A stretch of DNA of 63,998 nucleotides, filler included. It is 4 parts of 4 records of this genome, joined end to end, with 100 filler letters (N's around TTAATTAATTAA, not from the genome) between each part and the next. Parts side by side here need not be neighbours in the genome. Positions count along the whole stretch, not along the records: positions 21,476 to 47,600 come from SRR20825019_1852; 3 more parts are not named here. One strand, written 5' to 3'. The notes under the pieces were generated by a model. It made no database searches. It saw only the letters and a list, made by a program, of their open reading frames with translations, and was not told the DNA's origin. How positions within the stretch are numbered: position 1 is the first letter of the stretch; each line of letters opens with the position of its first letter. This document shows positions 1 through 63,998 of this stretch, piece by piece. A program made the translations under genes and the position numbers.

Positions 1-3000
1 CATCATCATCATCATAGTCGTCGTCGTCGTCGTCCCCAGCATCACTCTTGTTGTCCACGACTTGTGATTCCAGGGCAAACTTGCCGCCATTCACGTGGTA
101 ACCGCAACTTTCCCGCGAGTAGGTCTCGCAAGCTTGCTTGACGACCTCGCTCTCTTCAAGATGATTGTCTATGCGAACCCACAATCTAACAACTCCACCC
201 AATTTTCCATAACCAACGGCCGTCCAAGAACTCTCCTTAGAGTCAGGAGTGCGGTAATGCTGGGGGTACAGCGAGTAACCCTGCTCTCGTGCCAATTGTT
301 GCTCCTTCGTTGGAGGAGCAGCTAGGAGCGCAGCGCTCTGCTGATCGAAGACAACCTCAATAAGATAGTCTTCGTGGACATGAATATCCGTGCCAGCGTC
401 ACGATCACAACGTTCCCTAATAGCGCCTGTTTGAGGATCAATTGATACAGACCTTCGCGTACAATCCTTATCCGCTTCTCCCGCTCCTTTCCACAGCATC
501 CCAAAGAAAAACCGACTCCTGCAGTGGCCATTATACAGCTGACCGAAGTTGGCCAAGGTCTTCACAGGGCTTCCCCATCCCTCTTTCTTTCGTAGGTGTC
601 TCAGAGATCGGAGGTTTCTCAACTTGAAACGGGTCCCGAACTGGAAGTTCTCTGATGCTACTGGGTTGGACTCGAGCGATAGGAGATCCTTTGCGTAAAA
701 GTAAGAGGTATCTGCCTTCACACGCGAGTACATCCAACCAGGCCAATGAGACATCTTCCTAAATTCATGGTCAATAGTGCAGGCCCTGATCACTGATCCC
801 GACGCAATAGCGTCCATTGCCCATCGGGTTCTTCCCGGCGCCTTGGCCCATGCATTCTCCTCTGCTGGGCGCTCAGCAAAGTTGCAAAAGGTCTTGTCAC
901 ACAGCATGTGAAGGGCGTTGCACTTCCACGCTTCATACCGATTCTTCGTCGACCGTGCCAGTCTATCAAAGTCGACCTTGGCGTCTTGCAATTCCTTCTT
1001 CGAATCTCGTTTGACGACCCAAATCTCAACAACGATGCCTCCCCTGAAGGTATGTATACCGCCAAACTTCCATCCCGGAGTGCGGTTTAAACTGGCACAC
1101 ACTACCCCGCCTTGCAAGCAGATTTCTATATCACGAACCCGCTTCTTCTGCGTTGCCCTCTGTATCTTCAGTGGCGCATCAACCAAGAAGGTGAGAAGGT
1201 CAACAGGTTCCCCAATAGAGCACGAGCTTGGGCGAGGGGCAGAAACAGCCACCTCCCCGTTTAGTTTTGCAGGAGATTCCTCATAAACTCCAAACTCATC
1301 CTCATGAACATCCGGCCGCAGCCGGTACTCTGCCTCCGAAAAACTTGTAACCTCGTCGTGAAAAGAACGGAACACCCAGACTTCCAAGCGATCGGCGAGT
1401 GGATCCAACCCTTCTGCGGCTTCCTCAGGAGTGATCTCGTGAGAAAACACCAACGACCATCCATCCTTCATCAACTGAGCCACCTCTTCACAAACTCCTC
1501 TCATTACTCTAACCGCCAGAACCGGGTTTCCTTGGTTCTTGAATTGATTCGCAAGGATGTTGTCATCGAAGTCATCCGGAATAGCCCCGTATACCAAAAC
1601 CAGGTGCTTGTACTCCTGCACCCCACTAATGGCCCCATATAGTCCCAATGTGTACCGATTCCAGGCTTTTGTACTCATTTCTCTGGAATGGCCTGATGAC
1701 GCCACCATATATTCGTCATCCCATCTCTCTTTGACCAGCTCGTACACACCCTTGCCATACATGTACTTCGATATTTTGATATCGTATAGGAATTCAAACT
1801 TGATGTCCTCGCTTTCTCTGTACAACTCAAGTGTTTCCTTTCTATCGACTGTGCAATACTGAATGCGCTTGTGGTCATCAACGTCCAATACAGTCATCTT
1901 CTCATTGCAGACCTTCTCATAGACGTCTCGGAGCCGCATTGCCTCCTTCACCTCCTCCTCTCGATTATTCCCATACCACAAGACAGAGTCTGCAACGATT
2001 GCACGCTTCGTGCAGGCACGGCAGTACCAGATCAAAACTTCTGAGCCTTCGTTGTGAACGGCCTCTAAGGTGACCAGGGTATATCCCATTGATCGCAGGG
2101 CGGCAGCATCCTCTTCTCCTGAAAAAGATTGATTCAGCACGAGCGTAAAAAAATTGATTGGTGCGGTGTGGCCAACCTGTGCTAATCTCCAAGGTAGAAA
2201 TAGGCCCCTGGTTTGAGATAGCCTCAAGCTTGGCATACATCGGCGCTGCGTTATCCGCCCCCATCACCGAAGTGAGAGTAAGCCTTGCGACGGGCTGATT
2301 AATGGCGGTAAAGCACAGGTGCGTATCGGCTGCCAAACCCAAACCGTCAGAGAAATGAGCGACTCCTTCAAGCATCGAGGCCACTTACTGTTAAGACAAT
2401 ACTCTTCCATTTGAGCTGCCAGCGCTGACCCACTAAGGGACTCCATTTCAACCTGTTCAACGGTTTTGCCAAACATGCCGAGCTTTGTTGCATCTGTTTC
2501 AGCTTCAGGGCTGGATTCGCTGCGATGCGACGCATCTTTTCCGGCTTCCTCCGCCGACTCCACACTGCCCATGTCTCGAACTTGCGTCATAGCCTGGTGC
2601 GAAAGCAGTAGATCGTTTTCGCTCTTCGTCAAGGTGAAGATGCGGTCCATGAACGTGCATGTGTTCGCGTTGCTGTGCTCGACATACAAATTGAAGTCCA
2701 TTCGTGCCTTGAAGGAAACGTTTTCATACCGCGCCTGATCTTCCATCAGGCCAGATACGGTGGAAGCAAGCATCGTCAGTGCTCTGACAAGGCTAAGCGA
2801 CGCTACAATGTTCTCAAGAAGAATCTTGACTCCTTTTGACACAAAATCCTCCGTTCGGCTAAGGAAAAACGACACGGTGGCCACAAAGGCAGTGAGCATG
2901 TCAGCCGTCCAGAAGCTCGTCATAAGCTTTCCCGAGCGCACGTATGCGACAAGTTCGGGCAGGTCGGGAACATAAAATTCGGCGACCTCGCTTAGAGCCT

Positions 3001-3955
3001 CCTTTACAGGCTTGCCTTCCCGGACCTGTCTAACAATATATAGAATACTAGCGACTACCTCACTTCCAAGAGAAGCGGCGGCAGTGGCTATACTCGTGGC
3101 CTCGATAGCAACCTGCACGAACAGAAGTCGCTTGAGGACTTTGCTTCTCTCAATTCACAAAACATCACAACTTACATCGCTGACAATGGCGGTATAAGCG
3201 GACATCAATGCGAGGGACACACTGGATTGGATATTCGCGGTGCGCTCCGAGATGTCATTCTCTATCCTTCGGAGCATTCCTTGTACATCCTCCAAAAATA
3301 GATTCTCACCTCTACACGACCAGTTCACGGCATCTTGGACAGCACCATTTACCGTCCGCTGCAATGATAGGATGTCTAGACGAGAGTCTTAGCAAATTTC
3401 CTTCTGGCAGTCTTTTTTTAAGCAATACCTTTCTTCAGCTTGACGATCTCGCCACCAGCCACACCCGACCCATGGCTTGCTGTCACATATGCGGTCGAAG
3501 TGAACTCGTACATTCCAACCTGGAAGTGAACCTCCCGAAACTGCAGGCCAATGAGTGAAAAGGAAACACCGCGTTGCAATATTGATATATACCATAATGC
3601 ACTTATTCGACTGGTCATCGTATATCGCTTTTCGAATAGACTCAACATTGTCACGAACTTCAACGGACTTCATACGCCTGTATAGGGCAAGAACGGAGTT
3701 GGTGCTGTATAACAAAGCCGTTGCGGCCATCAGTGCCACTGCCACTGCCTCTCCAGTTTTCGCCTTTTCGGCTGTTTGAAGAAGGGCGTTGTTACTCAAA
3801 AGGGCCTTCTCATCACTGCGAACAGATGGATCCTGGGCAAAGGTTTTTCGCAGCTTATCTAAGTTTTTAAGCCCATCGGCCTCGACCGTGCATGTTTCGA
3901 GCATGAGCGCCACAATTATAAGGGCGGCGGTTGCCGCCCTCTCCCCCCGGCGCAT
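1..3955 (-). CDS. Large multi-exon hypothetical protein with N-terminal signal peptide; 3'-partial (runs off window edge)
   Basis: ORF pieces 3389-3955, 3418-3663, 3155-3364, 2264-3118 and 1965-2384 join through short GT-AG introns (e.g. 2388-2330, 2176-2119). The last exon 2118->1 is stop-free for ~700 codons by manual translation and is absent from the ORF track because it has no stop. N-terminus MRRGERAATAALIIVALMLETCTVEA looks like a signal peptide. Confidence 0.8.
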
Positions 3956-4049
3956 CGCGAAAACACAGCCTCGCAGACCACTTGATGCAAGCTCACAAAG
4001 TGTAATAAATATAGTTTTAGGACAAAAGGAAGCGGCTTAGACCACTGGG

Positions 4050-4400
4050 CCCGTTTTGCAGTCTTGCGGGCCCGCTGGCGAGGTTAGGCTGACTCTCGTA
4101 TCCACCAAACCATCGGAGTGTGGTCACAGGCCCGTCCGCATAGGAAGCATCTTCCCTCCGCACAACTTCCGCCAGGCTTCCTCAAGAAGGTACTGATCAT
4201 CAGTCCGGCCCCCGGCCCAGGAGGCGCAGGCAGCACCACGCGGCTTGGGCCGGGTCCCGTGCGAGGGCCCGGCCCGCCGGCGGAGGCCCGGCGGCGGCCG
4301 CGCGATGAGTCGGTTCGCCGGCAGGGCCGCGGATGCGTAGGCGCCGGGGCGAACCGTTTTTCGAGGCCGGTGATTGATTGTCATCATGACTAGAGATGCA
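4050..4400. promoter_or_regulatory. GC/CpG-rich island upstream of the 1-3955 gene
   Basis: Abrupt GC-rich non-coding stretch with GGCCC/GGGCC repeats just 5' of the ATG at 3955. Confidence 0.45.
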
Positions 4401-4485
4401 TTTCGCACAGGATTCGGCATGACGTCAAACTTGGGCTGATTTTGGCGTCATTGATCCTGCCTCGCCTCCTCCCAATATTCAGAGA

Positions 4486-7400
4486 TCACACATCACCACC
4501 CCGACATCGCATAACCGTGTGCACAACGAAAGCCCGAAGAATCATAGCTATAACAAGTAACACAGCAAAGTTCCACCACTTGGCCTCCAAGCTCTCCTCC
4601 TGCTGCAAGAATGAGAGGTATAATGCACTGTCGGTGTTGTGAAAATGATTGATGAGAAGCGCCGTGTAAGCATACTTCAATGGTAGGCACCAGTGGAGGG
4701 GAAGTAAATATCCTGGTATATCGTCAGGTAGTACGAATGCCCCGGCGCCAAGTGTGCTGGCGCCTATCATCAGACCGATCATCAGCTGGCACCATACTGG
4801 GTTCCCAAAGAAAAATCCGGCCGCGTAGAACATCGAGTCGAAGCACAGATGCACTAGTGCAAGTACATGAAAAAAGAAGAACCAACGCCTGATCCCACAG
4901 AGGGTTAGAATATACATCGAATAACAGGACACTTCGCGTACCCGCCATCGCCGTCTGGAAAGCTTGCAAAGTAGAATAGGGAATATATGAATGATATCGC
5001 CATAATGAGTGGGAAATTGACGAGATTGTGCCCCAGGACGTATGCAGATGTGCGCAATAGCCTCCGATCGCGTTCTTCTAGGAAAACACCGCGATCATCG
5101 CGGCCCTGAAATGGCGCCCTAATTGGTAGTGCAATAGCCGCAGCGAGCATGTACACGAGAATGAGCATAGTGGTCTGGTAGTTGCCTTGGTTTCCAGACC
5201 AAAGCAGTGTGATGGCGGCCCCAGTCCCCACAGCAATTAAAATCTGAACGATTGAATTAACATCACTTTGGTGGACTTGTAATCAACAGCGGCCATAAAT
5301 GGTAGGAATAACTTACCGAAACAATAAGAGATGTCGTGCGCATGCTGCATCAATTGTAGAGGTAAGCCACGCATTAAGACCGGGCATGCTATACATACAT
5401 TTCCAATAATTTTCTAGCTACCACTATTGCCACCTGTACGAGGAACCCAGCATGGTACTGATTCACACCAACGCAGTTGAAGGTCCAATACTTCAAATGC
5501 ATTAGCACCAGAAGGAATCCCTCAACAATCCTCCCTTTCATTTCGGAATTGGCATCGGCATCCACAGGTGATTTTCCAGCCCCTGGAGCTACGTTAAGGA
5601 CAGTCGGTTCAAGAAAGTAGCTATCTATTGCCTCATCATTGGAAGCGGTGGTGGATTTCGATGATGTTTTCATTTTCACCGGAGACACATAACTGCTCGG
5701 AGGGCCCATGGCAGGTGACAACTGCACAGATGCCTCTGAGTTTTCACCAATCTTAGCAGTTTCTGTGCCTTGTTGACTCGACGTGCGCTCCCCAAAAGCA
5801 ACCGCAAATGATCCTTTTCGCCTCCTGGCAGTATTAATATCACGTACTGATCCCTTTTGCGATGCTTTGACCAATTGAAGAACATTTCGCATAGAATCAG
5901 CTTCCAGTGAGGGAACTCCTGCATCATAGTCCCCAACCCGGAGCTGCTTCCTGTTTCTACTCACAATCATATGTACATTCTTATCGAGAACAGTTTCTTC
6001 CTTGTTCTGCTCATCGTCGACGTTTTTATCTTCACCAGGAACTACACTCTTAAGCATCGCAGCAGCAGCTTTGGATCGCGCCACAAGACCGCGCCAGAAA
6101 TCGACTATTTCGTCGGGTTTGGGCGGGCTCCTCTTTACCTCTACAGGCACAGTCTCAATATCAAACTCTCCAATTCGGAGAGAGGGTTCAGTAGCTTCAG
6201 GTACATTGGCCGCCTCCCCCTCATAATCTTCTCTAGTCTCCATATCAATCAGTTTCCTCTTCTCGATAAGATCACAGAGTGCTTCTATGTAAAAATCCGC
6301 CATGCTCCATCCCTTAGGGCAAACGAAACCTCTTGTTCTGAAAAACCTTGAGCAATCCTTCACCGATCCGGAGAAATACATCTCTCCCCTTCCCAAAAGC
6401 ATTAATTGGTTGAACCTAAAGCTACTCTTAGACGTGACAACACATGATGACGAAACGGATCATACATGCAGAATATCTGAGAATTAGGCTGATGGATGGT
6501 GCAAAGAACAATTGCGCCCTCGTCAGCGACAGATCTCAAGACGCTCATCACTTGTGTCGCGGCATGAACGTCCAATCCCCTGGTCACCTTTGTAAGCCAA
6601 CAATGTCCAAGCAATCACTGTATATCCAAAACTTACGAGGTGGGTTCCTACATCGAACGTTAGACGTAGACTCTATCAGATCATATCAAACCTACATCAC
6701 AGAATATCACTTGAGGATGAAGGAGAAGCTGGACTCCGATTCCAAGCCTTTTCCGCTCTCCACCGGACAATCTCTTCGTGTATCGGCGAGAGAGGTGACG
6801 CAGACCAAGTCTCTCGATCATAATGTCAACCTGCGCCTTCAACTCGGTAAGGTCGCCCCACTTCTCACTCCCTGAACACTAAGCGTCAGTGACTGGGGGA
6901 TGGCGCTCAAACATACAGTACCAAGTGCTGCAGCCGAAAGGAGAGTTTCCCTAACAGTCGAATGCGAGACGAAGTACTCGTCTTGTTTCATGTAGCCGAT
7001 TTTCCTTCACATCCAATGCGTCAAAAGGCACAAACTGAAAAAAATTCAGAAGTATCGCCCACCTCTGATAGGAATGATCGGCGAAAACTAAGTGTGAGCC
7101 CAAGAAAATTTCCCCTGAGCACTTGCGTTTCGATAGCACTCCTGCCAGAGTCTTCAGTAGAGTCGACTTGCCCGCACCACTCGGGCCCATGATTGCGCAA
7201 AGTGTCCCCGGCTCCAAGAAGCCATACGCTCCTTTCAAAACGAACCTGCCTTTATCTCGAAAGCACACGTTATGAAAGGCAAAGGAGCCGCACCCTGTGT
7301 TGCGCTGCGTCAACTACCGGATATATGGTTCCTGGAAGTGACTTACACTTTTCCGAGAGCGTAGATTCTGCTCGGGAGTCTCGGGCTGGTGGGCCCATGG

Positions 7401-7493
7401 CGTGTGTCGTGCCCCTTGGGGGCAGAAGCAGAAATATATTCGTACACCACAAACTAGTCATGCAGTCATAAACATACAGAGCCTAGCTAGCAT
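4486..7493 (-). CDS. ABC transporter G-family (white/ABCG-like half transporter), multi-exon
   Basis: Walker [12 protein letters not shown], signature [12 protein letters not shown], Walker B/D-loop VIFCD|EPTS|GLD (split by introns), H-loop CTIHQP, C-terminal ABC2-type TM region ([32 protein letters not shown]). Start inferred from phase-consistent introns. Confidence 0.85.
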
Positions 7494-7519
7494 GGTCAGC
7501 ACAACTACCCAAAGAGAAA

Positions 7520-8110
7520 TGGCCGCGAGCCGGTGCCCGCCTGAGACTCCAGAGCGCTACCACGTCACAAGTGCCGCGCGGCCGGGCACTCCGAGGGCCC
7601 GCCGGGGGCGTCACAGGGCCGGCGCGGCCGGGCCCGGCCGGCGACCTCACTGACAGTACCCGAACTTGTACTGTGTGACTCTAAACTTTTTTTGGATTGA
7701 TCTCCATTCAAACCTGAATAGCAAGGTCAAGGATATTAGTTATACGAAAGTTGATAATTTATAATTTCAGTATTTCAACCACTTTATTTCTGGTAGATTG
7801 CCACTGACTGACGGTTTCAACGCTCACGCCCCGGCCAAGCACGTGGGCCCACGGCCGGGCCGGGCCGGGCGCGCGCCGGCGCGTGGCTGCGAGCCTGGGG
7901 CCGCCGCCCGCGGCACCGTTCCCATCACCGACCGGGCCGCCGGGCGGCCGGGGCCCAGCGGCGGCTCTGGCGGTGCCAGAGTGTGGCAGCGCCGGGATTC
8001 CCGTCACGCCCCCCGCCCCCGGCTGCGGCAGCGGCACTGAAGAAGCGAGGAGTGCTTCCCCCAACGCAGTGGGCTGGCGCGGCCGCCGGCGCGCCTGACC
8101 ACACGGGTGA
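7520..8110. promoter_or_regulatory. GC-rich bidirectional promoter island
   Basis: Very GC-rich with tandem GGCCG/GGGCC units (e.g. 7852-7870), between divergently oriented genes. Confidence 0.45.
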
Positions 8111-8182
8111 ACTCACGGTTGGTCATCCAGTCGGGGTTCGTCGTTCCGTTCCGCATTACTCTGGCAAGAAAGCCGGAGAGAG

Positions 8183-10164
8183 TTGAGAGTCCCTCTAGGC
8201 ACGGCTGGTCGCGCTGGCCCGGCCGATGAGTCCACGGTCACCGTCAAGCATGAAGGGCCACACGAGGGACGCAGCGTTTCAACCGTGTGGAGTAGTGGCC
8301 GGCACGGGGTTGAGAGAGAGCGAGAAGCCCAACAGTTGGACAATGTTCGTATCTTCCCCGACTCAGTAGATAACGCGGCAACGAACTACGTACGCGGCCT
8401 TCTTGTGGGACACGATGTAGGATAAATACGACGATGCGTGGACAAGAGTGTTCGTGAGAATATGCCCTGCCTCCCGTGGGAATGACTATGGACAAGCCGA
8501 CGAGAGAGCCATTGTTTTTTGGTGCCAGAAAGAAGGGAGGGGCACTTCTGAGCCAACAGAAGGAGAGGAAGCCGCTGTATGGCCGCGATCCAAGTGATAC
8601 GGTTGGTCCCCATACTTGACTGATTTGTAATCAAGGTTTTGACGCCCGCCCCCACAGTCTAGGATTCGATGGCGGGCATCAGTGCCGCCCTCACTGATAG
8701 AAAAGCAATATGACATCCCCGGACTGGTCCATGAAAAGCCCATCAACGAAGGCGAGTCCATAGAAACGCCACTGGGGCGCTTGTACATTACTGCAGACGG
8801 GAAGTCACCTCGGAATATATCTCCGCCTAGGAATATATCCGAGACAGCATTTGCAGACCACACCGCAATGGATGCGGAGGTGGCTATGGCACATGGCGCT
8901 GCGTTGTCTGCCGGAAGTCGACCGGCAACGGCGCCAGAGAATGCCGTTGCAGGGTTGGGGAGGAGAAAGCGGGGCGAAGGGAGGGGAAGCCAGGGGACGC
9001 AAGCTGCTGGGCAGCATATTCGTGGTGCCAGAAGTGCCACGCCAGGGCATCCTGTGAAGGTGCAGCACGGATCAGGTTAGTTGGACAGCCTTCTATCTCT
9101 TTCGGCATGGTGGCCTTACAGTGCTGTGTGTAGAGCGTCCCTGGACAGGAGAGCAGCGTACTCGAGGGAGGCTGAGCGGACTTAATAGGAGACCGAGAAC
9201 GGCGGCTTCCGGATTCCCGATTGCACCATCGCGGTCAACGATGTCGGTTGGCAGGCAGGGAAGAGATGCCAACATGTACAGCGTCAAGTACATTGGAGTG
9301 ACCAATGGTGACTTTGGTGTGCTGTCGCGGAGAGTGGTCGTAACCAAGGAAGACCAGTCCACAAGGCCCCCGTCGACAGTATCAGGGCTCTCTGGGGCGC
9401 GACCCCCACGCTCATCCAGTCACGGACGCTCACGTGGTGCGTCGCGGTCGTCCACTGTACATACGGAAGCCCAGCAATCATCACAGGGTAACCCACCCAC
9501 GGAGCCGGCACCTCCCCCGCCAAAGCAGGCGGACACCTACCTTCCCATCAATCCGAATCCGAACAGTGGCTGGGTGGTCCATTCTCCTTTGCCAGGAAGT
9601 GCACTACCTATTCTTAAGCGGGGGGGCTTGTGGTCAAACTATGTGCAGACGCGGAATCCGGTATGTGTCTTCTTCTTCGTTCGTTGATGTCTCGTTCTCA
9701 TTTAAGTTTTCCAGGCTGAGGAAACGACGTCAGTGTTGGCAACAGATCCCATTCCATACATATCTCACAAGGGCATCATGGGCTGGAAACTCACAAGGAT
9801 TGCTGACCCATGGTCATCAGAATCTCCTCAGCCAGTTCTTCCTACACAATTCCACCACCAATCTTCGCCCACTCACTCGCCATCCCCTCCACCCGAGGGA
9901 GAGGCCCCGGTACCTGCTGAGGCAGTTGCCCCCGTAGAGGAGGAGCCAGTCATTTTGAACGCAAACCCGAACATGGTGGCGCAAGATGACGAGCATGGTG
10001 AAGACGATATGACGAAAGGAACAAGAGACTCAGTCGCCAGTGCTCCTGGGGCATCACAGCAGGAGTTGTATTTACAATATTTGAAGATGAAACAGGACTT
10101 CATCAAAAAGATGAACGTTGACCACATGATCAACGAGAAATTGGCGGCAGCAGGCTACAAGTAA
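8183..10164 (+). CDS. Multi-exon hypothetical protein (low-complexity, Pro/Ser-rich); start uncertain
   Basis: Successive + ORFs 8682-9080, 9121-9687 and 9733-10164 bounded by GT...AG intron-like segments (e.g. 9661-9714); ends KLAAAGYK*. Confidence 0.55.
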
Positions 10165-10337
10165 TATAATACACAAACAACGCAGCGGTCGTGTTGTGAA
10201 GTGATGGTTTCTTTATCACCGCTGGCCCAGATAGGCTGTTCAAGCCTCCAACGTGGGCTTGAGTGCAAGATATGAACTTGCGGACGACATGGTATACTTT
10301 TCAATGAGAGATTCGTGCCTCTCTTCCCACACATTGT

Positions 10338-12675
10338 CTAGCGCCGGTTGATGAGACCAGGCTCCACCCAGTTGGCGAACTCATCATCCGGCATCACCAC
10401 GCTGCCATCCTCAGTTACTCCTTGCAGCCCCCAAACCTCGAACTGCCTGCACTTGAACTCGTCGGACTTCGTCAACAAACAATTCCCGAAGGTGTTGCAG
10501 CTGGCAGTAGAGCCGTAGTGAAACTCACTGTCCAGCCTAAAACCGAACCCGCCTCCTCCACCCATCGCTATTGAGTCCTGTACAAAGGCGTTAATAGAAG
10601 AGAATTAATGCAACTGCGACATACATTCCGGGCAAGCATGAAATAGTTGTTCTTCTTGGTCCAGCCAAAGTGCTTGAAGCCATCATGGAAAGTGAATATG
10701 AACGACTCGCCCGTGCCAAAGTACGAGTCACTCGGGCTCCACTTTGCTGAGGCATAACCACCAAACACCTATCGATCGAGGTACTCAGCGCCCAATTATA
10801 CATCAGGAACAGGGAAACACAATACCTCTCCAGTCTTATCTTGCATTACGATCACCGTGTGATCATGTTTCGACACACGATTGTAGAACGAGTGCATCGA
10901 TGCACCATGGCGCACAACAGAGTACAAGAGCACCCATTCGGCAAACCGCTGCCGAGTCGGCAACACAGCGCGAATATGGAGGACATCGCTTCCCGAAAGG
11001 AACTCCGAAGTTCCATACATCTTGGGAATATATGATGACACGTCCTTCAACGGATCAGTGTCCCCCTTTTCAACAATGACAATATCTTCCTCGTCTAGAC
11101 TCTCATGCGGATCATGCCCAAGGGCCTTGTAGGCAGCCGTTTTCTCACTTTTGCATTCAAACATATCCATTGCAACCTCCGCACGGCTAATGCTATCATG
11201 ATGAACTCGATTTTCCAGCTTTTTGATGATTTCGCCTGCCTCCCTTTCCGGGACAAGGAAGAAACTGTAGTTTTCGTAGCTGTTGTTCTCTAGATAGAGC
11301 AGTCGTAATATCGAATGAGGTACATCCTCATTGATGATATGATAATAACCACCTCCACGAGACGACTCGGCAAGCCCCTTCATATGTTTCTTCTGCCCCT
11401 CACGGAACCCCTGCTCCTCCTCCGCCCCCAACACTCTGAAGTCAACAACCTTAAAATACAGGCATGAGATACCTCCCTAAATCACAATGGCAAGCTGCAA
11501 CATACCTCTGCAATGTCCAGGTGCATCTGAAACTCGAGTAGGCCCAGCTTTTTCACAAGGTAGTCGTCCAGCCGAGGTTCAAACACAATCATCGCCTCGG
11601 TAATGACAAGCCTCCCTCGAACATGCCCATTCTCGACACAATGTATCACATTATATGAGTCGATTTGTCGGAGTGGCCGGCCGCCACCAAGAACTTGTGA
11701 GCGAATATCATTGTCAAACCTATACTTGAATATAAGGCAACTCACACACGATTAGCACAATGAGCCCAACTCACTCTTTTGATAGCCTGTCCTTCGAGCG
11801 GTTTGGGTTCAAGGAGGACAGTCGAGTGACACTCATTCTCCTTGTTTCAGAGGCAATATCATCAATATCAGCCTCACCACCCGCACCAAGCTTGGCCCCT
11901 TGTTGGACATCCTCCAAGGAGCTCTTCCTCCGCCGTGGAACATCATCATCAGGCGTATCCACCACTGGTTTGTCCACTACGGCGCTGAGCTCCTCCTCTG
12001 AAGCCATTCTCTTCCTGTCACGGCCAAAAAAATATTAGCAATAAATCCTACCTGCTTCTCCATAAGCCAACACTTACAATGGGGGCTGGTTCTGAAGTCG
12101 CGCCATCACGGGAGAGACCATACGCTGTCTCGACGGAAGTTCCTCAGCCTTCGTGGAGCTCTCTGCGACCGGTACAACCAGAGCCTGCCCAGGAAATAGC
12201 ACAGACGCCATTCGAAGAGAGCGGTTGAGTTTCTTGATTTCAGTCACAGTAGTCTTGTACTTGACGGCGATGCCAGAGAGTGTATCTGTTGCAGAGACGT
12301 CATGTAGTTGCGTTCCACTTGGAGGTTCTATAAGGACTTGTCAGATATATGCACCACAGCCAAAGAAGCAGCCAACCCACTTCGCTCAGGCTTCTTGTTT
12401 GGGTGGTTGACAAAAGTATGCTCAATTGAAGGCTTCGTCTCCTCCAAAGGACTTGGAGCGCTATCACCACTCACTAAAACAGCCAAGTAAGACACTAACC
12501 GCTAAACTCCCAACAGCTGTAAGAACTTACGTCTCCGGCTCTTCCGTCTACTCTTTCGCCGTCCCGACTTTCCGTCAGAGAAGTCTGGTGTATTGGGGCT
12601 TCGAGGACTTGATGTGGAAGCGTGCGAGGTTCCGGCTATAGGGTCGATAGGACCAGGGCGATGAAAGTCGCTCAT
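10338..12675 (-). CDS. OXR1/NCOA7-like protein: LysM + GRAM-like + TLDc domains, multi-exon
   Basis: LysM (VSATDTLSGIAVKYKTTVTEIKKLN...LFPGQALVVP), GRAM-like (VRGRLVITEAMIVFEP), TLDc (WVLLYSVVRHGASMHSFY, FGGYASAKW, YFGTGESFIFTF, MGGGGGFGFRLD, CNTFGN, FEVWG). Confidence 0.85.
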
Positions 12676-13166
12676 GCTGCAATAGCGCCTTCCTTAGCTC
12701 TTTCTCTCTCTATAGGTTAACTGCCACACAAACGTTCGTATTACACTGACATTCCTACACAGTGCTGAGTGTCTCAGCCCTCAAGGATTGTGGGAGCATC
12801 ATATACATAAGAACGCCGTAACTGCACTTGTTCCAGTGGGCCTTGGCGGCTGCAGATGCGTTCCTGTCGGACCCTCCTTTAGGGGTGTCTGGCACACGAC
12901 CTTACACAAGCCTCTTGAAGCGGGTGCTCCGTGCCGGACGAATTTCTCATTGGCTGGCCGGTGTCGGAGGCAGGGGCCGGCACACCAGACCTCTCGGTTG
13001 GTCAGCCACCCACATGCCCGGTGGCCAGCCCCCTTCCCTTCGCGGCCGCAGGTCTTGCCGTCACAGTTTGCTGGTCAGTGGTTGCCGGTTAGTCGGCACC
13101 GGCCGCCGGCTCCCGTCGAGTCTCTGTCTGCCAGGACTGATGAGTGGACCCATGGGAAGCCGCCTA

Positions 13167-13185
13167 GTTAGGGTTAGGTTAGGGT
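13167..13185. repeat. Short interstitial telomere-like tract GTTAGGGTTAGGTTAGGGT
   Basis: Directly visible TTAGGG/TTAGG units in the intergenic island. Confidence 0.8.
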
Positions 13186-13886
13186 GAGCTCATAAAGGTG
13201 CCGCTGGGGGGCCGTCACCACTCTCAACTCGCGGTGGCGACTCGGCTGCTGACTGCGGCCGGCCCTGTGCGGTGTGTGGTGCGGCCGATTTGCATCAATA
13301 TTCGAGGGTGGGTAGCCATGACCTCTCCAAGAAAGATTTGTTTCCCATCGATCCCTTGGCGAAGTGGGTAGCGGTTCCAGTTCCGCACCCGGCCTGCCGT
13401 CCACCGCCCCCACGGCCCCAGTCACCTCGGATCGATTTCGTGAATTTGTCAGCCCCTGAGCATGAACAGGGTCCGCATGGTAAGGTCTCAGTGTTCTGGC
13501 GCCGCCGGCGTTGTCGTGCAGGCCGGGGCTAGCTTGTTCAAATCAAGTTTTCAGCGGTCACTGCCGTTCAGTGGACACACTGAGCAGCGTCTCCTGATTG
13601 CGGTGAGCAACACGGGGCCGGGCGGCCGGGGCCGGGGCGGGTTGACGTCCCGGCTCTGCCGTGCACGGTCCCATCATCATGCATGGTGCCGGCTGGCCCA
13701 TCCGTCACGCTCGGCCGTTCAAGTCCTGTTGACCACAGGCGCCCCTCCCGCCAGTCGGTTCACGGTTCGTGACAGTGGGCCAGCCGGACGCAGTGCACTT
13801 GTCGGGCCAGGGCCGCCTACACCATACTCTTCGGGAGTACTCTTCGGGACTGTCGAGTGAACACTGCGAGGTTCAGCACCGAGCTT

Positions 13887-16800
13887 ATGATGCCACTTAT
13901 AAAGGAGGTCTCCAGTGAGACAGTATATATCAGACGAAGCGGGAACTTGTGCTTGGAACTACTGCTTAGAGCGGTCGGTCCTCAACTAGACATGGCCCAA
14001 CTCGCAAAGCAAGGCTCGGCAAACTCTATGGCCAGCGATGAGAACGCCGCTTTCTTCCTCCAGTCCGAGTTGGATGTTGAGAAAATGGCCCATACCTTTG
14101 CGTCTCCGAAAAAGGCACCTCCCGTCCTTAGCATTAACACTGACGCCCTCACGCAACAATTTGCCAATGTTTGGAAGGGACTGTCCCAACAGGAGCATAA
14201 GGTAGGTTCTGAAAGCCACCGAATGGATTGAAGCGTTCGTTCTAACTTGTGGTACCCTAGCTGGACCACTCGTACTCAAACATATCCACGATATTCGAGC
14301 GCCTGGAACAGTCGGATAAAATGGTGAAGAAATTGACAGATGAGCTTGAGACGATGAAAAAGGAACTGAAGGAGCGTCCTGCGTTGGCGGATGACACGCT
14401 TTCCGATGACGATGGGATGGTGATGAAGGGAGACGAGGGAAACCAGGAGAGCCAGTCAGAGGCGCCTACTACGGCAGCTGAAAGTGCCCGCACTCAAACG
14501 TCGGAAGATGTATGCTCATAGCAACCTGGTGTTTCGCTTCACTGAACTAACATGTCTACTTAGACGGCTGGGGCCAAAAATGGGCCAAATTGGTTTGACA
14601 AGGGTGAGAGTGGTGGAGTGAAGGCTCTTCAGAATTTTGCAGAGATTGCAAGGCTATCAAAAAATATGCTTAACATTCGGAATGGATTCAAGAAAACGCT
14701 AATGTGAGGGTTGAAGTGTGTGAAGCGAGCTTGTGTGCTGATTCATCGTAGCCGTCGTCAAGGGGAGATGCAGAAGAAAATCAAGGGTGGAATATCGTTG
14801 AAGAACGCCAAGATTATCGCAGAAAAAGTTGTAGCAGAAAAACTGGACGAGTATTCTGAGGAGCTTGAACGTCTTTTCGACCACTGGAACGAGAACCAGA
14901 AGGAAGATGTCAACGGCCTGAAGAGAAAATCTGCGGCGCTAGAGCGAAGGCTTGATGATGTGTACACTGAGCTTGGCACCCGGCTATCGGATAGTGATAT
15001 GAAGAGGGTAGGCGTGATGAGGTGTGAAGAGCGAAACAGCATTAACACTATGCTTTTTTTAATAGCGAATGGAAACCCTACAGAGTCTTGCCGACAGAGT
15101 AATCGAAGCTACAAGAAGGCACGATGAGAAGACTCCTGTCAAGGCAATTACGAAGGCTTGCTACGGTGAATCCCCTCGGGAAGATGACTGGCTTGAGGCT
15201 GCAACAGAGTTGGCTGGCTTGGTTGGGAAGGTTAAGGCGATCCTTCCCACAGAAGTGGCCATTTCACTGGAATCTTCCTCAAAAAAGTTCTTGGGGGACA
15301 TTGAAAACACATACGAGGCGCTCGGTCCGGCAAAGCTCATGGGCCAGCCCTTAAATCTTTCTCACAGCATGATGATGGCGGTATACGAGAGCTTCTCTCA
15401 AAACCTTCATCAGATGGTCCGCGTTGCTATCGGCAACAGTGAGCAGGCCGTCGTTGAGCAAAGAGATGTCAATGACAAGTACATCTCTAATGCTGTAAAG
15501 TTCTGTCGTCGCATCCTCGACAAGGCATCTGAGTGTGCCACCGTATATGATGGCATTGGTTGCCAAACGGTGATGTTTGACATCCACACAAATGCCAGGC
15601 AATGTAAGATTCTCTCCACTTACAGGGTTTGTGTTCACGCTGATTTCGTATTCAATTTTCTCCAGTGAAACGAGTGAACGATTTGTTTGCTGAGATGAGG
15701 ACGACTAACAATCTGGCTGTAAACGAGTTCAAGTTGCGAGCGAAAGTCGGTTTTGACAAGGTCTTCACAAATGTTGACAAGGCTTACGAGCGCCTTGTGG
15801 AGATTATGCGCGTTCCTTCCACTCCCATGGGGGAACAGCGATCGGCCGTGGTCGAGTTTGACTGGCGGCTGATGAACGCCATTGTCTACGTACTTATTCA
15901 GGCTCACCACATTTTCAATATTGGTGTCCAGGGAATGGTTGGCGCTCGCAAGGCACAAATGGACTACAAAGCAGAAGTGACAAAGTTAGGTATGTATTCA
16001 TATGTCATTCGTTGACTTGCCGACCAATACGTTTGCCCAGTCGACTCGCAGACTTCATTCAAAGAGCAGCTGCAACGGCAGTCTGTTGAGATATCGTCGG
16101 TGTGGGATTTGGTTTCCCAAATGGAGGACGACTATGGTGGGGGGCCTACAAGAAAGGTATGTATTTCATGATCGGGCATACCCATTTTCTCAATTTGGTC
16201 CTAGCGTGGTGGCGGTGCAAGCCCAGAGGTTCTGGAAGCAATCAAGGCGCAACTCTCCACGGTCCAAGATGAATGTACAGAGATGACGAAGGCGGTGGAA
16301 TCGCGCCTTGAATCTCTCATTGAGAAGACAGTCGAAAAGACCACGTACAAGACCGACCTTGATGAGATTCATTCGGTGTTGATTACAAAGGCAAGCTACG
16401 AAGAGAACAAGCAGGAACATGAAGACCTGAAGAAGCACACATGGAAGGAACTGGAAAGGTTGAAGGCGGAGTTGCCTCATTTCTTGGGTCTCGAATTGCT
16501 GGTATGTTGTAGTTGGATTGACGAGCCGCACATCTGAGAAATCTTTTTTATTCAGGCAAAGAAGAAGGATTTACAAGCCCTTCGCGCGGCGATGATGGAG
16601 ACGATGGAGTCCCGCGACAAAGCAACGAGAAACGAAAACAAGAAGGAGCTTGACAGGACTTCGAAGCAGGTTACGGACCGTGTCTTGGCGGTAGAAGATG
16701 CGTTCCTTCGAGAAACGGCAGAAATCAAGATGACCATTGAGCAAATGCCCACCAAGCAGGATCTTGAGACGATTGTGAACGAGAGCGAGACCACTCAACG

Positions 16801-17540
16801 GGTAGATCTCGTTTCCGACAGTCTTGCTGAGCTTGCAAAGGTTGTCCAAGCCAAGGCTGACATAGACATGGTGCGCGCTGCGCTTGCTGAAAAGGTGAGG
16901 ATGCAGCGTGCCGTTTACTCTGGGTCATTATCAACTTAACCATTTCTTCCAGGGTGATGCCAACGAGCTCGAGCAAAAGGCGGATATTTCTTACTGCAAC
17001 GAGCTCTTTGATCGGTTCCGTAAGGCCGTGGAGACCCTCGGACAGGAGATCGACAAGACCAAGTTAGACAAGGGGCACATGCAGGCCATTGACCTGGGAC
17101 TGCAACTCCTGCGCCTCCAAGTGACGGAAAAGGTTGACCGCACGGACATGGCGCGCTTCGAGAAGGATGTGCTAAAGGGATCCGTCCTGACCGGAGCGGC
17201 CAATGTGGCGGCAGCTGCGGCCAAGGTCGCTGAGAACGCAGCGGTTGTAACTGATCCAGTGCCGGTACATGGACGATCAGCGATAACTGCTCAAGCTCGA
17301 CCAAACAGCGCAGCACCGGGAAGTGGGAGTGGGAGTGGCCTGGGTGGCCTCGTGCGAACTCCGACCACTACCGGCAGGGCATCGGCCCCGCGGCTGAATC
17401 CCGGTGACCCGACCCTGATGTGTGGGCGGGACGGACAGGTTTATCGCGGGAGGGTATCAAGGCCTGCGACGGCAAGCCCAACACTCAGCGTTGGTCGTGG
17501 CCATCACCTTCCCAAAGTGAGCCGGAACAGCATCGAATAG
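13887..17540 (+). CDS. Long coiled-coil protein, QRICH2/C16orf96 (DUF4795)-like, multi-exon; start uncertain
   Basis: Chain of + exon ORFs (14321, 14711, 15069, 15665, 16283, 16592, 16908) with GT-AG gaps; KAD/KVD repeats (KADIDMVRAALAEK, KADISYC, KVDRTD) and C-terminal GRDGQVYRGR resembling the G.DG..YKG tail of that family. Confidence 0.6.
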
Positions 17541-17665
17541 AATCCTCAAGCGTAAAACCTTTTCTAAACCGAAAAGCATAACCGAATGAATCAGTGTCAT
17601 GGACTACTTCAATTTTATTAAGCAACATGCACATCACAAGGCAACCCCTTTGCCCCGTCACATGA

Positions 17666-20344
17666 TCACAAGCCTGGAGGGAAGTTCTCTACCGCAAAGG
17701 TCTCCGTGAACGGAGTGCCATTGGTCTTGTAGTCAAGCTTCACGCGGACCTTAATAGGGTTCTGGCCATGGGCATTGTTTGTGAGCTGCACCACCTGGGT
17801 CACCTTGCCCTGGTTGTTGGGAGGCAGGTCCTTGCCGCTGGGTGGCTTGATCTGCATGGTGATATACTGCGAGGGAAAGAGTCAGCAAAGAGCGCGGCGA
17901 ATGTCACATTCGCGGCAATACCTTAGGCACCGCAACCTGGAAGTTCAGCTCGCTGATAACTGCAGGGGACGAGTTCATCATGGAGGCACGAACGGCAGTG
18001 ACAGCAGGGTTGTTGGGCTGCTTTGCAAAGTCGAATGTAATCTGAAAAAACAGGTGAGCCACTCAAGTCAGAGCAATGAAGGAATTGGACTAACCATAAT
18101 GCCATTCTTGTTGTAGGCAGTAATGCCTGGGAACGAGCCAGGGGCGGCAGGGGCGGGCGCAGCGGCTCCAGGCATCTGCTGAGGAGCAGCGGCTGGCATC
18201 ACAGCTGCAGGCTGCGCTGCTGGCGTGATAAGAGCGTCAAGGCCACCACCAAGCATTGCCTGCTGCGGCTGTGCCGCAGCAGCAGGGGCGGGTGCTGCAG
18301 GAGCCCCTCCAAGAAGGTCGTTGAGGAGGTCCATGCCTCCACCAGATGAGCCAGTAGCACCGGGCTGGGCCGCGGGCGCAGCTGGGCCGCCGCCAAGGAG
18401 ATCCAATGCGCCATTGGCGGGGGCGGGGGCAGGATCATCCATGAGCGAGTCGAGGTCAAGAAGGTCCTTCTCCTTCTTTGCGGCGGGCTGCTTGACAGAC
18501 ACGTCGCCATTGGATGCGGGCCGGGCAGCGGGAGCCTCGCCCTTAGGCGTCGAGTCGCCACCGCTCTTGTTGCGGACTTCATCCTCGATAATCGGCATAC
18601 GCTCCAGAATGGCCGGCCGCAGCTGCTCCAAACCGAACAGGTTCATGTACTCGCACGAGCGCTGCTGCAACTCAAGATAGATAGAAGCCTTGAAGGTGCA
18701 AATAAGGTCGTGGATAATGTCCAGGGTGGCGGTGAACCGCGAGGACAACTTCATCACCGCTGTGAGCGCGTACTCGCGAGTCAGCAGAGACGAACCGCTG
18801 GACTTGAGGATATCCTCGAGTAGATACACAACATCCTTCTCAGATACATCTACAGCGGGCTCATCCTCTGTGCCGCCCTGGCCGGCAATCAGAAGATCAC
18901 CGAATTCACCAATGCACCAGGCGGCGACCTGGACAAGTGCCTGCTGCGCCATGTCATCCTTAATGGACATGTAAAGCTTCTGCACCGTGTAACCATGAAG
19001 GTCTGGGCTGTTGGTAATAAGTGCGATAAGACTCTTGGGAGTCTGCTCGTCCACATATGTCCCCGCGATGGTCAACACACGAATCACCGTGTCGACATGC
19101 CAGCGCTTGTTGGGCGCATACTTCTCCACCACGAAGCAAATCTTCGTTGTAAGATCTGCCTTGAACTCCACATCGGCGACCAACAGGTAGTTCAGCAGCT
19201 CCCTCACCAAAACCCGAATGTTGCTTTCGTTGATGAGTGAATAAATCAGGTCCAGCGCACGGCGGCGGATGGAAATATCCGGATCCTTCAAACACTCGAC
19301 AATAGTGTTTCTGTGACGCTGGATGGCCTGGAGGTCAGAAGAGAAGACCTTTGACAATGTGTTAAGAGCAACGTAGCGAATGTTGTTGTCGCGGTTAAGC
19401 AGGAAGCGACCGAGAATGTTGATTGCCAGAACCCGAAGACCGCTCTCCGACTCAATGTTCATCACCGTAAGAACGCACTCGTACAAGATGGCATTACCAG
19501 CGTTCTTTGAAGTTTCAGTGTTGGTGGCAACTTGAGCAAGGATATCATTCATACAGTCAGATGCGTGCGCATCACCCTTGCCTAGCATACGCAGAAGCCT
19601 CAATATCTTGACCTGCAAGAAAGGATCTGTGATTCCAGCAACGTCATGTTCGGGGGCGTAACCAGACAGCACCAAGTTCTTCAACAGGCGGACCAAGGTG
19701 GGTACTAACCGGCGGAAATGCCCGATGTACTCGTCATGGTTCTCGCAAATGTCTACAAGCATGGTCATCCCACCCAACAAAACACCATGGTTGCGGTCGT
19801 TCAGAAGACCAGACACCCTCTCCACATACTCCTCCACCAAGTCTGGCACCTTGCGCATAATCCTTATAGCGGCACACGCAGCCTTCTTACGAATATATGG
19901 GTTGGAGTTCTTCAACAACTTTTCAACCTCCGGAGACAAATCACGCGCAATATCCGGGGACGCAATATCTCCCACGGCACAAAGCGCCAGACCACAAATA
20001 TATTGGTTAGACGAGTTCAAGTCCACCTTAAGAGAATTCGTAACAAGTGTCAACACCTCCTGCTTTTCGTCCAACAGAAGCATGAGACCAAGGTATCCGA
20101 TTCTCTTCTCCGCATACTTATTGCCAGCGATAAGTTTCAAGCACTCCATCTGACCAAAGTGAGTGGGGTATCCCAACATCTGAATGAACAAAAGCTTGGC
20201 AACGTTTCTGTGACGGTAAGCATTATCCTCATCCTTAAACGCAGTACGAATGGCAGCGCATTCCTTAGCGATTACTTGACGCTCATCTGCAGCGGTTTTA
20301 CACGCCCGCACGAGGCGGATAAGCTCTCTTAAGCGTATAGACAT
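17666..20344 (-). CDS. AP1G1: AP-1 adaptor complex subunit gamma (gamma-adaptin)
   Basis: MSIRLRELIRLVRACKTAADER...GYPTHFGQMECLKLIA...EKRIGYLG; hinge with clathrin-box-like DLLDLD; two short 3' exons encode the ear domain (FQVAVPK|YITMQI...NFPPGL). Exon 1 is 20344-18095. Confidence 0.95.
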
Positions 20345-20559
20345 GGTGACGAAGCGAGCCGCAAAGGCACAACCTGACTAAAGCGAAGATGGAGACGGTG
20401 ATATATAATTTGACCCAGCAGTAGTAGCGAGTTCAGACTACAAGAAGAGCTTCTGTGCTTGTGTTCGGGCCGTCGTGGGGGCAAGCACCGCCCCCTCCTC
20501 AACCTGGGGTCACCAGGACCCTCTATGCCGGGGTCGTTCAGCCCGCTACGGCCAGCGCA

Positions 20560-21375
20560 GTCAGGGAGCGAGGACCGCCCACAAGCTGTCAAAATCAGGT
20601 TGCTGTCATGATAGCCTCGCAGCAGTTGCCCTCGAGTCGCGGTCTCGCGTGCGGCACGGGCGCCCTCGCCGGCGCGCAGGCCCAACAAGGCCTCGCTCGT
20701 CCACTGTCCCCACCTCGCGGCGTCGTGGCCGCCGCAGGCGTGCCGGTGCCGGTGGACCACTTGCGACTCCGATGGTCCGTCTCCGCTGTGAGCGTCGACC
20801 GGCATGATCGCAGGGCTCCACGGGTCACGCAGCCGTGCCGCCCGGAATGTAGCAGTGCAGGCTTGCTGGGCTGATCCGGGAGAGGTGTTTCGATAACGCG
20901 ACCAACAGGAGTTCGCTATAATGAGATTGTGTGAAATTGTTCATACATTTATGGTTTTGATCCTCCCCCTCCCATGTGAGTGCGTCCTCACGCGGTGACT
21001 GACCGGCAGTGGGGGTGGCCTGATCTCCGGTCGCCGGCTCACGAGTCCTAGTGGTCTGATGAGTACTTGGGCCTTGCGGCCAGCATCTCGGCCGGCCCCC
21101 CGCGGGCGCGGCCAGGGGGCAGCCAGTGCGCCACGGCGCGCGGCTGGCGGCCCGCCGGCCGCCGCGCCCGGCGGCGCCCGGGCGCCCGGCAATCAACGCG
21201 GGGCGACACCTGGAGGGTGTCGGCTCTGGCGGTTGGAGTCTGGCGGGCCGTGAGCCCCCAGCGCACTTAGGAACGCCACTTGGTCGTACACGCAAGTTCG
21301 CGCCCAGCGCGGCCCACTCAAGGCTTGCCAAGGTCCGGCGGCAGGGGGAAGCGGGGGGGGGGGGGGGGGGGGGGG
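20560..21375. promoter_or_regulatory. GC-rich island upstream of AP1G1, ending in a poly-G run at the contig end
   Basis: Composition and position 5' of the ATG at 20344. Confidence 0.4.
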
Positions 21376-21475
21376 NNNNNNNNNNNNNNNNNNNNNNNNN
21401 NNNNNNNNNNNNNNNNNNNTTAATTAATTAANNNNNNNNNNNNNNNNNNNNNNNNNNNNNNNNNNNNNNNNNNNN
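21376..21475. other. Artificial contig spacer (N44-TTAATTAATTAA-N44)
   Basis: All-frame-stop linker flanked by Ns, 100 nt. Confidence 0.98.
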
Positions 21476-21666
21476 GGGGGGGGGGGGGGGGGGGGGGCAG
21501 GGCGGAGTGGGGCACAGCTCCCGGCTCCCCTCGGATCGGACGTGTGATGAGGCGCCGAGTCGCAGGCCGAGCCGGCCGCTGCCGGAGCTGCCCAGCTGCA
21601 TACTGGCTTGGGCCGGCCAGCTACATATGCCAGTGAGCATAATATGTTGATTCAGTGCTGACCAAG

Positions 21667-22444
21667 ATGCTGTACAACGCAGCAGTGATTGGCGGGACGG
21701 GCAGCGTGGGGAAGGCCCTGGTCAAGACCCTGCTAGGCTCACCCCAGTGGGGCAGGGTGGTGCTGTTGGGGCGCCGCGAGCTTGCGGAGTTTGCGGACCA
21801 ACCGCAAGTTTCCCAGCATGTAGTCGATATGGACCGGATAGACTCGGCGGCCCTGGAGCATTTGCGGGGGGTTGACGCGTGCTTTGTTACGCTGGGCGTC
21901 GGCGCCCCGGCAAAGACTACCCCAGAAGAACTCAAGGTGCGTATCAGTATTGTGCGGTGCTGGTGACTGTTGCGGTGTTGATGCGGCCGCGTGGTAACAG
22001 CGTATCGACGTCACGGTGCCGAGCAAGTTTGCCCAGGCGGCCAAGACTGCGGGAGTGCGCCATATGAGTATACTTACCGCTGTCAACGCGGACGTGAGTA
22101 AGGCCCCCGGCCGGTCCACCAATGCCGGCAGCTCCACCTACGCCCACTTCAAAGGCCTGGTGGAGGAGAACATTGCGGAACTTAACTTTGAGAGCATGGT
22201 GGCCGTGCGGCCCGCGACACTGATGGGCAGCGCCAACACGCCCGCCCTGGCCGCCCTCGCAGCACGGTGCCTCCGGGTGGCTCTGCCGGCCAAGTGGAAG
22301 GACATTCACGTGGATCAGGTGGCGTTGGCCATGCGCCAGAGCGCCGAGGAGTGCATGAAGAACGAGGGGCCCCCGAGGACTACGCTCATTGGCCACAGCT
22401 TGTTCGCGGCCGCCGCCCCACCGAAGGGGATGGTGGCCGAGTGA
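21667..22444 (+). CDS. HTATIP2/TIP30-like NAD(P)-binding oxidoreductase (atypical SDR), 2 exons
   Basis: Rossmann motif VIGGTGSVGK, LLGRR, DACFVTLG, Y..FKG.VEE, VRPATL; intron 21937-22000 (GT...AG, phase 0). Confidence 0.8.
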
Positions 22445-22630
22445 GCCATGAGTGTACCGTTCGACCTCGCGAGCGGTCATTCGTGGTCTCGGAGCAGCGC
22501 CGATATTGGAGCTGCAGGGATATCCTGTCCCCCGGCCGTGCCGATCACACTGAACAGAAAATTTCACCGCTGCGCAGCCAAAATGAAAATGAAATATTTG
22601 CTTTAATGATCACGGTATGCGACAAACACA

Positions 22631-25600
22631 CTAAAACTTCATGCTGCTACCAGTCCGCGCCAGCTGCGATCCGGGCGTCGACGCGCCACCTCCAGGCTTC
22701 TCGATCTTGTACTTGAGATCCGACAAGGCCACTTTGAGTTTGCTGCGATTCTCGGGGTTGGCCAGAGTCAGTGCGCTGTTCCGACGAGAACCCATGATCT
22801 CGGGCGAGCTATCGAGGCTACCGGACTTAGATGCCTGGGGGGTGACCTCCGTAAGCTCAACGCCGGGGTCGGACTCGTCATCGCGGGAGCGGACATACGA
22901 TGACCGCGGTGCCCGCGAGGGGGTGGCGCCGGTGACCGTGCCTTTGTCCTTGCTCCCGAACATGCCGAGCTTGCGTGCCACCAGGCCGCCAACCGCCGCG
23001 AGCGACCCGCCGCCACACAGAAGCACGCAGCAGGCAACGCAGGGGCACAGCAGGAGGAGGACGGCACTAACCGAGGACAGGCTGGCAATCAAGGCGGTAT
23101 TGTCGCCGCCGCCAGACCCTGATGATGTCGCGGTCTTCTCCACGATGCCGAAGGTCGTGAAGTGGCCCGTGTCACCACTGCAGATAGTGGTCGCTCCCTC
23201 CGCCACCGTGATCTCGCTCTCACACGCCCAGGCGCCGGTGGAGTCCACGTAACTGAAGCAGTATTCGCTCGCGCTCTTGAGCAGGGTGCACGCGAGGCCA
23301 ACGCTTACGCGGGACGCGAATGTCTTGGACACCTCCGTGGACCCATCCGTTGTCGCCGTGAGCTTGAGGTCCACGACCGAGCTCACAAGCGAGCTCGTAT
23401 CCCCCGAATCCGACGGGATCTCGCTGTCCATCACACTCGACACCGAGAGCTGCAGGCCTGACGCCGAGTCGAGGGCGTTCGCGGGGATGGTCACGGAACC
23501 GAGGGAGGACCCGCTGCTATCGGTCATGTCAACAGATGTGTCCGCGCCGTCGTTGAGTTCCGCGGAGGAGTCCTGCGGCTTGCGCTGGTGAGGCGGCGTC
23601 GTGCAGTCCGCAGCAAAGGCGCAGCTCCCATCGAAGCATCGCTGCATGCCGCCAGCGCACCCGCGTGCGCACGCGTCGAGCGAGGACCGGCACTTGCCGT
23701 CCGCGCAGATGATCATTCCCACCGGACATCCATCATACGGCTGGCAAGTGGCCGCGCAGGTGCCGTCAGGGCAGGCCGTCTGGCCCGCGGCGCACGAAGT
23801 CGCCGGGCACGAGGCGTCCGCGGCCGCACATCCTGAAGCGCAGCGCTTGGGCGTTTCCGAGGGGCACTTGGTTGTCTCCACGTAGAATCGGGCCACGCGG
23901 GCGGGTCCGGTCCCGTCGGCGTTTTGCGGCGTGATGCGAGCGTAGTACTGGGTGGATGTGGCCAGGGTGGACCGCGCGATGGTGGCCTCGGTGTTGGTGG
24001 TGGTGCCATTCGTGGCATCGGTCACCGCGCCCGAGGAGAAGGTGCTGTCGGTGGAGTACTCGACGGTGTACGAGAACGGCGCCTGACCCGTGCGCGGGGC
24101 CTGCCAGCTGATCGTTATGTCGGTGTCCGTCTTCTTGACAATGACCTTGCGGGGCTCGCCCGGCGTGGACTTGCTCGTCAGGCGGGTGCTGGAGTAGGAG
24201 CCGGTGCATCCGTTCGAGTTGAGGCGCACGCCGTAAAAGTACTCCACGCCCCACGCGATGCCGCCCGAGGTGCGGTCAATGGTGACCCTGCGGGTGGCCG
24301 TGCCGGTTGCGGCGACGGTTGGGCTTGAAAGGTCGGACGAGGTGGAGTAGACCACATCGTAACTATAGTCACCCAGGGCATCCTTGGGCGGGGACCACGT
24401 GACATGGACAGAGCTCGTGTCCTCCTCCACCCCAACGTTCTCCACAGCTCCGGGGCACTTGCCAAAGGCGACGTACGCCAGCACGACGGACGAATTCGAA
24501 GAGTCGGGCTGGAAGAACGATGTCACCGCAAACTCGTAGTCCTGGCCCGAGGTCAGGGCGGACTCGGAGATCGCCGCGCTGGGCGTGGCCCCCGCGTGCA
24601 CAGTGCCCGCCACCGATCCCCCGGTGGAATAGGACACGACATAGCGCAGGTCAGCCTGGCGGCCATAAGTCACCGCGGGGGCGGTCCAGGCAAGTGTAAG
24701 CGTGGACCCGTCGCTGGACTTGGTGACCTGGCGAACGGGTGCGGGGGCGCCGCCCACGTCCACCTCCACAAGCCCTTGCTCCCCCTCGAGGGAGATGACG
24801 TGGCCCGGGTAGCGGCCCGATTTGGAGCGGTCTCTGATCGTATCCGCGCCCACGGCATCCGCCATGGGCCACCACGCGTACAGCCCCGTCTCGTCACCGG
24901 AGAGCGCCCGTCCCATCTTGGCCGGGCCGACCTCCTCCGACCACAGCCGCAGGTCATAGATGTATCCATTCATGCGGTCGCTAGAGAACCGGGCCGGCGT
25001 CTGGTCAGTGTCGGCCCCGAGCACCCACAGCGTGTTGTAGCTGAACGCGGGAGACGCGGTGATGGCGCGCGAGCCGACCACCTCGTAATTGAGCCAGAGC
25101 GTAAGAGAAGATGTCGTCACCGTCACGGCGACATGGTAGATGGTGTTGGCCTGCATCTCCGCCGCCACGCAGAGGGCGTTGCGCCTCATGTCGGTGGCCG
25201 CAACGCAGCTGTCGCCCTCGAGAACGGTGTTGTCGTTGATCGTGGCGCGGAGCTGCCCGGACCTGTACCCGATCCACAGGGCGTTCTTGGCGGTGGTCGT
25301 GTCCACCACTTCCAGCAGAGTGTGGATCCGGCCGTCTTTCGGGGTCGTGAGCGACATCAGTGACTCCACCGTGAACACACGCCCGGGGAAGAGATGTCCG
25401 AGCTCCACGCGTCCCGTCGCCACCGCGGCATTCGCGCTGGTGTCACCGGTGCCGAGCGACAATACGGCGCGCTTGTCCGAGTCGGTGGCGGGACCAAGGA
25501 ACTTGGAGAGGCTCACGGTCGCCAGGTCGAAGGGTCCGTCCTTGACTCCGTATCCACTGTCAAAGTCCACCAGCTTGGCGGCACCCACGCCGGTGCCCGC

Positions 25601-28600
25601 ACGCTCCAGGATGGTCGTGGCACCGACCGCATCCGTGATCGGATAGTAGGCCGCGAGGCCGGCGGTCAGCGGGGCCAAATGCTTCCGCATCGACGCCTTG
25701 ATGTCGGCGCCGGACCGCGCAGTGCTCCACACCCTCACTTCAGCAATGTAGCCCGCCATCGGGTCCGAATTCCAGCGGTGAGGCTTCTTGCGATCAGTGT
25801 CGGCGCCCAGCACCCACGCGTCGTCAACGCTCAGCTGAGGGAAGCCCCCGTGCGATCCGCGGCCGGACTCGTCACCGTTGATGTATAGGATGGCCTCGGT
25901 GCCCGTCAACACGACGGCGATGTGGGTGGCCTCGCTCGCAGCCATGCCGACATCCACGCACAGGGCGTACCCGGCCTGATTGTTGCACGTGTCACCCTCC
26001 GTCACGGTGCGGTCATTCACCTCGATCTGCATCTTGCCCTTGACGTGGCCGATGTACAAGGCATTCTTGCCGTCGGCGGCCTTGGCGATCTCAAAGAGCG
26101 TCCTGTACTTGTCGAGGCGGGAGAATTGCGCCCACATCTCCACCGTAAGCTCGGCACGGCTGCTCTGAGCCATGCGGCCGGCCAGGGCGGACGGGAGCTC
26201 GACGTGACCCTTGCCAGTGGCACCGCTGAAGAGGATAGATCTGCGGGGCTGGCCAGGGGCCGGGAATGGAGAGTCCTCGAGTCTTCCTCCACTGATGTAG
26301 GCGTTGCCGGCGGGCGAGTTGGTGGCGCCATTGGACAGGATGTTGGAGTCCCAATTGTCGACGCCAAGCATGCTGTACCACGCGTACAGGTAGGGCTCGG
26401 CGCCCGTCAGGGCCTGCTGGCGCCCATCGGCGATGGCGTTGTCGTTGCGGTTGGTGGACCACACCCTCACGTCCCGGATGTAACCATCAAGGGCATCGCT
26501 GGTGAACCGGAGGGGCACGCGGTCCGAGTCGCGACCAAGGACCCACTGGACTTGTGGGCCGAAGGCGGCGTTGACGGGTGTGGCCATGGTGGTAGATGCC
26601 AGGAGCTGTCCATTCATGTAGAGGCGGATGGACTGCGGTGTGACCGCAACAGCGACGTGGAAGGCGGTGCCGGCCTCGAGGGTGGTGTCCTTGCAGAGTC
26701 GAGGGTGGGCGGACGAGCCGCAGGAGTCACCCTCCCAGACGGTGTTGTCATTGATCTCCACCTGCATGCGGCCCTTGACGTAGCCCAGGTACAGCGCGTT
26801 CTTGGAGGTCTTCTCGTCCACGGCCTCGATGATGGTGTGGTACCGGTTGTTCGCAATCTCGCGCCCGGGCTGCACCCACGCCTCCACGGTGAAGCTGGCC
26901 CCCGGCTCCAGCGCGCCCAACGACACCATCCCCTCGGGCGCCGATGCGCTGAAGAGGACCGCCTTGGGCAGGCTGTGAGTGGGCGCGGGTGGCGTCGGCG
27001 GAGGCGCCGGAGCCACCAACGGGAACGGCGACCGCGTGACGCCGTACCCGGCCGGGAACACGGAGAGACGACCGGGGAAGCGGGCCTTGGCCTGGTGATC
27101 GCGGATCGTCACGGCGCCGCGGGGCTCGCGGATGGGGTAATACGCGTAGAGGCCCGGCTCGGACCCGGTCAGCGGGGTGTACCGGGAGCTCTTGATGTCG
27201 TCGGCGCTGCGGGCGATGTCCCAGACACGGACCTCGCCAATGTGGCCGTTGAATGAGTTGTCGGTCCACACCCGGGGCCGGTCGCTGTCCTTGCCGATGG
27301 CCCAGGTGGTGTGCGCTCCGGCCACGCCGAGGGACTCGCCCGAGGGCTTGTCGCGGCGGCCTACCAGCACCCCGTCGACATACATCCGCACGTCAGTGGG
27401 TCCGACCACGGCCACCACATGGTATGGCACGCCGGCCTTGGCCTGGAAGGCGGTGCAGACTGCAAAGTCCGACGTCATACGGCAGGTGTCGGCCTCCCAC
27501 ACGGTGGAGTCATCCAGGGTCACCTGCCAGTTGCCGTCCACGTAGCCCATGAAGAAGGCGTTCTTGGCGGTCGTCGTGTCCACGGCCTCAACTATCGCGT
27601 AGCGGGTGCGCCTGTAGGACACGGCGTCCCACTGCACGACCGCCTCCACGGTGTATACGCCTCCGGGCGACAACTGTCCCAGCTCCACCACGCCGCCATT
27701 GTTCTTCCCGTTGAAGCGGAGAGCCGCGGCGGGAGTGGCGAGCCGGCCGAATACATCGGCCTTCAGCGACGCGCCTGAGCCCACGAGCGCGGCGGAGTGG
27801 GCGTTGCCCTCACTCAGGTCCTCCATGGGGCCGGCGGCGCCCTGGACGCCGGGAAGCCACAGCCGGAGCCCTCCGTCGCTGGCAATGTCGATCACATGCT
27901 TGGCATGGTACTTGATGAGGGACGCGTCGCGGCTGCCGGCCCACACACGCACGTCTCCGATGCAGCCGAGGAGCTTGTCCGAGTTCCACCGGTGTGGGGT
28001 GCGGTCCGTGTCGGCCCCGAGCACCCACACGGTGTCGTTGGTGAATGCAGGCGCGCCATACTCAAGATCCAGCGAGGCGGCCTCGTCGCCGTTAATAAAC
28101 AGCTTCGCCTTGTCTCCAGCCCGGTCCGACTGCACAGTGACGGCCACCCAGAACGCGGCATCAATGTCGGGGCGGAAGGAGTGGCAGATGGTCCGCTTGG
28201 TGTCGCGGCAGCTGTCGCCCTCGGTGGAGGTGCGGTCGTTGAACTCGGCGAAAATGCGGCCATTCGAGTAGCCCAGATAGAAGGCGTTCTTCGCCGAATT
28301 GGGCGCCAACGCCTCGACGATGGAGTGGATGCCCTTGGAAGGATTCGACAGGGACACGCGCGCCTCAAACGTAAATGACCGGCCCGGATTGAAGGCGCCG
28401 ATGCGCCCGTACTGTTCCTCCGACGACGGCGATGTCGGGCTGAAGCACAGCGCCCTCTTCTCGAGCGGGCCGCCGCGGTGGAACGCCAGTGTGGATGCAG
28501 TCGGGGCCGGGGGGGTGGCAAGGGACGGGGGGCGGATGTCATTCACCACTACCTCCGCGCTCCCGTACAAGGTGGCATCGTGCGCTCCAGCGGCGTCCTC

Positions 28601-31600
28601 GAGCTTCGTCGAGCCCGGCTGCTCGGTCATCGGCCAGTGAGCGTACATCCCGGCCGAGATATCGGTGGGCGCACGGACACCGCGGAACACCCGCACGTCC
28701 CACACCGTTCCCTGGTGGGGATCCGACGTCCATTGAGGCGGCGAGCGGTCAGTGTCGGCGCCCAGGGTCCACTCGACGCCCGGCCCAAAGACGGGGGCGC
28801 CACGGCTCATCAGGGCCGACGTGCCCATGAGCTGTCCATCCACGTACATCGCAAGACCGTCCGCGCCGACCGTAACGACGACATGGTACGGCCGGTCGGT
28901 GATGGCGGCGGAGGTCGACGGGCATACCTGCGTGATTCCGCGGCGGCCGCAGCTGTCGCCCTCGTAGTACGTATCGTCGTTGACCACGGCCAGCCAGCGG
29001 CCCCTCATGTTGCCGATATAGAGCACGGACTTGGCCGAAGCCGTGTCCACCGCCTCCAAGAGCGTGCGGTACGAGTTGAGATTGTCCTCGAACTTGACAT
29101 GCATGGAGATGGTCAGCTCGGCGCCCGGCTGGAGCGCGCCTAGCGAGACGCGGCTGCCGTCGGTGCGCCCGGGGAAGGAGACGGCATTGCCATGGGCCAT
29201 GAGACGCGGGAAGGGCGACGGCACCAGGCCGACCTTGGTCGACGAACCAAATCCGGTCAGCTGACCCCGGGCGGCCTTGGTAACGGAGTCGTACAGCGTG
29301 GTGTCGGATGACGGCTGCTGCATGTCCCAGGATGCCAGCAGACCCTTCTCAGTGCCGGACACGACGTGCGCGAACGCATCGGCGATGGCGGCATCGGAGC
29401 GGTATCCGCCCCAGATGCGAATGTGGTTGATCAGCCCGTGGAACTTGTTGCTCGTAAACTGCGTGGGCGAGTGGCGATTCGTGTCGCGACCCACCGACCA
29501 CTGCACGTTGGCGCCGAACCGGGGCGGGCCGGCGGTCAAGGCCACCGCGCCGATCTGGACACCGTCAACGAAGAGCTCGGCCGCCTCCGGAGTGACGCGG
29601 ATGGCAATGTCGTAGAGACGATGCCGCTCGGTCGGGAACTCGAAGCACCCGGCGTTGGGCTCCGTGCAGGAGTTGTATTCCCACACATCGCGCTGGTTGA
29701 CCTCCAGGATGAACTTCTTGCGGTCACGGTACCCGAGGTACAGGGAGTTGTAGGCCGATGTCGAGTCCACGGCGTTGATGATATTGCGAATGCCATTGTT
29801 GCTGAATTGCATCATCCTCAGCTCCACAGTGAACACCGGCCCGGGGTTGATGGCGCCGAGCTGAACCTCGCTGGACTCGCCACCAAACGACAGCGCCTTA
29901 ATGCTGTCGGCTGCGTGGCTCACGACGCAGGTGCGGTTGGTGTTGTCCATGGTGTTGCCCTCAGGGCAGGACCTCACACAATTCTGCCCCAACAAGTACA
30001 GTGGCGCCGCGCACGAAGTGCACTTGCCGGCCGCCCCCGCGCACGAGGCGCACTCGTCGTTACAGGCCTCGCACGCCTTCCGGCCGCGGGGGAGGTAGGT
30101 GCCGTGCGGGCACTCGTCATAGCAGCGGGTGCCGTTCAGAACGTAACCCTTGGCACAGTGGCTGCAGGTCACGGCGTCCGGGCCGCAGCGGGAGCAGGCC
30201 TCATCACAAGCCTCGCAGATGCCATCGTTGTCATAGGTTCCGTGGGGGCAGGAGGTGCGGCACTCGCTCTGGTACTGCACGCGGCCCTCGGGGCACGTCA
30301 GGCACCGCCGGCTGCCGCTGCCGGAGCAAGATTCGCACGTGCTGTGGCAGGAGCGGCAGCGGCCATTCGATCCGTACATTCCCAGCGGGCACACATCATA
30401 GCACCGCGCGATGCCGGCCTCGGAGGTGTCCAGGTAGGGCTCGTCGCCTCCGCAGGAGGTGCAGTGGGTCTCATTCTTGGAGCACGTCAGACAGTTACCG
30501 CTGCACTGGAGGCACGTGTTCTGGTGAAGGAAGCGGCCCTGCGGGCAGGGATGGACGCACTCGTTGTTGAGCAAGCCGCGGCTGCCGCCGCAGCTGAGGC
30601 AGTGGTCCGTCTTGCCCGCGCCACAGGTCTTGCAATTGTTCGTGCACTTGTGGCACTGATTGTTGATCTCCACCTGGTCGGCGTTGCACGAGTCCTGGCA
30701 CACCCGGCCGTTGCTGCTCAGAGCGAGGTGCTCGGGGCATGAAGTGCAGTGGTTCCAGCTCTTGCAGGTCGAGCACTCCGATCGGCACGGCCGGCACACG
30801 CCGCGGCGCGAGCCGTAGCGATAGGTCCCGGCAGGGCAGTTGGTGGTGCAGGTGCCGTTGTGGAGCCAGGTGCCGAGGTCGCACCGGGTGCATGTCGTCG
30901 GCGATCCGTCGCACCGGTCGCACGGGTCTTGACATTTCACACACACGTTCGCGCCATTGCCGACATAGCCGTGCGGGCACGATGTGCGGCACGACTTGCC
31001 AAACAGGAACCGTCCGTCGGGGCAGCTGGTACAGTGGCTCGACCGCCCACTGCACGTTTCGCAATGCTTGTGGCAGTTGTAGCACTTGCGATGCCTGGCG
31101 TGGCCGTACTTGCCCTCGGGGCACTCGGCCCCGCAGGTGCCGTTGTGGAGGTAGGATCCGAGCAGACACGAGCTGCAGGTGCTGCTGTCCGGGTTGCAGG
31201 TGCGGCATTGCAGCTCGGGGTCGCAGGGCACACAAGTGGCGGTGCCGTTGATGACCTCGGACACCTTTCCCGCCGCACATCTCCGCACGCATGTCTGCCC
31301 ATCCATCGACCACTTGTTGTGGCAGGCGGTGCAGGTCGCCGTGTTGCCCGGTGAACATTCCTTGCAAGGATGCTTGCAGCGAGTGCAGACTCCATTGACG
31401 GGGGTGCGGCCAGCCGGGCAATCGGAGACGCACTGGTTGTTGGAGAGACTCTGGCCCGTCGGGCACGACGTGCACTTGGTGGACGAGCTGCACGTCTTGC
31501 AACCCGACGCACAGGCAAGGCACCGCCTTCCCGATCCGTACATCCCGGCGGGGCACGCGGCCACACACTGGCCGTTCAGGAGGAACTTGCCGTTGGGGCA

Positions 31601-34600
31601 GTCCGTGCAGGTCTGCGCATCCGAGCAGTAGCGGCAGGCCGATGGGCACTGGACGGCAACACCACCCTCGAGGTAGTGGGTCTTGGGGATGTGCTTCTCC
31701 AGGGAGCAGCGGGAGTTGTACAGGTAGCGGGGCTGCGTCGAGTTGTAGTTGCACGAGAGGCACGCCGCGGAGGACGTGGAGGTGCAGCTGACGCAGGACC
31801 AGTGGCAGTCCCCGCACGCATCGGCGCCCGAGGCGAAGGTGCTCGAGGGGCATTCGTCCCAGCAGTTGCCATCGTGGAGGCGGCGGCCGGCAGGGCACGA
31901 TGTGCACTGGTCGGCGGGGCCATACTGTGCGCAGGTGGCACAGTCATCCGAGCACTTCACCAGGGTCCGCGTGGACTTGTCGCCGTAGTAACCTGCGGGG
32001 ATCGCGTTGTAACGAACGCACGTGTTGTCTCCACTCAGATAGAAGTTCGACCGGCAGGCAACGCAGTTGGTGGTGCTGCCGTCACAATCGCTGCACCCCT
32101 CGGCGCAGTATTCACAGTTGTTGTCAATGTTGACCTGGTCGGACTTGCAGTTGCGCGTGCAGTTTGCGGCTCCGTTGGGGTATGACTCGAGGGTGTAGCC
32201 GCTCCGGCACCGGGTGCATACGGTCTCCGAAGAGCACCGCTGGCACACACTGCGCGGCTCGCATCGCGTGCAGACCCCGTCCTTGTTGTGGTAGCCGTGC
32301 GGACAAGCGGACAGGCAGCGGCCGTTGTAAAGGCCCCGGCCAGCGGGGCATGTCAAGCACTTGCGGGTATCAGCGCACGTGGCGCAGTTCCAGTTGCGAC
32401 GGCAGCTGGTGCACTCGCCATTCTTCGCATATTTTCCCTCGGGGCAGGTGGAGTTGCAGCTCGAGGTGGCGGCGTCGAAGGCGTGGTCGGGGCTGGCACA
32501 GGAGAGGCACTGCGAGGGAGTGCGGGTGCAGGTGGCGCAGGTGTCGTCGCACTCCACACACGCGGCCGTGCCGTTGACAATTGACCCGGCCGGGCAGTCC
32601 ACGAAGCAGTTGCTGCCCAGCAGGCGCTCACCCGACGGGCACTTGGTGCATTGTTCCGCGCTCCCAGCGCACTCTGCACACTGCTCGGAGCACTTCGCCG
32701 TGGTTCCGAATCTGTTGTAATATCCCGAGGGGGCCTGGTCCACACAGCTGCCCGCGTGAAGGACCCGCCCGCCCGCGCACGAGGTGCAGTTGGAGGCCAG
32801 CCCGGAGTTGCACAGGGCGCAGTCGGCATGGCACGCCTCGCACTTGCCGGCGGCCTCGTAGGTGCCTCCCGGGCAGCTGCCCACACACTGGGTGCCGTAC
32901 AGCTTCAATCCCCCGGTGCACGATGCGCACGTGTTCGCGTCGTTGGTGCAGACACAGTTGGTGTCGCACTGCCGGCACTCGCCGCTCACGTCATCGTTGA
33001 AATAGCCCGAGGGGCAGGTGACCACGCAAGTGCCCGCATGGAGGAAGCGCCCGGTGGCACACGTCCTGCACTGGGCGGCACCGCTGCCCGAGCACGTCGC
33101 GCAGGTGGAGTCGCAGTCGACACACGCATTGTTGTTGACAAACTGGTTGGATTGGCACTGCGAAACACACGACTGGCCGCTCTGGAGGTACTGCGACGCG
33201 CAGGCGGTGCAGTTGGAGGCCGAACCGAAGCAGGCAGAGCACCCGACCCCGCACGGCACGCAAGCGCCCGCGACCCTGGTGTGGGCGGCGGGGCACGGGG
33301 TGACGCACGTGGATCCGTAGGAAACCTTCCCGGCGGGGCACTGCAGTCGAAAACAAAACAGTCAGTAAACCACAAATCATTCTCGGATTGACGGTTCCCC
33401 GCTCACGAAACGACACGCAACTCCATTTGATTCCGCCATACCGCCCAAATCACAAGATCCCCATAACACGAATCCAATTCACTTACGCTGGTACAGGTGT
33501 CGGTCGTCCCCTGGCAAGTCTGGCAGTCGTCATTGCACACATCGCATGAGGTGCCGCGGTCAAGGGTGCCGGCCGGGCACGACGCCACGCAGTTTCCGTT
33601 GTAGAGGCGGTGAGAGGAGGGGCAGGAGGTGCAGAACACCTTCAGGCCGTCCGCCGACTCGCCACAGCCCGCGCAGTTCTGGCCGGCAGGGCAATTTACA
33701 CAGGTCCGATCCGAGGCGCGGGCGTAGGTGCCGAGGGGGCACTCGGAGGTGCAGGTGGAAGAATGCAGGAAGGTGCCGGCCGCGGCCGCGCACCCGCTGC
33801 ACGTCGTGTTAGCAGCTCCAGTGCAGCCGCCGGAGCACTCCACGGCACAGGGGCTGCAGTGCCTCGTGCTGGAGTCCGCATAGGTCTTGGAGGGACACGA
33901 TGCCACACATGATCCGGAGTGGAGGAACTTGCCGCTTTCCGCACACGCGGTACAGTCGCCGGCCCCCGCGCCGGTGCAGGTGGAGCAGGCGCCGTTGCAG
34001 GCGCGGCACACGCGGGCGGCGGTGTCAAGGTAGGTGCCATCGGGGCACTGCGCGAGGCACTGTCCGTTGTAAAGATTCGCGTCGCTCTTGCACGAGTAGC
34101 AGTTGCTGGCCCCAGTCCCGGTGCACTCGAGGCAGGACGAGTCACAGGTGGTGCAGACGCCGGACAGAGGGAAGGACCCGCTGGAGCATGACGGGCCGCA
34201 CACTGCCCCATTCAGTACATTCCCGTTCTTGCAAGAGGTGCAGGTGGTAGCGGTGCCCGAGCACGTTTCGCAGGAGGCGTCGCAAGGCTCACAGGCCCCA
34301 GTGGCGGCATTACCAAAGTGGCCGGCAGGGCAGGCCGACAGACATGCACCGAGGTACGCAAACGAGCCGGCGGCACACGCGGTGCAGTACGTGGCCTCGC
34401 TCTCACACCGCACACAGGGGGACTGGCACTGCTCGGTGCAGCCGTCCCAATTGACGAGGCGGTAGCCGGCACGCCGGGTGGCGTTGATGACCTCGGGGAT
34501 CGCATTGATTCCTGTCAGGGTGCCACCCGAGTGTGCGGAGATGGCCCCGGCACCCTTGAGGCCCATCAGACCCGTGTAGACAGCATCCGCGATGGATTGA

Positions 34601-37318
34601 GGGGTGGCGCCGTTCGCCCAGTCTCGAGGATCGACGTTCCACCTCACCATTCGGTAACCCATCGCCTCCACAGTCGCAATAACATCGGCGTTAGTCTCGC
34701 CGAAAGGCGGCTGCATGATCCGTGGCTGGGCCGGGGACATGTTCAGGGCGTCCAAGGCGGCCTCGCTCGCGGTCAGCTCATCACGGATCTGAGACTCGGA
34801 CAGCGTGGTGAGCGAAGTGCGGGAGTGGGTCGCCGATGCCACCGTGTGCCCCTCCGCGGCGATCTGGCGCGCCAGCGAGTCGTGTCCTCCCCACTCCAGG
34901 CGATTTGTCGTAACGAAGAACGTCGATGGCGCCTGTTCGGCGGCCAGGGTCGCGAGGAGGGGCGGGGTGAACTGATGATGAGGCACCGTTCCGAACGCAA
35001 GCATCATGCGGCGGCCAATCGTACACCCGTACACGACTCCGGAGGGGGAGGGCGCCGAGCCACAGTCGGCGGAGCACGTCGCCGTGGTCTCCTGGCCGTT
35101 GCACACGCCATCACCACACACCTCCCGGCAGTCGGCCTGGCAGCCCTCAGACAGCAGACAGTGGCTGTTTTCGGTCCCGCAGTATCCGTTCTTGGAGCAG
35201 CACTGGCCGCTCGAGCAGCGTTGGGACGGCCCGCACCTCTCCACGGCGCGGAGGCACTGATCCATCGTCACAATCTTGTAGTTCTTGGCACGGAGAGCCG
35301 CCACCACGCGCGGGAAGGCGTTGACCGAGTGGAGGTGGGTGTCGTGCAGGACCGCAATCGCGCCATGCGGCGCCAGCGCATCGGTCTGGGCCGTGGTCTG
35401 CTCCACAACCCTGTCGGAGTCCCCGGGGTAGCGGTGGTCCTCGGGATCCACGTTCCACAGCACAAGCTCATATCCCATCATCTGCGCAATCTCCTGGACG
35501 CGGGCATCATACTCCCCATATGGGGGGCGCAAAAAGCGGGGCTTTAAGCCAGTGGCGTCCTCAATGGCCACCGCCGCGCGGTTGAGCTCGTACCGGATAG
35601 TGGCATTGTCCATGGCGGTGAGGGCAGACTTCATCGTGTAAGTCTGGGACAGCACGGCGTGGCCCTCGGACGCCATCCGCTTCGCCACGCTGCTGTGGTT
35701 CGTCCAGCCCTGGTCAAGGCGCTCCGCATGGACAAAGAACGACAAGGGAACGTTCAGGTCCTTGGCATAGTCCAACAACCGGTCCGTGTAGGGGGACATT
35801 GGCCCGTCAGAGTACGTCAGCGCGATCTCTCGCTCGCCGGTGCACGCGCGGTGGACGCGGGCGGCATCAGGACACACGCCGCAGTCCTGTGCACAGTCTT
35901 CGCAGGTCTCGGCGCCGTTGCAGGATCCATCACCACACGAGATCTGGCACTGGAGGGTGGTCAGTCGCTCGGAAATCAACAGCACATACTCAACACTCAC
36001 GTTACTCTGGCAGCCGCGGGACGCGAGGCAGTGGTGGCCAGTGGTGCCGCAGTAGCCGTCCTTGGAGCAGCACGAGGCATCGGGGCACGGCGCGGTGCTG
36101 TTGCAGGTTTGCACGGGGTATATACACTCCTGCTGAGACACGATACGGTAGCCCTTGGCCTCGGTCGAGTTGAGGATGTGGTCCAGCACTAGGTCCGTCA
36201 CAGGCACCGAGTGCGCCAGCGTGTCGTGCTGCAGGTGAATCTGACCGTGTGGGGCGCGGAAGTTGAACTCCCCTCGCCAGTACGCGGCAATCTCCGCCTC
36301 CTGGCCGGCGCTGTAGGCCCAGTCGCGCGTGTCCGTGCTGTAGTGCACCACGCTCATACCGAAGTCCTCGACGGTCTCGATGACAAGGTCGTTCAGGGCG
36401 CCATAGGGCGGCCGGAAGAAGCGCGGCCGCACCCCCGCGATCTTCTGAACCTCGTACACGCTCTTGCGCAGGTCCTCGCGGATCTGCTCCTTGTTCTTGA
36501 GGGTGTAGTCGTCGTGGGTCCAGCTGTGCACGCCGACCTCGTGCCCTTCGCGCACGATGCGGCGGAGGATGTCCGCGTGGTCTCCCCACGTCAGCCGCTC
36601 ACCGAGGACGTAGAAGATGGCCTTGACACCGCGGCGAGCCAGTATGTCCAGGATCTTAGGGGTGTTAGTCGACTCCGGCCCGTCGTCAAAGGTCAGGGTT
36701 ATGGTGCCTGGCGGCAGGCAGCGCTTAATAGAGCCCAGAGGAACCGGGCACTCACCGCAGTCCTGGCAGGAGTAGCACTGGGGGGCATGGTTAGCTGGCA
36801 CTAGGCACCGCGACCCGGCCCTTCCAACTCACCGTCTCGTCACCGTTGCACACGCCATCACCGCATGTCATCGTGCAGTTGGCCGTGCAGCCCGCCTCCA
36901 GCAGGCAGTGGTCCGGCGAGCTACCGCACTGGCCCCATTTGGAGCAGCAGTGGCCGCTAGGGCACGGGGAAGTGGGGCCGCACAGACCGCCGCCCGCGGG
37001 TCCTTCCTCCTCCTGGTCACATTGACTCAGGCACCCGCGGCTGGGCAGGCAATGGTCGGACGTGTAGCCGCAGAAGCCGAACTTGCTGCAGCAGGCGCCG
37101 TTGGCGCAGGGCTGCATAGCGAGGAGGCCGAGTCAGCAAATAAAAATAAAAAAATGAAGAAAAAAATATCAGAAAACAAAACAAATCTCCACACTCACCG
37201 TGAAAGCATCGCACGCCGTGGCGGACACTGGCCGCGGGGCGACCAAGGCTGCCACAAGAGCAGCCAGGGTGACGGCCAACGCCACTCCCTGGCCAGCACT
37301 AGTGTGCCGATATAACAT
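22631..37318 (-). CDS. Giant type I membrane protein (~4,782 aa): signal peptide, hevein/CBM18 modules, 3 NodB/CE4 polysaccharide deacetylase domains, furin-like Cys-rich repeats, 7 LamG-like domains, 3 FN3, Cys-rich repeats, ZU5/GAIN-like region with GPS-type motif, TM, short tail
   Basis: Five phase-consistent exons: 37318-37199, 37111-36833, 36777-36001, 35949-33487, 33340-22631, all with GT-AG introns. Motifs CCSKxGxCG, TFDDGP/HSWTH/RPPYG, CxxCxxxCxxC repeats, FTVEAWV...VRVW, WxAP FN3, HFTTFGIV, hydrophobic TM. Confidence 0.9.
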
Positions 37319-38569
37319 AATTGTATGCAGTTCTGATTAAATAGGGGCTAGGGTATAACTGTATTGGAAGGATCAGTTATGCATATGTGCGAATTACCAT
37401 CTCAACAACCAATCCATACCTTGCAAAAAAGACGAACTGAAAAGAAAGAAAGAAAACAAGAAAGCAAACTATAGAGTAAACAGAAAGTGTGAACAAGTCT
37501 CGAAAGTATTCAAAGATTCTTCGTTACTTGATCCTCGATTTCAGAGATCAGAAAGTTAAACTTTGAGAGGTATCCTATTATTTGAGAAAGACGACTATCC
37601 CAAAACAGCAGAACGTTCACCCTGAGTGGCCATTCCATATAAATGAAGAGAAAAGTAGAAACTCTCGGTCTCCGTGAATGAGGCAAGGGGGAGGCGACAT
37701 CAGCGGCAGAATAGGCCGGATATTCCGTTGAGCACGTGCCACAGATGGGGCCTGTCTTGGCAGCCGTTAGACCGGCCCAACAACTAGCAGAGTCCACTGG
37801 TTGGCTCCGAACAGGCGAACTCCAGGCTCCACTTCCGATTGATTGTGGACCATTCGCGGGGACTGGTGAGGAGGCTGGAGGTCACCGAACGTCATGTGGG
37901 GATGGGTAAGATATAGGCTAGTAGACTAAGTCCGAAAGCACGCGGTGTTGGCGATCCGGTGGGTCATGGTGATGGAGCCCTGGATGATCACCTGGTAATG
38001 TGGGTGGCTAGGTCCGGCCGGCTGTGAGGGGAGCCTCGACATGGAGCCTACTTGCACTGCTGCTACGTAATCAGCCGAGCGTCAAAAATAGCAGGAAGAA
38101 GCGAAGCGATTGGCCGAGGTGAACCGACGTCTTCAGTTCCTCTCTAAATCTGAACCGGCCGACTTACCAACGTAACCGATAACACGCTTTGAAATTGCAA
38201 TTGGGAGCTGGAACTTGGAACGTTCAGAACGTTCACCGAATAGGTTTGGTTCTGTGAGAGGTTGGACTTCTGGGGCTGTATGAGACGACGTCCTCACTTG
38301 AGAGCCGAACCCCTAACGCCGCAATTGGTGGACATGTGGCAATAACTAAATTGGGAAAGAAAAGTAGCTGATCGGACTCAAGTATTCCAATTTTGTTGTC
38401 CGTTTGGCCCCACCGGCAGGCTGCGACCGGTTCATCGACTCGCGCTTCACTGCTGGTCGGAGCCAATTGGGCCAGGCACCAGCAGGCTCGGCTTCTGGAC
38501 TGGCCACAAGATGTCGCCCTCCCCTGGGGGCTTGAGACTCACTAATAAACCAACCAACCGTCAACCACC

Positions 38570-38750
38570 ACTCGACTGGGGCCATTCCGCGCCTCTGGTG
38601 GGCCCCACTGAGCGCTGCGAGAGGGCCCCGCCCGCCCACGCCCTGCTGAGGGGGGGGGCCATGGCGACCGGCCGGCGCCTGGTCCGGCTGTGCGTCGGCG
38701 CGGCAGCCCCGACAGTGCCCGACCGTGCGCGCTCAACGCCTCAGGCCTTC
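38570..38750. promoter_or_regulatory. GC-rich island, probable promoter of the giant surface-protein gene
   Basis: GC-rich block with GGGCGG/GGGCCC elements between the 3' end of the NACHT gene and the 5' region of the giant gene. Confidence 0.3.
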
Positions 38751-39249
38751 CCAGCCAAACATGATACACACTAGGACGGTTTACGTATTTCTAGTCTCGC
38801 TATGGTCTCTAGATGCCCTGAGGGATGAGGAATGCCCTAGTTATTTAAGGGTAGTTGGACACCCGGCGGGGCATGACGTGGTCAATGCTGGCCTCGCCAT
38901 CATCATCAATGATATCGTCCAGCCGTGCCGGGAGCGAAAGCGTCTCGAAGAACTGGGGCGAGGGGTCGGCTGTCAGGGCGGGAACACTAGCCACTGGCCA
39001 CCTCGGCACTCACCTCGTCTGTATCGGATAGATATGCGTCGTCCTTGCGTGACAGGTCCTCGCTGTTCCGGGAGGCCTGCACCTCTGTTGACGACAAGGC
39101 CCACTCAGCACCATGCCACGCTGGTCCCGACCCCCCCCACACACACACACAACCACCGTACCTGAGAGGCTCCGCTTGCGACTGGGAATAAACCCAAATG
39201 CGCCGCTCATCCTACACCATGGTGTTGGTAAGTAACGCTGCGCCACCTA

Positions 39250-42200
39250 TTACTTCTGCCGCCCCCACCTTCCAGCCGTATCATGAGACGGACTGCCCTT
39301 GTTAACGGATCCCATCCGGCGAAGGTGCAGCGACGGAAGATTCTCGCGGGATGAAAGCCTTCGTAACTTAGCGGGCTTGCTGGCCGTGGTACCGTGGAAC
39401 TCCTTGTTGAGCGCCAGGGCTGGAGGAATGAGTGGTTAGTGGACACGGCGCAGAGCCAAATGTCGAAGCATGCACCCACCCGCCGCAACCAAGTCGGGGC
39501 CGCCCGACGAGGCATCGTAGCTCATCGACTTCTTGTGGCCACTGTGTACAACATGTGAGTGAGACAAGCGCGCGTCCCGTCCGCCCGGCAGCCACGTACC
39601 CCCTGCGGGCTTTCATTCGGGACTCCTCAGGAGCGGGCGATGCCCCGCGGATGCCAGGTGCCGGCCGACGGCGGTCGGGGCTCGGGCTGGTGGAGCGCGG
39701 TGGCACCGGCTTGCCACTGTCGCTGGAGCGGCGGGTGGTATCACCAAGCTGCTTGACCTTCATCCGAGACATGCGCGGCTCATCCTTTTCCACCGTGCCC
39801 GCCGAAGCCTGCGGTGACTTGCCCACAGTGGTTTCCCGGGACACCCCTCCGTTCTTGGCGCGCTCAAGCCGCTCCTTCTTCCGCTGCTGGTGCTCCTCCC
39901 GCTTGCGCTGCCGCAGTAAGTCAGCCGCTATCCGTGTCACGGGCCAAGCGCCTTGATGTTACCTCCTTCTCCTGCCGCTCGCGCTCGTGCCTTTCCTTGC
40001 GCTCGCGGCGGCGCTTCTCCTTCTCTTCGTCCTCCTTGCCGCCCCCTAGCTCGGCAATCATCATCTTTTGCAGCTGCAAGGCGGCCACGTCCATCAGCCA
40101 CAGGCCAGCGGCCACACATCGGTCAACACAAACCTTCTTCTTCAGCTTGGCCGTGGTCTGGTCCTCCGACAAGCCGGCATTGTTCAGCGCCTGCAGCATC
40201 TCAAACTTCTTCTGCAGGGAGGCAAGCTTGGAGCCGCCGTCATCGTCCTCCTCGCCCTCCTGTGACGATCGCTCTTCCGAGTCGCCTTCGTCGTCCTTCT
40301 TCATGAGGGGGGCGGGGCGGTCCGCCTTGAGCTTCGTAAGGTTCATCTTGGTGACCTTCCACAGCGCCTGGCCTGACCGCTTCTCACTCGCCGTTGTCGA
40401 CGCGCTCTCGCTTCTGTCACGGCCCCCGTCGGCCTGGCCCTCATTGAGGCTATTCTTCTTGATGTGGTCGACGGCGTTGCCCAGCGAGTTCCGCATCTTG
40501 CTCCACAGGATCTTGCCCATCACACTAGAAGCGTCCGAGCTGACCACCGTGCCGTAAGACGCCTCGCCCACAACCACAATCCACTACGAAAATCTAACCT
40601 CTTCCGTGTGTCGTCCTCCTCGCCGCCGGGGCTGTCCCGGTTGCCGGCGGCGATAGGGACCGGGGACGAACGGCCATTAGTGGACAGAACCCGCATCGCG
40701 GTCAACGGCTGGAGCTCGTCGTCATCCTGGCAGGACAATCAGGTCATGTGCAGTCTGGCCCAGAAGCCCTCTCCTACTCACCTCGCCGGCTTGCGGCACA
40801 GGGGTCAGTTTGCCCCCGGAGCCGCTCAAGGAGCTAGTCAGGCGCTCCGTGCTCGACAGCCGCCGCATCTGCGGTCGGGTCAGCCACTATCGTTCCAGAA
40901 TTAGTCATGCACAGACCTTATTGCCGGAGGAGACCTCCGCCCCCTCCTGCTTGTCAATCTCGGCGTACATCTTGTCGAGGAGGGCCGCCTTCTTCTTGCC
41001 TGCGTCGCCCAACACGAATGAGTCCCGAATCGTGGCATCACACACAACCACGCAACCCCACCCTTGAACATGGCCTCCAGCTCCTCCAGCTGGGCGTGGA
41101 CATCCGGGTGCTGGCCGCCCAGAATCTCGGCCTTGTACCGCACCATCTTGCCGTACCATATTGCCGCCGAGTCAAGCCGATCATTCGTCTCATACAGCGA
41201 CGCAAGGTAGCCCACCGTGTCGATGTTGAGGTGGTGGTGCGCGCCGAGTGTTTTCATCTGTTGCGCAATTGTTAGCCGCGGGAGGCTGCGGGGCCGCGGG
41301 CGTTGGTACTCACAATGCCGCTTATCGCCGTCTTGAACTGCGACTCGGCCTCCTCGTAGCTGCCGTCGGCCGCGTTGCAGTAGGCAAGGTTGGCCAGGGT
41401 GAGGTTGTAGTCCGCGTGAGCTTTGCCTGCGCATGTCTCAGCGCCGGGGACTGTGCACGGGCCACAGTGGGGCAACTTACCGAGGAAGTTTTCCTGGTGC
41501 TGGAGCGACTGCTCCACGGTGATGATGGCCTCGCTAACCTCGCCCTTGGACCGGTGGAACTCACCGAGGGCATTCAAGGCCTTGAAATACTCAAACACCC
41601 CGCCAGACGGCGACCTGCACAATGATCGTCAGACGATAGAGCAACTTCACACAAGCCGGCTTGCCTTTGAATGGTCTCCAGGGCGTTCTGGAAGGTGTTG
41701 AGGGCCTTATTGTGGTCCTCCATCACGGCCTGTGTCTGTCCCAACAGCAGCATCGCCCTGGTATAGTAGTAATGCCCCGACCCCACGGTCTCTTCAAACA
41801 CCTCCAGGGCGGAGGTGTACGACGACACGGCATAGCTGTACAATCTAGCAAGAAGGGGAGTTCAGCACCAGGGGGGAGGTCACCCCGCACGCCTCGCCCA
41901 CCTTCCCGTGGCAAAGTGCATCTTGCCCGTGGCCATCAACGCCAGTCCGTACGCCGGGTGCCTGCACCCCACCGTCAGAACACACCCACCGACCCAGGAC
42001 AATGCGACCCCACTTCTCTCCAAAGAGCGAGTAGGCGATGTTGGAAACGTTCTGCAAGGCCACGTTGGCGTCGTCAAACTTGGCCAGGTCCTGCAGGACC
42101 TCCGCCTTGAGCATCAGCAGCTCCGCGTGCTCCCAAGAGTACTGTTGGGGCCCGTCAGATGCAGGAGGCATTAGCACTGGAGGGCGGCGCTCACCTGTTG

Positions 42201-45200
42201 CCTCCGGTGGATGTCAAAGTCGGTGATGAAATCTAGGAACTCCAGCGCCTCCTCGTGGGTGTAACGGTTCGTGGCCAGTAGCCGCGCAAACTTCCGCAGG
42301 ATGCGCATGTATTTCTGGAGGGGGGTGATTGAGCAAGGCCATACACGGCTGGGCGATGAGGAGGTGACATCATACCATGGGCGCGGTGTCCACGGACACA
42401 TTGGCAGGCCGGACGGCGGCGTCGATCTTACGGAAGGTCTTAACGGCGGCCTCGTACTGCACGTTGCGATTGAGGGCCATTGCATACACCTCAAGGACGG
42501 CGGATGCGGTGTCGAGGTTCCCCGCGATGAGGTTGTCGACCGAGCGCTCCCACTGGACCTTCGAATGCGAGTCCTTCCTGCAACACAATCCGGTCAAATA
42601 CCAATACAAACACCATGGGAAATGCCGGTGTAACGGGGCGGTTGGCACACTTACGGGCACACGATGTTCTCGCACCACAAGATCGCAGCACGACCAGATT
42701 CGGGGCTGCCGTTGGAGTTAGGGCGGGCGCAAGACTGCGATGACAAAAGGGCGGGACTTGGCCTACCTGAAGCGCTCCAGCATGAGGAGACGGGCAACCA
42801 TGATGAATGAGTCGAGGTGGAGGTGGCCGCGGGCCGCGGAGAGGGCGGTCTTGGCGTTCTTGATCTTGTCGTCGAAGAGCGAATGGTTTGCCGTCGACAC
42901 CTTGCTGCACATCAGCAGCATTTCGGATATGATCTCGTGCGGGGTGCCCTTCATCGAGTCATAGTCGCCCTTCAGGGTTTCAGAGTACTTCTTCTTACGA
43001 CCTGCATGCACAGCCACCGTCAGTGAGAGAAACACCAGGCCGCCACGGCGGCACCCACCCTCGTCATCATCCACGTGCTCGTCAGTCAGCGCCCCAGGCA
43101 CCAGCGCCACCTCGTGCACACGCGTGATGTATCGCCCATACACCATCTTGGAGATTGCGTCGGCGCGGTTGTAGATGAAGTCCTTACTCTGGAGCATGAT
43201 CACGGTGTCACGGAACACATTGCGGTCCACCGCACAGCTCATCTGTTCGTAATCAGACCATTCAGACATCCGAATGCCGCCCTGCCCACTCGCGCACTTA
43301 CCACCCTGACCACGTTCTCGTGTCGGTCCTCCGTGAAGATTTCGATGTTTCGCTCTATGAAACTACGAAGACCTGCGGACGAATGCGCCGCTTCGGTCAG
43401 TCCCGAGGCCATGTGGACGCCACAGAATATTTCCTGGAAGGACCGGTGGGAGAACCGGTAGTAGTCATCATCGTCATCATCGTCCACGCCGACCGGCCGA
43501 CCAAGCACCTGGACAACACACTGAATACGACGCCTGCGGGCGTTCTCCACACTTTTCTTACCGGGACCATGAGAGGGAGGCGGTTGCGTTCTATCAACGA
43601 GACGACGTCCGACAGTGTGATGTTTGCATCGCCATCGTGGAGTACACCCTCCACGCCAATCAACGATGTGTTGCTCCGCTCCGCCTTGTACTGCATAAAC
43701 TCGAACTGGCACACGTATTGCTGTGATGGGAACGCGGGTCAGTAAACATCACTGTAGGCACGGACAGGGACAGTACCGTGGCGTCGACCTGCTTTGCATG
43801 GGCCACCTTGGTAAGCAGCTCAAGGGACTTGTTTGCGATCTCCTCCGCCCTGACACACTGCATTAATATCCCCAACCCGAGCACGGCCCGCACGACCAGC
43901 CCACCTCTCATAATTGACGTCCTCGCTCATCGGGGTGCCGGGGGTGCTAGCAGAGGATGGATTCCGCGACTTGGAGGGTTTCGCGGGCAAGGAATCGGCC
44001 AGCTTTTTGTTCACATCCGTTAGTGTCTGCGAGGTAGTGCGCTCGTTTGCCCCAGGGCTGCCGAGTGATGAAATATTCCCGGTGCCAATCGGAACGCTCC
44101 TCCTCCGTCCAGATGCTACACCACGCAGGGACATCAGCGCAGTCACAATCCCCCGAGTGGCCGCCCCAACCGTACCTTTCTGCTGTTCTTTCAGGGCCGT
44201 GGTGAGAGCAAGTTTCATCACGGCAAGAAGTGCCTCGAAGCGCGACGGCGGAATGTTCTTCACAATCTTCTCCCACTCCCCTGAGGACACCTTGTACACA
44301 TAGAACTAGGGCACACAGACAGTCAGCACCAGCGCCCCCCGAGGCAACACCGTCAATACCAGAAGGTTCGCCATCAGTGGTGACTCCGCCAGCGACATGA
44401 GGGCGTAGTGCGACCCCACGGACGCCTCCCACGAGGCGTACTCCGACTGGGCAACATTGCTGCCGATCTGTCCGCGACGGTCAGCCCTCGCTTTCGCTCT
44501 CTTTCTCAATCGCCTCACCTCTGCAAGAAACATTCGCTCGTCCGCCGCGAGCTCCTGAATCCGCACGCCATAAAACCACTTGAGCCTGATCATGAGGTCG
44601 CTCGGGACCTTGCGCCCCTTGTCGATGCCGCCCTCGGCAGAGATCAGATCACGCACTATCGTGCCATTACCCGCACACATCAGTCGCGCCGCCAGTCCCA
44701 CGTCACCGCTGCACAGCAGAACCCCCGTGCTTCCAGTGTGCCCCGGAGAGAACTCCATGCTGCAAATACGGTCGTGAGCGGTGGAACAACAACAAGAAGT
44801 AAGATTGAATACGTACCAGTGCAGCATCTGGATGACGTTGCTGCGGTCATTTCTTCCGAGGCGGTCAAAGTCGTCCAACATGTAGATCACCCGCCCCTGG
44901 TCCGCGCACCACTCGTACAGCTCCTGCTCCCACTCTCCCCACTTCTGAGTGGCCTTCATGGACCTACGGAGAGCGCTGTGGTCCCAGAGGCCGTCCAGCG
45001 CATCGACAAGGTTGGGCAAGGATATGTAGACGGGGAGCATGGAGTTGCCAAAGGTGACGGCCTGTTCAGACGAATCCATGAGGCTGATGTCATAGCCCAT
45101 GCACATGAGGTTGACCAGCTGGTACATCAGCACTGTCTTGCCCATGTGGGACTCCCCGGTCAGCACCACCCCGTTCAGACGATGGCGCCGCTCGGAGTAG

Positions 45201-47560
45201 TGGCCCACAGATATGGACCCCACCAGGATGGAGAGGATGGTCTCGGACGCCGAGTGAGAGTTGAGACCGACCTGGGCGAGTGACACTGGTGAGACCCAAG
45301 ACCCGACCGGACACACGCACGCCGCTCACCTCTCGGGAGATGTCTGGCGCAAAGGGCTTGGTGATGGTACACTGCCGGTTCATCACACAGTCCGCGAGCA
45401 CGTCCATGCCCACGCCAGTGATGGGGTTGATCACTGCGCCCATGCGGCGCTTGATGTCGCGGAAGTACACGTGGTAAAGAATCCAGAAGCGGGTGCTGTC
45501 CATCGTTCCGCGGCCAATGTTGCGGTAGATCTCGTCCCCGTTGAGCGCCGAGGTCTGCGACCGCTCTGCACAAGGAAGTTAGCACCGCGGGCCCTCTCAC
45601 CCGGGGTGCAAGCGCGTACCTCTTGGCTTCTGGGAGCCTGACATCAGCGTGGAGAGATTCTGGACGCAGTTGGAGGAGGCTATAGCAAGCATCTCTTGCT
45701 TGAATATGTTCAGCTCCCCAGGCCCGGGAGTGCTGCCCTCGGCCATGTGCCTGCACAGCGCGTTAGCGGCGCGGAGGTCATTTCCTATTAGCAGGGCTCA
45801 CCTCAAGAGGCCTATGAGCGCAATGGCGGACAATTGAGTCTTGAGATTGTAGCTCATCATCTTCTTTTGCGAGGTGGCCTTCCAGCAGATGAAATAGCTG
45901 TTCATGTACTGCCGGAGCTGCTTGAGGATGGGCCACAAGCCGCGGAAGGACGAGTTCCGCGCAAGGACGATGTCGATGTCACGCTGCAGCACCGTGCATT
46001 GGAGATCGTCTCCGCACTCCTGGCCGTAGAGGCAGTTCATCACGAACGTGGCCACGCCGGCATCGGGCTTGTTCTTGACGTCCGCGTAGTTGATCAGCAG
46101 CTGCAGCTCCATCATGATCAGATCTGCGGGTGCCAGTCAGCCCCCCCATCGCCAATCAGGCACTGACACAATACCATTGAGAAGATGCTCTTTCCGATCC
46201 GTGTAGCCGTATGACGTGAACCACAGGTAGTGATGGATATCCAGGAAGATGGTGGGGGGCCTCAGCTCGCCATAGGCCAGGGTCATCGGCACGAGCCACG
46301 CCGCACAAATGAGCATATGGCCTGGGACGTCCAGGATCTTGTTCAGACACGTCTTGAACCGCAAGGACGTGTCCGTCTCAAACCTACAGCGCAGTCAGCG
46401 GCGGCAAAGCGAGCGCACGCGGCGGGAGGGAGGGATGGTGGCTCACTTGTCGAGCATGGAGGTAACATTATCCACCCGCTCCTCGGACCAGCTTGCCCAG
46501 CCCAGCTTGCGTCCGTCGCCCTCCATGAGCAGCAGTTGTATATTGTCGCGGATCTGTTGCCAGATCTTGACCCGGTCACTGTGGCACGGCAGCGAAGCCT
46601 CCTTAAGCACCTGTATCCGGGTATCAGACGCGGGCCATCCACACCGCCGCCCACTCACGTTGCCAAAGATCTCGTCGATGATACGGTACACAGACACCTG
46701 TACGGGAAGGAGGTCGAGGGCATTCCGGCGCTTGGTGGTTCCCTTCTCGTCAGTCGCAGTGTTCGGGTCCTCTGCAGCCACCTGCTCCAGTGTCGCCAAC
46801 ACCACGCGGTGCATCGACACCACACGGAACTTGGCCGCGTACTCGTCGACAGTCCAACCCCCTGTCCGCATCCTTTAGCAACACACGCCACGCCGCGCAC
46901 ACACAGTAACAGTACGCACCGCGTTGAAACGCCAGCGCCATGACCGAATACTTCTCGTCATCACTGGTGGCCAGGGTCACCACCTCCGGGACGACACGCT
47001 GGAGGCCCTTCACCCTGGTCATCGACTTGTACTTCTTGAGGACCTCGTCGATGTTCTCACGGGTGGAGATCTCCATGAGGTACACGCTGCTAGGCTTGGC
47101 AGTCGCCTTCTCCTTGCCGAAAAATAACGTCAGCTGGGCCTCAGCCTCCTGCGGCACGGGCTGTGGTTAGCAATGGACACCTGTCCGCGGGCAAGGACGC
47201 GTGATATCATGAACCAACCGCAAGTCAAACCCATCCAACAGGCCAAGCCCGGACTACAGCACGTCACCCACCCGGTTGATCACACGGCCCTTGAACGAGG
47301 TGGGCCGCATGCGAATATCACTGATGTGCAACTTCTCGGCAAGCTTCGAGATTGCCGATCTGATGCCCCTGAGCATCTCCGACGAGCGGTCGGGCGGTGC
47401 TGCCATCTTGCCCGGGGAGAGGGTGCCGGAATGAGAGACCATCTGCATGTCGCACCACTCCCGCACCGTCTTCCAGCCGGATCCGATAGTCTCCGGTGTG
47501 ATGATGTTCACCGGCTCGGACCGGTCCTCCTCGACTACACAGAAACCGTCGGTTTGCATA
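39250..47560 (-). CDS. NACHT-type STAND NTPase with C-terminal TPR repeats and degenerate kinase-like N-terminal region; many exons; 5'-partial
   Basis: Walker A VVLTGESHMGKT (~45134-45166), Walker B VIYMLDDFD (~44865-44890), SPLMANLL, winged-helix YRFSHRSFQEIF (~43425-43461), kinesin-light-chain-type TPRs (FGEKHPAY, VGSGHYYYTRAMLLLG, LGAHHHLN, LGGQHPDV), charged low-complexity tail; ~50-65 nt introns. Confidence 0.75.
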
Positions 47561-47600
47561 ACGGATTCCCCCGGGGGGGGGGAGGGGGGGGGGGGGGGCG

Positions 47601-47700
47601 NNNNNNNNNNNNNNNNNNNNNNNNNNNNNNNNNNNNNNNNNNNNTTAATTAATTAANNNNNNNNNNNNNNNNNNNNNNNNNNNNNNNNNNNNNNNNNNNN
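47601..47700. other. Artificial contig spacer
   Basis: N44-TTAATTAATTAA-N44. Confidence 0.98.
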
Positions 47701-47702
47701 CC

Positions 47703-48455
47703 CTCGATGCCGAGCGTGAGCAGAGGGAAGGTAATTCTGATCGGTTATTGCGGATGAATGCGTGGGCGATGTGGAGGTTTGCAGTATCATCATCAAAGTG
47801 GAGGGTTGCAAGGATGTCCCTGGATTCGACAATCGCCTCACTCAGGAGGTCGTTGTTGGAGGCGGAGGATGATGTTGCGTCGGGGAAAGATGCGGTTATC
47901 GTGAGCCTCCAGCGACGGGTTGATACATACTGCGATGAACATAAAAGTCTCTGGAGTGTGATCGAAAGCGTGACCGACGCACGCAACGAAGGGGAAGTGG
48001 AGGTAGTTAGTCTCGAAGAAGCGAGGAGCCGTAGCCGCGTCGAGCGAGACTACTGGGCGGGCATTCCTGTGTTGAATATGCCACCTGTGGACCCTTGCCG
48101 TATTCTTCGATGTGTGTTCAATAAGTGGAGGAATTTAGTTTATGTTCGAAGTATTGAAGATGTGTCAATGATGAGGGAGCGTATCCGCGAGCTGGAGTCT
48201 GTCATAGCACATGCTCTTGAGGTTGAGCGAGGTGTGATGGGGGATGAGATTCGACAGGACGTAGAGGCTGATGTTTGTGAGCGGATGCTAAAATACTCTC
48301 GGAAAGTAACCACCTACCACCACAATCTAGGAGATAGGGAAGGCTCCCCCGAGGAGAGGATGAGTAATGTGGTTGTATCTGTCGATGAGCTCGAGGAGAT
48401 GATGAGTAAGGCGCGAGCAGATTTTGCTATTTTATCGAGCGAAGCAGAGTTTTAG
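47703..48455 (+). CDS. Hypothetical coiled-coil protein, 5'-partial
   Basis: Frame is open from the contig start through ORF 47748-48455; E/R-rich helical composition. Confidence 0.6.
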   Translation, partial: LDAEREQREGNSDRLLRMNAWAMWRFAVSSSKWRVARMSLDSTIASLRRSLLEAEDDVASGKDAVIVSLQRRVDTYCDEHKSLWSVIESVTDARNEGEVEVVSLEEARSRSRVERDYWAGIPVLNMPPVDPCRILRCVFNKWRNLVYVRSIEDVSMMRERIRELESVIAHALEVERGVMGDEIRQDVEADVCERMLKYSRKVTTYHHNLGDREGSPEERMSNVVVSVDELEEMMSKARADFAILSSEAEF

Positions 48456-48555
48456 ACTGTATATTGTATGCCTTTTCCTTATCTCGCGTTAGTCCATTTT
48501 GCTCATGAATGTGCTGGTATATGCATACACTTGTAGTTTTCCACCCTTGATAGAT

Positions 48556-49416
48556 ATGAATACCAAAGACGTGCTTACAGTTGTGCTGGACGGCCTCGTG
48601 GCCTCTTCGATTGAGGTGGTTGACCTAACAGGTTCAAAGGTCCGCTGTTACGATGACGGGGACATCGCCGAGATTGCGACCGCGATGCAGGGAAATACGT
48701 CTATGACCAGGCTGGATTTGTCATTAAACTCCATGTCAGACGAGGGGGCTGGTGTTCTCAGCGATGCCCTTAAAGTATTTACCGGACCGCTGAGGGATCT
48801 TGAGGTGGACAGTAACAGGATTACATCCATCGGGCTGTTAAAGCTGCTCAACTCACTCCCCTCCTCCCTGCGGAGGCTAGACGTGTCAGGTAACAAGCTT
48901 GCTGCAGATGGCATTGGTATGGCTATTACAACTGCTTTGAGGGGAAGTGCACTTCAAAGCCTCATCATCCGCGATGTAGGCTTGTGCAATGAGGACCTAA
49001 TTGCCTTCTGTGAGTGGATTTCCGATCCCTCCTGTACCCTCACTTCGCTGGAGATAAGTGGGAATGAATTCACCGATGATGTTATCGAGTCTCTACGTCG
49101 CTCACTGGAGCTGAACTCAACCATGCGTAACTTGAATGTGAGCAATTGCCGCTTTTTTGACATTTCCCCGTTGATCTCGGAGAAGTTTCTTAGCAACACA
49201 GGCCTATCCACTTTCGTTGGCAGCACCAACGGTCGCCGCTTCATGACCCCTGAGCTGGAGCAAGCATTGAAGAACAACAAGCGATTGTATGCACCTGATT
49301 CTACAAGCCCACTACTCCAACTAAAGGCAGAACATGCTCTAGCCCTACGTCTGCAGCGTGTTGGCTATGAACGTCGTATCGCGGCTCTCGAAAAGGAGCT
49401 TGCTGCCAAGTCGTAG
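48556..49416 (+). CDS. Leucine-rich repeat protein (RNI-like)
   Basis: LDLSLNSMSDEGAGVL, LEVDSNRITSIG, LDVSGNKL, LEISGNEF; ATG 48556 follows a pyrimidine tract and AG. Confidence 0.8.
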   Translation: MNTKDVLTVVLDGLVASSIEVVDLTGSKVRCYDDGDIAEIATAMQGNTSMTRLDLSLNSMSDEGAGVLSDALKVFTGPLRDLEVDSNRITSIGLLKLLNSLPSSLRRLDVSGNKLAADGIGMAITTALRGSALQSLIIRDVGLCNEDLIAFCEWISDPSCTLTSLEISGNEFTDDVIESLRRSLELNSTMRNLNVSNCRFFDISPLISEKFLSNTGLSTFVGSTNGRRFMTPELEQALKNNKRLYAPDSTSPLLQLKAEHALALRLQRVGYERRIAALEKELAAKS

Positions 49417-49534
49417 TCCAGCAATTTATGATCACCTGTCAATGTACAACTTTCACTTTACATTTTCTTTAGTGTTTCGAGTTCTAGTTTGATGTTGCAA
49501 TGTATTCTGTTTTCCTCTTTTTCACAAAGTCAAA

Positions 49535-50500
49535 ATGCTGAAGGAAACCAAGCCACTTTCGTTGAAGACAGGTGTTAGTACTCGTGTGTCGATTTCCGAT
49601 CGACTTAGCCCTGCCCAGACCGATGCAAAGTCGAATAAGTGGTCTATGAAGCGGGGAGTCGACCAAACTGTATACAGTGAAACCTCCAACGCTTTTGTGT
49701 CATCGGCAGCTGATGTGCCTGCGCGAAGGAAGGAGCCACGTTTGGCGATGACCAATGATGGCGAGACCAAGCTTTTCGCCTCGACCACTGGTCAGGCTAA
49801 CGCCGACTCCTATGTGATTGGTGGTCGTGACACGTCCTTCTTCAGCCGTGCCAGGCGTGCTGAGCAACTAGATGACTCGACGCGTCACACCCTCGATACC
49901 ATCCCCACCCGGTCAGGAGCCTCCCACAATCAGCGTACCGTTGACATCATGCGTAAGCGTGAGGAGAACGCTGAGCTGAAGCCCCCCAAAGAGACCTACT
50001 CCATCCCCACCCGTCGCCCCCTAAACGGCGAGCCCCCTAGGACTGCCCTGGAGAGTGTTCGCTTCACATACACTGTTCCGGATTCAAGCCAGCAAATCGA
50101 TTTCAAGCAGCCCAACACCCTGATCCCTACCCAACTGGGTCAGAAGATGAATATCCAGAGGCGTGCCTTGTCTGAGACGGCTTCCGCTCGGGATTTGTTC
50201 CCGGGCACAGCCAAAAGCCGTGCTGACATCCTTCCCGGATACCTAGCCCATGTACCCGCCGACGAGTCTAACATGGCCAAGCTCCACGGGGAGACCGACG
50301 TGCTCAGGGCCTACACCAAGGCCGGGGCTTCTGTTTCGGGAACATCTTCCTTGGCTAAGCTGGCAAGGATAACTGGCCGCAGTCCCTCTGATAAGGTGAA
50401 GACGAGCCAAGGATTCTACTTGGAGCAGGCCGCTTCGGCTGGACAGGAGAAGGGCCTGAACAAGGTGAAGTTTGGCAAGAAGACAGCCGAATTGAACTAA
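49535..50500 (+). CDS. Hypothetical protein, possibly axonemal (PGY motif)
   Basis: 321-aa intronless ORF; LPGYLAHVP resembles PGY motifs of microtubule inner proteins (inference). Confidence 0.65.
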   Translation: MLKETKPLSLKTGVSTRVSISDRLSPAQTDAKSNKWSMKRGVDQTVYSETSNAFVSSAADVPARRKEPRLAMTNDGETKLFASTTGQANADSYVIGGRDTSFFSRARRAEQLDDSTRHTLDTIPTRSGASHNQRTVDIMRKREENAELKPPKETYSIPTRRPLNGEPPRTALESVRFTYTVPDSSQQIDFKQPNTLIPTQLGQKMNIQRRALSETASARDLFPGTAKSRADILPGYLAHVPADESNMAKLHGETDVLRAYTKAGASVSGTSSLAKLARITGRSPSDKVKTSQGFYLEQAASAGQEKGLNKVKFGKKTAELN

Positions 50501-50614
50501 CCCTATGTGTATTAACTTCATGTACGTTTTACATTCTTTGTACCTGTATTGTCATGTATTGCTTGATGAGAGTGATATGGACTTAAATATTTATTTTTGA
50601 TAGTGTTTGCTGAT

Positions 50615-53600
50615 ATGGCCTCTGAGCATCAGTTCCACTCGTTGGATGACCTGTGCACCCGTCTTGGAGGTAACAACCCCATCCATAAGGTCCTGATTGC
50701 CAACAATGGACTTGCTGCTGTCAAGGGCATCGTCTCGATTCGTAACTGGCTCCACGAGCACATCAACGATGCCGACGCTATCCAAATGACCGTCCTTGCC
50801 TCCCCCGAGGATATGGGGGTCAATGCCGAGTTTATCCGTCTTTCCAACCAACACTTCGAGGTCCCTGGTGGCTCCAATGCCAACAACTATGCTAACGTAG
50901 AGCTCATTGTTGGTGCGGCCGTGCAGTACCAATGTGAAGCTGTCTACCCCGGCTGGGGTCACGCCTCCGAGAACCCATCCCTTCCTCGTGAGTGCAAGAA
51001 GACGGGTAGCGTCACCTTCCTTGGCCCCGAGGAGGGCGCCATGTTTGCCCTTGGCGACAAGATTGCTTCTACCATTGTCGCCCAGAGTAACGGCGTGCCT
51101 ACTGTCGCTTGGAGTGGAGATGCGATCCGACTTCCCATCAACACCTTCCATGTGCCCGACGATGTGTACCGTCAGGCCCACATTGCTTCCCCTGAGGAGT
51201 GCGAGGAGGTTTGCCAGCGTATTGGCTTCCCCCTTATGATTAAGGCCTCCGAGGGAGGGGGTGGTAAGGGTATCCGTAAGGTAACCAAGCTGTCCGAGGT
51301 GGCAACCGCATACATGGCCGTTGCTGAGGAGGTCAAGGGAAGCCCCGTCTTCTGCATGCGTATGCTTGACAACGTTCGTCACCTTGAGGTGCAGCTGCTC
51401 GCCGATCGTTATAACAACTGCATCGCCGTCCGTACCCGTGATTGCTCCGTTCAGCGCCGTCATCAGAAGATTATCGAGGAGGGCCCCGTTGTTGGTGTCG
51501 ACCCCGAGATGGTTCTGGCCATGGAGAAGGCTGCCATTCGTCTTGCCAAGGCCGTCGGGTACCAAGGTCTCGGTACCGTCGAGTACATGTATGACAAGAC
51601 TGAGAAGACCTTCTGCTTCTTGGAGCTCAACCCTCGAATTCAAGTGGAGCACCCTGTCAGTGAGCTGATTTCAGGTGTCAACCTCCCCGCTGCCCTCCTA
51701 TGCGTCGGTATGGGTATCCCCCTTTACCGTATCCCCGAGGTGCGTTCCTTCTACGGAGAGTTGCCCTATGAGTCATCTGTTATCGACTTCGAGAAGCGGA
51801 TGCCTCTTCCTCCCAAGAACCACACCATTGCCGTCCGCGTGACTGCCGAGAATGTCGACGAGGGATTCCGCCCCACCACTGGTAACATCGACAGCATCAG
51901 CTTCAGCAACAGCAAGGAGTGCTGGGGGTACTTCTCAGTTCCCAGCGGTGGTGGTATTCACCAGTTTGCTGACTCTCAGTTCGGCCATATCTTCGCCACC
52001 GGTGCCACAAGGGAGGAGGCCCGCAGGAGCATGGTCTTCGCCCTCCGTAACACCAGTGTTCGGGGCGAGATCCGCACCTCCCACGGCTATGTTGTGGAGC
52101 TGCTCGAGCGACAGGAGTTCCGTGAGTGTGACGTGTCTACCTCTTGGTTAGATCGCCTTATTGCTAACCGCTCCAAGGAGCCCAGCACCGTCGATATCTT
52201 CCCTCACCTCTGTGCTGCTGCCATTCACCGTATGAAGGCACAGGTTACCAAGTGCATTTCCGACTACACCACCTCCCTTCGCGGTGGCCACACCCCCTCC
52301 GTCGACCTGCTTGCCAACTTCAAGCAGGAGACCTTTGTCCACCACTCTGAGAAGTTCATCATCGACATTGTCCGCACAGGCCCTGCTGAGTATGGCCTAA
52401 CTCTTAACGACACAATGCTAGTCGTGCCCTGCCGTGATTGCGGTAGCGGTCTCCAGATGACCCTAGGTGGGAGCACCATTGTGGCATACTGCGAAGAGGA
52501 GCCCACCAGCCTGCGTATTACCGTTGGTGGTCAGTCCATGACCTTCACCGGTGATGTGGACCCTACCAAGCTCCGCTCTACTGTTCCTGGCCGCCTTGTA
52601 CGCTTTTTGGTTGCCGATGGTGGCCATATCGCCGAGCATACCGCCTATGCCGAGGTGGAGGTGATGAAGATGATCCTTCCTCTCACAAGTACCGTCTCTG
52701 GTACCGTTCATCTTCGCGCCACTGCAGGAAGTGCTCTTACCGTCGGTAAGCTTCTTGCTGAGATCGACCCCGATGATCCAAGCCGTGTTGCCCGCCCCAC
52801 TGACCGTATGGATCCCTGGCCCCAGCGTCTCCTCAACAAGAAGGCCCTCTCCTCCACTGGATTCGAGGGTATCGACGGCATTACCCGAGTCAAGGGTGCA
52901 GTCGACACCCTTTGGAACCTCATGCAGGGGTACCATCCCACCGAGGCTAACATTTCCAACGAGATCGAGGCTGCTCAGGAGGGTCTCACCAGCATGGGTC
53001 TCGAGTCGGTAACTATGGAGAAGCTCGCTTCCACCCGCAGCTTCCTGTCAGGCTTCCTAGATGCCAAGACTGCGCACGAGAAGACTAAGGCTGTCATCCA
53101 GTGCCTTGCCGAGGACTACCTCGTAGTTGAGAGCCCCTTTGATACCAATAGCCGCGAGGCTGCCATCGCCAAGCTCAAGGATGAGAATGACGAGGATCTT
53201 CAGCGTGTGTACCGTATCGACTTTGCTCACCATCAGGCCCATCGTCAGACTGTCATTGTGGCCCTTCTTAACCAGATGGGCAAGCACCGCAGCCTGATGG
53301 TTTCCTGCACTGCCCTCCTAGAGCGTATTGGCTCCCTCAAGAAGACCACTGCCTATGGTGGTGTGCTGTTGATTGCACGCTACCTACTCCGCCAATGTGC
53401 CCTCCCCTCCTTCGAGGAGCGTAAGGAGGAGCTCTGCAAGGCATTGGAGAACGACCACGTCGAGAACCTCCTCAAGGGTAGCTACAACTTCGATCTCATG
53501 TGCTCGGTTCTATTTGATAGCCGCCTTCAGAACCTCGTCCAGCCTACCCTCATGCTGTGGCTACGCAGGGCCTACTTCGGTGCTGCTGCCGTTGAGCAGG

Positions 53601-56600
53601 TAGACCTCTGGCTTCACTCCAAGTCCTGGTTCGGCCGTTTCAACTTCAAGCAACATGGTCCCGAGTTCACCGGCCTTTACCCCCTTGAGGGTACTGGTCT
53701 CATTGGTCTCTTTGCTGATGACTCCACCGTCTCCAAGCAGTTTGGCCTACTCGTACAGGAGGCCACCAAGCACAAGAACCCTACTACCGCTACAGTCTTC
53801 TTCGCTGCCCGCGCTGACACTTCCCAGGACGATGTCGCCCACCTTTGCTCCGAGGTCCTCTCCGAGCACAGTGCTGTGCTTAAGTCCTCCAGTGTCGAGG
53901 TTGTCACATTCCTTGTCCACGGTGCCCAGCAGAACGGACCTCTTATTTTCACCTTCCGCTCCTCCACCGACTTCGCTGAGGATGCCCTCTACCGCAACCT
54001 CATCCCCACCACCGCCCATCGCCTCGAGCTCCAGCGCCTCAAGCGCTACCACCTCAGCATGTTCTCCACTCCCAACCGTCAGGTCCATATCTTCAGCGCT
54101 GCCCCCCAGAAGGCCAAGTCGTCTGCCGTCGAGACCAGGCTGTTTGTGCGTATGTACGTCACTCCTCGCGATCTTGGACTTAGCGCCAACGCCACCTTGA
54201 CCACCGAGGATGCTGCCCACGTTCTTCAGTCTGCCATCGGAGCCACCGAGTTTGCTCGTGCTGACCGTAAGCTAAGCACCACCGTCTACAACCACCTCTT
54301 CTTCAATTTCATTGAGGTTGCCTTCGATTTGGGAGCTATGCATGCCCTATTCATGAAGCTTAAGGAGTCCTTCGCCACCAAGCTATACGCCCTTGGATTC
54401 CGTGAGGTCGAGATCAAGTTCAGGGTTATGACCACCGGTGGTCCCGTCACATTCCGTGTGTTCATTGTGAACCCCACCGGTCATGCTACCGCTATCCGCA
54501 GCTACATTGAGACCCTTGGCGACGATGGCCAGATCTTCCTTCAGCGCGCCGAGTACCAAGATGATCTCGACTTCCCCGGTATGTGGGAGTCTCGTGATAA
54601 TTTGGACTCAATCCCTGAATCCCCTCTCTACAAGGACGCCATGTCGGTCGTTAAGAACATGCTGCCCCGTCGTCGTGAGGGAGTGGCCCCCGCCACCGAA
54701 GAGAAGCAGATGCGCCTTGAGCCCTATGCCCACATGTCCGAGAAGCAGGTCCGTCGCCTCAACTCCCAGCTCATGGGTACCACCTACGGCCCCGACTGGC
54801 TGCTACTGATTGATGTCGTCCTCCGCCGCCAGTGGAGGGCCCTCCTCAAGCAGCGTGACCTCTCCACTGCTATCCCCAAGAAGCTTATCAACAGCACCAG
54901 CTTTACCCTCCGTGACGGTGAGCTTGTGCAAGGTGAGCCCTCCCCCAACTGTGGAGTGCTGGCCTGGTTGGTCGAGTACCTTGCCCCCAGCTACTTCAAC
55001 GTGGACACCCTTGAGACCGCCAGCCGTCGTATCGTGCTCGTTGCCAACGACATCACCCACAACTCCGGATCCTTTGCTGTCCCCGAAGATGAGCTGTTTG
55101 CAGCCGCCTCCCAGTACGCCCGTGATCACAAGCTCCCCTTCGTTTACATCAGTGCCAACAGTGGTGCCCGTCTTGGCCTCATCAGCGAGGTCAAGAAGCA
55201 CTTCAAGGTGGCCATTGATGGCGATGCCTTCTCTTACATCTACCTCGAGAAGGCCGACAAGGATGCTCTCGATGCCGCTGGTATTAAGGTTAACTGCGAG
55301 GAGGTGCTTGCCGCTGACGGCTCCACTCGTCTTAAGATCGTCGACATCATTGGTGAGGATACCGCCCACATTGGCGTCGAGAACCTCCAAGGTAGCGCCC
55401 TTATTGCAGGTGAGATGTCACTCAACTATGCCACCGTCCCCACTATCAGCATCGCCTCTGGCCGCACTGTGGGTATCGGCGCCTACCTTGTCCGTCTTGG
55501 CCGCCGTGTGGTGCAGGCTAAGGGTGCTCCTATCATCCTTACTGGCTACATGGCCCTCAACCGCCTCCTCGGCAAGGATGTCTACTCTGACAATGCCCAG
55601 CTAGGAGGTACCGATATTATGTGCCCCAACGGTGTCACCAACTGGAGCGTCGCCAACGATCTCGGAGCCGTCGAGTCCACCCTACGCTGGTTGGACTTCG
55701 TCCCTGCCGTGTCTGACTCCACTGTCACTCGTAAGCAGCTTACCCTCCCCGTCGCCGACCCCATTGATCGTGACGTTACATTCACCCCCCAGCGCTCCCT
55801 CCACTACGACCCCAGGAACCTTGTGTGCGGATGTGACACCACCACTGGAATGTTCGACAAGGGCTCATGGATCGAGTGTATGTCTGACTGGGCTAAGACC
55901 GTCGTCACTGGCCGCGCAACTCTCGGAGGAATCCCCTGCGGTGTTGTGCTCGTTGAGACCCGCACCACCAAGAAGTTCAACCCTGCTGATCCTGCCGATC
56001 CCGAGTCCGTTGCATCCATCAACCCTCAGGCCGGTCAGGTCTGGTTCCCCGATTCGGCCCGTAAGACCGCCGACTCATTGGAGGACTTCCACAAGGAGTC
56101 CCTCCCCTGCTTCGTCATTGCCAACTGGCGTGGTTTCTCTGGTGGCATGCGTGACATGTACGACCAGGTGCTCAAGTTCGGAGCGTCCATTGTTGACAAC
56201 CTACGTCAGTACACTAGCCCCGTCTTCATCTACATCCCCCCATTCGGAGAGCTGCGCGGTGGCGCTTGGGTCGTCGTCGATCCTGTAATTAACCACCACG
56301 CCGCTGTTGAGATGTATTGCGACACCACTGCCCGAGGAGGAATCCTTGAGCCCGCTGGTGTGGTCGAGATCAAGTACAGGGAGGCTGAGGTCCGTGAGCT
56401 TATTCGTCGCTCAGATGCCGAGGTTAAGTCCCTCACCACCACAAACCCTGCTGAGGCCAAGAAGCGCGAGGCAACCCTTCTACCCCTTTACAACGAGGTT
56501 GCCACTCACTTCGCAGACCTCCACGACACCCCCGGCCGCATGAAGGCCAAGGGATGCATTATCGACATCGTGCCATGGGTTAATGCCCGTAGGATCTTCC

Positions 56601-56917
56601 ACTCCAAGCTAGTCAGGAAGATGGCCGAGATGGACGCCGTCCGAACCCTTCTCACCGAGGGTGGATTCGCCACTGAGACCACAGCCAAGTTGGCATTGGA
56701 GTCCGCCTTCAACAAGACTGCCCATGCCAAGGATGCTAGCTTTGACATGGCCTTCGCTGCCTTCCTGGCCGGAGAGGAGTGCAAGACTTTTATCTCTGCC
56801 CACGTTAGCACTCATCAGACAGCAAGCCTTCGGGCTGTGCTAGGCAACAACGCAGCGTTGCTGAAGAAGCTCCTCGAGGACCCTGCCCTCCGTAAGGCCG
56901 TCGAGGGTGCCTTGTAG
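50615..56917 (+). CDS. ACC: Multidomain acetyl-CoA carboxylase (BC-BCCP-CT), kinetoplastid-like
   Basis: KVLIANNGLAAVKGI, YPGWGHASENP, KASEGGGGKGIR, RDCSVQRRHQK, ELNPRIQVEHP, biotinylation EVMKM, CT motifs ANSGARLGL, AGQVWFPDSA, ANWRGFSGG, ELRGGAWVVVD; no introns. Confidence 0.97.
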   Translation: MASEHQFHSLDDLCTRLGGNNPIHKVLIANNGLAAVKGIVSIRNWLHEHINDADAIQMTVLASPEDMGVNAEFIRLSNQHFEVPGGSNANNYANVELIVGAAVQYQCEAVYPGWGHASENPSLPRECKKTGSVTFLGPEEGAMFALGDKIASTIVAQSNGVPTVAWSGDAIRLPINTFHVPDDVYRQAHIASPEECEEVCQRIGFPLMIKASEGGGGKGIRKVTKLSEVATAYMAVAEEVKGSPVFCMRMLDNVRHLEVQLLADRYNNCIAVRTRDCSVQRRHQKIIEEGPVVGVDPEMVLAMEKAAIRLAKAVGYQGLGTVEYMYDKTEKTFCFLELNPRIQVEHPVSELISGVNLPAALLCVGMGIPLYRIPEVRSFYGELPYESSVIDFEKRMPLPPKNHTIAVRVTAENVDEGFRPTTGNIDSISFSNSKECWGYFSVPSGGGIHQFADSQFGHIFATGATREEARRSMVFALRNTSVRGEIRTSHGYVVELLERQEFRECDVSTSWLDRLIANRSKEPSTVDIFPHLCAAAIHRMKAQVTKCISDYTTSLRGGHTPSVDLLANFKQETFVHHSEKFIIDIVRTGPAEYGLTLNDTMLVVPCRDCGSGLQMTLGGSTIVAYCEEEPTSLRITVGGQSMTFTGDVDPTKLRSTVPGRLVRFLVADGGHIAEHTAYAEVEVMKMILPLTSTVSGTVHLRATAGSALTVGKLLAEIDPDDPSRVARPTDRMDPWPQRLLNKKALSSTGFEGIDGITRVKGAVDTLWNLMQGYHPTEANISNEIEAAQEGLTSMGLESVTMEKLASTRSFLSGFLDAKTAHEKTKAVIQCLAEDYLVVESPFDTNSREAAIAKLKDENDEDLQRVYRIDFAHHQAHRQTVIVALLNQMGKHRSLMVSCTALLERIGSLKKTTAYGGVLLIARYLLRQCALPSFEERKEELCKALENDHVENLLKGSYNFDLMCSVLFDSRLQNLVQPTLMLWLRRAYFGAAAVEQVDLWLHSKSWFGRFNFKQHGPEFTGLYPLEGTGLIGLFADDSTVSKQFGLLVQEATKHKNPTTATVFFAARADTSQDDVAHLCSEVLSEHSAVLKSSSVEVVTFLVHGAQQNGPLIFTFRSSTDFAEDALYRNLIPTTAHRLELQRLKRYHLSMFSTPNRQVHIFSAAPQKAKSSAVETRLFVRMYVTPRDLGLSANATLTTEDAAHVLQSAIGATEFARADRKLSTTVYNHLFFNFIEVAFDLGAMHALFMKLKESFATKLYALGFREVEIKFRVMTTGGPVTFRVFIVNPTGHATAIRSYIETLGDDGQIFLQRAEYQDDLDFPGMWESRDNLDSIPESPLYKDAMSVVKNMLPRRREGVAPATEEKQMRLEPYAHMSEKQVRRLNSQLMGTTYGPDWLLLIDVVLRRQWRALLKQRDLSTAIPKKLINSTSFTLRDGELVQGEPSPNCGVLAWLVEYLAPSYFNVDTLETASRRIVLVANDITHNSGSFAVPEDELFAAASQYARDHKLPFVYISANSGARLGLISEVKKHFKVAIDGDAFSYIYLEKADKDALDAAGIKVNCEEVLAADGSTRLKIVDIIGEDTAHIGVENLQGSALIAGEMSLNYATVPTISIASGRTVGIGAYLVRLGRRVVQAKGAPIILTGYMALNRLLGKDVYSDNAQLGGTDIMCPNGVTNWSVANDLGAVESTLRWLDFVPAVSDSTVTRKQLTLPVADPIDRDVTFTPQRSLHYDPRNLVCGCDTTTGMFDKGSWIECMSDWAKTVVTGRATLGGIPCGVVLVETRTTKKFNPADPADPESVASINPQAGQVWFPDSARKTADSLEDFHKESLPCFVIANWRGFSGGMRDMYDQVLKFGASIVDNLRQYTSPVFIYIPPFGELRGGAWVVVDPVINHHAAVEMYCDTTARGGILEPAGVVEIKYREAEVRELIRRSDAEVKSLTTTNPAEAKKREATLLPLYNEVATHFADLHDTPGRMKAKGCIIDIVPWVNARRIFHSKLVRKMAEMDAVRTLLTEGGFATETTAKLALESAFNKTAHAKDASFDMAFAAFLAGEECKTFISAHVSTHQTASLRAVLGNNAALLKKLLEDPALRKAVEGAL

Positions 56918-57087
56918 CGTAGCAGCAGTAATGCGGCGGTTAACAGTAATAAGTATCATACCAATTATCCATTGCCCATATCACCTTACCAACGAAGTAT
57001 TAAATAACAATAGAGAGGGGACCGCCTTCCTTCGATAATTCGAGGGAGGGGAGGTTGTACCGTATGCCATTTTGTATTTTTGATTCC

Positions 57088-57187
57088 NNNNNNNNNNNNN
57101 NNNNNNNNNNNNNNNNNNNNNNNNNNNNNNNTTAATTAATTAANNNNNNNNNNNNNNNNNNNNNNNNNNNNNNNNNNNNNNNNNNNN
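57088..57187. other. Artificial contig spacer
   Basis: N44-TTAATTAATTAA-N44. Confidence 0.98.
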
Positions 57188-57194
57188 CTTTGCC

Positions 57195-57221
57195 CCTTTG
57201 AACCTTTGAACCTTTGAACCT
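57195..57221. repeat. 8-bp tandem repeat (CCTTTGAA)x3 at contig start
   Basis: Directly visible; probably the cause of the assembly break. Confidence 0.8.
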
Positions 57222-57228
57222 CTAAAAA

Positions 57229-57837
57229 TTAACACTCAATAGTTCTAAAAGTAAGATTAATTCTAGGCATTAAAGTCTGTTTGGTAGGTGGGAGTCGGTG
57301 TAACCAATGCGTTTGTGTAAGTCCTTTCATTTCTAAAAGACTCCCATTTTCAAGAATTATATCTATTTTTTCTTTGGTTGATTTATGTTTAAAAGAAAAT
57401 TTCCTTACCGCTCCAAAACTCAAGGAACCAATCGCTCCATTTGTTTTAAGTGCTGTTTCTCCATCACTATGCCAAGCCATTCCTTCACTCCCATCATGAT
57501 ACAAATTTAGTAAGCAAGAGTTAAAAGTCTCTCCCGTAACTTCTTCTGTTTTTTTCTTTAATTCTAATAATACTTTTGTCCACGGAAGTGCAGATTTAGT
57601 TGTTTTAGAATACGTATACTGAAAAGGCTCATCTCCATACCAAGCTACTTTTCGTTTTGTTATTATTCTTTTCCCGAAGATGATAGCTTCATCATTTTTC
57701 CAATGGATATTATTGAATAACTCTTCATAAAAAGCTATCGCCTCTTTATTATTAAATATTTTTCCGTAGTAATAAACCTCTCCATCTTTGTTTAAAATAT
57801 TACGTTGACTTTGAGGTGTTGCATCAAATAAATCCAT
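57229..57837 (-). CDS. AlkB-family 2OG-Fe(II) dioxygenase (ALKBH2/3-like alkylated DNA repair)
   Basis: RKVAWYGD, FNSCLLNLYHDG, HSD metal ligands, WLHRLP, RINLTFR. Confidence 0.9.
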   Translation of the reverse strand: MDLFDATPQSQRNILNKDGEVYYYGKIFNNKEAIAFYEELFNNIHWKNDEAIIFGKRIITKRKVAWYGDEPFQYTYSKTTKSALPWTKVLLELKKKTEEVTGETFNSCLLNLYHDGSEGMAWHSDGETALKTNGAIGSLSFGAVRKFSFKHKSTKEKIDIILENGSLLEMKGLTQTHWLHRLPPTKQTLMPRINLTFRTIEC

Positions 57838-58153
57838 TTATTTTCATGTAAAAAACTTACTTATATACAAAGATCAATAAATTATCCTAAGCAAGAAAAC
57901 TACACTTAAAAAACCAAACATAAACCATCCTTCAGATTATTATTAGAATTAAAGGTATAGAGATCTGTAATAGTTTATAAAGGAAAGTATAATGTTTCCC
58001 TATTAAAAATAGAAAGTAGATTTACTGAAATAATTTCATAACTCTTACCATATAATCTTTACCCTATTTTCTTTCAGCAAGGCGGTCTTACACCTCAAGA
58101 GGTTATAAATAAATTTTCACAAAACATAAACAACATGCTACCATATTGTTTGT

Positions 58154-58161
58154 TAAATTTG
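58154..58161 (+). promoter_or_regulatory. Bacteroidetes -7 promoter element TAAATTTG for uvrB
   Basis: Matches TAnnTTTG, 4 nt before the ATG. Confidence 0.55.
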
Positions 58162-58165
58162 TAAG

Positions 58166-60157
58166 ATGCGATTCACTATAAAATCAGACTACAAACCAAC
58201 GGGAGATCAACCAAATGCAATCAAACAGTTGGTTGAAGGAATTGATTCCGAAGAAAAATACCAAACCCTTTTAGGAGTTACAGGATCTGGAAAAACTTTT
58301 ACGGTTGCCAATGTTATTGAAACGGTACAAAAACCAACCTTGGTTTTAGCGCACAATAAAACATTGGCTGCACAATTATATTCAGAATTCAAACAATTCT
58401 TCCCCGATAATGCGGTAGAATATTTTGTTTCTTATTATGATTATTATCAGCCCGAAGCCTATATTCCAGTAACTGGAACCTATATTGAAAAAGATTTATC
58501 TATAAATGATGAAATTGAAAAACTCCGATTAAGCGCTACTTCTTCCTTACTTTCTGGGCGAAGAGATGTATTGGTTGTAGCTTCTGTTTCTTGCTTGTAT
58601 GGTATTGGAAATCCTGTTGAATTTCAGAAAAATGTAATTTCTATTGAGAGAGATCAAGTAATTTCTCGTACTAAACTTTTACACCGACTAGTACAAAGTT
58701 TATACGCACGTACTACTGCAGAATTTACTCATGGAAGTTTTAGAGTAAAAGGAGATGTTGTAGATGTGTATCCTAGTTATGCTGATGATGCTTTTAGAAT
58801 TCATTTTTTTGGTGATGAAATTGAAGAAATTGAAGCTTTTGATCCGAACACAAACAAGGTTTTAGAAAAATACGACCGACTCAATATCTACCCTGCAAAT
58901 ATGTTTGTTACCTCGCCAGATGTGCTACAAAATGCTATCCATCAAATTCAAGATGATATGGTAAAGCAAGTGGATTATTTTAAAGAAGTAGGGAAACCTT
59001 TGGAAGCAAAACGTTTGGAAGAACGTACTAATTTTGACTTAGAAATGATTCGCGAATTAGGGTATTGCAGCGGTATTGAAAACTACTCTCGTTACCTAGA
59101 TGGAAGACAACCAGGAACTCGCCCTTTCTGTCTATTAGATTATTTTCCAGATGATTACTTAATGGTTGTAGATGAAAGTCATGTTACCATTCCTCAAGTA
59201 CATGCCATGTATGGCGGCGATAGAAGTAGGAAAGAAAACTTAGTAGAATACGGATTTAGGCTACCCGCAGCAATGGACAATAGACCCTTAAAATTTGAAG
59301 AATTTGAGGCATTACAGAACCAAGTTTTATATGTTAGCGCAACGCCAGCAGATTATGAATTGCAACTAAGCGATGGAGTCTATGTAGAGCAAGTAATTAG
59401 GCCAACAGGCTTATTAGACCCTGTTATTGAAGTTCGTCCAAGCGAGAATCAGATTGACGATTTAGTAGAAGAAATCCAGCAACGAGTGGAAAAAGATGAA
59501 CGTATTTTGGTTACGACTCTTACCAAAAGAATGGCTGAAGAGCTTACAAAATATTTAAGTCGGATTCAAATTCGTTGTCGTTATATCCACAGTGATGTAG
59601 ACACCTTAGAGCGGGTAGAAATTATGCAAGATTTACGAAAGGGAATTTTTGATGTTCTTATTGGTGTAAATCTTTTAAGAGAAGGACTTGATTTACCAGA
59701 AGTTTCTCTTGTTGCTATTTTAGATGCTGATAAAGAAGGTTTTTTACGTAGTGCACGTTCATTAACGCAAACAGTAGGGAGAGCGGCTCGAAATTTAAAT
59801 GGTAAAGCTATTATGTACGCTGATAAAATAACGGCGAGTATGCAAAAAACTATAGACGAAACCACCTACCGTAGAGAAAAACAAATAAATTATAACACCA
59901 AACACAATCTTGTTCCTACAGCACTTAAGAAAAACCTTGATAGTGCCTTAGGAAAAAACTCAATCTCCACTTATCAACTAGAAAAAGAAGCTGCAAGACA
60001 AGCTGCAGAACCTGAATTAGATTACTTACCAAAAGAAAAAATCGAAAAGATTATTCGAGATAAACGTAAATCTATGGAAAAAGCAGCCAAAGAACTCGAT
60101 TTTATGGAAGCTGCAAAATTACGAGACGAAATAAAGAGCTTGCAAGAGCGTATTTAA
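58166..60157 (+). CDS. uvrB: Excinuclease ABC subunit B
   Basis: PTGDQP, GVTGSGKT, YYDYYQPEAY, DESH, GFRLPAA.DNRPL, C-terminal UVR motif LDFMEAAKLRDEI. Confidence 0.98.
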   Translation: MRFTIKSDYKPTGDQPNAIKQLVEGIDSEEKYQTLLGVTGSGKTFTVANVIETVQKPTLVLAHNKTLAAQLYSEFKQFFPDNAVEYFVSYYDYYQPEAYIPVTGTYIEKDLSINDEIEKLRLSATSSLLSGRRDVLVVASVSCLYGIGNPVEFQKNVISIERDQVISRTKLLHRLVQSLYARTTAEFTHGSFRVKGDVVDVYPSYADDAFRIHFFGDEIEEIEAFDPNTNKVLEKYDRLNIYPANMFVTSPDVLQNAIHQIQDDMVKQVDYFKEVGKPLEAKRLEERTNFDLEMIRELGYCSGIENYSRYLDGRQPGTRPFCLLDYFPDDYLMVVDESHVTIPQVHAMYGGDRSRKENLVEYGFRLPAAMDNRPLKFEEFEALQNQVLYVSATPADYELQLSDGVYVEQVIRPTGLLDPVIEVRPSENQIDDLVEEIQQRVEKDERILVTTLTKRMAEELTKYLSRIQIRCRYIHSDVDTLERVEIMQDLRKGIFDVLIGVNLLREGLDLPEVSLVAILDADKEGFLRSARSLTQTVGRAARNLNGKAIMYADKITASMQKTIDETTYRREKQINYNTKHNLVPTALKKNLDSALGKNSISTYQLEKEAARQAAEPELDYLPKEKIEKIIRDKRKSMEKAAKELDFMEAAKLRDEIKSLQERI

Positions 60158-60166
60158 ATTAGAATA

Positions 60167-60559
60167 ATGCCGAAACAATTTATTATCAATGGGGACAAAA
60201 TTCATGATATCCCTTCTTTTTACAAAGAGATAAATCGGTTATTTATGAGCGCTGAAAACTGGAAAATTTCTGAAAGTTTAGATGCTTTAAACGATTTGTT
60301 TTATGGTGGTTTTGGCGCATTAAAGTCGGTTGAAAAATTTGATTTGATTTGGAAGAATATCAGTAAAAATAAATCTGATTTAGGAATAGAAGCTACATTA
60401 AATTTTTATAAAAAGAAACTCGAAGAACCTGCTGTATTTAATATTGATTTCATTCAAAAAAAGATAACCGCATTAGAGCAAGGGACTGGTCAAACCTACT
60501 TTGAAATTATAATGGAAATCATTAAAAATCATCCAAGAATTAATTTAATCGAAGTATGA
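60167..60559 (+). CDS. Barstar-family (ribonuclease inhibitor-like) protein
   Basis: FIINGDKI...FYKEINRLF...SLDALNDLFYGGFG barstar-like signature. Confidence 0.75.
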   Translation: MPKQFIINGDKIHDIPSFYKEINRLFMSAENWKISESLDALNDLFYGGFGALKSVEKFDLIWKNISKNKSDLGIEATLNFYKKKLEEPAVFNIDFIQKKITALEQGTGQTYFEIIMEIIKNHPRINLIEV

Positions 60560-60644
60560 TTTTTAAAGTTATGGAAACGTCTTAACTATTTAAATCAATA
60601 ATATCATAAAACACTAATAATAAATACTTTACACGACTTAAATA

Positions 60645-61532
60645 CTATTTATTAATTCCAAGAATCCTATCTTTGAATTCTTTATTTACCGCTACATAAT
60701 CTACCACATGGTCTGTATTGAACTCCATTTTTTCATTTTTGCCTCTTTTTGCTTTTTTATTAATGATAGATAAGTAACAATCATTATGTCTAGAAGTGTA
60801 TAATATGAAAATACTATGGCTTCTTTGGGGATTTATTTGTAATGATATAGTCTCTAAAACTTCAAGATTTGACTCTTCAATTTTAGCTACAGTTTTTTTA
60901 ACATTTACAATATAATCGAAGGGCTTTAACTTTAGTTCTTTATACCAACAATTCTCTCTTTCACAAAACGGTTTTCTATATTTATTTATTGTCATTAAGC
61001 AAACCACTAAAACTATAAGAAACTCAATAAACCATACAATATATAAAAAAGTTCCGTTAACACTATTGCTAGAACTTCCCCCAACAGACCAAGTACCGGT
61101 TTTAGTGATTTCGCTAATTATACTAAATAAAATCTCTGGATTGCTCAATAGAAATAATAATTGAGAATAATTAATATTACTTACAGTTATACCTAATCGA
61201 GAGGTTCCATAACTTTCTCCAGCATTTACAACAAGATCGACCCAAATAAGCCAGTGAAAATATAACGCAATACATGATCCAATAAAACCAAAAATAATAG
61301 ACAACCAAAAATTTCTAACTTTACCTATACCAATTACAAACTTATCTATTGAATAACCTATTGCGAATCCAAAAAGAATTGTAATAATAAAATTAATGTA
61401 AACAAAAGGTATATACCATATACAATAAGCGTAAATAAAGCCAAGAAGCGGAAATATGGTTATCGATACTAATGAAAAATATAAAATAGAGCTATAAGAA
61501 AATGCTCCAGATGGAGAGTAATACTTTACCAT
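60645..61532 (-). CDS. Hypothetical integral membrane protein
   Basis: 295-aa ORF with ~4 hydrophobic segments and PFCERENCW motif. Confidence 0.75.
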   Translation of the reverse strand: MVKYYSPSGAFSYSSILYFSLVSITIFPLLGFIYAYCIWYIPFVYINFIITILFGFAIGYSIDKFVIGIGKVRNFWLSIIFGFIGSCIALYFHWLIWVDLVVNAGESYGTSRLGITVSNINYSQLLFLLSNPEILFSIISEITKTGTWSVGGSSSNSVNGTFLYIVWFIEFLIVLVVCLMTINKYRKPFCERENCWYKELKLKPFDYIVNVKKTVAKIEESNLEVLETISLQINPQRSHSIFILYTSRHNDCYLSIINKKAKRGKNEKMEFNTDHVVDYVAVNKEFKDRILGINK

Positions 61533-61844
61533 ACTATATAAATGTAGGATTAATAAAAAGCTATTAAATATAGCAAATAATTCTTATACTTAATCTAAAA
61601 ACAGTGAATCCTCCCATTGTCCCAATTTGTTAAATGTTATGACGAATCAATATCTCGGACTTGCCCACGCAATAATTAAACGAAACTAATTTAACTCATC
61701 TAAACAGAGACCTTCGATATAGTCACAGAGCAAGTTTTAGTGGTTTAAACTCATTAAAGACTGAATAAAATTCAATAAAAAACGGAAATGGTTAAAATAT
61801 TTTCCTTTCTCATCCGACTATATAGTATAACGCATCCCAACTAA

Positions 61845-62399
61845 ATGAATCAAAAGGAAAAAAATAGTTTTATAAAGCGAGTATCTGCTTCCGAAGAAGG
61901 GAAACTAATTTACTTTCTAAAACAATGGATTCCTAATAGAGAGGATGCAAAAGATATTGTACAAGATGTGTTTTACAATTTGATACTTGGTTTTGAAGAA
62001 ATAAAAGATCTGGACAAAATTACATCGTGGCTATACAGCACCGCTAGATTTAAAGCTATTGATTTTATTAGGAAAAAGAAACCAACTAACGCCTCAGATT
62101 TGACTAGAAAAGAAGATGATGATAATGAAATCTTTGAATGGATACAAGAACACACCCCTCCCGACCAAGAAACAGAATTATGGAAAGAAGAAGTTTCCAA
62201 AGTTCTTGAAAATACCTTAGAGAAACTCCCCCAAGAACAACGAGATGCTTTTGTGCTCTATGAACTAGAAGGGTTTCCAATTGCACAAATAGCTGAATTA
62301 AAACAAACATCGGTCAATACCATTTTATCGAGAAAACGCTACGCCGTTTCCCGTTTAAAAATAGCATTACAAGAATTATACAACGAATTAAACGATTAA
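61845..62399 (+). CDS. ECF-type RNA polymerase sigma factor
   Basis: Region 2 (DAKDIVQDVF, SWLYSTARFKAIDFIRK) and region 4 (LEKLPQEQRDAFVLYELEG...IAEL...VNTILSRKRYA). Confidence 0.9.
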   Translation: MNQKEKNSFIKRVSASEEGKLIYFLKQWIPNREDAKDIVQDVFYNLILGFEEIKDLDKITSWLYSTARFKAIDFIRKKKPTNASDLTRKEDDDNEIFEWIQEHTPPDQETELWKEEVSKVLENTLEKLPQEQRDAFVLYELEGFPIAQIAELKQTSVNTILSRKRYAVSRLKIALQELYNELND

Positions 62400-62403
62400 G
62401 GAT

Positions 62404-62715
62404 ATGAAAGGATTAAAAATTATTGGATTTATATTTTTTAAAGTAGCCATTATTGCGCTCTATGTTTTTATAGTAATGCATTTATGGAATTGGCTTATGC
62501 CAGATATTTTTGGAATAACAACCCTCACTTTTTGGCAAACCCTAGGTGTATTATTGCTTTGCAAACTTCTGTTTTTAGGAAGTGGCTGGGGCGGTTACAG
62601 AGGCAAATTTAAAGGAAGACGAGGTCGACCATCTAGAAAACCTTGGGAAAACGGAATTAAACAACGATTAAGAGAAAGATGTAAAAACCATAAAACCAAC
62701 AATGATGAACAATAG
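62404..62715 (+). CDS. Small membrane protein downstream of the ECF sigma
   Basis: Two hydrophobic helices, WNWLMPDIFG...FWQ.LG.LLL motif, basic tail. Confidence 0.75.
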   Translation: MKGLKIIGFIFFKVAIIALYVFIVMHLWNWLMPDIFGITTLTFWQTLGVLLLCKLLFLGSGWGGYRGKFKGRRGRPSRKPWENGIKQRLRERCKNHKTNNDEQ

Positions 62716-62935
62716 AAGCACATTAGAAATATTAGTCTTTGCCACTAATATACATTCTACCGAGCAAATAAACCGTGTACTAGAAAAGCTATTAATCCAC
62801 CCTGGAATTAAACAGGCTAATTTTGACCTTGAAGATATTGACAAGATTTTAAGAGTTGTTTCTTGTGGTATTACCGAAAAGGAAGTTGAAGAAATATTAC
62901 AAACTCTAAACATACAATGCTTAGCACTTGTATAG
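62702..62935 (+). CDS. Small hypothetical protein (possible ferredoxin/HMA-like fold without CxxC)
   Basis: VFATNI...NFDLEDIDKILRV; overlaps the upstream stop, so probably the same operon. Confidence 0.65.
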   Translation: MMNNRSTLEILVFATNIHSTEQINRVLEKLLIHPGIKQANFDLEDIDKILRVVSCGITEKEVEEILQTLNIQCLALV

Positions 62936-62972
62936 ACAGACTTACATATAAAACCCTAACTAAAACACAAAA

Positions 62973-62996
62973 ATGCCCCGAATTTATCGGGGCATT
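62973..62996. terminator. Intrinsic terminator hairpin between convergent genes
   Basis: ATGCCCCGA-ATTTA-TCGGGGCAT inverted repeat with an A-run on the left (U-tract for minus-strand hsp20). Confidence 0.8.
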
Positions 62997-63039
62997 CCTT
63001 AATTAACTAACTAACTTAAACATTATGAAAAACTAATCT

Positions 63040-63471
63040 TTACGCAATTTCTATAAGCCTTTTTGGTTTTGGCAAGGCCTCATCTTTTTTAGGCAATGTT
63101 AATGTTAACACTCCCGCTTCGTAAGTAGCATTTATTTCATCACTATTTACTGTTTTTGGCAATGTAAAGAGTCTTTTAAATGAAGAAAAACTAAACTCTT
63201 TTCTACTATACATTTCAGTTTTATCTTCAGATTCTTTTTCTGTTTTTACTTCAGCAGAAACAGTTAATACCTCTTTATCTACCTCTATTTTAAAATCTTC
63301 TTTTTTAAATCCAGGAACAGCAAGCGCTAACGAAAACCCTTTATCGTTTTCTAAAATATTTACTGCTGGGACAAAAGATTTTTTGTTCTCCATTCCCCCA
63401 AACCAATCTGGATTTAATACCTCATCAAAAAAAGTTGGGAACATTACGTTGTTTCTTTTTACTAAGCTCAT
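63040..63471 (-). CDS. Hsp20/alpha-crystallin small heat shock protein
   Basis: PAVNILEN, LAVPGFKKEDFKI, REFS-like RKEFSFSSFKRLFTLP, ATYEAGVLTLTLPK, C-terminal IEI. Confidence 0.93.
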   Translation of the reverse strand: MSLVKRNNVMFPTFFDEVLNPDWFGGMENKKSFVPAVNILENDKGFSLALAVPGFKKEDFKIEVDKEVLTVSAEVKTEKESEDKTEMYSRKEFSFSSFKRLFTLPKTVNSDEINATYEAGVLTLTLPKKDEALPKPKRLIEIA

Positions 63472-63528
63472 AATTCTATATTTTTTTAATTAAACTGTAA
63501 TTTTTAATAATCGTTTGATAGCCTTAAA

Positions 63529-63600
63529 ACAAATTCAATTCCAAGTTTAATTAAATGTCAAAATGTCTTGTTTGTGTAGTTTAACAATGACAAAATGTCC
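63529..63600 (-). promoter_or_regulatory. Putative hsp20 control region: -24/-12-like element plus two TGWCAAAATGTC boxes
   Basis: Minus strand TTGGAATTGAATTTGT (63544-63529); TGTCAAAATGTCT 63556-63568 and TGACAAAATGTCC 63588-63600. Confidence 0.45.
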
Positions 63601-63689
63601 TTTTTGAATTTTTTTAATGTGCTATTTCAATAAAAATAACTGTCATCTGCCTTTAAAACCATATTTTTAAATGAAGAAAAACATGATTA

Positions 63690-63998
63690 ATGAAGCAACT
63701 ATTTAGAAAATTAAGAACCTTTCTTAATACCATTGAAAGTCAGATTGCCTTTTATCCTACAATTATTGCCATTTGCGGTTGCTTATTCGCTTTTATATTA
63801 ATTTATTTAGAGAGTCTAGGAATTTCAAGGTATTTAAGAGAAAACCTACCAATGCTAGTATTGGACAATGAAGAAACCGCCCGCTCTTTATTAAGTGTTT
63901 TTATTGGCGGATTAATTTCTCTTATGGTTTTTAGTTTTTCTATGGTAATGGTATTACTCAATCAAGCATCTAGCAATTTTTCTCCTAGAATATTACCA
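63690..63998 (+). CDS. DUF2254-family membrane protein, 3'-partial
   Basis: Manual translation MKQLFRKL...IAFYPTII...ARSLLSVFIGGLISLMVFSFSMVMVLLNQASSNFSPRILP, open to the window end; not in the ORF track. Confidence 0.8.
   Translation, partial: MKQLFRKLRTFLNTIESQIAFYPTIIAICGCLFAFILIYLESLGISRYLRENLPMLVLDNEETARSLLSVFIGGLISLMVFSFSMVMVLLNQASSNFSPRILP

Follow-up and report, generated by a model that had tools for sequence, protein, structure and literature searches.

A splice-verified giant gene of a single-celled eukaryote joins a predicted chitin-binding, deacetylase-type tip to a long furin-like and LamG stalk

We identified in a single-celled eukaryote one spliced gene encoding a type I membrane protein of 4,782 residues, in which a tip made of CBM18 and CE4 domains is carried by a long stalk of furin-like repeats, LamG and FN3 domains. 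The gene occupies positions 22631..37318 of the window (the whole 63,998-nucleotide stretch of DNA analysed here), on the minus strand, as do all the features described below. We propose that its product is a membrane-tethered adhesin-enzyme for extracellular chitin-like GlcNAc polymers, with one predicted active site, possibly sheddable, whose preferred target would be foreign chitin. We give this reading a probability of about 0.45.

The gene model has five exons (37318-37199, 37111-36833, 36777-36001, 35949-33487 and 33340-22631) in a single open frame, in agreement with the five-exon gene of about 4,780 aa of the first-pass annotation. The four introns are all in phase 0 with GT-AG borders, and measure 87 nt (37112..37198), 55 nt (36778..36832), 51 nt (35950..36000) and 146 nt (33341..33486). 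The second falls within a small Cys module of the tip (CGDG module 1, aa 122-146), the third is in frame and stop-free, and the removal of the fourth joins the tip and stalk exons. Exon 1 (37199..37318) provides the ATG and, according to hydropathy, a signal peptide (aa 1 to about 33). Only two hydrophobic stretches occur in the whole protein, at aa ~7-32 and ~4627-4668. No paralogue was found elsewhere in the window.

Splicing could be followed in the contigs of a public run, X1. None of the listed runs with this sequence is annotated as RNA, and we take X1 for RNA on the strength of five exact GT-AG skips. All four introns are skipped at the predicted bases, with joints at 33340/33487 (146 nt removed, 186 letters on the short side), 35949/36001, 36777/36833 and 37111/37199 (162 letters on the short side). 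This evidence is joint by joint, none of the listed X1 contigs spanning the whole gene. Depth was present in 30 of 30 bins, with a minimum near intron 4 that fits the absence of any contig over this intron; it declines from 3' to 5', and contig depth, being no guide to expression level, was not used. The missing whole-gene contig, the depth minimum, and the fact that the window concatenates four pieces could be taken to mean that deacetylase tip and stalk are separate products, either of two genes or of an assembly chimera. However, the gene lies wholly within one joined piece (21476-47600), contig 5 of X1, which comes from a strain other than that of the window, splices intron 4 in frame, the furin-like repeats keep a regular spacing across the junction, and the last exon lacks a signal peptide of its own. 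This very improbable explanation is already largely refuted. The earlier proposal of a single transcript hinged on the splicing of 33486-33341, which is what X1 contains, and the data thus support that tip and stalk are one transcript and one protein.

The gene is under purifying selection, since 26 of the 37 listed differences between X1 and the window gene are synonymous when synonymous sites make up only 24% (pN/pS about 0.14). The second CE4 domain has 5 non-synonymous vs 2 synonymous changes, as against 6 vs 24 in the rest of the gene (post hoc p 0.016), an excess that may reflect relaxed constraint.

Pfam, run on pieces of the protein, recognised four Chitin_bind_1 domains (PF00187) in a 2+1+1 layout and three Polysacc_deac_1 domains (E 1e-37, 2e-25 and 9e-22). 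CBM18 modules bind chitin. The first two of these hevein-like modules (aa 41-118, 36878..37111; two PF00187 stretches, E 5e-14) are followed by CE4-1 (aa 153-352, 36121..36720), CBM18 module 3 (aa 357-392, 36001..36108; E 3e-7), CE4-2 (aa 428-625, 35251..35844), CBM18 module 4 together with CGDG module 3 (aa 630-692, 35050..35238; PF00187 E 9e-6), and CE4-3 (aa 700-897, 34435..35028). The hevein features, i.e., PF00187 match, Cys core, Ser and aromatics, are present, the fourth of the four matches being slightly below the cut-off (26.3 vs 27.8 bits). Ahead of each CE4 domain we also found a 25-aa CGDG-type Cys module that had been missed at first reading; the second one (aa 396-420, 35866..35940) is common to P0076, a protein discussed below.

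The three CE4 domains had initially all been taken for deacetylases, and the motif check leaves one. An active CE4/NodB domain is defined by the motifs TFDD, H(S/T)xxH, RxPY, DxxDW and LxHD. CE4-1 keeps five of five (TFDDGP at 162, HSWTH at 217, RPPYG at 255, DTRDW at 282 and LQHD at 315) and is predicted to be the only catalytically competent copy; intact NodB sites with an Asp-His-His metal triad remove N-acetyl groups. CE4-2, with TYSDGP as motif 1 and QTYTM as motif 2, has lost the general-base Asp and both metal His. The same residues and the motif 3 Arg are gone from CE4-3 (AFGTVP, ATHSR and QPPFG). Given these losses, both copies are probable pseudoenzymes. Inactive CE4s have precedents in ECU11_0510 (Encephalitozoon) and BA0150 (Bacillus), where general-base Asp and/or metal His are likewise lost, but these stand alone, whereas here the dead domains are in tandem with an intact copy in one chain.

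The best solved-structure match of CE4-1 is an Aspergillus niger CE4 (7bly, E 4e-30), and it also matches the peptidoglycan GlcNAc deacetylase 5o6y (E 4e-27). Bacterial CE4s reach 38% identity to CE4-1, which equals any eukaryotic CE4. In a tree of 31 rows, chosen among the compared proteins out of 126 CE4 bearers, CE4-2 groups with CE4-3 (98/93), the latter on a long branch, and CE4-1 is weakly placed (66/43), so we claim neither a fungal nor a bacterial origin for it. Because it is loosely placed and equally like bacterial CE4s, the enzyme domain cannot decide between chitin and peptidoglycan. A tip aimed at bacterial peptidoglycan, or at other GlcNAc polymers, would make the protein a capture receptor for bacterivory, in line with the rank of 5o6y among the best solved matches, with the NCBIfam top partial matches, which are bacterial and every one under the cut-off, and with the abundance of bacteria in the assembly. 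We find it improbable, however: CBM18 is a chitin module, the fungal deacetylases MrCDA and AnCDA have no activity on peptidoglycan, and this layer is hidden in Gram-negative prey.

The stalk begins with furin-like Cys-rich repeats (aa ~896-2352, 29924..34440) that are split by intron 4 and match the Pfam families furin-like/GF_recep_IV/VSP. Their 27 pattern-defined cores are mostly 45-52 aa apart, with three double-length gaps, and therefore correspond to about 30 repeats, as previously estimated. Seven LamG/pentraxin-fold domains follow (aa 2358-4070, 24770..29908), all seven passing the Laminin_G_3 cut-off (PF13385, E 8e-18 to 3e-8), with pairwise identities of 27-38%. A structure model (pLDDT 83.9), with Foldseek matches to PAPP-A (E 8e-12) and pentraxins, confirmed the LamG-like (concanavalin A/pentraxin) fold. 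Next come three FN3 domains (aa 4077-4366, 23882..24751; PF00041, three stretches, E 1e-18) and short Cys-rich repeats (aa 4370-4462, 23594..23872) for which Pfam, NCBIfam and the plasmid scan gave no family.

The juxtamembrane domain (aa 4466-4616, 23132..23584) ends, immediately ahead of the membrane, in a GPS-like pattern, C-x-x-Y...W..C...C...H-F-T-x-F (HFT at aa 4606-4608). We composed this pattern after inspecting the sequence; it occurs in none of 200,000 shuffles and in 3 of the 276 compared proteins. Against a three-sequence GPS HMM the domain scores 3.4 bits, lower than 7 of 500 shuffles. Pfam found no family and the PDB sequence search only matches with E>0.1; the single-sequence model (pLDDT 38.5) was unusable and had no Foldseek match, and the Atlas assignment to a ZU5 cluster (0.86) is a lead only, all Atlas leads being under 0.9. 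The motif recalls the HF/S-type nucleophile of GAIN/GPS (aGPCRs, PKD1) and ZU5 HF/S (PIDD). In contrast to GAIN, which spans ~320 aa (helical subdomain A and 13-strand subdomain B), the domain has ~150 aa with no room for a six-helix subdomain A, C-S-G in place of C-x-C, and no seven-transmembrane part behind it. GAIN-B/ZU5-like is thus an unproven candidate label, and HF|T a putative site at which autoproteolysis may occur. The domains and order listed by the first-pass annotation hold for signal peptide, CBM18, CE4, furin-like repeats, seven LamG, three FN3, Cys repeats, membrane span and tail. Its ZU5/GAIN label has no Pfam, PDB or fold support and, like the force-dependent shedding suggested with it, comes down to a single motif.

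The transmembrane region (aa ~4630-4668, 22976..23092) includes a Cys cluster and precedes a Ser/Thr/Arg-rich cytoplasmic tail of 113 aa (22631..22975, with the stop codon), in which Pfam and NCBIfam recognised no signalling domain and gave no credible match. With no cytoplasmic kinase domain, the protein does not qualify as a receptor kinase, and with a single hydrophobic region after the GPS-like motif it does not qualify as an adhesion GPCR. The term receptor, used previously, lacks support given this tail, in which no known domain was recognised. The earlier view of a cell-surface protein is supported in its type I topology and in its long stalk carrying a predicted chitin-binding and deacetylase-type tip. 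Alternatively, as in adhesion GPCRs or PKD1, its main role might be mechanosensing: traction on the bound tip would expose the strand that follows HF|T, and the signal would pass through a partner membrane protein. The position of the motif would suit this role, GAIN domains are known in Tetrahymena and Dictyostelium, and holozoan aGPCRs carry LamG, FN3 and furin-like domains. Yet there is no seven-transmembrane or channel part, the tail lacks a domain, and neither the HMM nor the poor model brought a significant GAIN match. We regard this role as highly doubtful.

Both halves, the CBM18 and CE4 tip and the LamG, furin and GPS stalk, were found together in none of the 276 compared proteins, and the literature searched has no protein joining CBM18 and CE4 to a furin/LamG stalk, which upholds the view that the combination is undescribed. 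Searching proteins by word index with exon 4 (7,999 candidates) and the LamG region (2,143 candidates) produced no match, which is weak evidence. The exon 3 search gave 1,271 matches, of which the 120 listed are CE4 proteins, mostly bacterial CE4-glycosyltransferase fusions, with no furin or LamG among their Pfam annotations. When a single LamG was used to scan metagenomes, 7 loci matched at 26-30% identity, and CE4, CBM18, FN3 and the juxtamembrane domain were absent from all of them; scans of genome contigs, viral contigs and plasmids gave no match. In one protein search, about 145 of the best 150 matches were furin-repeat proteins.

Each half taken alone has precedents. Fungal and Plasmodiophora brassicae CBM18-CE4 deacetylases (PbChiBD1-6) likewise have a signal peptide, one or two CBM18 and a five-motif NodB domain, so that the pair, which P0076 has too, is not specifically fungal as first stated. 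They are short, secreted or anchored, whereas here the unit is tripled with two degenerate copies and is mounted on a stalk of ~3,700 aa that has a transmembrane anchor. P0076 (448 aa) has the same order of signal, CBM18, CGDG module and CE4 (37% identity to the CE4-2 region over 238 aa) and a hydrophobic C-terminus; P0140 (629 aa) has three CBM18, one dead and one intact CE4. Unlike the giant protein, both lack a furin stalk, LamG, FN3 and a GPS-like domain. Dead CE4s beside intact ones occur independently in P0140, P0096 and P0150, and as the two CE4s of P0140 group together, its dead copy arose separately from CE4-2 and CE4-3. Long furin-like/VSP-like stalks also occur in P0147 (Tetrahymena thermophila), P0130, P0141 and P0014 (a Fonticula alba receptor kinase). 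The giants P0130 and P0141 share LamG and a GPS motif with our protein, and P0147 a GPS motif, but all four lack CBM18 and CE4; several hydrophobic segments occur in P0130, P0141 and P0147 (with REJ and PKD-like domains in P0130), and P0014 has a kinase tail.

How the parts might work together can be outlined from these domains. Four CBM18s and two dead CE4 grooves would give a multivalent grip on chitin, and CE4-1 would convert the gripped surface to partly deacetylated, cationic chitosan. The ~30 disulfide-rigid repeats, seven LamG and three FN3 would hold the tip roughly 100 nm from the cell, a rough estimate from typical domain sizes. Self-cleavage at HF|T would leave the ectodomain non-covalently held, to be released under load. 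The adhesin-enzyme reading is consistent with the CBM18-CGDG-CE4 unit occurring alone in P0076, with the inactive-CE4 precedents and with the in vitro chitin binding of CBM18 proteins from Plasmodiophora. Known proteins with CBM18 and CE4 are, however, as a rule associated with the wall of the organism itself, and the same molecule could instead anchor a cyst wall, theca or lorica to the plasma membrane and mature it to chitosan, with GPS cleavage freeing the cell at excystment. P0076 and P0140 resemble wall-type deacetylases, and 6 of 9 Plasmodiophora CE4 proteins bear CBM18 with a wall-building role left open. According to PMC6299283, many protists have chitin in the walls of their cysts or spores, and aphelids possess chitin deacetylases. 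However, no chitin synthase was found among the scanned ORFs of the window, and the stalk exceeds the needs of wall deacetylases. We consider own chitin a serious, if somewhat unlikely, target. Foreign chitin, on prey, host or particle surfaces, in attachment or feeding, is preferred because reach and avidity surpass what short anchored wall deacetylases need. The boldest version, a wall-less protist with a sheddable ~100-nm 'grip-and-edit' tether, whose lectins and dead CE4s bind prey or host chitin, turn the patch to chitosan and let go by load-coupled release at an autoproteolytic site, is an unlikely, speculative one.

Novelty has limits: none of the modules is new, giant surface proteins made by domain shuffling are frequent in protists, and the architecture, a lineage-level novelty built from known parts, comes from one organism so far. 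To our knowledge, little is understood of the surface molecules with which free-living protists recognise prey or substrates and keep hold of them, and this gene is a concrete, splice-verified candidate, in which CE4 domains are reused as probable binding modules next to an intact copy. If the 'grip-and-edit' idea is true, an adhesion-receptor design tipped with a polysaccharide-editing enzyme would provide a first molecular entry point to the recognition of chitinous targets by protist predators or parasites.

On the minus strand, two long frames (1,141 and 3,576 codons) and one short frame upstream are joined by GT-AG introns into five exons (37318-37199, 37111-36833, 36777-36001, 35949-33487 and 33340-22631). 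All four introns are in phase 0, and the product is 4,782 aa long with a single, terminal stop. In public data, the stretch was found in one sequencing run (X1), of which 19 contigs align to 21800-38000 with depth in all 30 bins. These contigs skip precisely all four predicted introns, plus one intron of a neighbouring gene. Across the 146-nt intron separating the tip, with its deacetylase-type (CE4) domains, from the stalk, the contig bridge has 186 letters on the short side; a single spliced contig of depth 3.79 would give this bin a depth of 2.77, which is the depth observed. Given these exact skips and the matching depth, X1 is best taken as RNA from a slightly different strain. The in-frame skip bears out the first-pass annotation, which had joined the CE4 tip and the transmembrane stalk in a single transcript. 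The gene is real and, in one outside data set, is expressed in spliced form; an artefact is very improbable. As none of the X1 contigs listed covers the whole gene, there may be a minor short isoform besides the full product. The neighbouring gene (about 21800-22510, plus strand) lies tail-to-tail with the giant gene; in X1 its intron is spliced at 21934/21999, 12 bases at 22452 are missing, and a loose end of 152 bases occurs at 22509.

The differences between X1 and the window also inform on selection. Among the 40 examined (of 73), 37 lie in coding sequence, with 26 synonymous and 11 non-synonymous against 24% of synonymous sites (p 5e-9, rising to 6e-6 on the assumption that all are transitions; pN/pS about 0.14). 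The gene is under purifying selection. The second CE4 domain and its preceding module (35251-35866) have 5 non-synonymous and 2 synonymous differences, versus 6 and 24 elsewhere, a post hoc contrast on these 40 differences (p 0.016) that hints weakly at relaxed or diversifying selection.

The gene lies entirely inside piece 2 (21476-47600, GC 0.63), and its host is a eukaryote with introns. The pieces differ in composition (GC 0.53, 0.63, 0.55 and 0.32 for pieces 1 to 4) and are separated by artificial N44-TTAATTAATTAA-N44 spacers (21376-21475, 47601-47700 and 57088-57187); being separate and unrelated, their adjacency carries no meaning. Upstream of the gene, a multi-exon region (about 39400-47200, minus strand) has an NTPase-TPR layout, with a weak AAA_22 match (44309-45325, minus strand, E 0.002) and, after it, TPR repeats (41275-41861, minus strand). 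Piece 1 (1-21375) is eukaryotic and intron-bearing, encodes an Adaptin_N protein (presumably gamma-adaptin-like), an ABC-2 transporter and a TLDc protein, and may or may not come from the same organism as piece 2. Piece 3 (47701-57087) has four same-strand, apparently intronless ORFs with pyrimidine-rich spacers, including a 2,100-aa acetyl-CoA carboxylase and an LRR protein, a layout that looks kinetoplastid-like, which would imply a second eukaryote in the assembly. Piece 4 (57188-63998) is bacterial, with a UvrB sharing 66% identity with a Bacteroides finegoldii record, an ECF-type sigma factor and a 2OG-Fe(II) oxygenase; hence, the assembly is mixed.

Pfam, run on 17 pieces of the protein, recovered the domain order proposed from sequence alone: two CBM18 (chitin-binding modules), CE4, CBM18, CE4, CBM18, CE4, furin-like/VSP-like repeats, seven LamG and three FN3. 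It had no match for the Cys-rich and juxtamembrane pieces. A 25-aa CGDG-type Cys module precedes each CE4, making CBM18-CGDG-CE4 the repeated unit. With 27 pattern cores and three double gaps, the stalk amounts to about 30 repeats. A confident model of one LamG, built from the seven aligned repeats (pLDDT 83.9), resembles the folds of PAPP-A, pentraxins and bacterial glycan-binding LamG domains; a metagenome scan with one LamG found no close relatives of these repeats. All seven (24770-29908) keep an invariant Cys pair, an acidic E-x-D-S/T-C loop and a G-x-D-T/S-D/N-R motif, possible Ca2+ or ligand sites.

Following published CE4 motif definitions (in the part of PMC5855634 available), CE4-1, the most N-terminal, is intact (TFDDGP, HSWTH, RPPYG, DTRDW, LQHD). 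In CE4-2 (TYSDGP, QTYTM), the general base and the two metal histidines are missing; in CE4-3 (AFGTVP, ATHSR, QPPFG), these are missing too, together with the metal Asp and the Arg of motif 3. The inactive ECU11_0510 and BA0150 show the same losses, according to the accessible parts of PMC5855634 and PMC10967932. In a 31-row tree, CE4-2 pairs with CE4-3 (98/93, one branch being long) and CE4-1 is unplaced, its best solved matches mixing fungal chitin and bacterial peptidoglycan deacetylases. The substrate is therefore suggested by the CBM18s and not by the enzyme domain, and peptidoglycan, which the bacterial matches would fit, is an unlikely target. Three tandem-CE4 proteins (P0140, P0096 and P0150) combine intact and degenerate copies in separate tree clades, so such active-plus-dead arrays arose more than once.

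The juxtamembrane domain ends, about 20 aa before the membrane, in C4574-x-x-Y...W-A-C...C-S-G-D-T-G-H-F-T-T-F. A GPS-style pattern, composed after inspection of this sequence, had no match in 200,000 shuffles; among the 276 fetched proteins it matched 3, in every case where a GPS is visible. Pointing the other way, an HMM from three such GPS regions scored 7 of 500 shuffles above the domain, a single-sequence model failed to support a fold, and an Atlas search gave only a ZU5 lead at 0.86. The earlier ZU5/GAIN-like label is tentative. Short GAIN-B-like domains of this type are common in single-pass proteins of protists. Autoproteolysis at the candidate HF|T site (aa 4606-4608) is plausible, perhaps at even odds. 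Tetrahymena and Dictyostelium both have GAIN domains (PMC3321182, in part), and ZU5 domains are cleaved at HF/S (PMC3210808, in part).

With exon 4 (two CE4 and about six furin repeats) as query, a phmmer search across 1.84 billion representatives gave 30,458 matches at E<=0.001; in the best 150, local profiles found CE4 in 5 and LamG in 2. A protein with both parts should outrank the 150th match (182 bits), but this database probably contains too few of the protist genes that are rich in introns. Out of 276 fetched proteins, 126 have CE4, only 2 of which reach even two furin-core matches, versus 27 in the giant protein. The two halves do exist separately. On the tip side, P0076 (signal-CBM18-CGDG-CE4 with a hydrophobic end) is 37% identical to the CE4-2 unit, and P0140 has three CBM18 with one dead and one intact CE4. 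On the stalk side, P0130 and P0141 are multi-pass proteins with LamG, furin and GPS, P0147 (Tetrahymena) has furin and GPS, and P0014 (Fonticula) has a kinase on a furin stalk. Together with P0276, P0130 (which has a REJ domain) and P0141 are PKD1-like protist receptors (about 2,440 aa, two LamG, furin-like repeats, GPS, several hydrophobic segments). The accessible text of PMC12716839 describes LamG, FN3 and furin-like domains in aGPCRs of choanoflagellates and filastereans and does not mention chitin. A mainly signalling role for the giant protein is improbable; its cytoplasmic tail had a DUF below cut-off as sole Pfam match.

The protein is most likely a tethered adhesin-enzyme. From family knowledge, its four CBM18s and two dead CE4s would bind a GlcNAc polymer that CE4-1 would deacetylate; we infer that the stalk gives reach, and the HF|T site may permit release. 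The target is tentatively foreign chitin (probability around 0.45), the organism's own wall being a less likely one. In Plasmodiophora, 6 of 9 CE4 proteins carry CBM18 (bioRxiv 10.1101/2020.12.23.423615, in part). The first-pass remark that no described protein combines these modules agrees with the literature searched, which covered few subscription papers: none of the papers found describes the combination, and the two most direct queries came back empty. The protein is a singleton, and the most striking steps proposed for it are putative. Known from one organism, the gene is a new assembly of known modules; it joins a chitin tip of enzyme and pseudoenzymes to an adhesion-type stalk, a previously unreported pairing.
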